Below, one piece after another: positions 1 to 48,311 of a stretch of DNA of 48,311 nt (position 1 is the stretch's first letter; the number at the start of each line of letters is the position of its first letter). The stretch comes from Dimargaris cristalligena (Eukaryota): assembly GCA_003614675.1 (NCBI GenBank), contig ML002279.1, forward strand, positions 1-48,311. The letters run 5' to 3'. The notes beneath the pieces are model-generated. The model was not told the DNA's origin and searched no databases. It saw only the letters and a list, made by a program, of their open reading frames with translations. The translations under genes were made by a program, and so were the position numbers.

Positions 1-3000
1 TATAGGGTCTGCTATTTAAGTTGAATCCAGAGAAATACCCCCCGCAATGACACAGTACCCCGCGCGCGAGTACTCGGGAGCTGTCTAAGGACCTCGGTGG
101 GCCCATCCCGAATACGGCCATCCAGCTGGAATAGGTGTTATGGCAACTATACTATCGGTTGCATTCATATCTATCTGCACAATATAACCATTCATAGTTC
201 AAATGGCCCCCAATAAATTATTCGCACACAGCTAATCATCGTGCGTTCCTACCAAGTAACTGTATTTATTTCGCCTACATGATTCAGCACTACTGCAACA
301 ATCGTATCCCTCGGCCCACATATCCTAAAATGCACCCTACGACAAATCTCGTTAGAATATCTCACGTCGCCACCGGTTAGTCTATGTACGGGCTTCACGA
401 TAGCCAAAAATAGATCCTTGCATACAGCCTGGGCGACTGGCATAAGGGCTGACTTCCGGCTCTTCTATGATCAAAATTGTGGTGCTGCCTATCCTTTTTT
501 TAAAAAAAAATACAAAAATAAAACCCCAATGAGACGATTTATAGCGAATTGGCGCCCGAAGGCCCGCGAACGCAAGTTGTCAGTATTAAAGTGTCGGATT
601 ATGTCATTGTGAGATTCCTTCTCTATTTCCTTTTACAACCCCCCTGTTAGAGGATTGAGAGAAAGCCGTTAACAAAAAACAATATGGATTCGAGAAATAC
701 TCCACCCCGAATACCCGTGGGGGTTGTTGGACTCACTCTCTAAACTTCTATTTCACAGCAAATGGGGGTATTGAATGTTGGGCCATATGGGTTAACCTTT
801 TGTATATTAGGACCACTCCCTATTATAGCCGCTGCTTCAGACCAGTTTGTAGTAATTCCATAGCACATATTTTTTCGGGAGTTGGGTTTTGATTTACGAA
901 ACATTTGGGGAAAAATCGGAAATTCGGCATTCCCTAGAAGGACTGCTTGTTGCATCGCGGACTCTTCGTAGCATTAGCCCTTTCCCTGAATCAATTAGGC
1001 CAATTGCGTTGGAGTTGATGACTACATCAGCTTCGGGAATCTAAGCACCCGCTACAAGCCGTTGATCGCTTCCCGATGTAGCCCACCGTTTTTCCCACAT
1101 CCACCCATCCGTGTCTGGCAAAATTGCTTCTCAACCCCTTCAATTTTCGCCAACGACATTGTTTCATGGCCAATCCTATTCCCAACGGCGCCATCAGTGG
1201 TAAAGAATGGGTGATTGAGAAGAGGGGGTGGGGGAGGAGTACATGGGCCTTCTAACTGGATTAGATAGGATATGAATGGACTAATAGCCGAATATAATTA
1301 CTATTTGGCATAAGACCACGTCAAGTAAGGGTTAACCACCTTTCACCAGAATGGAAAGTATAAATGTTTCAGTTGACTGGAAATGTATAAACTAGGATAC
1401 TCACGGATTCCCCCCTGGTGACCGACATGCGTTGGGGATAAATGCGTTGACATTCTAGGTAAAAAAAATGTAGACCATGGATTAGTGTTTCATCTGTGCC
1501 GGTGAATATTTATCCGCTGAGTTGCATTCGGAAAGAAAGAGAGGAAAGTATGAATATGGAAACCCGGCCTCTAGAAAATGAGCAACCATCACATACTATG
1601 ATCCTGCGATCCTCGTTTAACCAGATAGGCAAATTGTAAGTAAGTGACCTAAGGTAGGTTATAGATTTCGCAAAATTTAAATGCATTTTAATCCTAGGAC
1701 TTTATGGCTACACCGATAATAAGGTGCGACGCAGCTGAGGATCGATGCTTAACTGCAATGGGCCAAGCGTCAGTATATTTTGGCTCAGGGTAAAACTATC
1801 GGAACGGCGACGATGGCTTCAATTAAGGAGTAAGGATCGGGGGATTTACTCTTGCCACAGCTTACTGGTACTTATCTAAATACCTATTACTGACTTTAGC
1901 CACTGGAGCTCATATAGCTTAGTAATAAAAGGGGCACTCCGTTTTTGTCGTCAAATACTATTGTTTGACAGTATTGACTGATTCATTAACCGGTCTAATG
2001 TATTAATCCAAATTACCAGCATCTATACCTGATAGTCTTTGGAAGGCACTTATCACCAGAGTCGTTCCAAGGTGACCACAACACTACTATATTTCCAGGA
2101 AATTGAAGAGCGTCGATATTATATGGTTGGACATGTTCCTCCCACAACCCATCCATATACGAATATCTATTAATGAAGTACAATGTAATCGAATAATATA
2201 GCAGGTCGACCACTGGGCGCCTAAATTGGGTTAGAGATTTGAATTATGGCTAGTACATTGTAGAGTAGCCATATACTTAGTATCTGTGGTAAACTACCTA
2301 AGATCAGAGCATGTGGCCCTTATTCCGAGGTGAAATATATATATATAAAGTACAAAATAACTAATTGGTAATTTACGTCAAGAACTAGCAATAAGGATTT
2401 AATACAACTGAATAGTACCCCCATTTGGCCATCATAATCCAATGGATTGATGACCAGTCCCATTACGTTTAAAAGGGATGATTTTAGACTAGCAGGTATA
2501 ACGGGACTTCATTATCCCAATAGGAGTGCGACTTAATAATACCAAAAGGTTCAGGTACTACGACAGATACTCACGTCAACCGATTTCCTTAGTTCCAACC
2601 CCAACTTGTAAACCTCCCTTAGTTATAAATATAAATAACTGCCAAAATCTAACACCAACCCCGCCTTAGCACATGTCTAGGGAATGTTGGAAGACGAATA
2701 TAGGCACTAGGCGGTTACACCTTTAATCCAATGTAACCCCCGCAAACCCTAAAATTTAATCGATGGCTCTTCTGTCTGTGCGGCCACCAATGCTTAGCTA
2801 ATAAAATGCCCCCAAGCTAGTATGACGCACATAAATCGACTAATATATTACAACCACTCATCGTGCGCCTAATGATGTGCAACAATCCAAGGGAGGGGGG
2901 GGTGCTTGGGGAAGTTAGGCAGTGAGTTGAAGGCGGCGCGTATTCAATTTCCACCACTTGGAAGTCTGTGGTATTTTTAAGCATCATTTTTAAATGAGGA

Positions 3001-6000
3001 CGCGATAAGGCTATAGATTCCATCAGTGAAATGGCGTGACTTCGGTCCGCGGATTGGCTTCCTTGCAACTTGGCCGGTTGGGGAAGGGAAGGGGGGGATC
3101 CTCACTAAACACAGTCTAACATCCGGTAGTTAACTTGAGCAATACATTGTAGTGAAGCGGGATAGACTAAATAGGGAAATGTAACCACGAATCCGCCCCA
3201 AGCCCAACGATCGTTGCCTTTATTAAACGAAAATGGGGACTAGTTACCAAAACCTTCCATCCATACCATATTCTATCCAACCCTTCCATTACCTAATATA
3301 TTTCGCTAGTGTCATCATTGTTAGCGACACTGGAGATTAGCATAGGTCGTGATCGACCGAATGGGTTGCCTTTCTACAACCGCTTAATTGATTATACCCT
3401 TTCTTTTTTTGAGCCCTTCCAACTCTCACCACTGAACAATCTTTACATGGTGAGGTAATTCCGGCAGTTTGACTAATCGCAAAATGCATTGGCCATCCCC
3501 TCCCCTCTTCCAACCCCCCCCCCCAGAAATTATAATGATAATAATAATAATAGTGGACTTCTCTTGCTGTATCAACTGAGGGCCATTCGGGGGAAGTGTG
3601 TAGACCGGTTGGGCACTTGCCAAGGTGGAAGGAAGTCCGGCCCCAACTATAACTAAGAGTGTCTTCCCCCATTATAACAATGCGCGGGGGGGGGGGGTAA
3701 TGTGATCATGTAGGTGGCGTTAGTTGCCACTCGCCTTTTTTTGACGATGTGTTGACATTGCCAAGGTGTTGATTGCATGACTCTTTGTCCAAGACGCATG
3801 CGTGTTTTATGACGGACATTCAATACCGTGAAAGGAACTGCCCCTCCCCCTCATCGACAGTCCTGTCTGGCTAGTTTTATTATGATGGCAATGCGATAGA
3901 CAAATGACTAGCCCCACCACCACCACTGCCGCCTTTCCTTCGGGAGTAAACGGACGTCCAAGAAGTGTCGAACAGTATAGTAAAGTAGAATGATCGATGT
4001 GATTTGCGTCGGATAAGCAGGTGTGAAAATGTGGGGAGGATTGGGGGCAACAACTGATCATTGTTTCGACTGTGAGATTAGAGGGGCCAATGAAATGGTG
4101 ACGAACGAAAGGATACGGAGAGAAAAAGTGAGATGGAGGGAGGATGTGGAAGCGAGGGAGGAGGACCCCTGGGGTGATACTGTGGGGGAGGGGTCTTTTG
4201 ACTCAAAATTTCTTGAATAGTGGCCAGGAATGGATGGAATCGAAGCAAAAACATAAGTGATAAGAAGGTAGAAGAGAGGAAGTTATGGTGAGGTCCCTGC
4301 CCGATAATTTCTTGTTTTTTTCACCACCGCCGGGTGATCAAATGATTGATGGACCGCAACAATAAACGGGGGTCAAAGCAGGCATTTTCTCCCCTAATGA
4401 AGCAAGTGAATAATGGCCGGCGTGGCCGTGTTTCGAAACGTGTAGGCCAATACTAATCACCGGGAAGGTGCCTCCTCCTCTCTTCCTGCCCTTCGCTCTC
4501 CCCCACAGAAACCCATACATAACACCCCTTCCTTATAATTCATTTCAATCCCACCCATACTATTAAAGATATTTACACATTTAGGATTCAATCTCTGACG
4601 AGGAGGGCTACTACGTGGGGGAGGGGAGCAACCGGCCTCTGGACCGCGTTTCTAGTAACCGGTGATGTTTTTGTAGCTGATTTCACGCAAGCTATAAAAT
4701 GTTTTAGGTTCGGAAACAACCCCTGCCCGGACCATTTGACTCGATTGATAATATAATAATAGGCACTCTGCCCATTGCCGTAAATAGCCGACCCTTTAAG
4801 TGCGAACCCCAGTGGTGTACCTCGGCTGGCCTAATTGGTTCGCATCCACCCTTACCCCACACCCCATATGTTCTACAGTAAACGAAGGTGGTTTCAATGA
4901 AACATCTGATATTGTTTGACGCGAGGAAACGCCGTTTCCTATACGTTTAATTAGATGCCGGTAGGCGAGATGCGGTAGGTTCCTAAACATTCTGACTGTT
5001 TACAGAATCAAGGGATGGTGAATAAACCCCTCTCTCTCTCTCTCTCTCTCATATTACTTGGCCTTCCCATAGTAATATGCCCCTCATCTCCGCTCCTACT
5101 TCCCGGGAACTTTTTCCATTGATTCGCATTGCGGTACTCTAATGTAAAGGAGTCGGTGTGACGGGGTATTTCTTCCCCGCCTTTATTCAACGGTGCCCTG
5201 CACCCACCAGTGCACAGCTACAGATTTGGCTAAATCATGCCCGATGCCGCCGAAAATACGGGTGTGAAGAAATGTGACGGGAAATGCACGATCTTAACCC
5301 CACACCCTCTCTCACCCTGCCTCCCCCTGTCATGTCACCACCACCATACCCAATGGCACTTGACATTTCACTGGCACCGCCCCCTCCCAATCCAGATCCC
5401 GCGTCTGCTTGTCCCGCCCCGAATGGGGGATATGCCGAAGTGGGCAGAGGGGGTGTGTTGGATGTAGGCCATGTATGTATGTAAGTATGTGCGTCTACTG
5501 TGCTTCAAAATATCGGACCTTCTTTGTTTTCCCCAGTCCCCCTGCCTTGGAATCCGTCGGTCCCCAAGCTTTGGTGGGTTTGCCGCTAGCACAGCGTCAT
5601 CACCATCGTCATGAATGAAAAAAAAGCCCCACTATTGTCTTGTTGACCAAGACAACCGGCAGCATTTACAGTGTATAATATAGTAGAATATGGAAAAAGT
5701 AGGTAGAGAGCATTGGAGAGGCAGGGATTTAAAAATAAAAGTAGGCTAGAATGGGCGAAAATTGCACTCAGCCACCTAGCAACCCTTATTTGGGGGGGAA
5801 CCTGAAAGACGGCGTGGGCACCGGGTGGTTGCCCCGCATTAACCTTTATAGAAATCGATTGGCATACCAGACCGTCGTGACCTCCTTACTGATCTAGACC
5901 CCCAAGACAACAGACCCGATATGGCCACGGAAACGGAAAGTTGGCACGGGTGTTTGATTTGAGACCATGGTACCGGATGAAGAGGGTGGGGGAGGTATTA

Positions 6001-9000
6001 GGAGAGGTTTCACTGAACAACACCTACACAAGTAAAAAGGGGAAGGTGGTTATGGTGGTTGTGATGATGGCACGATAAAGCAAGCAGTCCAAATGGGGCG
6101 AGCGTCAGGAAATCCCGGATAGTTCAAATCTACATATACAATAGGGGGAAGCCTGTGGGGGGTTCTTCCGTCGGACAGCTGTTTGCCGCTACCAACATGC
6201 CCCCGACCCTTCCAGTGGAAAATACCCGCTTTGCAAGTTAAAGTAACTGCATCCCAATTGCACCACCAATACAACGCACAGTAGAGTAAAATACATGATT
6301 ATTCATTCAGTATTTTCCTGTATAGTCCGGAGAAATAATAAAATAAGCCCAGGAATGTGCAGTCCAACCACCCCGTCCTCCGCTCGGAATCCCGAGTGAT
6401 GATGGCCATGAAGCCCTCCTACTGAAGGCCATCCACTGTGTCAAACTTTAACGGATCTAATGGCAATCACTCTTTACCGTTCATTGTAGCATTAAAGACG
6501 ACTTTACGATCATTTTTTTCTATAAGTCCATCTTTTGAGACCTACCCTATGTGTAGATCAATAACTTTGACGTATTTAGGTGCCATTCATTCCAGATGTG
6601 ACGGTCAGTCCAAAACAGAACCCCACTCCAACACAGTATCAGTATCAGTCAAATACATAGTAAGGATTGTCGCAATAAGGCTGGTCATTAGTAAAGCGGT
6701 ACTGTCAAATATACTTAGGGATAGAGAGAGAGAGAGAGAGCAATCAAGTAAATGTTATATTAGGTTGATTAATCAGAATAGTATGCTGTACATCAGCCCA
6801 GTCTTCAAAACCCGTTGACATATTGGGGTCCGCCCCATTGTATCTATCCCCACCCCCTACCCCTCAAAAACAAATTCCACGCCCCAGGATAATATGGAAA
6901 GTCCACCTGAGCCACTAGTACACCCCCCTTCTTACATTGACTCACCCATACCTACACACACTAAAGCAGGGTTTTTGTTCTACCCCCCCCCCCCTATTTG
7001 ACCACGCACTCTCCGCCTTCTCTTACTAGTGGGTAAATCACCTTGACTATCTTTTCATCCAAAAGCCGGTCTTTAATCACATTCGCTTTGGCCCACGTCA
7101 CTTTGAAGATAAATACAGCGGGCTGATAATACCATATCAGTCTAAAATAGCATACTCTAGACCCCGTCCTTTGCGCATCTCGTTAAATCACCCCAGTACC
7201 TAGGAGTATGTTTAATGGGACTGGTATACAAGCAACTGTTGGAAACTATAAAGATAAATTTGTATATATGCCACAGCACCAAAGTAACGGCGACTATGGG
7301 CACAATAAAGTGTAACCCCTTCCTCCGGTAAACTTCATGTCCCCTCTGACTTAGCCCCCCACCTGGCCCCATTTCCTACGGACCCTATGTATCTTCCATT
7401 CCAGACAGACCTAAGGCATAATATATCAATGCTACCTAACTATGTTGCACACTAATATCCTCATGCTATCACATCCTCCGGCCTCCGGTATACTTACATC
7501 ACTTGTAACTGTCGGTACACACTACTCATAAGGGACGGCTGCCAAGCTCGTGTGAACCACAGTGTAACTTTGTAGTGCAGGTCAATTGAGCGATGTAGAA
7601 GGTGGGTAAAGGTAGTTGGAGGGGGAAGGGATACATTCATGCGGAAGAATCCGATGGCCCTAGTATAGAGCCAATGGTATAGAAATGCCGCTGGCCTACC
7701 CATCTGACCCCTCTACTCATATTAATATATTCCGGTTTTCCAACGTTTAAACTATCGACCAGTACCGGTACCAAGTATGGACTTTTACAGGTGGTATTCC
7801 CCGCCGGCTTGGGTTCATCCCCAGTTGATAAACACTACCGAGACACAGCCCTAGGTATCAATAATACTCTTGTCCCCGGCGAATGCCTGGTAGGATGTAC
7901 CCACAGTGTATTTCACGAGCGGTACATGGCTAAGAATGGAGGTGAACGCACCCTGCATGTCGACTAGATTAGCCCTGAACTGGGCCAGCCATGGGGTTAT
8001 TATTATTATTATTTGGCAAAACCAAGGATCCGGTGAAGTCCGGCTATAGCCCATGCAGGACCATGGTGTGAATCACACCAAGAATGAGGGGCAATAATTT
8101 TTAATAGGGACATTCCCGTTTAGCCGGATGCCCTTCATAATCGAATAGACTGCATTTTAGGGCCAGGTTGAAGACCTAATCGCGGTATCATCATAGCGTC
8201 GTCATGCTCCGTATGCTCTCCCCCGCGCGCAGCCTTGGGGTTTGGTGGCTGAAGAATGTTCGGGCTTGCTCAATAGCCGCGCTCCCTCCTCGGCTTTACG
8301 CAACAATGGTTGGCTTGCTCGTGAAGCAAAGGGCGGAATAAGTAATTAAATGGATTTGGCACCTTGGGGGTGTGAGAAGGTTACACAGTGCAAAGGGAGT
8401 TTGGGGCTAGACGTGGAAATAAAAGCTGGTAAAAGATATATATTATAAGAGGCTGTGCCTTTTTTGGGGTTTTTTTTGGAAAGCACAAGCGTTCTGGCAC
8501 AATACCATCCTCTTCCTTTCGCGGCTGATAGGGAATTGCATTGAACACATCACAACGGTATATACCCTTGATCGATTCGTCCACTACGTCAATTATAGTG
8601 GCAAATGTATACATGTGCTTAGAAGTACCATTGGCCAATGGTATTTGGTGCAGCTGTCAAGCAATCAAGGGCTGGCTGGTACAAGAATCAAGCGTACGCC
8701 TCCCTCCCCTTCGGCTATGCTTTTCAATTCGACGAGAATTAAACAACTCCCATTCATCTGACTGAGGAGGAGGGGGAAGTGGCAATGAAAAAATGGTGTA
8801 ACCAGGATCCAGCACTCTTACCAATAGTGAATGAGTAATAACCCTTCCGCGGAAACCCAATGTTCGCAGGCGCTGTACATATATCCAAAAGGCGATACTT
8901 GGTTCCAGTTGAGTATGGTGCCATGAAAAAAAACTCGGCCACTTCAGCTACATATATGTACATATATTTACGTACGAATTGGACTTCCAAAAATACGGAT

Positions 9001-12000
9001 ATATAGGGTTCGTTTAGGCCAGTGAATAAGTAGGGAGAGGCGGGGAGGTAGTGGCTCTATGTAAGCGAGGACAAAAGTCAGTCGGGGAAACGACGCATCT
9101 GACACCGCCACCAACTTTATAAAGGCGGCATGCGAGTAAGGTGAGCGAATGATTTCCTATTAAAGCGGGCTAGCTTCCCCCAAACGAACAGGGATGGCCT
9201 AATTATAGGACCATTTGAGCGGGTAAATGTGGAAGCGGGGGGGTGGGAAGGATAAATAATCCCGCGTAGTTCAATCGATGGTGCACTTAAACTTATTTGG
9301 AACTGGCCTACTTGCTACCTAGCTTCCCTTACTTCATTGGCGCCTCCAAGAACGGTTTTGGGCTTACCATTGCGATTAATTATACGGTGAAACCCACTGG
9401 ACTTAATGCCTTTAAGTCGAAGGGAAAGGGTGGGTATATTCCACTATAGATATTGCGGAACAACATATTACTATATTTAGGTTATTGGGCGCATTAGATA
9501 GAACGAGAGAGGGAGGGTGGGCGGAGAATGATTTAAGTGGTTATACTTACTTTAAGGGAGATAATTACATGGTGGGTAACACACGAAATAAGGTCGCCTC
9601 GCCGACGCGTCTATCTATATTATACCACTCCTTCCCCACGCCCTCGAATGTATTATTTCCTGACCGGTCGCCAGATGTTTTTCGCTGAAACATGTTTGGT
9701 AAATGAGCTTATTAACTCACCAAATCCTCCGGCTATGTGTAGTATCTACGCCTATACGGCGATAGTCATTCAACTAATCGGGCATACCCGTACTACCTTG
9801 GACCCATAGGTAACACTAATTCTTATCATTCTTTTCCACAGTTCGGCACAGCCCAGATGATCTGTAACTGGCTTTTAATGGAATAGGTGTTACCTTGCCC
9901 GTCAACCCACCTAATACGCCAGTTGAAAGCCACTGAAGGAGGAAGGAAAGGGGGGGGGCACTGACTGGGCCGAAACGGCAGGTTATAGCTGGCCTATTTA
10001 CCATAGGACATGGTGTGTAACACAGCCCAGCAGCAGGGCTCTCCCTCCCTTGGGTATATATAAGCCAAACCTATGCGGCTCAGACAAGATTCCCCCACCC
10101 ATTAGATATCATTTCAAATCTTTACAGCGACCCCTTAGTGTGTCGTTAATTGTCTAGTAAATTTATATGTATCGCCCTTTACTTAGTGCCATAATAGAGC
10201 TATTTCTAATATCATTCCGATAGACGTGTCCCTCCCAACTCATTGCTCCGCCCTTCCCCGCCTCCTTATGTACCCTGTCCCGTTTTTTTAAATTTTAAAT
10301 ATACCCTATTTACGGAACAATATCTTCACCATTCACCTGCAATTTACCCGGCCCTTTAAGGCAAATATACTGTGGATTCACGGGCCCATTTATTGCTATT
10401 TTTGTTTTGGTTCTCTTTTCAGTTTTCGTATACTTTTATTTTTTTCGTTGGTCATTTCAACCACTGTCCTCCGATCAACATTGTCGCCTTGACCTACTTG
10501 CAGTCATTATTTCTGCCATACGGGAAATCCACAGTGACTCAGAGCCATAAACGTCTTCGCTATATCCACTGACAGCCTCTGTCAATCACCCGTCTATAAT
10601 CACACCCCCCTCCTCCTCTCTCCGATCATTGCTGTCAATCCACCTCACGCCCCTCGTGTTTTCCCCGCTTTGTCGCTAAACCAATCCTAAGTCTTGGCTA
10701 AACCCCGATTGACAGCACTCTACACCCATACTTCACTGTACTGTATAGGCTTGTATTAGTGGCTATTATTCAATAATATCCTGGCATTGTACTATTTGAA
10801 CTACAATTGCAGGCGTATACATTCATATATATATATATATTTGAATTGGGTCACTCTACCGAACGGTAAATCCTGGTCTAAATTGCGCATACCCAGTGCT
10901 CAACTTAATCGCGCCATCGAACCGGCCGAATCCTGACATATCGTCCTTTCCAGAACTCCCCGTCAACGAACCGCGGCAGCTGCCGTAAATTATACCCATT
11001 GAGCCGCTATTGGGTCACTACTATTGGTAGTACAGCTTCGAAAAGCCTTAGAAAAATACCCTTTGTATAGAATAAGGTAAGCCAAGTATACCAGGTTTTT
11101 TTTCTTGCATTCCGATGCTGCTGCCGGTTAGTTCCACCCCCTTTAGGGGCCTGGCCGCCGTATCATCCCGCTGGGACAGGCCCAACAAAAAAAATTGCTT
11201 TGCCAACTAAGTTGGTTATACGCAACTCAGCGAGTAATAGAATGGGCACGGGAGTGGACTGGTTGGGCGACGACGGACGGAGGATTACTCGGCGAACAAC
11301 ACCCCCCTTATAGCTATTGACCTTGTCCCACTCGGAGTATTGCACCGTACCGGCTTGGTTCTTCATGGTCTTGCTTACATCCGCCAGTCAGCTTTAAGGA
11401 CCTATTCCATTCCGTTTTCCCCATTCACCCACTCTCACCCACACCCATATACCCACCGCCTTCCCTCCTATAATATACCCAATCCCTATGCCAACCGACC
11501 CTTTTCTTTTGGCTGCCGTTCTTGTCGTCATGGCTGATATTTTACTCGCACTGTTTTGGGCCACCGGACCTTTAAAATCATTGACCTATTTACAGATGGG
11601 GCAGTACAGCAGTGACACAGAGCAATGCTGGTCAAAGAGAGCGGCGGCCATGGTGGAATAGGTATAGAGAGAGTCCTGCGGGAGAGAGGAGGTGTGGGCT
11701 GCCTTCAGCATATTCGTCAATAATGGCAGGCAGAGGAGGGATGGGGTGGGGTGGTGGTGGCGGAGGTGTGGAGAGCGTGATAATGATCCACCCCCCATGC
11801 CGCCAGACCTGTGTGCCTGTCTGTCTATTCCTATTGACTCACTATTAGTGCACCACTATTGATTCGACCGCAAGGTATCCTCCTTCTCCGTGTGTCTCTT
11901 ACTTAATGACCCGGAGTGATAGGATTGCTCTCACTGCCAGGCGTATTTCCCCTGCCGTCATTTTACCGTACCTGGATTGCCGTTGATTTTTTTCCCTGCT

Positions 12001-12559
12001 GTATGGCACATTTAGTATGAATGGCTATACCAAAGGATTTGCGCAAGTTAATACACTTACTTCCCTCACCCCCAATTCATCATTTTTTTCGCTAAAAAGA
12101 TGAACATGGCACCCTCTCAGTGCCATCGTTATCGAAGGGTGTGTGTGGATGATGGGTTGGATAAAACGACACTTGCCAGATGCCGGTGATTTTTATCAGC
12201 GGCTGCCGATTTCCGGTGTTGACCAAAGGATAATTGCCGACCAAGGCCCATTGAAACCCTACCATTTTGGCCTGAAGGCATAACGTACGCCGGGGTCCCT
12301 TAGCTCTCTATACTTTTCCTTGATCGCATCAAACTAACACCCGCGGTTATATCATTGATGTGTTTATTATTGACCGGTGCTTTTTGAATGGCATCCATAT
12401 CCCTCTCCCCAACCTGATCTCTTGGCCTTAAATCAACCACCACCACCACTAGCTGCTGTCCACCCCTTTGGCATCTCGGGACCCTCCCTCCCCTTCTTCT
12501 AACCCCCTCCCCAACGTCATCCTCGAAGAACAAAGCTGCAAAACAGGGGCCAAACACCC

Positions 12560-12810
12560 TCCTCTCCATCCCCCCCCCCCTGTCACCCCGCCTGGCTACT
12601 GGCTGTCACCCCCCCCCCCAATCAAATCCCCTTTAGGACCCGTCCGAAACCTGGGCGTAATCGCACCAACCCCATTTCACGTTTCTCTAATTTCCGACCA
12701 ACCCCCCGGTTTCGGTAGTCTGAGTGAAAGAAAGAGGGAACAATCCACCCCCCCCCCCCCCCCCCCTCTGCTTTCCTCAGCGAGAGACCCCCCCCCCCCC
12801 CTTTTTTTTG
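12560..12810. repeat. Cluster of poly-C homopolymer tracts upstream of PLC
   Basis: Runs of C at ~12570-12580, 12608-12619, 12748-12766 and 12787-12801. Confidence 0.8.
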
Positions 12811-13205
12811 CTCACTATATAGCGCGAGTCTTGCTTACATTGTTTCTGAACCACTTGATTTGGGCGCTCGCTTGGTCATCATCAGCACAATCGGTGTAAG
12901 TGAGTGGCTCACTTTAATCACCGCTCTACCCGTACTTTTCCTGAGTGGTCCGTTGCCCCTCTCGTTTTGGTATAAAGACTAGCGTCCAGCCCTGCTTGGT
13001 GAGTCCCCTTAACATCTCCTTTTCCCCCCGCACTACACAATCATCGTGCAGTGAGCACGCGTGCCTGTGTGCGTGCCCGTGTGTGCACCTCTTTACCTCT
13101 CTTTATATACCTTGCGGCTCAACGAAGAATATATATATATCTAGACTAAGCTATTCATCGATCCTTTGAACTAACTAACTATCTATTTAGCTACACTCAC
13201 ATAAA

Positions 13206-13252
13206 TATATATATATATATATATAGACAACTCCATATATATATATATATAT
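13206..13252. repeat. (TA)n microsatellites
   Basis: Two adjacent (TA)n runs just upstream of the PLC ORF. Confidence 0.85.
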
Positions 13253-13298
13253 CGATAAACCCGCTGAGTGCTCCGTGTGCATATCCCCGCCAGTCTGA

Positions 13299-16097
13299 AT
13301 GTTGTACCGATTTTTCGTCCTCCTCGTCTACCTATTTTCCCAACTGGTTTACTTATGCCACACTGGTCTCCCACCGCCACCCGCTATGAGTGTGCTCACG
13401 CCAGTGGCCTATCCCATTTTGCCTTCATTTTCCGAGCCGCCCTCCACCCTTTACATCTCTACTTCCTCGTCTGCTTCTTCTTCCACCGATTTTTCCACCA
13501 GCGACATTGTCCGCCGCGGCCTACCCTCTAACATCCCCCCGCCCCGCAACTCGTGGCGTAAACTCAAGGGGCTTGTGACCGCTAAATTACTGTTCGGACC
13601 TAAGCGTCGTCGTTCCAAGGGCAGTCAAGAGTTCTTCCGCCTTAACCTGGAGAGCCTTCCGCAGGAATCGGTGGTGGTGCCGCCGGTCGCCCACCCCCAG
13701 ATCTGTTCCGTCGACACCCGCCGGCCCACCCTCGAGTCCAGCCATTTCTATAAGCTGAGCTCGGGCTGGGACCTCCGTTCGGTCCGGCTCGACTACGCCA
13801 GTCACTGTTTCAGCTGGGCCCATCTGGGCCGGTCCCGGAAAGTCCTGCCCTTTGAGGACATTCTGGGCGTCCGCGTGGGGGAGGAGGTCGACTGGATCCT
13901 CACCGAGTTGGATGAGGAAACGGTGGCCTCACCCTACCGCCTGTGCATTTTTTACCTCGAGCAGGCCCGGCCCCGCAACCTCTGTCTGGCCGTGGACGAC
14001 ATCGTCACCCTCCACGTGTGGTACAATGCCCTCGTGGAGATTATCCGCAATCGATCGGACCTAGACACCGCCGAGCTCTACCGCCTCCATGCCCTGGTCT
14101 GGACCCAGCGGGCCGCTACCGGGACCGCCGGCCGGGGTACCCAAATCTTACCGTCTCTCTCCTCCGCCACCTTTGAGTCGGGCATTCCCGAGCTGTGGCC
14201 CGTCTTCGAGCACTACTCAACCCTGGTGGATGCCAATAATTCCACCCGCTACATGCCCATTGATCATTTCCACAAGTTCCTCACCAGCGCCCAGCAGGAA
14301 GAAATTACGCTGGAAGCGGCCCACGCTCGGCTAACCCACTTCGCCGGTCGGCCCTGGCTTTTCTTCCCCGAGTTCAGCGCCTACGTCACCTCGTTCGTCA
14401 ATGCCATGCGCAATCCGGTGGCTGTGGCCCCCGTCGATGCCAGCCTACCACTCTCCCAGTATTTTATCAAGTCCTCCCACAACACCTACCTAACCGGTAA
14501 CCAATTCTCGAGCAAGTCTTCCATCGACGCCTATATTCTGCCCCTGTTGGCGGGCTGCCGGTCCGTCGAGATTGACGTGCTGGACTACAAGAACGAACCC
14601 TACGTTTACCACGGCTATACCTTTACCAGCCGCATCCCCTTCAAGCTGGTGCTGCAGGTCATTCGCAAGTACGCCTTCGTCACCTCGGACTTTCCCCTGA
14701 CCCTTTCCCTCGAGACCCACTGCAAGGCCCCCCAGCAGATCAAGATGGCCCAGTATATGCGCGATGTCCTGGGTGAGCTCCTGGTCACCGAATCTCTGGA
14801 TGCGGAGGTTATGGACCTCCCGTCCCCCGAGCAACTGAGCCGCCGCATTCTAATTAAGAATAAAGCGGCTGCCGCCCACGATCCGAATAGCACCCGCCCG
14901 CTCCCCGATGCCGAGCGCCACCACTCGGCCCAATCCAGCAGTGACGGGACCAACTCCAGCATGCCTGAGGCCAAGGGCGGCCCGAGCAGCAGCATCCTTT
15001 CCAAAAAGGTCAAGTTCGTGAGTGACCTGGCCCAGCTGAACGTCTACCACCAGGGGAGCCGGTTGCCCAAGCTGCCCCGGTCCAGCGACTCCCCGGACCT
15101 GGGACCCTTCCAGCCCCATTTTGACCAGATCTTCTCCCTGCCCGAGAACAAGCTGGCCAGTTACCAAAATGACTTCGACCGCTTGGTGCGCATCACTTCA
15201 ACCAATATTATCCGCACCTTCCCCAAATACACCCGCGTGTTCTCCGGTAATTACAACCCCCTATCCTTCTGGGCGGTCGGATCCCAAATGGTGGCCCTGA
15301 ACTACCAGAGCTTCGACTTTCACACCCAGATGAACCAGGCTCTGTTCCACCCTGGTAATCGGGCCGGCTATTTGCTGAAACCGGACCACCTTCGTTATCC
15401 GACCGAACCCGACCGCTGGGACGGCCCTCCCACAACCACACTGTCCATCCGGGTGTTGGCCGTTATGCATTTGCCCGAATTTTACGACCGGTCCCAGGAC
15501 CCCGAACTCCTGGTCGAACACGTCGCCCCGAACCCGGAGACCCTGGCCCAACTGACCAATCTCGCTGGGACTTCCGACCAGGTGTACGAAAAGCTGGAGC
15601 GGATCCACGGCCATGACGTTCGCCTGCACCTCACGTCCTCCAGCTCCTCGCGCCCCTCCAATACGGACAATTGGGTGACCCCCATGAGCAACCACCCCAT
15701 TACCCCAGACGATCTGCCCCGGTCAACGGGTCCAGCTACCACTACGTCCGCGCGCCGGCCGTCCCCACGTGGACGGGGGAGCAGCGGTTCAAACTCCCGA
15801 TTGAGCTCCAGCGATCCAACCATGTTGGACGACATGCGCGTGGGTGGTACCCCCCTGCAGTTCATTCGCTTCATTGTGCGGGACAAGGACGAGGTTTTGG
15901 CATCGGCCACTCTACGGGCGGATACCTTTGAGTGTGGCTACCGGGTCGTGCCCCTCGAAACCTTCGTGGAGGGCGGGTCCAAATCCGCTAGCGTATTAAT
16001 TGAAGTGAAGTGTCCCGTGTATTCCGATCATCCGCCGGTGATCCCTAAGCTAGTATTACAGTCCCCCATGGAAATACCGCCCATCCCCATCGACTAA
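13299..16097 (+). CDS. PLC1: Phosphoinositide-specific phospholipase C (delta-like: PH, EF-hand-like, X, Y, C2 domains)
   Basis: 932-aa intronless ORF. X box LSQYFIKSSHNTYLTGNQF...GCRSVEIDVLD...VYHGYTFTS...LSLETHC...LPSPEQLSRRILIKNK keeps the catalytic His/Glu/Asp residues. Y box IRTFPKYTRVFSGNYNPLSFWAVGSQMVALNYQ...GYLLKP. C-terminal C2 remnant FIRFIVRDKD...GYRVVPL. Start is uncertain: ATG 13299 or ATG 13386 (MSVLT). Confidence 0.95.
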   Translation: MLYRFFVLLVYLFSQLVYLCHTGLPPPPAMSVLTPVAYPILPSFSEPPSTLYISTSSSASSSTDFSTSDIVRRGLPSNIPPPRNSWRKLKGLVTAKLLFGPKRRRSKGSQEFFRLNLESLPQESVVVPPVAHPQICSVDTRRPTLESSHFYKLSSGWDLRSVRLDYASHCFSWAHLGRSRKVLPFEDILGVRVGEEVDWILTELDEETVASPYRLCIFYLEQARPRNLCLAVDDIVTLHVWYNALVEIIRNRSDLDTAELYRLHALVWTQRAATGTAGRGTQILPSLSSATFESGIPELWPVFEHYSTLVDANNSTRYMPIDHFHKFLTSAQQEEITLEAAHARLTHFAGRPWLFFPEFSAYVTSFVNAMRNPVAVAPVDASLPLSQYFIKSSHNTYLTGNQFSSKSSIDAYILPLLAGCRSVEIDVLDYKNEPYVYHGYTFTSRIPFKLVLQVIRKYAFVTSDFPLTLSLETHCKAPQQIKMAQYMRDVLGELLVTESLDAEVMDLPSPEQLSRRILIKNKAAAAHDPNSTRPLPDAERHHSAQSSSDGTNSSMPEAKGGPSSSILSKKVKFVSDLAQLNVYHQGSRLPKLPRSSDSPDLGPFQPHFDQIFSLPENKLASYQNDFDRLVRITSTNIIRTFPKYTRVFSGNYNPLSFWAVGSQMVALNYQSFDFHTQMNQALFHPGNRAGYLLKPDHLRYPTEPDRWDGPPTTTLSIRVLAVMHLPEFYDRSQDPELLVEHVAPNPETLAQLTNLAGTSDQVYEKLERIHGHDVRLHLTSSSSSRPSNTDNWVTPMSNHPITPDDLPRSTGPATTTSARRPSPRGRGSSGSNSRLSSSDPTMLDDMRVGGTPLQFIRFIVRDKDEVLASATLRADTFECGYRVVPLETFVEGGSKSASVLIEVKCPVYSDHPPVIPKLVLQSPMEIPPIPID

Positions 16098-18240
16098 TCC
16101 GAGCAGGGGCGCGGGTGCTAAGGAGAGACGGGGATAGTTGGAATTGTCACCGGACATCCCTCCCCTTCGTCATTATTGCTTCCTGGTCGTATAGAATCCC
16201 ATTTGTACACTGTGGTGGTACTACCCCAATCGACTCACGACACCTACGGTCCATTACATGACTGTTCGACGCCCATTTGACCTCTTCCGTGCTCTCTCTC
16301 TACCTACTCGAGTGGCCGAATCAGGTGTTATCACCCGTTTTGTTACACGCCCGCATTTTAAATGGGCGACAGTGACTTCCACTTCCGAACAGTCAGGTGA
16401 CGGTGCTTAATTCGGAATGCGCACCCTTACAGTACCCTCATATGACACGAGCCAGTGGGTAATCCTTTTAGCCCGATCAACCTAACTATATAGTCTTCCA
16501 TTTAGCTTACTAGCTTTGCCCAAAAACCACCCTTTCCACACTGTATTTATCCACCACTGGCAACCGCAGTGTAAGCCGACCTTGATTGCACTCTCGTTTC
16601 CCCCTCCCCAACATGGATTTTCTTTTTAAAATTTTTGCATCAATATTGCCTTAGGCATACCCCTCCTTTTCAATCCCAGTTTCATTTTACCCTCCTAGAT
16701 TACAGCCATTCCCACCACTAGAGCACATTCCTTTTATTGTCTCTCTCTCTCTCTCTCTCCTCCCCCACACATTTATTGCATCATTATTACTGTTGGGTTG
16801 TGACACCTTCCCAACCATTCGCTTTCATTCCCATTATTTACCTTACTGTTATCCCCTCCCCTCTCTCTTTAATGCTTTCAGCCTTTTCTTATTAGTACAT
16901 TCCTGATCTGTTGCTGGTCAACACCCAACATGCCCGATACCCTGTCCCTCCCTCCACGGCGGCGGCCTGTATGTTGTTGATCCCTTAAAATTTGAGAGTA
17001 CACCACAGTATATGTGTGTAAATGTCCCTATACTCTCGTCATTTCTATATATTTGATTTTGTTTTTTCTTTTTAATTGGTGGCAATATCGACCCTGTCGG
17101 TACGACCGGACTAGTATAACATCCATTTCTAGCCCCTTTTCCACCTCCTGCACCATTACACTGTGAATGTTGAAGATCGATCAATAGCCACTCTAGGTCA
17201 ACGAGGAGGGTATTAGGGACAAAGATAGTGAGTAGGTGTGTGTGTATATGGTTGCTAGAGGATCAATTTCCCTCCATCTGGCGCCAGTGTCCAATTTTAC
17301 TTGCCTTTCGGATTGTTGTTTTTTGGTTGTTTGAGTCCCTGGGCACCTTCCAGCCCAACCCCGTCTGTACGTTAGTGAATTCCGTTTATTTATATTTTAG
17401 CCCCCCAAAAAAAGAAAAATTGTGTGTGTGTGTGTGTGTGTTGTTTCGACCATTTTATACTCTCCTCCCCCCCGTTTTTGAATTGCTAGTAGGGCATTAA
17501 GGCTTCATGGTGGGTCAATAAAAGTCGTCCCTTTTTAAATTTTTTTTGGTTTATTACCAACAACTAGACATACATCTATCTATCTATCTATACAAATATA
17601 CATATTTCGCATCCTATCTATATTCCTCGATTTGCAGAGTAATAGTATATTGAAGCAATATTAATAGCTAGGAAGATTAGTTTATTTGGCGGTCACGCAA
17701 TGATGTGGTTATTAGCGGATTGTTTACTATTGATTATTATCGGCTGGATAATTTTCAGGTTGACATTGCGACCTGTAACATGCAGTTACGGGGGACAGTA
17801 TGGCTCGGACATTTATATGACTAGAAAACCCAAGTATTTCCGACTGCAAGATATTTTACATATCCGCTAACCCTGACATGTCGGGATGTGATGGCCCACA
17901 TGGAACCGCGCAGGTTTCAGGTTATAAATAAAAAAACCCAGAAGGTAAGAGGGGGCATGGATTATAGTATACATACAGCGTTAACTGTGTTAACGCTGAT
18001 GGAAGGGCCTCCACTGTAATGAGCGGTGGCCCTAACTACTAAAGCTACCATCTGATATTGTCGTCCGCATTACTATATATATATATTTAAAAAAAAACTG
18101 AAAAGAAATAATGGATACAATTAAATGCAGTTGGATAAAAATAAATTAAACCAACTAGTACAGCTAACCCATGTCTTTGGAATAGAAAGTATTGAAAAAT
18201 ACAGGCAATTTACCTGCCCGATCAGAGACCTACATTGTTT

Positions 18241-18384
18241 ATATGGGAGAAATTCATTCAGGCTGTATAACAAAAAATCCATTTGATGAGGCAAATACTA
18301 CTGGTTGAAAATAAACATCCCATCGATTTCCTTATACGCTTATCAGGTAAAACCTTATACAATTGAGCTAAACTTCACCCATAT
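18241..18384. mobile_element. MITE (~140 bp, imperfect ~28-bp TIRs, TA flanks), copy 1
   Basis: ATATGGGAGAAATTCATTCAGGCTGTATAA...TTATACAATTGAGCTAAACTTCACCCATAT. Internal motif CAAATACTACTGGTTGAAAATAAA is shared with the other copies. Confidence 0.75.
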
Positions 18385-18776
18385 TCAATTGGGGTTCCGA
18401 CATTCTAAATGGAATTCACCAACTCGGAAGGAATTTGAATTCAGCCCGTGTATCTGATATAAGCTTGGAGACTATCGGTATGTTAAATGGTCCATAAAGG
18501 TATCTAATACATTTTTCTATTTCGGTGCATTTCGCCAGATCGTCTATACAATCGTGGAACACGGACTATAAGATATATTAATTATAACGACTATAGGAAG
18601 GCCCTGAATTTCCATTGAAGAGCTTCAACAGGGGTAGCTTAGATAGCCCTATCCGTGGTTGATACTGTCAATTATCTTCAAAAAATAATCATCGTCAAAC
18701 ACCCAGTCAAACTCCTGTACAAATAAGTGTTTGTTTCACTAACACAAAATAGTAATCCCGGGAATGGAATGAAGGT

Positions 18777-20770
18777 CTAGAGATTGAGACTCGCGGTGCC
18801 CAGTTCATCCTCGTCGGCTTTACTTCGGTCCGAACTAAATTGGTGGCGACTCAAATTAAGAGGGGCAATTAGATCCAGGTACCAGAAACGGCCCCCACTT
18901 CTCAGTTCAAGCAGAATGGCTTCCAGGGACTCATCCGGATACCCCTTACCCACCGAATTGGAGCAGGGGGCCGTTTCCGGGCATGTTTGGCTATGGGCGG
19001 TTGCTCGCGGGGTATCCAAGACATGAGAAATAAGGGAGTCCAGGTCCGCGAAACTATGTACACCCTCCTCGTCTTGATGTAATGACAGTAATGCCAGCTT
19101 AGAAGAGATCCCCGTCGACTCTTGTGCAGCAGCCTTGCACTGTCTGTACCAATGTGTCAGTTCTACGGGTACTGCATCAGGTGCTTTGCTAAATGTATCT
19201 ACATCCAGGCGGGCGTCCTTGTCACCTGGATACAGTTCATGGCAATAGAACTGGCTGGCCTGCGCCAGCAATTGTTCAATGGCCGTAAGTTCCCGCTGTA
19301 TTTTGATGGACACGAAGGTCAGGGTGGACGAGGTAGGCCAATGGGCATTTGCAAGCAAGAACTGAGCCTTCTTAAATGCCTGAATGGCGAAAAGGGTTAG
19401 AATGGCGAGGCCATCCTGGTTCCCAGACTGGGTAGGCGTAGGGGGTACCGATCCAAAATGGGCCAGACCTTTGGTCAGTAGATCTTCGGGTAGCCGGTAA
19501 TCCAGTAGAAGCCCGTCGAGTAAGTCGCCCGTCAGCGAAGATGCCTCTAAACCACGTTGGAAGAAAGTGTGCTCAGTATTGCCAATCGACTGGGCTGACT
19601 GTACATAGAGGTGGTTGACTACACCCATTAAGAAAGTCAATCCCACCAGGTACCATGCGTGGTGATCATTCTTCCTCAGCGACAGAAATTGTCGAAAATC
19701 GGACAAGGCCGCTAGAAGTACGTACATCCCGATATATCGGTTGGGTTAAATATAATGAAGACAAAAACCATTAAAGGGAGTGGTGGTTAGATGTATATTT
19801 GGGATATACTTGATCGATCATTGATAAAATTATGCGTGGCCCGTTAAATCAAACCCCGGGCTTTATAATCCAACTGTTGGAATACTAACCTGCATAAGAT
19901 CTTGTGGCAAGGTTGAGGCGTCCCCGAATATAAAACGGCCCTGGATCCTGGTTGATTGTCTGAGATATAGGGGAGAACCGTAACATCGCAAACATACATA
20001 GATAATATTAACACCTACTAGTGATTGGATTGAAACACAAACAAATTTGATGTTTAAGATAATTAACGCCGATGGGGTTTAATATAAAAAGTGCATTCCA
20101 AAAACTTTATCAAATATACTTACTACACCATCGATCAGCGTCTTCACGCTCTTAAAATCGCCCATTCTTAGAGCACATTCAGCCGCGGTAAATACCGTGT
20201 CAGAGCAAAATACATAATTTCGGCCGTTCGTCGAACCATTCTCTGCGGCCGATATAAATTCTTTACAAAGGGCGAAGGTTTCTGGGTACCGCTCCTGGTA
20301 ATATAAATAGTCGATGCATTCCCGAATCTCATTCGGGCCGTGCTTTTCGGCAAACCAGACGGTGACTGGCTTCTGACCTAACAGCAGTAATCCGTGCTAG
20401 TTGATGGATCGGGGTGGTGACAAAAGTAAGTGGTGCCGAATTGACAAAATTAATTAAATGCGTATTAGTATTGCTTTTCATTGTGTGAATTGCAAGACGA
20501 TTAGCTAAACCAACTCAGGCACAACACCCGAGCCATTAAAAGCCTGGGTCAATGATGAATCGAGGGTGGGTATGCTGGACTCGATGGCCATGGGGTGTCA
20601 TAACTTACTCCGGGGGTTACTTGTTTAGCTTCGTACATATCCAACTGCGGTTGGAGGTTAAACTTCAGACGTTCGGCCTGGCGGTCAACCGAATCCCCAA
20701 ACAACTCCAAGTCGTCCTCATCGTCCGAGCCACCGAACTGGAAAATGCCGTGGGATTCATTGGCGTCCAT
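18777..20770 (-). CDS. C8orf76-like TPR-repeat protein, 4 exons, ~479 aa
   Basis: Manually spliced exons 20770-20609, 20396-20124, 19959-19890 and 19711-18777. Donors GTAAGT/GTAAGT/GTTAGT and acceptors TAG/CAG/TAG have consistent phases (1440 nt total). Acidic N-terminus (FGGSDDEDDLELFGDS...YEAKQVTPG...WF), DYLYYQERY, and FLSLRKNDHHAW resemble my recollection of the C8orf76 family (YCAKLCEPQWF / GDLAYRRQEY / LISLHPFNPWNW). The gene model is firmer than the family call. Confidence 0.75.
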
Positions 20771-21344
20771 GGGAAAAGTCAGAAAGAGCCGTTGGCTATA
20801 CTCCTTGGGTAAGTTGTGGTATACCCTAACTTCTCGACAAGCGGAGGAAATGGGTGCTATTACGTTTGAGAATAAAGAGTAGTATGGGCAGTCGTGAGGG
20901 CAGTTAAAGCTGGTTTGGCCCGGTGAATTCGCGACTTGCAAATAAAAAGCAGAGAAGTGAGACAGACTGGATGCTATTTTAAAATAAATGTATGCAATGG
21001 GTAGGGCGGATAAATGAGAGGGAAGGTCACAGTAGTTGCCTTGGCTTTGAGAAAGTCGGCAAACTAGGCTGGCTTATTCATTGCCGGTGGGGAAAAAAAT
21101 CGGTCGCGAGGTATGTGCACCCGAGGATACCTCTAAATAATTTATAGAGGAGAGGGAGGAAGGAAACCCTTTAACGAGCTTTAGCCCATGTACTGGTGTA
21201 ACCTACGATCAGCCTCGTCCTTCCCCACCCATCCCCCAGTTCTTTATCGACTTCGCCCTCCTTTTTAGCTGCTACCGTTTGGTTTTATTTTCCTTAAATA
21301 AACGTTATACTTTTTACGCGTATTATATAACTCCCTCCGGTGCC
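20771..21344. promoter_or_regulatory. Divergent (probably bidirectional) promoter between the C8orf76-like gene and TRM11
   Basis: The two head-to-head start codons are only 574 bp apart in an otherwise gene-sparse region. Confidence 0.6.
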
Positions 21345-23238
21345 ATGCCACGCTACCTCGTCCATTTCGCTCAATTCCACGAGGACTTCCGACTGGCTGA
21401 GCTCGAGGCTCTGGCCCAATTGGAGAATATCCCGTTGAAGTACGAGCCCGATGCCTACAGCAACGACAATCCCTTTCTCCTGGTCGAACTGCCCTCCAAC
21501 GAAGATGCCCGGCGGCTTGTGCAGCGTGCTATCCTAGTCAAAGAGATTTGCGAGTACTGGGGTAGTGGCGATAGCTATGACAGTCTCTTTGCGCATTTGA
21601 AGACCACTCCAGAACGCTGGGTAAGGAAGAGGCCATATGGGCACTACTATGGTTCGCTGTCGGCTTTGAGCGAAATAATGCCATATACCACTGCTTCAGG
21701 CCCAAAGCCAGCGTTATATAAGGTCGTTCCTTGAAGGTTGTGGGTTGGTAAAACAGCCCTCAACCTAATTCACCAGTAACAACTACTAACCCCCCCCACC
21801 TATTTTTCTTCTAATACCCTAAAACCGACGCACCTTGTAATTGGTGGATTATGGACTATAGGATGATTTCAAAACGTGCTCATTCAAGTTCCTGGTCAAG
21901 GCCTTCGGGGGAACCCGCACCATTAAGGAGCAGATCAAAATCATCAACACCTTTTCCTTCCTGGCGTTCGAGGGGCCGATTGATCTTAAGAACCCCGACG
22001 AGGTGTTTATTGTTTACGAAGACTATGGCAACGATCCCATTCTCCAAAAAGCCTTGACCAACCCCAACGAAATCCATTTTGGCCGTTTGGTACGTGGCAT
22101 TCAGACCATTTTTAAGTGACTGACTTGACTGAAATGTAGCATAGAGTATACACCCCCCCCCGAAATTAAGAACCAAATTTGCTAACTCCACACTCAATGT
22201 CCCAATTTTATCGGCTTATTGTTATGTCAACCTATGTAGATTGCGTATAGTAATCGCGATGTTGTCCAAACCTACAATCTCAAAAAACGGGAATATCTGG
22301 GGAATACGTCCATGGACGCCGAGCTGTCCCTGGTCATGGCCAATCAGGCTCTAGCCCGACCAGGCACCATCACGTACGACCCTTTTGTAGGCACGGGCAG
22401 TTTCCTCCTGACCTGCGCCCACTTTGGGGCCTTCACCATGGGCTCGGATATTGATGGGCGGCAGATTCGGGGCGCCCGGGGGGAGACCGACGGCATCAAG
22501 ACCAACATCAAGCAGTACGGTCTCGACAAGCTCATTCTGGACACTCTGGTGTTCGACATCAGCCGCAACCCCTGGCGTCAAAACAACAGTGGGGGTACCA
22601 GTACCCGGGGCGGACCCTGGTTCGACGCCATTGTGACCGACCCCCCCTATGGGGTGCGGGCCGGGGCTAAGCGACTGGGTCGGAAGACTGGTTTGAACCC
22701 CGAGCTCAGTTTCGTCGAGGTCGAGGGTACGGTCAATCACCTCCGCTCCGACTATTACCCCCCGACCGTACCTTACGAAATGTCCGAGGTACTCACTGAT
22801 CTTCTGGAATTTGCGGCCCGGCACTTGGTAGTAGGGGGTCGCCTAGTCTACTGGCTTCCGACGGTGGTGGACGAGTATTCGTCCGACGATGTACCTCTCC
22901 ACCCGTGCCTGGAATTGAAGGCTAACAGCGAACAGAACTTCGGCTCGTGGTCGCGCCGCCTCATTACGATGGAAAAGTCCCGGGACTGGTGCTTGGATCT
23001 CAACCGGGCTTCATCGCATTACGTGGAACCCCCCGCTGAGCAAACCCGGCGGAAAAGGGAGAATCTCACCGGTGCCACCATCGCGGCTGCGCAGGTCTCC
23101 GACGAAACAGCGAAATCGACTCCACCAGTCCAGCTCGGCCACTACAACTTCAGAGAAAAGTACTTTTCCAAGTTTGACTCCAATTCCGGTTCGAGTACAC
23201 CGAATGAGGCCGTTATCCCGGCGGAACCAACTTCATAA
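21345..23238 (+). CDS. TRM11: tRNA (guanine(10)-N2)-methyltransferase catalytic subunit, 3 exons, ~500 aa
   Basis: Exons 21345-21620, 21862-22089 and 22240-23238 (phase-0 introns GTAAGG..TAG and GTACGT..TAG). Motifs: MPRYLVHFAQFHEDFRLAELEAL, FEGPIDLKNPD, YNLKKREYLGNTSMDAELSLVMANQA, SAM-binding YDPFVGTGS, GSDIDGR, DAIVTDPPYGVRAG. Confidence 0.96.
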
Positions 23239-23638
23239 ATTGCCCTCAATTGGGCACCGATCATCATGGTGGCTTTTACGACCTTTTTCTTTTCTTTTAG
23301 ATACTGAACCAGTATGATTATTTTATCATTTAAAAAGGGATCCCGAGATGTGGTTCCTTTACTAAACCAGCATTAATATTTCTTTATTTACTTGCCTTCT
23401 TTTAGTTTCTTTCAGGGCTGTTCGACTATCTAATATTCGCAGTTTGTCGCTACTCGGTGAACCCGCGCTAGATACATTTTACTTGATTACGCCCACATAT
23501 TAAAGTATTTAATTACTGGCGCTGTCTATATGTTTGCTTTCTTTTAAAAAAACCCATTACACCTCCATAGTAAATACATCCAACACTTATTTATTTCCAG
23601 CCCTACTTTTAAATGGATTTTAAAGAAACTACGATTCG

Positions 23639-23755
23639 ATATGGGGGATATTCAACCAGACTGTATAACGAAATATCTGATAGATGTGGTATATACTGCT
23701 AGTTAAAAATGAATCCTCTCGCATAGTTTCCCATGCCAATATCAATTGCAACTTT
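23639..23755. mobile_element. MITE copy 2 (3'-truncated, abutting copy 3)
   Basis: ATATGGGGGATATTCAACCAGACTGTATAA...ATACTGCTAGTTAAAAATGAAT...; the right TIR is missing where copy 3 begins. Confidence 0.65.
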
Positions 23756-23896
23756 ATATGGGAGAAGTTCGACCAAGCTGTATAGCAGAGAATCCGGTGG
23801 GTGATGCAAATACTCTTTGTTAAAAATGAATATACCGCGTAGTTTACCCTATACGTCGCGCTTATAACATGTACCCGGCCCGAATTTCACCCATAT
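23756..23896. mobile_element. MITE copy 3
   Basis: ATATGGGAGAAGTTCGACCAAGCTGTATAG...CCCGGCCCGAATTTCACCCATAT. Confidence 0.75.
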
Positions 23897-25846
23897 TTTT
23901 ATATATTTATAGTATATAAATAAAATATGGTTCACTGCTGTTTAATAAAATCAGCATACTAAAGACCTGCTACTACATTAATCGTAAAAACAATACCACT
24001 ATTCACTTTCCTGCATCAGCAACCAGTTAAAGTGAAGTGGAGAAATCCAAAATAAAAAAACATAACTAATGGAGCTTGTAGAACAAGGTGAAGGGTAATG
24101 TTACATTTAATAACTGCGGCTTATTTTTTAAACATTGTTTAAGACTTACAAGTCAGAATCAGCCAAATATACCCCCTCGTCTGTATTATACAGAGGCAAT
24201 AATTAGATTAGGGCACCAATAAATAAGACGGTACAAAATAAAAGACCATAGCCCATTCGACGTAGAGAAATTTGATAATAGTACTTGAAAACCAGACTAA
24301 AAAAGGCGGGCTATTGAAATAGCTAAGCGAACAAGTGCCAAAGCATTACAGAAGCCTACAGTAGTAGCACTTCGGCGACTAATAATAGCATATTGCTATA
24401 GTATCGGCCCAAAAATGGAATGTTAGTATTGTACAGCCATGCAACCATGGGGACAATAGACTGATAAGAGTAGCTGTATAATCAAGAATGTAGTAGATAA
24501 GAAAATCTGGGATTACTGATAGTTTCTTGGACCAACATAACAATCTTTGTTTAAAAACACGGGGGTCCCCCTGGTACAATACTATGGAAGGAGTACGTGA
24601 AGCCTGGTTATAGATTCAATGTGGCTGATTCTTGGCAAGGATTTCAAATGGTATTCATCACTGCTATTGACATGACCGAAATTATCAAGATGATGTGATT
24701 TACTAATCCATAGACGAGGCATGTAAAATATGGATAATGTCCCATAAAGGACAGGCCGCAGTCTCCAAAAGAATTGCAGACTTGCCAGGAATTAGCTTCC
24801 TTTTTGAAAACTTCACAATTTCAATCCTGATAGTTAACAAAGGGCATGGTGAAGATATAAGACATTTTCGGGCCTGTTCAGTCTATCCATTATGAATCCG
24901 CCTATTGTTATCATGCCCTTTCTTTGGTTAAGCAACACTGACCTAGCCCACTGGGGTCACAAAGTTAGAATTTCCAACAGTGCACCACTAATGATTTTTT
25001 ATAATAAAAGCGTGTATAAAAGGTACTGCTTCTCCCCACATTTATTCAATAGTTTTTTTTTATCCAAATACTCTATGATAGCAATGCTAAACTCGTATAT
25101 TCTGGCAATCATTCCTTATAACCCCATAGGCAACCGGGGGCCACATTCTGCAGTATTGCAGACACCCAATAACTCTACCTTCTCCCACCAAAAAAAAGGG
25201 GGCATAAGTCCCACAAGAGATCTTGGAGGGATTTCCCTAACTTTACGTGGTCAGCCCCTCATCTCCCTCAAGAGAGTGGCCCCCCCCTCCCCCATCTGAC
25301 CCAGAGTGAAATACCAGGGATCACTTGTGATGGTGGAGGGTTTCTATTCTTTGGAATATATGCAGTATGTTATTAGTATTACATGTATTTTGATTAATAG
25401 GTTTTTTTTATGAGGAGCTTCGAACTTTTTATACTAATTTGATATTTTTTAGTGGAATGTTTCTCATTTTTCCAGTTTATACCAACTAGTATTAAGTAGT
25501 ATTGGAAACCGATTGCTAATTGCTGATTTTACACCAGTCATCCAAGCAACAGACAAAAGCTTGGTGGCTGAGTTCATCAATTAATACATGGTGGCGGAAA
25601 TGAGCTTGGCTTTATTCACTAGTAATTTTGTCTCTTGAATAGATGGCAGCACCTAGCTCTGGTCGAATTTAAAATGAGTTTGGAACCACAAGTGGACTCA
25701 TTTTTACTCATACTTTAATAATATCTCTATGCCCCAATGTTGATTGAAATCACAATCCATGGGTTATTATAAACAACTCAAATGCTTTTCAATTAACCCA
25801 AAACAATGGGCTTTTCTCTTTTATTAATAAACTTCAGTTCAGTACA

Positions 25847-26433
25847 TGTCACCCAGGTTAGCCACTCTTAGTCCATCAAGAGTCCCAAGGATAGGCTTCT
25901 AACAGTAGACAGGGCTCAGGCTCAACTAAGTGGGTCATAGCATTAGGTTCGGGGCACAGTACTAACTAAATAAAGGTTACTAGGTGCAGGTATAAGTGAG
26001 GGATATGCAGTGGGCATACTTACTAGTCAATACAAGGGGGGTGAGCATATATAGAGTTTATTGGGATAAGCTAAGGGGGGTAAGAATAAGCTAAGGAATT
26101 GAACTAGTCCCAATGGGGCCCAGTTATATATATGCAGGGGTGACTCCAGAGGGAGGCTCCTAAAGAAGGATACTACTAAGTCTAAGATAAGGTAAAATAG
26201 GCCAACCGGATGGCTGTGAGGACTTGGAAGATTCTGCAGGTAGCTGGAAGAGTCTTCAGATCAGCACTGGAGTAATTAGTGCAAACTAAGGAGTCTGGAA
26301 GGGGAATAGTTATATGATATAGGGTGATCCCATAGTACTGGGGGCAACCATGGGAAGGTTAATATAGTGCTATAAGGCCTAATAGGGACAGACAGCATGG
26401 TGTCCAGATTAAGTCAGAATAGAAGATCTGACA
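25847..26433 (-). mobile_element. Solo LTR, copy A (587 bp)
   Basis: Termini TGTCA...TGACA, flanked by a perfect 5-bp TSD GTACA (25842-25846 and 26434-26438). Homologous over its length to the inverted copy at 26789-27354. TATA and AATAAA read on the minus strand. Confidence 0.85.
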
Positions 26434-26788
26434 GTACATCTATATTTTAGTTTTTATATTGACTGGATATTGAGTACACACCTAATTTACTGTATATCAG
26501 TATATATATTCTCACTTTTATTGAGTTTTTTTTATTATTTTGAGAGCAAATATGGCAGCACAGAATAGGGCATGTTGCTATTAATGCAATTAGGGGCTGT
26601 TGTAAGGAATTATAATCAGTTCAGTTGGGTAGGCCCAAGAATATATGGCACTGTGGTAAGGTGGACTGTCCCCCTATAGCCACACTTATTTTATTATTAT
26701 TATTACTATTATGCAGGGTATGAAGTGGCCTTTTTTTCTGGTATAACCAGTTTTTTTCCCTTCCCCTTTAACCCATTCTTTCCATATA

Positions 26789-27354
26789 TGTTGCCCCTCC
26801 TAATCCAACCTAATCCATCTGCTAATGATTGCCAACATAGCAGGCTGTATAGCACCATATTGTACCCCCAGTCCTAATGGGGCCGGACATCATATATATC
26901 ATCTTACCGACCGGACCCCCCCAGGAGTTCACACTACTTACTCCTGGGTGATCTTAGTGTCTTCCAGTTCCCATGGAAGCCTCCGCTCGTACGAGGACCA
27001 CCCGGCCCTCCCTATCATTATCTTAGTTATGTAGTTTCCCCTTGGGACCTCCCTTGGAGTAGTCCCCTGCATATATATAACCGGGCCCCCCATGGGGACC
27101 AGTTAATACTTTAGCTTATTCCTACCCCCCTTAGTTTACCCTCAATAAACTCTATATACGCTCACCCCCTCATACTGACTAGTAAGTGTGCATCAGTGCA
27201 CGTCCCCTGCATACACATTGAACACTTGCTTTATTGGGTTAGTACAGCCTGCCCTAATGCTAGCAGCCCGCTTGGCTGTGTCAATGCCCCACCTACCATT
27301 AGAAGCCTATCCCCGAGACTCTTGATGGACTAAGAGTAGTTAATTTGGGTGACA
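26789..27354 (+). mobile_element. Solo LTR, copy B (566 bp), same family as copy A
   Basis: TG...TGACA termini with near-TSD ATATA/ATATG. TATATAA at ~27074-27080 and AATAAA at 27144-27149. The reverse complement aligns to 25847-26433 (e.g. CTCTTAGTCCATCAAGAGTC, GATAGGCTTCTAA, TTATATATATGCAGGGG). Confidence 0.8.
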
Positions 27355-28974
27355 ATATGAATTTTCCCTTTAATTTTTATATATTCCTATTAGTTAATCC
27401 ACCCTTTTCATATAATTGGGTATGCATATTTATGCATAATTATTAGTGGCTCTTTAGTTTTATTCCTATCCTTTATTTTATTGGTTTTACTATGTGAATT
27501 CTTATTTTTCCTGTAATTGGTTATGCAGGTTCACTGCAGGCTTATTAGTTTTAATAATTCTCTGCCTTATACAGAGAATGGCTTGGTATTTTTTACTATA
27601 GAGATAAAGGTCTTGGCATTTTTTTAGATTGAATATGCACCATTGATGCACTCAATTGGGCCATGCATACGGGTGATCAGCACACACATTGGTATGTATA
27701 TATTTGCATATAAGGGATAACTTTTCCCCCTCTTTCTTTCTATATGTCAATTTCTTTGTATCAATTTTTGGGTACCAATTTTCCTCTATCTTTTTCTTTA
27801 CAATAAAACTACCTTTACCATTACTTTGGATTACTTAGATTTATATACCTTTGAAAGTTGTGGTTATAAGGAAATGGTCCTTTTGAGCTTCCAAATTGGT
27901 ATTATTACTACTCGGTTTAAACTGTTTTTTTTGATTTAAAAGTATTTTGTATTGAATTTTTAATTAAGTGACAAACCAGTTCTCCTGGAGAAGCCACCCT
28001 GCCCTTTTGATATATTTTTGTTGTTCATTTTAGTGGCTTAACACCACCACACTGTGATAGTGCTACCATCAATATCTTCATACAGGATACAGGTGGCCTA
28101 AAAAGCAAATTTATTACATGTTCTTATGCACCAAAGTTACAGGATATTTATTATACCAGCTATATCTATGGTATGGCCATGGGGTTTGGTTGTGTTCAAC
28201 TTAAACTCATTGAATGGCTGCTATCAGGTAGGAAACTACCACCACTGGGATCATTTAGTGTGCTAAAGTAACTAAGACCTAATCCAATATATATCAATCA
28301 ATTATTTAGTACAGTAACATATTACCTGAATTACCATTACTCTTGGCAATAACCCACTTACTCTGGTTGAATCAAAACCTGAGTTTATTAGTATGGCCCC
28401 AGGTGGTAATGGTCAGTGATTTAGTGTCATGCCTGGTTAATTTAAACTCTAAGAATAGCCAGCCATACAAGTAAAAACCCATACCAATAGATGGGTAAAT
28501 TAACATTTACTATTATAGAAATATATCCCCATTATCCTACTGTGTTTTATTTCCATTATTATATTACCCATATTATCTAGTTACTGATTCATATTTATTA
28601 GTCATCATTATTCTTCCCCTGCCCCTTGAGTTTGGATATAACCCCAGCTGTTTCCCCCCACAGCTTGCTCTTTAGCTTGTAACTTCTCTATTGTTGGTCT
28701 TATTCTGATATTTATCCTAATAAACTTATTCCTGTCCTTTGAAGTCCTGTCCATCATCTGGTACCTGGCCTTAATACCAGCCCATCATAACATTTAGGGA
28801 CAACTATCAAGATACTGTGTAGTTGGGAATGGAGTAAAGGCACTTATTTCTGGTTATCCCATCAGATGTTCAACATCTCTGATCAAATACCTATATTGGA
28901 CCACCCATTAGGTGTCCCGAAATTTATATCACTGCCCTGCCTGGACAGACTCTCCATTACCCGGAGCCATCTAC

Positions 28975-29118
28975 ATATGGGAGAGATTCAGCTAGGCTGT
29001 ATAAGAAAGAATCTGCTGGACAAGGTAAATGTTACTGGTTGAAAATAAATATCTCACCTGTTTTCCTATCCATATATCATATAAATTATTATATAGCTAG
29101 GCCACATTTAACCCATAT
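28975..29118. mobile_element. MITE copy 4
   Basis: ATATGGGAGAGATTCAGCTAGGCTGTATAA...TTATATAGCTAGGCCACATTTAACCCATAT. Confidence 0.75.
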
Positions 29119-29664
29119 GGTCAGATTGGATTTCATCTGCATATTAGCATTGGTTCCTAGTGGATTGTTGATTAGTCTAAAATTATAAGTCATTTTATCA
29201 TATAAAAATCCAATAGGTAGCACATTCAAATATAATCAATAGTCCAGTATCCATGACTATTCCGGGCTGCCCATTACCATACTACATCATGCCTGGAATA
29301 ATCAGGTAAGCCTTGGAGGGAAAATGTAGAAGGAGCTCAATACGGTAATATTTATTAAGTATAGTGCTAAAAATTTACTTTGGGGCAGAGCTAAGGGGGT
29401 GTTCCTGGCAGTGTCAGGTATAAAGTATACAGTGCCTAATATTTTAAACTGACTATTGGAGTCATAAAAAGAGTGTATACCAAGTTGCTAAACATTCATT
29501 GGATCATGATAACGAACACAGACCCCCGCAGGCCAGTTGACTATGGCTTAGTAGTAGCTAGAGCGACCAGAATAGCCAGTGGCAGAATCGGGACTATGGG
29601 GATGAGATGAGGATCCTTGGGTAAATGAGTTCGTTGAAAACAACCGTGTAGAGCATTTATGGAC

Positions 29665-29925
29665 TTATCCATAGCCACCAAAGGTGCTTCCCCCTTTCTT
29701 TTCATTGAGACTGCTGTCCCTTCCATTGTCAGGTAGACTGCTCGTAGAGCTGCTATGCCTCAGGGACCAATACATGCTGTTCCAATGAGGGGGTTCAGTG
29801 GAGACATTTGAAGATCCAGTATCATAAATCAAACTCCTGGAGCTGTCATGGGCGCTATAGGGGCCTGCACAGGCAACAGCCAGCAGGGAAGTGAGGACCA
29901 GGGGAATGGCAACCAGAAACTTCAT
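29665..29925 (-). CDS. Small secreted Ser-rich protein (86 aa), possibly a pseudogene whose frame originally ran to 29548
   Basis: ATG 29925 begins a classic signal peptide MKFLVAIPLVLTSLLAVACA|GP. A TATAAA lies ~160 nt upstream (~30085-30090, minus strand). The same frame continues for 38 Ser-rich codons past the TAA at 29665-29667. Confidence 0.55.
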   Translation of the reverse strand: MKFLVAIPLVLTSLLAVACAGPYSAHDSSRSLIYDTGSSNVSTEPPHWNSMYWSLRHSSSTSSLPDNGRDSSLNEKKGGSTFGGYG

Positions 29926-32220
29926 GATGATGGACAGTATTAGGAGGAATTGGGGGAAGGAAGGGGGGTGTAGTGTATTTGGCATATTAGGATTAGTATT
30001 AAAATAAGATAGTGGTCAAGTGGGGGGCAGTAGAGGAGGTTATTGTGATTGATGTTGAGTTTTGGGAAACGAGAAAGGGTGTGGTATTTATAGGTGTTTT
30101 AAAAGTGCCTGGACTGATTGCAGTCTCTTTGGAGTGGTCAGTCGATGCTAAGGCATGGTGGAGGTGGAGAATTTGGCAGAGTTAATGAATACCCCTATGT
30201 TCATGGTAAAGCCTCGAGTAAACACCTAGGGCATAGTCCGATTAAAGTTGGAGCAACCAGCCAACCAGCAATCTTGACCATAGGGGTTGGAATCCAGTCC
30301 CAGGCTACTGAGAGGAGTCTGGTTCCACTGCCCCTGTCCAAAATGGAACAGTGACTATCACTGGTGGGCTCCGGCAGGAAGATTAAAGAGGCAAAGACCC
30401 CATGGTCTATGTATTAATATGGACAGCCCTAAATAATCAGCCGAGTGCCCCGGTATTTTGGAATGGACCCTTCATGTTTCCATTGGTCTATTGGCTAGTT
30501 TGCCTCAGCCAATTTTTTATTTTTAGACTAGGCGCTATGTAATACTCATGTACCACCATTGAGTAAGGGTCTAATTGATTACCCATGACTGTCCCCTTCC
30601 CTTTTACCAATGCTTTAGGTCCATTTTTTCTGGATAAAGGGTGGGTCGGGATCCTAGATGGGGGGGGGCTAATGGAATGGGTAACTGTTCTCTGTTTCTA
30701 TTGGGAGGTATGGGTGTGAGGCTTTGTCCACCATCATTGCCTATTTCGGCTCATCTACTTCTAGGCGGACCTTTACTACTACCCTGACTATTTGATAACA
30801 CCAATGGCCTCATATATATACCATTTACTACCTTTAGTTAAGGATAACACTACTAACTGAAAATAGACATACTATCTATTATCATATACCCATATGAGAA
30901 AAATGATGCACCACTAGCCAAAGTTAAGTGATTGAATCTAGGGCAGGGTTTAATGATACTTGGACGATATCCCCCCACCCCCATGGCCATTAGGAATACG
31001 CTCTAGTCCTAATGTAATATCAATCACAATTCCTAATGAACCCGATGAGCCACTCAGCTATTCTACCAATAGGCTCTCATCACAATTGGTAATGGAAATG
31101 GCTTATCAAAATATCTATTTATTTGCCAATCGTTCTTACAAATACAAGGGGTATACCATAATCATTCGTATGCATTCCTATTTACTGGATCATAGGCTAG
31201 TAGATGTACCAATTAGTATCATAGATAACTAAACATAGTACTTCTTAGCCTTCAACATTGAGCTGATCTAGTCTTGATATACAGCTACCATAGTCCCTCA
31301 TCGTTTTCCTTAAGTTCACTGCGTTTCAAATCTAGTCCCCATGTGACGGCCAGGCACCTATATTACCATTGCATCAGACCTGTTTTTAGCCACACTCATT
31401 AGTTGGTCTACGAAACCGGGCGATAGCTGCTTGAGTAGCCGTCACCCCTCAATAAATTGAAAAATTGTAAAAATCCAGGCACCCCCAGCAATTATTGACG
31501 ACGCCTTACATGTTATATTTGCCCTAAAGACCATCTAAGTGTCCTTTAAAACTCAGGGCCTGGCTCGAGTAGTTTATGATTGTATACCATCCGATGGGCC
31601 TCCTCATCATGAATCTGGACAATATATAGCGCAGTTAACTTACTTCCGACTAGCAGTTATAAAAAACCAAACAGTTGCTACGCGCTGTAGCGTGTCCAGG
31701 TCAACACCAACCAATTCGCGGTAAGGCTTCGACATACAAAACTACATTTTGATGTAGACAGGCATAGTCTGGCTCTTCGATTAAAGTGCCCGGAAACTAT
31801 ATTGATGTCCCACCCATGGGCCAGGCCACATTTACTGCGTAGATTCAACAAGTGGGAAGTTCTTTTTATTTTTAGGTAGAAGAAAATGAAACTCGCTAGC
31901 AGTATTATATTACCATGGTATGCATTAGCTGGAGTAGCAAGTACATCCCCGAAAATCCTACACACGGGGCATGTATTCTGTACTACTAGATAAATTTACA
32001 GAAAAGAGGATAGATACGCCAGGGATTGGCAAGGGGCCCTCCTAGCAATGCCCGAGGGGGTAAAATATATTTGATAATATTCCCTATAAAAAAAACAGCA
32101 ATGGCTGGAAGTTCAGATTACCTGCTCGAATATGGCCATGGGCCTTTACAATCCAGTGATTGCCGGGCATTATACGCAGCGAAGCGAAGGGACCACAGGG
32201 GGGAAATAGCCCCCCGACCC

Positions 32221-32922
32221 CTAGTTGGTGGAGTTACCATTCTGGGTGTACAGCAGAGTGGAGTTGGAGGCATCCTGACTTGGTGGGCTCATCACGTCCC
32301 GAATGCTAAACTGGCCGTATTTGGAACCCATGGTGACGGCCGTTTGTAGAAGCTCGAGGAAGACATTATCCGCCACCATATTGAGCTGACGGTCATCGCG
32401 GCAGATGAAATTAACGCAACTCTTAAGCAGAGCTTGGCGCATTTCGTAAGTGAGCGTCGGAGCCGCTCCCGCCAGTACGGCCAGACTGAGCCCGTCCTCA
32501 TCGCCGGCAACGTTGATTTTGCAGCGGTGCTGGTTCATGGACGTTGTACTATTCTCTTTACCCCGGTAACGGTACACCTTGTGACAGAACCGACAGGCGG
32601 CGAAAGGGAGGTACTCATCGGTGGCGGTTTCGCGGACGAAACAGAACTTGTCCCAGCATTGGGAGGTCAGTGAAGGTGGGGGCGGGTGCAGCGTGAATTC
32701 GCCGCTGATGATTTTTTCGCGGATTTGGGTTTTGGTCAGTTCGGTGGTGGAGAAATCAACGCCCGCGTCGTTGAGGGCCTCCAGGAGCTGGATTGCCCGG
32801 GCCGTTGCGGGGGTGTTATCCACCGTGACTTCACCCGTCGTGGCCAACAGGGACGAGCCATCGTCGCTAGTCGGAAAGGCGACAATGTCGGCGGCGGATC
32901 CCGGAAACTCGGAGGTGTCCAT
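32221..32922 (-). CDS. BED zinc-finger + Hermes/hAT-type dimerization/DNA-binding domain protein, no DDE domain (probable domesticated hAT transposase fragment), ~233 aa
   Basis: Start at ATG 32922 (MDTSEFPG); the upstream part of the 309-aa ORF looks like intron/UTR, with an acceptor-like CTTATCGCAG ending at 32932. BED finger CWDKF...AACRFCHKVYRY...TTSMNQHRC is followed by ALLKSCVNFICRDDRQLNMVADNVFLELLQTAVTMGSKYG...DVMSPP, which resembles the Hermes transposase N-terminal domain. Confidence 0.8.
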   Translation of the reverse strand: MDTSEFPGSAADIVAFPTSDDGSSLLATTGEVTVDNTPATARAIQLLEALNDAGVDFSTTELTKTQIREKIISGEFTLHPPPPSLTSQCWDKFCFVRETATDEYLPFAACRFCHKVYRYRGKENSTTSMNQHRCKINVAGDEDGLSLAVLAGAAPTLTYEMRQALLKSCVNFICRDDRQLNMVADNVFLELLQTAVTMGSKYGQFSIRDVMSPPSQDASNSTLLYTQNGNSTN

Positions 32923-33880
32923 GGAGGGTAACTGCGATAAGTAAGGGAAAGTGTGAGCGCGTAAGTAGCAGTGAATCGAATATCCAATGCAATAATTGTA
33001 TGGCCAATAAATGCCCGAAAATGGAGGCACGATCCACGGAATGCACTGGTGGTTAAAGGGGGCGTTGGTGGAAGGCGGAAGGTCTGAGTGACGCAGGAAA
33101 GACGCGAGGAATGGGAGGAAAATGGAGGTGATGGACGCAGGAAATGCCACGAAATAGTCAAATTGTTAAGTCTTCTAAGCGAGAATATTCGAATGAGAAG
33201 GGACACCCAACCCTCTGCAATAACGGCTGCCTTCTACCAGGGTGGAAGCCGCGGGTGGAATGAAGGGATACTATTGGATGTATTGTTTCCCATTGGTATG
33301 GTGGTTGGTATAGAAAGGGGGGGAGCTAGTGTGTGGTGCAACGAATAAGATGGATGGAGGGGGTTTACATAGGAGGGTCAGATGCGCAACACGCATGGGG
33401 GGCCCCTCTTTTTTGATGTAAGCAGGGTATTATATCAGCCATATTGGTGTGCCTAAACTAACATAGTGGAAAGGGTCGTTATGGAGCGGCGGTATATTCG
33501 CCCCGGTTAGAGATATGTTGGTGGCTGTGGAGCTATTTAATCTCTGAGATGCACTGGCATATAGTCATCATTTCCCCCTCCATAAAAGCAGAGTTTTGGA
33601 CCAGAGCTCGCTTCGAGGTACAGTCGGGGGGAGCATTAGCGGTTATTATAATGGCCCCCAGGTTATAAAATTGGTTACACACCACGCCACAGAGGGCCAG
33701 CTGGTCCAATGGTAGGTTGCTTGCGATTGTGGTGATTCTTCTGTGATAGTCGCCATATTTTGAAGTTTTCTCAGTAAATAAACAGCCTATTCAGACTGTT
33801 ATAGTTAGAGCCACAGTAGTCTTCCTTTTATCCTTTCACTTCTGATATTAATGGCGACATAAGCGACTGCTATAGAAGGC

Positions 33881-34181
33881 TGTAGCAGTAGGGATTGCAA
33901 CCATTAAATCGAGGAATCCTCCGAGCCCCTGGCACCTCACGTGACCCCCCCTCTCAGGATCCCCAGTCCAACGTAGCGCGTGCGATAGCCGACTCGACTG
34001 GGCCAGAGAAACCAACCGAGGACGTATAAAACCGGCCGAGCCAACCGGAAAGTCTGGGTTCGACATAATTCAATAAATTCATAATTTATACTTTACTAGT
34101 TAGTTGGCTTGTCTGCTCACCCCTCGGAACTCCACCTACGGTAATACCCCCTTTGACCCTACCCAGGCACATCCCGTTATA
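33881..34181 (+). mobile_element. Possible solo LTR of a second family
   Basis: Begins TGTAGC and ends GTTATA (possibly a decayed ...ACA). TATAAAA at 34025-34031, AATAAA at 34072-34077. Shares small motifs with LTR B (TATAA-ACCGG-CC, TCAATAAA, GCTCACCCC). No clear TSD. Confidence 0.35.
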
Positions 34182-34191
34182 GGATTAGTGT

Positions 34192-34323
34192 ATATGGGAG
34201 TGGTTCAACTGAGCTGTATAACAAAAATTATGTTATATGAAGCAAATACTACTGGTTAAAAATAAATATCCCATACACTTACCATTTAAAACCTTATACA
34301 GCTGGGCCGAATTTCACCCATGT
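34192..34323. mobile_element. MITE copy 5
   Basis: ATATGGGAGTGGTTCAACTGAGCTGTATAA...TTATACAGCTGGGCCGAATTTCACCCATGT. Confidence 0.75.
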
Positions 34324-37300
34324 ATTTTTTTAACTCAATGCCTATTTTCCCAAGCATTCCAACCATCAAAACCCCCCAATTGCAAGTCACGTGTATAGAA
34401 GGGTTCGACGTTGACTAATGCGAGCAGACGCCTAATACTTCAGCATCTCTGTATTAGCTGGAGTGACCAGGAATTGGGTGTGGGGAATTGTATATACCTC
34501 CAAACCAACCCACGAGAAAGTGTCAGGCTACTCAATACAGATATAAAACGCATTTCTAGCCCCCGTCAAAAAATCAAAACCAACGAGGTTGTTATAATCT
34601 GGGCGAATCATAGTAATTTTTATACCAAGCAATGTTTTTTGCACTATTGGACTGGAGAGATTAGTCCCTAAAAAACGTAAAGATGGGCTTTTATTGAAAT
34701 ATAATGGGGGGCGGTACCCAACAGTCGTTAGTTGAAACGAGGATTGGCGAGAATTAGTATGATGTTAGTGGGGCATTCATGAAACATTTCCACATGGAGC
34801 TTATAACCACAGGGGAATAGAAAATGGAAACCCCATTTACCAAGTGGGATTCTCATCGACATTTGGGCGTAGGGCCAAGGCGATTCGAACAAAAAAAAAG
34901 GCGGACGCCAAGCTGCTTAAATGAGCCTGCAGACTAATGGAATGTACTGCAATGGGCAGGATGGGGTTAGTACCCATTATTCCACTTTATTGTCGGTAAA
35001 AATGGGAGTGATGAAGTGAAATCCTCAGAAACGGTCTTAGAGTGACCAGGAAAAGAGTGACGATTTGCGCCCCGTTTGATCGCCTACCAACAATCTTTGA
35101 GCCTTTCTTGTAATCAGATTGAAGGCACTAGCAAGTAGAATAAATAAGGGGAGATTTGCAATTTTGGATGGGTGAGAAACAGTATCAAATTCCAAGTAAT
35201 CAGTTGAAAAACCAAACGAGGGGGGTTTTCGGGAATGGTCACTCACTACCATTTTCCAAATGAGTAAAACCGTAGTGGGGTTGAGTGTACTGCGAGAGAT
35301 GTCGACTGTGCCATTGGGAAGTAATGGGAGTGGATGGACATTGGTGATTATGAAGCCAGTATTGCTTAGTTGAATGCTAGTAAACTGGCCGCACACTCAC
35401 AATCCCTAACCGCCTGGCCCTTTTCACTCAAATTGAGCCCTGTAGAGGGTTATACCTGGGATGGAAGGAGGGGCCAATCTGATTATCTGGAAAATGTATA
35501 AAAAAAAACTGCCCTAACATTAGCCTGCGTCGTGTATAGGCCCAAGATATCGTTGGAAATGCAAATAGCTAATAGTATTACCCAGGTGATTCTTGGGTTT
35601 CCGTTTGATTCTTGTGAGGGACGGAGTTGTCATAATTTTTTGTAAGTAGGGCCCAGTAGGAACATCGGCCAGCAACAGGTTGGGGGGTCTATTTCTAACT
35701 ATTTCACTTTCCGCGCGCCTACTGAACCACCATAACTGCAAGCTACGGGCTCTGCAAAGCCGAATATCGCTGCTACCATATATCGATACAGTGGCCATGG
35801 TATGCAGTCGCTGATATATTCACCAATTTGGGCTAAATGGAAGAATCTTAATGGGTAGAGTGGAAGGAGGGTAGGAAAAGTGGATATGTTCGCCTGGTAG
35901 TTAAGCGAACATACAGCGACCCATTCTTACCGACCGGCTCTACCACCCCGGTAGGCATCACCCCCTCCGAAGAAACGCCCGGAAAAGTATATAGCATATG
36001 CAGAGTACCGTTTATTTGGTAAGCAGAGCGGTATCCACAGGCCGGTGCCATGTAGGAGGGGGTGTTGGGCGCCAGTAGCGAATGCATTAAAATTGCGTCT
36101 CCCCCTGCATCATTTCGAGAGGGACGGCGCTAACGATAGCAGCATAAGTGGTGCTTAAACAATGACGACACGCCGATCGCTGCGTAAGCCTGGCAGTTTA
36201 GTGGAAAGGAGAGGGGAAGTAGAAGGCGGCGGCGACACATTGGTGACAATAAGGCCAAACGGCCGCCCCCATGCGCGAACTCCCCTGTATGTTATTTTTA
36301 AGGAGAGAGGGCGGTAAAGATTCAAGGCACTTATGGTGGAAGTCACTTAGTAACAAGTAAGTGGTAGTCCATTTCCGATCCTTTACCATCCACGCCTGAC
36401 CTATACTATATTTAATACTAATCCCGAAAAAGGCTGTGAGGGTTCAGTGAGTCTCCCAGTCCTTTAACTAGCCAACCATATGTAATGGAGGGAGGAGAGG
36501 GAATCCTCGAATCCATCTGTATCCACACTCTCTCTATGAATATCCCGGCTGGCTACTCCAACATAAAAATACCTCCTGACTAGCAGGGCAATCGCTTAAC
36601 TGATACAATTGCTATTACGAATATAAGCGCCAAGAATGTTTCCCGCCTTGGGTATACCCACTATTATATATCAGTAAATAAAGATGTTTTATATTTCCAC
36701 GAACCACTTTAGCAACTCTGTGTTTATTGTCGCTACAGGTCAGGGTCCATTTGGCCATTCCAAAAAGAGTAACTTATGCGTTTTACTAAGTATATATAAA
36801 ATGGGAATCAAGACCAGTGGAAATAGCGGGGATAGGGGGTTTCGTGGCAGGGGAAGAGTGGGGGAAAGTCGGGCCATATACCACTGCCCTTTTCTTGGCC
36901 CACAGGGCGCTCGATCCGGCTGCGCTTAACATTTTTTGCTTCACTTTAGTGTCGGAGTTGGATCTTCGTTCCGGTTAGATTTCACAAAAGTGTAGTACTT
37001 GGTCCGGGTGAGCCATCATCCCACCCCGTGAAGCGCAGTTGTTTTTGAAGGGATGAACACGGTCTTGGCCGGGCGAATGAAAAGTGACTGCAGCTGGCCA
37101 TAGACTTATCTATTTGGGTATTGTGTTGGGGGGTAGGAGGGATCCCTGCCGTTCTTTCCCGATACTTTTTCGTCTTTTTTTCTTATGTAGATATGTCGCT
37201 TTAAATATCTCAAGAACCAACACGGAAAACCCACCTATACGGCCATGGTATTGCATTCACATATGTTTAAGCTGAGCATCACAGAAATAAGGCCAGCTCG

Positions 37301-40300
37301 GGTTGGCTACAATATAAATCGCCTGGTTCCATGATGTAATAGATGAAACGAATCAAACTGCCGGAATTATGGACAGTGAGAAACCGCATTATAGTTACTC
37401 TAGTAATAGCACCAATAGGCAGATGCCGATGAGAGTGGGGCTGTAATGGCAATAGGAAAAGGACAACCTCCGTAACTGGACTTGCCGATGGTGGAAGATC
37501 AGCGGCCGGCTTCCAATATCACAACAATAGCTATTCATGAACTAGGCGACCAGCCCCCCCTGCCTTGCAGTCCTCAAATTATCCGACGCACGTTGGCTTA
37601 TTAGGCCATATCCAACCATTATATTATTTAACCCCCACCCCCCAATAATGTTACAAAAGCGTAGGGATGTTTTATATCAGCTAAATCAGTTGTGCCCCAG
37701 ATTCCATTAAAACGAGTTGCCGGGAGGGTTAATTGGCCTAAATGTAGTGGTAAAGTAAAGTGAGCCGGTCTAGAGAGTGACATACAACAGTGCATCATTA
37801 GTGTATAGTCTTATGTAGTATACTTTGCCCCTTGGTAAAAGCCGGATGCAGCCAATACTGCAGTATTCTCAAAATGTTAGGCTAGGGCAGCTCGGGACTG
37901 TCCCCAACCGGCTGGTATAGGCAATTGGATATCAAGGGGGGATTATTGAGACTACTTGGCATTAGGATCATCCCGAAACCACCAGACTAGGCTCTGGTCC
38001 GAAATTGAACGGGGCGTAATGGCCTCTAATTCTCATGAGTGTCTGAAAGGCCTCTCCCCTCCTAGAGACATTACCCACTCCCCCTAAACCTACCGATCCT
38101 CTAATTTGGTTTAATGTCTGCTGTGTCAATCATTGTCTAATAAGGCCTCTACAGAAATATCGGGCCCTTCGAAAAGATACAGGGGGAATCCTACAGTATC
38201 CGTGGGGACAGACTGTTCAAAGATTCACTTCTGGGTTGGATTGCATGCGACTGCTACGGCGACAAAGATGGTTCTCTCTCGAGGGCACTCGGTAAGGATG
38301 TTCATTAAAAATAAAAAATAAAAAAGTAATCCGACTTACCATTCGTACGGAGAAAAGGTCTGAGATTTCCCAACTGGGTGTCAAATGGTGGGTCTTGAAA
38401 ACGGTTGGGTAACGCGGAAAAGCACCCAGTGATTTGTTGGAATATTGGCACAATTGTTTCCCCCGTGTTTGGGACTGGCCCATCTGTTCAGCACCGTGCG
38501 TTATGGAAGGACATAGGTTGTGAACAAAACACCGGACTGGCCAAATTAGGCTAATGCCAGACGAAGGGGACCAAGAGTGTGAAAAAGGGGGAGAGAGAGA
38601 GAGAGAACGATTCCCTGGTGCGAATCAAGAGTCGCTGAACTACTTGCACACTTCTACGTTCGGCCCTGTCAATAACTTACATACCTGAATGTATTTGGGA
38701 TCCCTCCATTCTTCAACCGCCGCTAAGTATATTGGTATTGGAAGCCTGGTTGGATATGGCTATTATCCGCCCCAATGCTAGTGTAACCTCAATCCACCTC
38801 TCCATTCGCCAGCGTACCTCAGTGACCAACCTATAAAAAACCATCCTTCAACCGGTTTACTCACGTTTGCTAAATGACTATGGAATTCACCACTAACTTG
38901 ACACTGAAACCCTTCGTCGCGGCTCAGTGGCCTGAGAATTTAGCGCCAGAAATGTCCCGCAACTAGGGGCAACAATTGGTTAAGCCCTTTGCGTTTATGA
39001 GTGGGTGAGGGGGCCAATTGTGCTTTCGCCGTGGTCATGAACGACAAATGGACTTCCCCTGTCCGTTACAATCTCCAGGCACCTTGGCCGAACTCATGTG
39101 GCAACAGATAGGTGTATTAGAAACGGGGCGGGCTTAGTCACGCTCAGGAATTGGAGTTTAATTGACATGGGGCGCCGAATTTAGCCTCATTTCCCTCCTC
39201 ACTCACCGATACTCTGACTCAGTGCTAGGTAACAATTTGACACTGGTAACTCCTGGGACTTGAGTAAGGGGGAAAATTGGCTAAATTCCCCATAAAATGT
39301 TGGAGTGAGAGAGTAAGGGGTGAAAGGTCGTTAAACCAGGAGGAATGTGGCCCGGACGCAAGGCGATAACCACCAGGTAGCTATCGGTTTCTTCTCTATA
39401 CACATGCACCCACCCGCCTCGTACCCAAAGAAGTAAGGACAGGGAAGGAGGGGGATGTACAGGTTACATTAGCGAGTCTCCTCGTATTGCCGTCTCACAC
39501 AATGGGCAAAGCCTCCAAATCATGGTAAGTCGGACTTTTGGGCCTTCAGGAAGGTGGCCTTGAAAATGTTACGAATATGGCCTGTGGGGCCCGAGTATTG
39601 GTCAGTCTTGGCTATTCGCCCTCTTTTCGGATTGTTCGTTCTTTTACGAAGTGTGGCTGCATGGGCGGCGGTTTCGTTGGACATTGGGCCATCTCCCTCC
39701 CCCCGTCACACCACTAATAACCTTTCCATGCCCCACCAACAACCAGTAGTACTTCTTTTCTCACAATGGCAGGTGATAACCGGTATTTCCTCCCAAATGC
39801 TCCTCCCGCTCTCTACTACCCCTTCATGCTAGGTACAGTTTAACTTACTCCGATTTGTTGTGATGAGGCAACGTGCATACCCGGGCTCATGTCGGAGACG
39901 TGTTATTTGGGCTAGTCAGGTGGCCACATAATCACCATGGCTAACCATTCGCGCGGTTACTTGCATATTGGTTGGGCCACGCTTAACCTCTAGAATGAAC
40001 GGGTGCCTTTAAGCCGATTTGGTCTGGTACATATTGGCGGATTTAGGCCTTTTGAACCCCCTTGCGTCATCAGTCGCTCCCTAAGTTACCTTGTACCCTC
40101 CCGCTTCCTTTTGTCGGGCATGGTTTTTTAAAATGAAATCCCCGCATTAGCCTTGGCCAAATTAGGAGGATACCTTAGGACTGCCAATTCCATTGAACCA
40201 GACGATGGCCACTAAAATTAGAACGAAGGATTTTAGTACTATCAGCTGACTGTCACCAATCGAAAAGTGATCACCACTGGCTGAATTGTATAACTATTTG

Positions 40301-42978
40301 AATATGTTTTTCTATATATACGGTAATAGTTGTGAGCAATGAAAACGACCTTGGGGGCAGTGTTGTGTGGACGCGAGGCCACTGGAGTAGACGTTCGGCG
40401 GGGATTGATAAGTGGGCCCAATTATCCCCAAGAAAAAATCTGACTAGTATGAATTACGTACACACTCAACCAAGCCCCTTGAAGTCATACAGTGGAAGCC
40501 AGTGAACCTACCCGGTCTAACGTGCCTCCTTCTCTGTCCTTCCCTCGTTTCAATATATAAGGATATTAAAAAGGGAATGATCAAACGGCTGTATCGGGAT
40601 GGAGATTGGATGAATGGGCAAAATAAGGGGGAGGGGAGAGGGCGGACAGTGGTAGTAGTAGTAGTGGGCAGTGGCTTCAAAGCCGTCGTTTTCTAGCCAA
40701 ACAAAATGACTGTATTGGAAATGGAGGAAAGGGGATTTCGAATAGGCAGCGTAGCGTGCACCCACACCCTCTCCCACTGGCTGGAGTCATCGGGTGAGCC
40801 CGTAACGATAGTTTGGGCCCGAACAAGCTACACCGGGGTCGAAAAAAAAGGAGGGGGAGGGGATGCCTGTTGTGTACTGGTTGAATACGAATTTTGTTGG
40901 GAAACACGGCGCTTAGCCCACCCAGTCCCTATTCTCCCCCTTAGACCACCTCCCCTTCCACACTCTCCCTTCACCCCACCGCCAACTACGCCCCGATGCG
41001 AGGACTATTTAAATTTCGCTGATTTCCTGGCCTTCCGCCCATTTAAACACCGCCGTTCTCTTCCAAGTCGCCAACCTTCATCAGTCCGCATCCTTCTCAT
41101 TACGCCCTCGTTTCCCGCTACTCCATAACTATTCGTCAATTGGTATACTTAAGTCGGCCATGGCCCCCTCCTAGGTCTGCCTAAATTTACCAATCCGTCT
41201 CTCCCTTTTTTTCTGCTGCTCATCACTATATTTAAGGATATTTATTCGCCTATAGCGAACCCCTAGTAGGCTTCGTTCTATTTATTACCACCCCATTTTT
41301 TAGCATTGCTTAATTTTGGCTTCGCCGTTTTCCGACTTGAAGGATACTGGTTTCAACACCATTGTTTGTTAATGTTGTTGGCCCCAGTCCACCTTTAGCT
41401 GTTGCAACCCAGCCCTGGTATTTGATTCTATTTTTTTCATCCCACAGGTGCTTGCCGCAGTGGCGGAAAACTCTGCGTGCTCTTTCGACTATATTTTAAT
41501 TATTTATTACCAGCCCGACATCGCGCCATTTCAACCACTTTGTAATCTACCTCGACCCACCATCGGTTGGTGAATTGTACAAAATCGATACTCTCTTGGA
41601 TTCCGTTTACGCATTTCTATATTTATATCCCGGTGGCTTTATTAATTAATTTATTCAAGGAAGAACCGCGTGGCTAATCAGTTCTCGAATTTCATATTCT
41701 TAGGTAAGTTACTGATGGCATATTTTAATGGATTTTATTCATTAAAATTCTCGTTTGGATCACCTCACCCTTTTCACGCTCTCCAATTCTTGCTGAAGGG
41801 GAGGGGGACAGGTTCAATGTGGGCCTGGAAGGACATTTTTCCTCTTATGGACGCAATGTCCATTTTTATTTTCTCTTCCCTTCTTATTTTTTTTGAAAAA
41901 TATTTTTATATACATTGCACGTGTGGTGAGAGGGAGAAGATTGGCAGCCCAGTCGCCTTCTCGGTGGCTAGACAGTGCCGGTATCCGGACTAGTCGATCC
42001 TTTCCATTCATTGGATTATTGGGGGGACTCAGTTTCTCTCCCCAATGCCATATCGGACTATTGGAGGGGAGTGCATCCTCCGGTTTAATCCGGAAGGTCG
42101 CACTAGTTATTTGCGGATGGCACTATCATCGGCAGGTGTGTTTCATATAGTCTCTGACCTGGCCTGGGCTTTTCTCGTGCTCTCTTTCTTTATCTCCGGA
42201 GATTAGTTGGGTGTTTGGAGGGGGAGCGAGTGCCAGCGGAGGCCATGGAATTAGGCTAAGGGGTGGTGGTTATTCTGGGGTGTGTACCCCACCTACTCTA
42301 CTTGGTGATGGAAAAGGTTGATGTAGCTGCATCGAGCTCCATTTCCCCCGCCTCTATTGTGACTATTTAGTGATTGACGTGAAGGATATACATTCGGGTT
42401 ATAGGAGCACTGTGCCCAGCACGGCCTCTACAGAGACTGCCTCCTCATTTGCTTACCTCCCCCGCCTATTTCCACACTAGTCTATTTTGCGAATTTCTCC
42501 CACTTACACCTTTCTTCATCACTTGGGTTCTGTTGGTGCCCTGTCTCTCGCTGGGCTGCCCTAACCCATGTTCTTTGAGGATCTAATCCTTACACCCCTC
42601 CAACTCTCTTAAACTTGCCGGTATCCAATTTCGTAACGGAATATGGCATTTTAAATGGTTCATCCTCAGGAAATTTCCCCGCCATATAACCTGATTTATA
42701 AAGGGCAGTGGGCCCAGCTTCGGCCATCCTATTGCTGCTTATGTGTTCGTTGTTTAGCACCGGATAACTAATCTTTTTGGTCATATTTATACATATTTTT
42801 TCTTGGATATTCTCCCTATACATATTTTCTGTGCAACCCGGCTTCTCGCTCCTTCGTGTCACCGGTCCGCTCGCTTTCCTTTCCGCTATCCCTCTCTCAA
42901 CTTCTTGCGCCCCTCTACCGCTTGATCCCCACCCCATATCATCCCTCCTCCTCAACATATATCAATATCCTATTTACC

Positions 42979-45900
42979 ATGACTAGCGGCCGCTCTTCCC
43001 GTTACTCTTTCCAGCCCGGTCAGTTTCCCTTTCCGCCCGAATACCCCGTGCCGTCGCCACCACCAGTACACGTCGAGCACCCCCCCGCCAAAATGATGAC
43101 CAACAGCCTGTTTCCCGGTATGGCCCAGTCCAAACCCGACTTTGAGAACCATGATCCTACCGTCGAGGTACCGTACGCCTTTTCCAGCTACACCGAGGCC
43201 ATGAAAAAGTGCACCCGCGATAACCGTGAATTCAAAGTCATCGTCCTCGAAAACCAGATGGAAATCATGCTTATCAACGACCCCGAGGCCGTCAACGCCT
43301 GCGGTGCCCTCAATCTGCTGGCCGGTAGTGGCCTCGACCCGCCGGGCCTCCACGGTCTGGCCAATTTAACCCTCAAATGGATGATGCGGGCGTCCAAGGC
43401 GTATCCCACTGACGGTCAAATCCACAATTTCATCAAGGAACACCGGGGTATCATTTACTCACACACCACACTCAAGACCACCGAAATCTCATTTGGTTTA
43501 CCCGCGGAGGAACTCAAGGAAACCCTCGAGCGGTTGGCCAGCCACCTGAGCGACCCCCTGTTCCAGCGTCAGGCCGCCGAAAAGGTGGTCCACGAAATTG
43601 ACCTCGACCACCGGAAATTCCTCAAGCAGGAGAATATGAGCATCAAGTTACTCGAGCGTAACTTCTTCAAACCGCAAGACAAGATGACCCACTTCAAAAC
43701 CGGAAATCGGGAAACTCTGCTGGTCAACCCACCTAAACTCGGTATCGACATCCACCAGGAGGCCGTCAAGTTCTTTGACTGCTACTATTCGTCTAATTTG
43801 ATGAAGATGGTGATTCTGGGTAACCAGGGTCTGCCCACATTGACCGAATGGGCCATTAATACCTTTTCCACCATCTACAACAAGATCGTGCCCGTGCCCC
43901 AGCTCGAGCGGATTCCCCTGCCCGCCGATTTTAACCGGCAAATTCTCGTCAAGTCCCACCAGCACACCCGTTCTCTGGTGCTGCTGTTCCCCCTGTTCTG
44001 CCAGGCCAATGGGCTCGCCACCGATGTGCCCGATGCACCCCTGCCAGGGGAGAGCCCCAACGCCAGCGGTAAGGACCTCTCCAACGGCGGTGTGGGGTCG
44101 GACAACGGTCACTACCCACACCACCACAACCATCACTCATCGGCCATGAGCGATTCGGATAAGAACTCGGTGCTCGAAAGCCAATCCGACCTCAAGTCGG
44201 GTCGCGGCGAAGAGGACATGTACGGTAAACCACGCAGTCGGCGCAGCAGTCTCAGCAGTGAAAGTATTCGCAGTCAGCTCAGTACCTCCACCACCGCGGC
44301 CCCTTCGTCCTATGCGAACGGGTCTATCCACGGCCGGATGCCTCCGATGCCCCCGAACATGATGAACCCCATGGGCTTCACGCCCCAGCAGATGGCGGCC
44401 ATGAATATGAATATGAATATGAACATGTACAATATGCAGCAGATGGCCGCCGCCATGGGCGGTATTAACCTCAACGGACACGGTGGGACGTCGCCCACGG
44501 GGGCGGGTAACGCCACCAATGGTGGAGCCCAGGGGATGTTCAACTTTCCCGGTATGCCTAATCCCTACATGATGCAGTCCGGCGCGGGCGGTTTCATGGG
44601 CAACCCTGCTTATAACCCTTACGCCTTTAATCCCAGCATGGCCATGGCCATGGGGATGAATATGGCCTTCATGGGCGGTTACGGCCACCCCGGCATGGCC
44701 GCTGCCGGAGGGGGGGCTCAGCGGGGTTATAATCCCCACATGGCGAACGGTGGCCACCACCCCCACATGATGAACGGGGCTGGATATCCGGGCATGGGTG
44801 GATTCATGAACCACTCGGGTATGCTGCAGGACGTAAGTGTGGGCCCGACCGCGGCCGGTTACCACTCCTCTACCCCCCAACTGGATATGCACGAGGAGTG
44901 GGCGCCCGCCCTCGCCTACATTCGCCACCTGCTGGAACTGCGCACCCCTGGTTCGATCATTCATTACCTCAACAAGAAGGGTTGGGGCACGTACATTCAT
45001 ACTTCGGATATTATGGATATGGACTGTGATACCCCCTTCTTTAAGCTGACCATCAGCCTAACCAAGGTCGGTTTCGAAGCCTACGAAGAGGTGGTCCGCG
45101 CGGTGTTCCAGTACATGTACATGATCCGCCGGGCCGGTATCCAGCACTGGCTGTATGACGAAATTCGTTCGATTGCGGCCATCAAGTTCTTCATGCGGGC
45201 CAAGTACAACGATTTCGATTGTCCCCGTTTCTCCGACATGATGGCCCGCGACGACCTGGCCCCCAACATGTACGTCTGCGACCACGCCATGTACTATCAG
45301 TGTAATCCTGACGTGATCCACCAGGCCCTGGCCTGCTTCCACCCCAAGAACTTCGCCGTGTTGGTCGTGAGCCGGGACATTGAGTCTCCCGGTATGTCGC
45401 GCGAAATGTACTACGAAACCAAGTACCAGGTCACGTCGCTGCCGCTGACCCTCCAGATGGCCTTGGCCAACCTGAAGCGCAACGACAAGTTCTTCCTGCC
45501 CTCCAAGAATCCCTACGTGATTGAGCGCTGGGAGAACCTGGAGTCCTCTGGTCAGCCCGACAAGTCCATCTCGATTCTGTCCGATACGCCCCAGAGCCGC
45601 TGCTGGTACTTCCGTACGAACCACTTTACGCCACCCCGCAGTAACATCCACATTGCCCTGCAAAGCCCCCTGTCGTTCAAGACGCCCGCCTCCAGTGTGC
45701 GTACTAAGATCATGATCAAGTTATTGCAGGAGCGTTGTAAGAAGCTCATCGACTCGTCCAGTTCCGCCGGGGCCGCTTCCATGTTCTATTCCATCGACGC
45801 CGGTCCGGATGGTATCCAAATCTCGCTCGAGGGCTTCAACGAGAAGAACGACCTGATGCTGACCAACGTCTTCACCGCGCTCCACGACATCAAGGTGGAC

Positions 45901-46971
45901 CCCTACCGGCTGAAGTTCTTTATTGACGAGTACATTCTGGATCTCAACTGCGATTCATCCCAGAACTCGGAGTGCCCGACCATGTTCATCGAGAGCGCGC
46001 TCAAGGGTTACGTGTGGCCCCACGACGTGCAGCTCAATGAACTGCGCACCATCACCGTGAGCGACATTAGTCAGTTCATCCAGAACTACCTCAACCGTAC
46101 CCACGTCGAGATGTTCGTCACCGGTAACGCGACCGAGACCGAAGCTTTGGACTACCTCCACCTGGCCGAACGGTACATGAAGCGCACTTCGGTGCTTAAG
46201 GTTGAGCGGTACACCAACACGTCGATGCATATTCCCCTAGGCGGTCGGTTCCTCTACCGCCTGCGGACCAAGTCGCAGCTGGCCGCCCTTCCGTCGCCCA
46301 CGGGCATGGGTGGAATGGGAAACCCCACCGGACTACCGTCATCCAACTCATCGGACGAGCCCTCCCGGATCGCCTACTTCGTCCAAGTCGGTGACTGTTC
46401 CGAGGCGCGCCTCCGGGTCTACCAGGACCTGGTGGCCCGGGTGATCCACGACAAGTGTCTCCTATCCTTCATGGAACAGCTCAACCTCACCCAGATGGAA
46501 TGCCAGGTCCTGTGCAAGCCTAACCTTCCGCTTGGTATGGTGTTCTCGGCGGCCGGCCGCAAGGACCCTATGTTCCTGGAAAGCGGCATGGAACTGTGCC
46601 TGCAGACCGTGAAGCGGCACCTGTTGGACATGTCGCCCATTGTGCTGGAGGAACACGTAGAGAAGCTGCGTCAGGAGAAACTGACCCAGGCCAAGGGTGC
46701 CACTTCGACCCAGCTGTGGCACGGTATCATCTACGAATGCCCCTCCATCTACCAGGCCGAGGAGCTCGACATTCTGGCTTCCATCAACAAATCGGGACTC
46801 ATGGAATTCTTCAAGCGGTACTTCGATAAGAATACCCGTTACCTCACGAAACTCTCCGTTCATGTGTCAGCCCACGACAAGATGCCCATGATGGACGGTC
46901 AAGTGTTCGTCAAGGACGTCAAGATCCTTAAGACACTGCTGCAGAACTCGGAAATGCCCCGGTTGAACTAA
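42979..46971 (+). CDS. Insulinase family (M16A, IDE/Ste23/Axl1-like) protein, predicted catalytically inactive, with a large low-complexity insertion, ~1330 aa
   Basis: Intronless ORF, first ATG at 42979 (MTSGRSS). M16 hallmarks: DNREFKVIVLENQMEIMLINDP, GSGLDPPGLHGLA, FKTGNRETL, FFDCYYSSNLMKMVILG, HLLELRTPGSIIHYL, FFLPSKNPYV, HVEMFVTGN, KLSVHV. The HxxEH position reads NLTLK. Confidence 0.92.
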   Translation: MTSGRSSRYSFQPGQFPFPPEYPVPSPPPVHVEHPPAKMMTNSLFPGMAQSKPDFENHDPTVEVPYAFSSYTEAMKKCTRDNREFKVIVLENQMEIMLINDPEAVNACGALNLLAGSGLDPPGLHGLANLTLKWMMRASKAYPTDGQIHNFIKEHRGIIYSHTTLKTTEISFGLPAEELKETLERLASHLSDPLFQRQAAEKVVHEIDLDHRKFLKQENMSIKLLERNFFKPQDKMTHFKTGNRETLLVNPPKLGIDIHQEAVKFFDCYYSSNLMKMVILGNQGLPTLTEWAINTFSTIYNKIVPVPQLERIPLPADFNRQILVKSHQHTRSLVLLFPLFCQANGLATDVPDAPLPGESPNASGKDLSNGGVGSDNGHYPHHHNHHSSAMSDSDKNSVLESQSDLKSGRGEEDMYGKPRSRRSSLSSESIRSQLSTSTTAAPSSYANGSIHGRMPPMPPNMMNPMGFTPQQMAAMNMNMNMNMYNMQQMAAAMGGINLNGHGGTSPTGAGNATNGGAQGMFNFPGMPNPYMMQSGAGGFMGNPAYNPYAFNPSMAMAMGMNMAFMGGYGHPGMAAAGGGAQRGYNPHMANGGHHPHMMNGAGYPGMGGFMNHSGMLQDVSVGPTAAGYHSSTPQLDMHEEWAPALAYIRHLLELRTPGSIIHYLNKKGWGTYIHTSDIMDMDCDTPFFKLTISLTKVGFEAYEEVVRAVFQYMYMIRRAGIQHWLYDEIRSIAAIKFFMRAKYNDFDCPRFSDMMARDDLAPNMYVCDHAMYYQCNPDVIHQALACFHPKNFAVLVVSRDIESPGMSREMYYETKYQVTSLPLTLQMALANLKRNDKFFLPSKNPYVIERWENLESSGQPDKSISILSDTPQSRCWYFRTNHFTPPRSNIHIALQSPLSFKTPASSVRTKIMIKLLQERCKKLIDSSSSAGAASMFYSIDAGPDGIQISLEGFNEKNDLMLTNVFTALHDIKVDPYRLKFFIDEYILDLNCDSSQNSECPTMFIESALKGYVWPHDVQLNELRTITVSDISQFIQNYLNRTHVEMFVTGNATETEALDYLHLAERYMKRTSVLKVERYTNTSMHIPLGGRFLYRLRTKSQLAALPSPTGMGGMGNPTGLPSSNSSDEPSRIAYFVQVGDCSEARLRVYQDLVARVIHDKCLLSFMEQLNLTQMECQVLCKPNLPLGMVFSAAGRKDPMFLESGMELCLQTVKRHLLDMSPIVLEEHVEKLRQEKLTQAKGATSTQLWHGIIYECPSIYQAEELDILASINKSGLMEFFKRYFDKNTRYLTKLSVHVSAHDKMPMMDGQVFVKDVKILKTLLQNSEMPRLN
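44401..44424 (+). repeat. Coding (ATGAAY)4 repeat encoding MNMNMNMN
   Basis: atgaatatgaatatgaatatgaac within the M16 insertion. Confidence 0.9.
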
Positions 46972-48311
46972 GTATTACCTCCTTCATTTCCCATCCTAAA
47001 CTCTAATAACCCGGTCAACTATATAATTTATTCGTCTGAATGGTGGAGTATTTTCCAGATGTATATGGGGATCATCATTCAGTTTTCCTCTTCATCGTAT
47101 GTTTTGCACAACCGTAGTACCCCTCTCCTCCTCATCCTTTCGTCAAGGTTTTGTGGACCCCTTAATTACCCCCCGCGCTTGCCCCACATTCGTGATGTGC
47201 CCCCCCTCAATGATTTCAATCATTCTCTCCCCTCCCGCTGTAGTATGTGTGTATGCGCTTTACCGTTTCGTAAATATGCTCGGTATTTATGTATCTTCTA
47301 CTTACTTTATCCATATCCCTCACTCTCCCTTTATTTAAATATATATGTTATTTACCTTTTTTATGTGGTTTGGCCACTATTTGTTTATTGGCACCCGTTA
47401 TTTATCAGAGGATATGGTTATTTATTCGCTCTCATTTACCACCACCCGTCTTGGATCCTCCTCAAGACCATTACTTGCATTAATCACCTCATCAACATAA
47501 GTTATCCTCGAATAAATAAATATATTATATTACATGTTACCATAATAATGAACCCTTAACTATTGAGCGTGAAACGCAAGAACTGACTGGATACCCAAAT
47601 ACGACACGTAAACTTATTTACTGAGAAATTTGTGCAGTGATAGCTTCATCATAATAAATCGGTGGATAATAAATAATTACTTGGTTTAGCAATGTTTTTT
47701 TATCGAACAGGAGATCTTTATTTATTAATACCAGCTACCAAAGTTCAACGATATTTCTATAGTCTTCCTTCATATTTCCACATAGGAGGGTACTTTCCGC
47801 CTTTCCATACTATGGTAATTGAAGAAAATGCTTTGCTATATGGTGTTTTGGAGTATTTATTTATTGTAAGGCAAGGTAGTTTTAACGATAAACATAGGTG
47901 TTTAAAAAAGTAATACCAAGTATAAATTGCCAATTTAGATAATGTGTAGTTTGTAGAGTGAATAAGGAAGGGTCACGGAGTAGAACTATGACCCAACGAA
48001 AAGCTCCTTTAGGAGCTATACACGTGGAAATGTCGAAATATTTATGACTTTATATTCAAAGTCTGAACTTCAGGATTTTGAAAAAAAACAAACATACATC
48101 AGTTAGTTTGGTTAGGCGTGTACAATACTTTTTTAGAGAGCAGGAGAAGGTTCAGCCTCGCGCCCACCAGACACGACATAGCGTACACTACTGCCGCAAC
48201 TCAACCAGTTGTTAGAGTCGGGCATGGGATCATTCACGCGGTTGCGGCGGGGGGGACTTCCCTCGGTGGCCAGGGGGGGACGGGGCGTGAACTTAATTTC
48301 GGAGGCCGGGG

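What the first reader, a model, noticed from the sequence alone, without database searches (positions are those of the whole stretch)
43340..46510. Intact but catalytically dead insulinase (M16A pseudopeptidase)
Seen: the zinc motif position reads GLA-NLTLK-WMMRASKAYP (NLTLK at 43363-43377). Established: IDE/pitrilysin have GLxHFCEHMLFLGTKKYP here. Other functional residues also appear lost by manual alignment to IDE: REVNAVDSEH becomes KVVHEIDLDH (third Zn ligand E>D), NAFT becomes YSHT, exosite HLIGHEG becomes HLLELRT, and LRTKEQLGY becomes SFMEQLNL (substrate-binding Arg/Tyr gone). The 4-kb ORF is nonetheless uninterrupted with host-like GC3-rich codons. Inference: a maintained non-proteolytic clamshell scaffold, chaperone or sensor.
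Basis: partly seen in the sequence, partly recalled or inferred. Interest (0 to 1): 0.75.

Follow-up and report, generated by a model that had tools for sequence, protein, structure and literature searches.

The report
Dead insulin-degrading-enzyme copy in a mycoparasitic fungus
This fungal gene is a duplicated copy of insulin-degrading enzyme that has lost every residue needed to cut peptides yet is better conserved than its working sister gene, so it is a maintained pseudoenzyme of a known kind whose new job is still unknown.

Summary
Window 42979-46971 (+) is one uninterrupted 1330-codon ORF of Dimargaris cristalligena. It matches human insulin-degrading enzyme (IDE) at E 1.8e-91. At the zinc motif it reads NLTLK (43363-43377) instead of HxxEH.

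The catalytic and substrate-holding positions are also changed: the NAxT motif, the E...E helix and the R/Y pair, plus the exosite.

The same losses occur in all five orthologues found, all from the order Dimargaritales. A separate paralogue with every motif intact exists in D. cristalligena, Tieghemiomyces and Dispira.

On 870 shared columns the dead copies are 61-73% identical between genera. The active copies are 45-56% identical. So the dead copy is not decaying.

An ortholog model keeps the whole IDE clamshell (TM 0.76). It is coding, but one public gene model spliced it out.

Reading: a duplicated IDE/Ste23 that became a non-proteolytic binding protein. Its function is untested. No ortholog DNA or RNA reads were available, so dN/dS and expression remain open. 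M16 pseudopeptidases are already known, so this is a new member of a known kind and of moderate interest.

The parts
42979..46971 (+). Whole coding sequence of the dead IDE-like protein (1330 aa plus stop). The true start is uncertain: a mechanical GTG start lies at 42856, and a second possible Met (residue 39) lies at 43093.
   Evidence: The orthologue N-termini are poorly conserved (residues 1-59 are 12% identical).
43156..43995 (+). Domain 1 (aa 60-339), the former catalytic domain. It is among the best conserved parts.
   Evidence: Pfam PF00675 at E 1e-9. IDE alignment covers 75-339. Mean identity among the 5 orthologues is 73.6%. The boundaries are approximate and come from the alignment.
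43363..43377 (+). NLTLK in place of the HxxEH zinc-binding and catalytic motif
43456..43467 (+). YSHT in place of the conserved NA[FY]T
   Evidence: 13 of 13 non-pseudo rows have NAxT and 5 of 5 pseudo rows have YSH[TV]. Also.
43582..43611 (+). KVVHEIDLDH in place of the R-E-x5-S-E-H helix. The first Glu becomes V203 and the third zinc ligand Glu becomes D210.
   Evidence: The Dispira orthologues keep Glu at the second position.
43996..44853 (+). Lineage-specific insert (aa 340-625) at the junction of domains 1 and 2. It is disordered, Gly/Met/Ser/Ala/Asn/Pro-rich and contains 12% Met. The 870-nt stretch 44026-44895 is treated as a GT..AG intron in one public gene model.
   Evidence: The equivalent segment of the ortholog model has pLDDT below 50.
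44236..44256 (+). SRRSSLS, the only well-conserved motif inside the insert (S-R-[RH]-S-S-x-S in 5 of 5 orthologues). It is a candidate basophilic-kinase phosphorylation cluster; that is an inference.
44914..45528 (+). Domain 2 (aa 646-850), the best conserved domain
   Evidence: Mean identity is 76.0%. Boundaries are approximate.
44926..44946 (+). HLLELRT in place of the exosite stretch HL[IV]GHEG
   Evidence: 11 of 13 non-pseudo rows have G[HY]E, and 5 of 5 pseudo rows have ELR.
45529..46248 (+). Domain 3 (aa 851-1090)
   Evidence: Pfam PF16187 at E 1.1e-41 covers 752-999. Mean identity is 58.7%. Boundaries are approximate.
46249..46968 (+). Domain 4 (aa 1091-1330), the most diverged domain. 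It includes a species-specific low-complexity loop around aa 1096-1130.
   Evidence: The IDE alignment runs to residue 1300. There is no PF22456 hit, unlike the active paralogue. Mean identity is 53.2%.
46465..46494 (+). SFMEQLNLTQ in place of the R/Y pair stretch (xLRTKEQLGY). Arg becomes M1165 and Tyr becomes Q1172.

Best explanation
The gene encodes a pseudopeptidase: a full-length, four-domain M16A (IDE/Ste23-type) clamshell that can no longer bind the catalytic zinc or hold a substrate in the usual way.

Origin. It arose by duplication of the fungal IDE/Ste23 gene, on the lineage leading to the mycoparasitic order Dimargaritales or at the base of Kickxellomycotina. The timing is not resolved. 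One copy stayed a protease. This copy went through a burst of change (long stem branch) in which it did two things:
- It lost HxxEH, the NAxT motif, both helix glutamates and the R/Y pair, and changed the exosite.
- It acquired a roughly 210-290-residue disordered, methionine-rich insert between domains 1 and 2.

Since then it has been held under stronger constraint than the active copy, above all in domains 1 and 2.

What is shown: homology, the motif losses in all orthologues, the existence of an intact paralogue, higher protein conservation than that paralogue, retention of the fold, and the coding nature and disorder of the insert.

What is inferred:
- It has no peptidase activity (about 0.9).
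- It works by binding partners through the N-terminal half, with the insert as a regulatory or assembly handle (about 0.5).
- It carries a catalysis-independent function that active IDEs already have, that is, subfunctionalisation (about 0.2-0.3).
For: Homology:
- Pfam finds PF00675, PF05193 and PF16187.
- Human IDE matches at E 1.8e-91 over residues 75-339 and 646-1300, and E. coli protease III at 2.1e-45.

Motif losses:
- They are seen in 5 of 5 orthologues: D. cristalligena, D. xerosporica, Tieghemiomyces parasiticus, Dispira parvispora and D. simplex.
- 141 of 150 rows of a broad alignment keep H..EH.
- Of 118 columns that are at least 85% conserved in 145 other M16A rows, 49 are kept in all five copies and 69 are changed. 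The kept ones are mostly Gly, Pro and aromatic residues. The changed ones include all the catalytic positions.

Active paralogues:
- They are P0033/P0285 (D. cristalligena), P0289 and P0041 (T. parasiticus) and P0290 (Dispira simplex).
- Their HxxEH, NAxT, E...E and R/Y motifs are intact. The exosite G[HY]E is kept in three of the four and reads RRE in P0041.

Constraint:
- On 870 gap-free columns the dead copies are 73.3, 63.2 and 60.9% identical. The active copies are 56.1/51.0, 47.5 and 50.5/45.4% for the same species pairs.
- Tree paths are 0.33 and 0.58 for the dead copies against 0.85 and 1.24 for the active ones. The stem is 2.17 against 0.63.
- Two D. cristalligena assemblies differ only inside the insert.

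Fold:
- The alignment-based model of the Dispira simplex orthologue has pLDDT 76.9 and pTM 0.73, with 570 residues at 90 or more.
- Its best PDB match is human IDE at E 3.9e-69, with TM 0.76 over the target.

Insert:
- There are 0 stops in frame against 13 and 10 in the other sense frames. Only 1 of 20000 shuffles is stop-free. GC3 is 0.745 against 0.785 in the folded parts.
- It sits at the same place in 5 of 5 orthologues.
- Met is 8.0-12.1% in the insert against 3.0-4.4% elsewhere.

Precedents for non-proteolytic roles of this fold (passages read in both papers):
- The Axl1 metal-site mutants H68A and E71A still complement the bud-site defect (PMC2141777).
- S. pombe Iph1 and human IDE act in the ER-stress response independently of catalysis (PMC3691139, abstract and passages).
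Against: - No activity, zinc-binding or expression data exist here. No RNA run could be listed, so expression is unknown.
- dN/dS could not be computed because no ortholog DNA was reachable. The selection argument rests on protein identity and branch lengths only.
- Orthology of the active copies across species is assumed from a congruent topology. T. parasiticus has two active copies. Active copies of D. xerosporica and Dispira parvispora were not among the 120 rows listed.
- The Dispira orthologues keep Glu at the third-ligand position, and T. parasiticus reads NLTHH. The site is therefore not identical across the clade, although no orthologue has the first His or the catalytic Glu.
- The structure was modelled for the orthologue (58% identical), not for the window's own protein. 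No coordinates were available to inspect the former metal site.
- Nothing found here points to a particular partner or pathway.
Confidence: 0.8

Rival explanations
1. It is a regulatory or structural partner of the active IDE paralogue. On this view it forms a mixed dimer through the C-terminal halves and tunes the enzyme, as the inactive alpha subunit does for mitochondrial processing peptidase.
For: - An active paralogue coexists with the dead copy in at least three of the five species.
- Pseudoenzymes often regulate their active relatives. Alpha-MPP is the M16 example (PMC11266112 passages; PMC12731061 passages).
- That IDE is a dimer is stated in the abstract listing of 10.1101/2024.12.30.630732.
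Against: - The C-terminal domains, which form the IDE dimer contact (recalled, not tested here), are the least conserved parts of the dead copy: 58.7 and 53.2% against 73.6 and 76.0% for domains 1 and 2.
- The two paralogues evolve at very different rates. This does not suggest a tightly co-evolving pair.
Confidence: 0.12
2. It is a condensate-forming or redox- and phospho-regulated scaffold. On this view the methionine-rich disordered insert drives reversible self-assembly and the dead clamshell acts as the client-binding module.
For: - The insert is disordered in the model and poor in charged residues, at 7.7-9.5% K+R+D+E.
- Its Met enrichment is conserved in 5 of 5 orthologues although its sequence is only 23.7% identical.
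- An S-R-[RH]-S-S-x-S motif is conserved.
- The Met-rich low-complexity domain of yeast Pbp1 phase-separates under redox control and restrains TORC1 (PMC8394241 passages).
Against: - The argument rests on composition alone.
- There is no sequence similarity to Pbp1, and no experiment.
- Low-complexity inserts are common in fungal proteins and can be nearly neutral. Two strains already differ by a 22-residue indel.
Confidence: 0.12
3. It is still a hydrolase and uses a different metal site or different catalytic residues.
For: - Asp210 and His211 remain at the end of the former ligand helix, and the Dispira orthologues keep Glu there.
- Bovine core I, with a modified motif (YFVEH), has low activity after detergent treatment (PMC12731061 passage).
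Against: - Both His ligands and the catalytic Glu are gone in the window's protein (N129, L132, K133).
- The NAxT, exosite and R/Y substrate-holding elements are gone as well.
- Nearby His205 and Glu206 are not conserved among the orthologues.
- An E-to-D change at the catalytic Glu alone abolishes the activity of S. pombe Iph1 (PMC3691139 passage).
Confidence: 0.03
4. It is a recently inactivated gene on its way to decay, or an artefact of assembly or annotation.
For: - One public gene model of this very contig is partial and removes 870 nt as an intron (P0002).
- No expression data are available.
Against: - The frame is open for 1330 codons with host-like GC3.
- The same losses are shared by five species in three genera, with 57-67% full-length identity.
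- The folded parts are identical in two D. cristalligena assemblies.
- It is more conserved than the active paralogue.
Confidence: 0.02

Closest known systems
Insulin-degrading enzyme / yeast Ste23 / E. coli pitrilysin (active M16A peptidases)
   Same: - It has the same four-domain single-chain clamshell.
- The sequence match to human IDE is E 1.8e-91.
- The model matches IDE at TM 0.76.
- It branches with the Kickxellomycotina IDE/Ste23 genes in the tree.
   Different: - It has no HxxEH, no NAxT, neither helix Glu, a changed exosite and no R/Y pair.
- It carries a roughly 290-residue disordered insert between domains 1 and 2.
- Domain 4 is no longer recognised by PF22456.
- It is only 24.5% identical to the active paralogue of the same species.
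Non-proteolytic functions of active fungal M16A proteins: S. cerevisiae Axl1 (axial budding) and S. pombe Iph1 (ER-stress / TORC1-linked response)
   Same: Both show that this fold does useful work without catalysis in fungi:
- Axl1 metal-site mutants complement the bud-site defect (PMC2141777).
- Inactive Iph1 and inactive human IDE complement iph1 deletion (PMC3691139).
   Different: - Those proteins keep an intact active site and also act as proteases. Here the protease function is gone and is carried by a separate gene.
- No orthology to Axl1 was tested, because Axl1 was not in the trees.
- The functional link is by analogy only.
M16 pseudopeptidases: alpha-MPP, cytochrome bc1 core proteins, and the Cryptosporidium insulinase-like proteins without HXXEH
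   Same: They are members of the same clan that lost the zinc motif but are retained:
- Alpha-MPP reads HxxDR (PMC11266112).
- Yeast core I lacks the motif (PMC12731061).
- Only 10 of 22 C. parvum M16 proteins have HXXEH (PMC8092296).
   Different: - Alpha-MPP and the core proteins are half-size M16B subunits that pair with a partner and keep a substrate-binding element (the glycine-rich loop).
- This is a full-length M16A chain in which the catalytic motifs of domain 1 and the R/Y pair of domain 4 are lost.
- The Cryptosporidium proteins are secretory-pathway paralogues of a large expansion. No signal peptide is evident here by eye at the N-terminus; this was not tested with a tool.
Ant IDE-like proteins (Harpegnathos saltator P0145, Dinoponera quadriceps P0013)
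   Same: They are an independent animal lineage of IDE-like proteins without an intact HxxEH. P0145 reads HLCQH and P0013 has no H..EH anywhere.
   Different: - They are of separate origin, within the animal IDE clade.
- P0145 keeps both His ligands and changes only the catalytic Glu.

Membership tests
Peptidase family M16, subfamily A (by descent) | Four homologous alpha/beta domains in one chain of about 1000 residues, forming a clamshell | tested here: met
   - Pfam finds PF00675, PF05193 and PF16187.
- Human IDE aligns over residues 75-339 and 646-1300.
- The ortholog model matches IDE at TM 0.76 and E 3.9e-69.
Peptidase family M16, subfamily A (as an active peptidase) | HxxEH zinc-binding and catalytic motif in domain 1 | tested here: not met
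   The window reads NLTLK at 43363-43377. All 5 orthologues lack the motif, while 141 of 150 aligned rows have it.
Peptidase family M16, subfamily A (as an active peptidase) | Downstream glutamates of the ligand helix (E...E; the second is the third zinc ligand) | tested here: not met
   The window has V203 and D210. Both Dispira orthologues keep Glu at the second position only.
Peptidase family M16, subfamily A (as an active peptidase) | R/Y pair in domain 4, which completes the active site and binds substrate (PMC12731061) | tested here: not met
   The window has M1165 and Q1172. Tyr is lost in 5 of 5 orthologues, and Arg is kept only in Dispira simplex.
Peptidase family M16, subfamily A (as an active peptidase) | Measured zinc content and peptide cleavage | not testable with these tools
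   This needs purified protein.
Pseudoenzyme (maintained inactive homologue) | Catalytic residues lost, but the gene is kept intact across species under purifying selection | tested here: met
   - The ORF is intact.
- There are five orthologues in three genera.
- Core identity is 61-73% against 45-56% for the active paralogue, and crown branches are shorter.
- dN/dS itself was not computed because no ortholog DNA was available.
Pseudoenzyme (maintained inactive homologue) | The gene is expressed | not testable with these tools
   No RNA run could be listed for this stretch. This is no evidence either way.
Alpha-MPP-like partner subunit | Stable complex with an active M16 partner | tested here: inconclusive
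   A single complex prediction of the two C-terminal halves gave no verdict. It counts neither for nor against.

The most novel reading that the evidence does not exclude
The dead copy is a natural separation-of-function allele of insulin-degrading enzyme.

After duplication, the conserved catalysis-independent role of IDE went to this copy. That role is the one that inactive Iph1 and inactive human IDE can supply in fission yeast, and it is linked to ER stress and TORC1. The copy was then coupled to a methionine-rich, redox- and phosphorylation-sensitive disordered domain.

If so, domains 1 and 2 are the most constrained parts and would mark the long-sought surface for IDE's non-proteolytic function.
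Probability: 0.12. Interest if true: 0.65.

Novelty: new member of a known kind. Interest (0 to 1): 0.35.

Why it matters
IDE is studied mainly as a protease. Genetic work in yeasts, however, shows that it also acts without catalysis, and nobody knows through which surface.

A lineage in which the protease and a strongly conserved dead copy are separate genes offers a clean comparison. Residues kept in the dead copy are candidates for the non-proteolytic function. The gene could also be tested directly by complementing the fission-yeast iph1 deletion.

There is a practical point too. The public records call this protein "metalloprotease" or "M16 peptidase-like", and one model deletes 290 coding residues as an intron. 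Protease counts and gene models for these mycoparasites need correcting.

Beyond that, it is one more example of a common evolutionary outcome: a pseudoenzyme arising after duplication.

Tried and rejected
- **Whole-genome search.** The search of the window's own genome failed because no genome is held. The paralogue question was answered instead through protein searches and cluster names.
- **First attempt to find an active paralogue.** I queried with the Basidiobolus IDE. None of the best 120 rows came from Kickxellomycotina. The paralogue was found only after a tree pointed to unnamed representatives.
- **RNA evidence.** No RNA holder was listed for 42979-46971.
- **Single-sequence structure prediction.** The prediction for P0002 was useless (mean pLDDT 34.5) and was discarded.
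- **Oversized alignment.** A 150-row alignment was too large for the folding machine. A 70-row alignment was used instead.
- **Complex prediction.** I tested the C-terminal halves of the dead copy (860-1330) and the active paralogue (529-960). The result was "no answer", score 0.00, controls not run, and my alignments not used. It is no evidence either way.
- **Timing of the duplication.** The free tree puts the dead clade outside all Kickxellomycotina IDEs (SH-aLRT 83 and 87). A Dimargaritales-only duplication is not rejected (AU p 0.11, log-likelihood difference 3.5). The timing is left open.
- **Earlier findings of this scan.** Nothing was found for this genome or this sequence.
- **Neighbouring ORFs.** Those at 33.5-42.9 kb and at 47.06 kb gave no Pfam hit, so there is no informative gene context.
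- **Tandem repeats in the insert.** Only three short arrays were found, with scores 33-47. The insert is not a simple repeat expansion.
- **Literature.**
  - "Dimargaris" plus "M16" returned 0 papers.
  - "Dimargaris cristalligena" plus "peptidase" returned 8 papers, of which 6 were listed; no title or abstract start concerns this gene, and I searched the text of only one, the Kickxellomycotina genome paper, which has no hit for M16 or insulinase.
  - A six-term search listed 10 of 318 papers, and none of those 10 contains "Dimargaris".
Protease tables in the supplements of PMC9866270 may list this gene.

Full report
**What is there**

The window holds one uninterrupted reading frame on the + strand. 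It runs 42856..46971 from a GTG. From the first ATG at 42979 it gives 1330 residues (P0001).

Its GC3 is 0.771. Two other ORFs of the window have 0.759 and 0.714, while the whole window is 46.8% GC. The codon usage is therefore that of the host.

Pfam finds three M16 domains: PF00675 at 1e-9, PF05193 at 6.3e-15 and PF16187 at 1.1e-41. Against solved structures the best matches are human insulin-degrading enzyme (E 1.8e-91, two stretches, residues 75-339 and 646-1300) and E. coli protease III (2.1e-45).

The protein search names the organism. An identical partial model from a contig of exactly the window's length, and a full model from a second assembly, both belong to Dimargaris cristalligena. 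This is a haustorial mycoparasite of the order Dimargaritales, the earliest branch of Kickxellomycotina (PMC9866270 passages).

NLTLK lies at 43363-43377. It aligns without gaps to the HxxEH column of IDE.

- NA[FY]T becomes YSHT.
- The two helix glutamates become V203 and D210.
- The exosite stretch HL[IV]GHEG becomes HLLELRT.
- In the R/Y pair stretch, Arg becomes M1165 and Tyr becomes Q1172.

That HxxEH binds the metal and that the R/Y pair in domain 4 completes the active site is stated in the M16 review (PMC12731061 passages). The human residue numbers usually quoted for these positions are recalled, not taken from a call.

In a 150-row alignment of the family, 141 rows have H..EH in these columns. 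The 9 that do not are the five Dimargaritales proteins, three N-terminally incomplete rows and one ant protein reading HLCQH.

**It is not decaying**

Orthologues with the same losses exist in four more species:
- Tieghemiomyces parasiticus (NLTHH)
- Dimargaris xerosporica (NLTLK)
- Dispira parvispora (NLTQK)
- Dispira simplex (NLTQK)

An exhaustive HMMER search of 1.84 billion cluster representatives found nothing between these orthologues (1229 bits) and ordinary fungal IDEs (367 bits, 29% identity). Among sequenced organisms in that library, the dead lineage is therefore confined to Dimargaritales.

Of 118 alignment columns that are at least 85% conserved in 145 other M16A proteins, 49 are kept in all five dead copies. 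These are mostly Gly, Pro, Tyr, Phe and Leu. The other 69 are changed in at least one copy, and they include every catalytic position. This is the pattern expected when the fold is preserved and the chemistry is given up.

**There is an active paralogue**

A FastTree of 165 family members placed the dead clade on a very long stem, next to eleven unnamed representatives. Cluster look-up named them as Kickxellomycotina IDE/Ste23 proteins. One is [quoted passage not shown] (P0033, full-length P0285). Others come from Tieghemiomyces, Smittium, Coemansia and Dipsacomyces.

A search with P0285 added a second Tieghemiomyces copy and one from Dispira simplex. Active copies of D. xerosporica and Dispira parvispora were not among the 120 rows shown.

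In these four Dimargaritales proteins HxxEH, NAxT, the E...E helix and the R/Y pair are intact. Three of the four keep the exosite G[HY]E; P0041 reads RRE there. The genome thus has a working M16A enzyme beside the dead one.

**Relative constraint**

| Measure | Dead copies | Active copies |
|---|---|---|
| Identity on 870 gap-free columns, D. cristalligena vs Tieghemiomyces | 73.3% | 56.1 / 51.0% |
| Identity, D. cristalligena vs Dispira simplex | 63.2% | 47.5% |
| Identity, Tieghemiomyces vs Dispira simplex | 60.9% | 50.5 / 45.4% |
| Tree path, D. cristalligena to Tieghemiomyces | 0.33 | 0.85 |
| Tree path, D. cristalligena to Dispira simplex | 0.58 | 1.24 |
| Stem branch length | 2.17 | 0.63 |

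The tree is an IQ-TREE run with a site-heterogeneous model (34 rows, 970 columns).

The history is therefore a burst of change followed by constraint about twice as tight as on the enzyme.

Within the dead protein the mean identities by domain are as follows:
- Domain 1: 73.6%
- Domain 2: 76.0%
- Domain 3: 58.7%
- Domain 4: 53.2%
- Insert: 23.7%

The two D. cristalligena assemblies differ only by a 22-residue in-frame indel and one substitution, both inside the insert.

I could not compute dN/dS, because no ortholog DNA is reachable with these tools. No RNA run could be listed either.

**When the duplication happened is open**

The free tree puts the dead clade outside all Kickxellomycotina IDEs (SH-aLRT 83 and 87). 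This would mean an old duplication with loss in the other orders.

With a stem this long, the placement is suspect. The AU test does not reject a duplication within Dimargaritales (p 0.11).

**The insert**

Between the last strand of domain 1 and the start of domain 2 lies a segment that other M16A proteins lack. It covers about residues 340-625 and is followed by a conserved GYHxxTPQLD..WAPALAY lead-in to domain 2.

Evidence that it is coding:
- It has 0 in-frame stops, against 13 and 10 in the other sense frames.
- Only 1 of 20000 shuffles is stop-free.
- Its GC3 is 0.745, against 0.785 in the folded parts.

An insert sits at the same place in all five orthologues, with lengths of 207-280 residues as delimited. 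It is rich in Gly, Met, Ser, Ala, Asn and Pro. Met is 8.0-12.1% there against 3.0-4.4% in the rest of the protein, and charged residues are few.

Its only well-conserved motif is S-R-[RH]-S-S-x-S. This looks like a basophilic-kinase site, which is an inference.

The public model from this very contig (P0002) removes 44026-44895 as a GT..AG intron of 870 nt, exactly 290 codons. It also stops early. Because that removal deletes part of the conserved lead-in, I read it as a modelling artefact. Real alternative splicing of an in-frame "exitron" cannot be excluded without RNA data.

**Structure**

A single-sequence fold of P0002 failed (pLDDT 34.5).

With a 70-row alignment, I modelled the 1192-residue Dispira simplex orthologue, because the window's own protein exceeds the size limit. 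The model had mean pLDDT 76.9 and pTM 0.73, with 570 residues at 90 or more. The insert (303-522) was below 50.

Foldseek against the PDB returns human IDE first: E 3.9e-69, TM 0.76 normalised to the 955-residue target.

The clamshell is therefore kept and the insert is predicted to be disordered. No coordinates were available to inspect the former metal site. By sequence, no conserved set of replacement ligands is present.

**How it most likely works**

*Shown.* It is a full-length IDE homologue without the zinc or substrate-holding residues. It is retained under constraint beside an intact paralogue.

*Inferred.* It does not cleave peptides and acts by binding.

Two fungal precedents show that this fold works without catalysis:
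- Axl1 metal-site mutants still support axial budding (PMC2141777).
- S. pombe Iph1 acts in the ER-stress response independently of catalysis, and inactive human IDE can replace it (PMC3691139).

The simplest evolutionary reading is subfunctionalisation. The protease role stayed with one copy and a binding role went to the other. The N-terminal half is then the functional surface, and the insert is a regulatory or assembly handle.

The Met-rich composition recalls the Pbp1 low-complexity domain, a redox-controlled condensate former that restrains TORC1 (PMC8394241). This is an analogy from composition only.

A mixed dimer with the active paralogue is a reasonable rival. The one complex prediction I ran gave no verdict and says nothing either way.

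**Comparison with what is known, and novelty**

By descent the protein belongs to M16A. As a peptidase it fails the defining tests.

Inactive M16 members are well known:
- Alpha-MPP and the bc1 core proteins.
- 12 of the 22 C. parvum insulinase-like proteins lack HXXEH.
- Ant IDE-like proteins without an intact motif turned up in my own search.

The pseudopeptidase review I read lists only MPP for M16. I found no paper that mentions Dimargaris together with M16. This particular lineage therefore appears undescribed.

It is a new member of a known kind, made somewhat more interesting by three features:
- It is full-length.
- It is more constrained than its active sister.
- It carries a conserved disordered insert.

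Interest 0.35.

Noticed in passing
window 44026-44895: One public gene model of this contig (P0002) removes this 870-nt stretch as an intron. The stretch is in frame, free of stops and bounded by GT..AG. The model from another assembly (P0003) keeps it. It is probably a modelling artefact, but an alternatively spliced in-frame "exitron" is not excluded.
   Followed up: partly
window about 44458-44523 (P0001 residues 494-515): Two D. cristalligena assemblies differ by a 22-residue in-frame indel and one Gly/Ala change (residue 583). Both lie inside the insert. The 1024 residues outside residues 340-645 are identical.
   Followed up: yes
P0285 (active D. cristalligena paralogue), residues about 950-1162: The active IDE paralogue carries a roughly 200-residue C-terminal extension with a strongly acidic stretch. 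It also evolves unusually fast: only 43-51% identity between Dimargaritales genera, and 39.9% to the Basidiobolus IDE on core columns.
   Followed up: partly
P0145 (Harpegnathos saltator) and P0013 (Dinoponera quadriceps, 1835 aa): Ponerine ants have IDE-like proteins without an intact HxxEH. P0145 reads HLCQH, which is the natural equivalent of the laboratory Glu-to-Gln dead mutant. They sit on a long branch inside the animal IDE clade and represent an independent dead lineage.
   Followed up: partly
P0120 and P0320 (Coemansia reversa): Two M16A paralogues of Coemansia reversa each list a longest contig of the same length (388,421 bases), so they may lie on one contig. Several Mucoromycota and Glomeromycota also have two IDE paralogues each, so duplication of this gene is frequent in early-diverging fungi.
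   Followed up: no
P0014, P0161, P0162, P0189 (Phycomyces blakesleeanus): Full-length IDE-type proteins with HxxEH are named "ubiquinol-cytochrome c reductase core subunit 1/2" in the public records. This is probably a naming error carried over from the M16 clan.
   Followed up: no
window 13299-16097 (+): An uninterrupted 932-codon ORF encodes a phosphoinositide-specific phospholipase C (PI-PLC X at 1.4e-53, Y at 3.8e-26). It lies in the most GC-rich part of the window (0.53-0.60).
   Followed up: partly
window 24001-30000 and the window as a whole: Only 7 ORFs of 200 codons or more occur in 48 kb. Two of them are antisense frames inside the M16A gene. The stretch 24-30 kb is AT-rich (GC 0.38-0.40) and has no long ORF. 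The 4-kb intron-free M16A gene stands out against this background.
   Followed up: no
window 32221-33150 (-) and 22312-23238 (+): A 309-codon ORF has a weak BED zinc-finger match (E 0.0015, below Pfam's cut-off). A 308-codon ORF has an RMKL-like methyltransferase domain (2e-7).
   Followed up: no

Follow-up and report, generated by a model that had tools for sequence, protein, structure and literature searches.

A 300-residue, Met-rich insert of predicted disorder in an IDE-fold pseudoenzyme of Dimargaris cristalligena

An IDE-fold protein with altered zinc site and exosite

The window, that is, the whole 48,311-nt stretch of Dimargaris cristalligena DNA analysed here, carries an intron-less gene, P0001, whose product has the four-domain IDE (M16A) fold. 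All 1330 codons are open from the first ATG onward (ORF listing and translation). The gene, the positions that correspond to the functional sites of IDE, and a short insert near the C-terminus are as follows.

42979-46971, + strand: coding sequence of P0001, intron-less, 1330 aa, a non-peptidase paralogue with the IDE/M16A fold (ORF translation, Pfam, IDE alignment, Foldseek)
43363-43377, + strand: position of the HxxEH zinc/catalytic motif, aa 129-133, reading NLTLK (alignments to IDE and to 147 homologues)
43597-43617, + strand: region of the third zinc ligand (Glu189 of IDE), here Asp, aa 207-213, IDLDHRK (IDE alignment)
44926-44946, + strand: equivalent of the exosite strand at IDE 336-342 (HLIGHEG), aa 650-656, here HLLELRT (IDE alignment, index plus 29)
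44995-45009, + strand: equivalent of the exosite strand at IDE 359-363 (LVGGQ), aa 673-677, here IHTSD (IDE alignment)
46285-46359, + strand: second Met/Gly/Pro/Ser-rich insert, 25 aa, in a loop of domain 4, aa 1103-1127 (alignment columns 1163-1187)

Three Pfam domains, Peptidase_M16, M16_C and M16_M, are recognised in P0001 (1e-9, 6.3e-15 and 1.1e-41), each passing its cut-off. Comparison with human IDE by phmmer gives an E value of 1.8e-91 and pairs residues 75-339 of P0001 with 25-290 of the IDE chain and residues 646-1300 with 303-933. A Foldseek search with the AlphaFold2 (AF2) model of the Dispira orthologue retrieves IDE chains at an E value of 2e-69 with TMt of 0.66-0.71. The closest named relatives are the fungal IDEs of Choanephora, Basidiobolus, Phycomyces and Kickxellomycotina, and S. 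pombe Mug138. The domain-4 insert at aa 1103-1127 is found in D. cristalligena only, within the alignment of the clade described below. Read by eye, the N-terminus has no evident signal peptide.

P0001 belongs to a clade of six sequences from five Dimargaritales species, in all of which the HxxEH position reads NLT[LQH][KH] (hereafter, the dead clade). Outside Dimargaritales, 138 of 147 homologues keep H-x-x-E-H. Because this motif is lost, P0001 is classed as a non-peptidase homologue and not as a peptidase. An acid persists at the position of IDE Glu189 (chain index 160, plus 29, aligned by phmmer with D209 of P0001), being Asp in three dead-clade species and Glu in the two Dispira species, and without the two His it is irrelevant. 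According to passages of PMC3280214, the exosite of IDE, with residues Val360, Gly361 and Gln363, docks the N-terminus of the substrate about 30 Å from the catalytic centre; our IDE numbering (index plus 29) was verified on His332, His336 and Gly339 named there. Across the dead clade, HLLELRT at aa 650-656 is invariant, as are I673, H674, T675 and D677. The zinc site and both exosite strands have been rewritten, yet they are invariant within the clade.

Dimargaritales is a mycoparasitic order, and the dead family appears, within the databases searched, in this order only: a full HMMER scan gave 5537 matches, of which the best outside the clade's own clusters is 29% identical. FastTree recovers the dead clade with support of 1.0 on a stem of 1.55 substitutions per site, as sister (0.97) to 11 Kickxellomycotina IDEs, a position that may be affected by long-branch attraction. 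The 11 sister sequences include one from Tieghemiomyces and D. cristalligena's own IDE (P0032/P0169), which has HYCEH, a 12-aa loop and LIGHEGAGS. P0001 is a paralogue that exists alongside a canonical, HxxEH-bearing IDE in the same species. The folded domains of the dead family evolve at about one third of the rate of that active paralogue: the path between D. cristalligena and Tieghemiomyces is 0.32 in the dead clade versus 1.01 for the canonical IDE. A C-terminal [SAP]KL is present in none of the four distinct dead-clade ends versus 8 of the 31 homologues among the matches listed. Among the literature matches listed, as judged by title and start of abstract, we found no catalytically dead fungal IDE with an insert such as the one described below; the main text of PMC9866270 contains neither "M16" nor "insulinase."

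The insert and its coding status

Between domain 1 and the first of the two exosite strands, P0001 carries a long insert that can be divided into an N-terminal module, a low-complexity tract of 170-190 aa and a short C-terminal flank. Two stretches with intron-like ends fall within it.

43999-44898, + strand: insert of 300 aa, aa 341-640, in place of a 12-residue loop (human IDE 320-331; IDE alignment, MAFFT)
43999-44334, + strand: N-module, rich in Ser/Thr, His and acidic residues, aa 341-452, FCR 0.196, NCPR -0.036 (composition)
44026-44895, + strand: 870-nt in-frame GT...AG "intron" of the public partial model P0004, which reads LATD|EWAPA; judged a mis-annotation
44110-44136, + strand: His tract HYPHHHNHH, aa 378-386 (sequence)
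44236-44283, + strand: Ser ladder, S420 R421 x S423 S424 x S426 xx S429 xx S432 xx S435 (alignment)
44335-44838, + strand: uncharged Met/Gly/Asn/Pro/Ala-rich low-complexity tract with spaced Tyr/Phe, aa 453-620, FCR 0.018
44401-44424, + strand: hexanucleotide run (ATGAAT)3-ATGAAC, encoding MNMNMNMN (sequence)
44462-44527, + strand: in-frame 66-nt GT...AG stretch, the removal of which gives the 22-aa gap of P0002
44857-44898, + strand: C-flank of the insert, GYHxxxPxLDxxxx, aa 627-640, directly before W641 (alignment)

Exactly 300 residues separate LVLLFPLF from WAPALAYIRHLL in P0001. In the 147 nearest non-Dimargaritales homologues, the equivalent loop has a median length of 12 residues and a range of 8-22, with 145 of the 147 at 12 or fewer (MAFFT). 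In IDE numbering, His332 and the exosite strand 336-342 follow immediately on the replaced loop. AlphaFold2 predicts the insert to be intrinsically disordered: in a fragment model of the D. cristalligena protein, aa 342-639 have pLDDT of 28-40 and lack secondary structure, and in the model of the Dispira parvispora protein, residues 302-521 have pLDDT of 22-34 (below 50 throughout), whereas the domains flanking the insert score 80-96.

The most constrained part of the N-module is the Ser ladder SRRSSLSSESIRSQLS (aa 420-435), in which 8 columns within 16 residues, SRxSSxSxxSxxSxxS, are invariant in all six sequences from the five species; its second Arg is replaced by His in Tieghemiomyces. Outside the ladder, identity of the N-module between genera is merely 16-29%. 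In the alignment, Tieghemiomyces has a His-rich run similar to that of D. cristalligena, whereas D. xerosporica and Dispira show none. At the other end of the insert, G627, Y628, H629, P633, L635 and D636 of the C-flank are invariant, with 45-65% identity between genera, and despite this conservation GYHxxxPxLD has low pLDDT in both AF2 models.

The composition of the insert differs from that of the remainder of P0001 in Gly (15.7 versus 4.2%), Met (11.7 versus 4.4%), Asn (9.3 versus 4.6%), Ala (10 versus 5.6%) and Pro (8.7 versus 6.2%). Its final 188 residues hold 33 Met, 35 Gly, 21 Asn, 19 Pro, 22 Ala and 15 Tyr plus Phe, and Lys, Arg, Asp and Glu together number merely 6. The Met peak is 14 per 60 aa, and the next best in the window is 5 (55 stop-to-stop ORFs of at least 100 aa). 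In the D. cristalligena tract, 32 of 171 residues are Met (binomial p = 3.8e-12 versus the protein's own folded background), and the bias in the other four species has p from 4.5e-6 to 4.6e-10, so that over all five species Met makes up 12-19% of the tract (p 4.5e-6 to 3.8e-12) compared with 3-4.4% of the folded parts. Passages of PMC9312190 set a Met bias of p<1e-5 by fLPS and at least 5 Met for a census of Met-rich prion-like domains; the tract exceeds this count and, with our approximate binomial in place of fLPS, reaches that bias. Charged residues number 0-4 per tract in all five species. Identity of the tract between genera is 11-35%, versus 56-80% for the folded parts, and just 3-12 aligned Met-Met columns are common to genera. 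What is conserved in the tract is its composition, and not its sequence.

An alternating arrangement of Met (MxM) was considered as a conserved feature and rejected. MxMxM occurs 6 times in D. cristalligena where shuffles lead one to expect 1.0 (P = 0.0024) and 3 times in Dispira parvispora where 0.5 are expected (P = 0.024), and it is borderline in Dispira simplex (P = 0.062). The same shuffle test finds none of MxM, MxxM and MxMxM in excess in Tieghemiomyces (1, 1 and 0 observed) or in D. xerosporica, and MxM and MxxM are significant in none of the five species. Because alternating Met is significant in two of five species only, composition, and not pattern, is what is kept. The Tieghemiomyces tract contains about six 9-aa tandem repeats. 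A word search with aa 450-625 passed one of 1088 candidates, the conspecific P0002; it covered only proteins of 731-2328 aa and is uninformative about similar tracts in other proteins. Querying the ESM Atlas with aa 400-640 gave no usable match.

The public model P0004, on the same 48311-bp contig, removes 290 codons of the insert by joining LATD to EWAPA, with GT at 44026 and AG at 44894-44895. Following this annotation and these boundaries, 44026-44895 would be spliced out as an intron, or the locus would be a decaying pseudogene, and in neither case would the insert be protein. We consider this extremely improbable. None of the 300 insert codons is a stop, and the other forward frames contain 13 and 10; the segment 44026-44895 is in frame and stop-free over 290 codons, whereas none of 20000 mononucleotide shuffles and a single one of 5000 dinucleotide shuffles is free of stops. 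GC3 of the insert is exon-like at 0.743 (0.724 and 0.803 in the flanking coding sequence), and flanking non-coding DNA has a GC content of 0.36-0.45. All six clade sequences, from the five species, have an insert of 227-300 aa at this position, and five other annotations in five species translate an insert here, with common invariant motifs. The entire 1330-codon frame is open. P0004 is itself flagged as partial and ends just before the second low-complexity insert, which would fit a homology-guided model that skips non-homologous sequence. Judged from sequence statistics and orthologues, the insert is coding, and it is very probably a real, disordered and conserved part of a pseudoenzyme under constraint. 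P0002, the second D. cristalligena annotation, has a 22-aa gap inside the tract, and the corresponding stretch, 44462-44527, may be a real intron, a predictor artefact or a strain indel.

The initial annotation had described a dead cage with an insert at 44000-44892 between motifs about 10 residues apart in IDE. Our measured limits of 43999-44898 and the median loop of 12 residues bear this out in essence, as does NLTLK in place of the motif that 138 of the 147 homologues keep. The nearly charge-free Met/Gly/Asn/Pro tract that it reported lies at aa 453-620 (FCR 0.018), and its basophilic Ser cluster and His tract were located at aa 420-435 and aa 378-386. It had also asked whether insertion point and composition hold in related fungi, which they do in five, and whether the insert is disordered, as AlphaFold2 scores it. 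Its scenario of a spliced-out segment exists as the annotation P0004, but stops, GC3 and orthologues argue against it.

Possible roles of the insert

We tentatively explain the insert as an association or switch module on a non-catalytic cage. The dead cage would have been turned into a non-catalytic scaffold that binds peptides or proteins, and the uncharged Met-rich tract would be a multivalent, weakly sticky module for self- or hetero-association, of the class found in Pbp1, Pab1 and TDP-43, that concentrates the scaffold or recruits it into assemblies. The Ser ladder, in which consensus motifs suggest putative kinase sites, could act as a multi-phosphorylation switch, primed by a basophilic kinase and continued with +3 spacing (CK1-type). 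Phosphorylation would add negative charge beside the uncharged tract and loosen its association, and Met oxidation could loosen it likewise. Condensation, redox switching and phospho-switching of P0001 are suggested here by analogy to Pbp1, Pab1 and TDP-43, and an assembly or switch function of the insert, taken by itself, is possible but doubtful. Counting against it, Met in the tract may stem in part from slippage of Met-containing repeats such as (ATGAAT)n and the 9-aa units of Tieghemiomyces; the second Met/Gly-rich insert (46285-46359) may point to a propensity for such sequence to expand, locally or genome-wide, rather than to a specific function; and known Met-rich low-complexity domains are mostly at termini or linkers of RNA-binding proteins, not inside an enzyme fold.

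The loop could instead have grown freely once catalysis and exosite function were lost. The insert would then be an entropic spacer that the protein tolerates, its composition shaped by slippage in replication and by mutational bias, with functional SLiMs at most in the ladder and the C-flank. The low identity of the tract between genera (11-35%), its variable length (227 to 300 aa), the repeat signatures in D. cristalligena and Tieghemiomyces, the species-specific Met/Gly-rich insert in another loop of the same protein and the 22-aa difference between the two D. cristalligena annotations are all consistent with such passive expansion. However, Met, which has a single codon, holds at 12-19% in five lineages while its positions turn over, the tracts of all five have 0-4 charged residues each, other ORFs of the window reach at most 5 Met per 60 aa versus 14, and the loop is fixed at 12 aa in 145 of 147 other homologues. 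We regard passive expansion as rather unlikely. Less probable still is that the insert or its C-flank fills the protein's own cage, or that of a neighbour, as a pseudo-substrate. The dead cryptase would then chaperone or auto-inhibit a tract prone to aggregation and let it go when phosphorylation or oxidation occurs. IDE prefers amyloid-prone peptides, which favours this idea, and its chamber is too small to enclose 300 residues, so that at most a segment of the insert could bind. Abstracts report that IDE degrades amyloidogenic peptides. The cage residues are strongly constrained despite lost catalysis, and the C-flank GYHxxxPxLD is conserved although its fold is predicted with low confidence. 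The insert joins the fold immediately ahead of the exosite strand, the dock for the substrate N-terminus in IDE according to passages of PMC3280214. Both exosite strands are changed, however (HLIGHEG to HLLELRT and LVGGQ to IHTSD), and IDE-like docking therefore cannot be assumed.

The Met and His clusters could also form a metal-binding module, a sensor or buffer with Cu(I)/Ag(I) "Mets motifs" or His sites. Such motifs (MxM, MxxM) bind Cu(I)/Ag(I), and P0001 has runs of the MxMxMxM type, with MxMxM enriched in D. cristalligena and Dispira parvispora and with His runs adjoining Met in D. cristalligena. This idea we hold to be very improbable. Tieghemiomyces and D. xerosporica show no enrichment of any of the three motifs MxM, MxxM and MxMxM, and the His tract lacks conservation in D. 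xerosporica and Dispira. Oxidising compartments are the usual setting of Met-based Cu(I) sites, and no signal peptide is evident by eye in the N-terminus. Returning to the association or switch module, cage and insert might even work as one device, in which the former exosite anchors the Met-rich, aggregation-prone tract and holds or releases it, and phosphorylation of the ladder or oxidation of Met toggles P0001 between two states, one self-contained and the other forming condensates or fibres. We think this quite improbable; if true, a cage derived from an enzyme would, in a lineage of obligate mycoparasites, chaperone or gate the low-complexity domain built into the same protein.

If the preferred reading of the insert as an association or switch module holds, P0001 would show how a pseudoenzyme is rebuilt: the loss or rewriting of catalytic and docking sites, then 25-fold growth of the docking-site loop, otherwise strictly conserved in length, into a disordered module selected for its composition and probably regulated by phosphorylation, and finally the freezing of the whole protein under stronger constraint than its active paralogue. 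Met-rich low-complexity domains would extend from RNA-binding proteins to an enzyme-derived cage, which would provide a natural test of whether Met-rich tracts still function with both ends fixed in a fold. The analysis also corrects a public gene model that removes 290 codons and flags a lineage marker for Dimargaritales. Its impact is limited, as the organism is obscure and difficult to manipulate.

Comparison with known systems

The initial annotation took the protein for a candidate undescribed system, which overstates the case; P0001 is a lineage-specific variant in which a Met-rich low-complexity domain is combined with an M16A homologue that is not a peptidase, each of a known kind. M16 folds without zinc are kept as substrate-binding or structural subunits in alpha-MPP and in the core proteins of cytochrome bc1, next to, or instead of, an active paralogue. 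P0001 differs from these, which are two-domain M16B proteins in hetero-oligomers and carry no long low-complexity insert. With IDE, Ste23 and S. pombe Iph1 and Mug138 (M16A), it shares the four-domain clamshell fold; unlike IDE, it has NLTLK for HxxEH and rewritten exosite strands, and the dead clade carries 227-300 aa of predicted disorder where IDE has a 12-aa loop. A protease-independent function of S. pombe Iph1 is described in passages of PMC3691139.

Like nardilysin (NRDC), P0001 is an M16A member with a long low-complexity insertion. According to passages of PMC13527935, the nardilysin insert is about 90 aa long and 79% Asp/Glu and lies in domain 1 before the HxxEH of an active enzyme; its sequence changes faster than that of the fold, polyamines bind it as regulators, and the catalytic core does not need it. 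The insert of P0001 is instead uncharged and Met-rich, 300 aa long, and in a dead enzyme it opens domain 2, ahead of the exosite; it is not an Asp/Glu-rich domain-1 stretch of the nardilysin type, as it follows domain 1 and has an FCR of 0.018 in its main tract. The Ser ladder, with Arg at -2/-3 of the first Ser pair and Ser at +3 spacing from S423 to S435, resembles by its sequence those of Ci/Gli and the FASP region of PER2. In these, +3 Ser ladders are primed by PKA/AGC kinases and then phosphorylated by CK1.

The closest likeness in composition is to Pbp1 (ataxin-2), Pab1 and TDP-43, whose Met-rich low-complexity domains drive or tune phase separation according to passages of PMC8394241; H2O2 melts droplets of Pbp1, and Msr enzymes let them form again. 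Met-rich prion-like domains are treated as a defined class in passages of PMC9312190. In common with these proteins, the tract of P0001 is predicted to be disordered, combines Met with Gly/Pro/Asn/Gln, has few charges and keeps its composition, and residues 433-472 of Pab1, as given in PMC8394241, have a similar Met/Pro/Gly/Asn make-up. There is no sequence homology to them, the word search with the tract having passed the conspecific protein only. Unlike Pbp1, Pab1 and TDP-43, which bind RNA and carry their tract at a terminus or in a linker, P0001 has its Met-rich tract as an internal loop of an enzyme-derived cage.

Reading frame and coding status of the insert

The window carries a single uninterrupted ORF for an IDE-like protein (P0001, the 1330-aa reading). 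A named Dimargaris cristalligena protein matches it with 100% identity along the part that aligns. Pfam assigns Peptidase_M16, M16_C, and M16_M domains to it, and a phmmer search against solved structures retrieves human insulin-degrading enzyme (IDE; E 1.8e-91) in two blocks, with query residues 75–339 matching IDE chain positions 25–290 and residues 646–1300 matching 303–933. Because the alignment falls into these two blocks, about 300 query residues stand where IDE has 12. The initial annotation had placed a Met/Gly/Asn/Pro-rich, prion-like insertion within an insulinase fold at 44000–44892; the feature is real and was correctly spotted, and its coordinates, motifs, and composition are all borne out.

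Features of the IDE-like gene.
42979–46971, plus strand: single uninterrupted ORF (ATG to stop, 1330 codons by ORF translation), IDE-like protein
43999–44898, plus strand: insert, aa 341–640, between anchors LVLLFPLF and WAPALAYIRHLL
46285–46359, plus strand: second insert, 25 aa (aa 1103–1127), Met/Gly/Pro/Ser-rich, within a loop of domain 4

The start codon at 42979 is putative. The Dimargaris xerosporica and Dispira proteins align from Met39 and have no counterpart of the Pro-rich N terminus (aa 1–38, 42979–43095), and the Tieghemiomyces counterpart is only partial. The 25-aa second insert is found in both D. cristalligena annotations and in neither Tieghemiomyces nor Dispira; at that site, D. 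xerosporica carries an unrelated-looking sequence instead, rich in Ser/Thr.

A public gene model on the same contig, P0004, treats most of the insert as intronic. This model, which is flagged as partial, is 756 aa long, begins at Met48, and ends just before the second insert; it fuses ...LATD straight to EWAPA..., dropping 44026–44895 as an 870-nt GT...AG intron and thereby omitting 290 in-frame codons. Those 290 codons contain no stop, the remaining two forward frames contain 13 and 10, and shuffling of the segment gave stop-free sequences in 0 of 20,000 mononucleotide and 1 of 5000 dinucleotide trials. GC3 of the insert (0.743) is exon-like, with the flanking coding parts at 0.724 and 0.803 and neighboring noncoding DNA at a GC of 0.36–0.45. 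An insert of 227–282 aa is present at this position in every annotated orthologue (Tieghemiomyces parasiticus, D. xerosporica, Dispira simplex, and Dispira parvispora), and the orthologous inserts share invariant columns, 8 within a 16-residue Ser ladder and 6 within the C-flank GYHxxxPxLD. These observations argue that the segment is coding and make it highly improbable that it is spliced out as in P0004. That model looks like a homology-guided mis-annotation, and the 1330-aa reading should replace it. The second D. cristalligena annotation, P0002 (1308 aa, 98% identity to the window protein), lacks 22 residues that match exactly an in-frame GT...AG stretch, 44462–44527. The gap may reflect a genuine short intron, a decision of the gene predictor, or variation between strains, and the coding conclusion is unaffected in each case.

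Other ORFs in the window.
13299–16097, plus strand: intron-less 932-aa ORF in which PI-PLC domains X (E 1.4e-53) and Y (E 3.8e-26) are preceded by a long extension; its C-terminal region is Ser-rich
22312–23238, plus strand: 308-aa ORF, residues 1–121 matching positions 13–139 of an RMKL-like methyltransferase profile (E 2e-7); as the domain begins at residue 2, an upstream exon is probably missing
18777–19727, minus strand: 316-aa ORF, no Pfam family at E ≤ 0.001
32221–32922, minus strand: 233-aa ORF, no Pfam family at E ≤ 0.001; a Cys/His-rich stretch might, by eye only, be a zinc finger

A paralogue with altered catalytic and docking sites

The window protein has NLTLK at the position of the zinc-binding HxxEH motif, and all six sequences of its insert-bearing clade, from five Dimargaritales species, read NLT[LQH][KH] there, with Asp or Glu at the third zinc ligand position. 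Among the other 147 aligned homologues, HxxEH is retained in 138 and HxxQH is found in 2, and the region is absent from the alignment in 7. These are 147 of the 148 listed representatives (P0009–P0156), one 583-aa sequence having been excluded as shorter than 600 aa and P0004 having been omitted deliberately. On this evidence the cage is "dead", as proposed earlier.

The position of the insert, a point that the initial annotation missed, bears on the docking site as well. We numbered the PDB chain as index + 29, which reproduces His332, His336, Gly339, Val360, Gly361, and Gln363, residues named in PMC3280214, and likewise the E111Q mutant of a PDB entry title. In this numbering, the insert stands in for IDE residues 320–331 and runs directly into His332 and exosite strand 336–342. 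In the dead clade, HLIGHEG of this strand has become HLLELRT and the strand LVGGQ has become IHTSD, both invariant. The insert sits at what was once the docking site for substrate, in a cage where this site and the catalytic one are both remodeled.

When 1.84 billion representatives were scanned in full with HMMER, starting from the insert-free model P0004, there were 5537 matches, the best of which outside the dead clade's own clusters is a Choanephora IDE at just 29% identity; no insert-bearing paralogue was seen outside Dimargaritales in the databases searched. In a FastTree phylogeny (153 sequences, 914 columns), the six dead sequences form a clade (support 1.0) whose stem is 1.55 substitutions per site long. 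Their sister group (support 0.97) comprises 11 Kickxellomycotina IDEs, 10 of which were checked by name and include two Tieghemiomyces proteins and the D. cristalligena "insulin-degrading enzyme" (P0032/P0169); P0032 retains HYCEH, the 12-residue loop, and LIGHEGAGS. Because the species' own canonical IDE groups in this sister clade, the insert-bearing protein is a paralogue. The duplication is either older than Kickxellomycotina or specific to Dimargaritales, and long-branch attraction may affect the tree.

Following the long stem, the dead paralogue has evolved about three times more slowly than the HxxEH-bearing IDE of the same two species, the D. cristalligena–Tieghemiomyces path length being 0.32 versus 1.01, and its folded parts are 56–80% identical between genera. 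Strong constraint after a burst of change argues for a function. The peroxisomal-targeting-like tripeptide [SAP]KL ends 8 of the 31 homologues inspected. It is not among the four distinct C termini of the dead clade (...PRLN, ...GIPQ, ...RPAA, and ...PWST), so the dead paralogue may not localize as canonical fungal IDEs do.

Two modules of the insert

Modules of the insert.
aa 341–452, plus strand: module 1, Ser/Thr-, His-, and acid-rich, FCR 0.196
aa 453–620 and a little further, plus strand: module 2, uncharged, FCR 0.018

Outside its Ser ladder, module 1 is only 16–29% identical between genera. The ladder itself (S420 R421 x S423 S424 x S426 xx S429 xx S432 xx S435) is invariant across five species. 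From consensus motifs, it may be a basophilic-kinase site (RRxS / RxRxxS) that would prime a +3-spaced CK1-type cascade.

Module 2 has 0–4 charged residues per species tract and contains Met (12–19%), Gly (9–22%), Asn (4–16%), Pro (10–24%), and aromatics (8–13%). Its identity between genera is 11–35%, with just 3–12 Met columns in common, and the Met bias is significant in each species (binomial p from 4.5e-6 to 3.8e-12). An MxM pattern was rejected as the conserved feature, as MxMxM is enriched in only two of five species. What is kept is composition, rather than sequence or the MxM pattern. The check proposed earlier, whether insertion point and composition persist in relatives, comes out in favor, with a Met-biased tract at the same site in five species. 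As a candidate Met-rich prion-like domain, the tract shows two of the features by which PMC9312190 defines the class, a Met bias (approximated with a binomial test) and a sufficient number of Met residues, and it is also predicted to be disordered. Slippage probably contributes to module 2, as suggested by an (ATGAAT)3 run at 44401–44424 in D. cristalligena and by about six tandem 9-residue units, NGM[GN]N[FY]PG[AV], in the Tieghemiomyces orthologue (P0003). Each unit has one Met and one aromatic, and the aromatics, exactly 9 residues apart, form a very regular sticker–spacer array that is found in none of the other species.

AlphaFold2 predicts the insert to be disordered in both models computed. 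For the Dispira parvispora orthologue (39-sequence alignment), folded domains have pLDDT of 80–96, the model matches IDE structures in Foldseek (E 2e-69, TMt 0.66–0.71), and residues 302–521 fall below 50 with a single low-confidence helix. In a D. cristalligena fragment (aa 250–775), residues 342–639 have pLDDT of 28–40 and no secondary structure.

Possible function and relation to known systems

Overall, the protein is very probably a real IDE paralogue that lacks the zinc site, is under constraint, and carries at its exosite a conserved and disordered insert of two modules. A functional proposal is far more tentative, though possible: the cage would act as a noncatalytic binding scaffold, the uncharged Met-rich tract as a multivalent association module of the Pbp1/Pab1/TDP-43 class, and the ladder, when phosphorylated, would place at most about ten negative charges beside a nearly charge-free chain. 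Added negative charge is a common means of weakening such association. As described in PMC8394241, Met-rich low-complexity regions of Pbp1, Pab1, and TDP-43 drive or tune phase separation, and Pbp1 assemblies melt upon oxidation. A fungal IDE, Schizosaccharomyces pombe Iph1, offers precedent for a protease-independent role (PMC3691139).

Repeats in the tract, variation in insert length, and the small Met/Gly-rich insert at 46285–46359 would all fit a loop that has expanded passively. Such expansion, however, accords poorly with the retention of a one-codon residue, Met, at 12–19% in five lineages despite turnover of its positions, and we consider it rather unlikely. Anchoring at the exosite and a C-flank that is conserved yet predicted to be unfolded might instead mark the insert as a tethered client of the cage or a plug for it, but the exosite is itself altered, and this reading is unlikely. 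That Met/His motifs bind metal seems very unlikely, given that the Met/His patterns are unconserved.

In the papers searched, there was no account of this protein or architecture. Fold and sequence place the protein in M16A; as the dead clade has neither HxxEH nor the exosite strands of IDE, we file it as a non-peptidase M16A homologue. Within M16A, the closest precedent for such a low-complexity insert is the acidic domain of nardilysin, which differs from the Dimargaritales insert in place, chemistry, and catalytic status (PMC13527935). What appears to be new is the joining of a pseudo-M16A cage and, at its exosite, a Met-rich low-complexity domain. This architecture is conserved within a single fungal order, and its function is only predicted.
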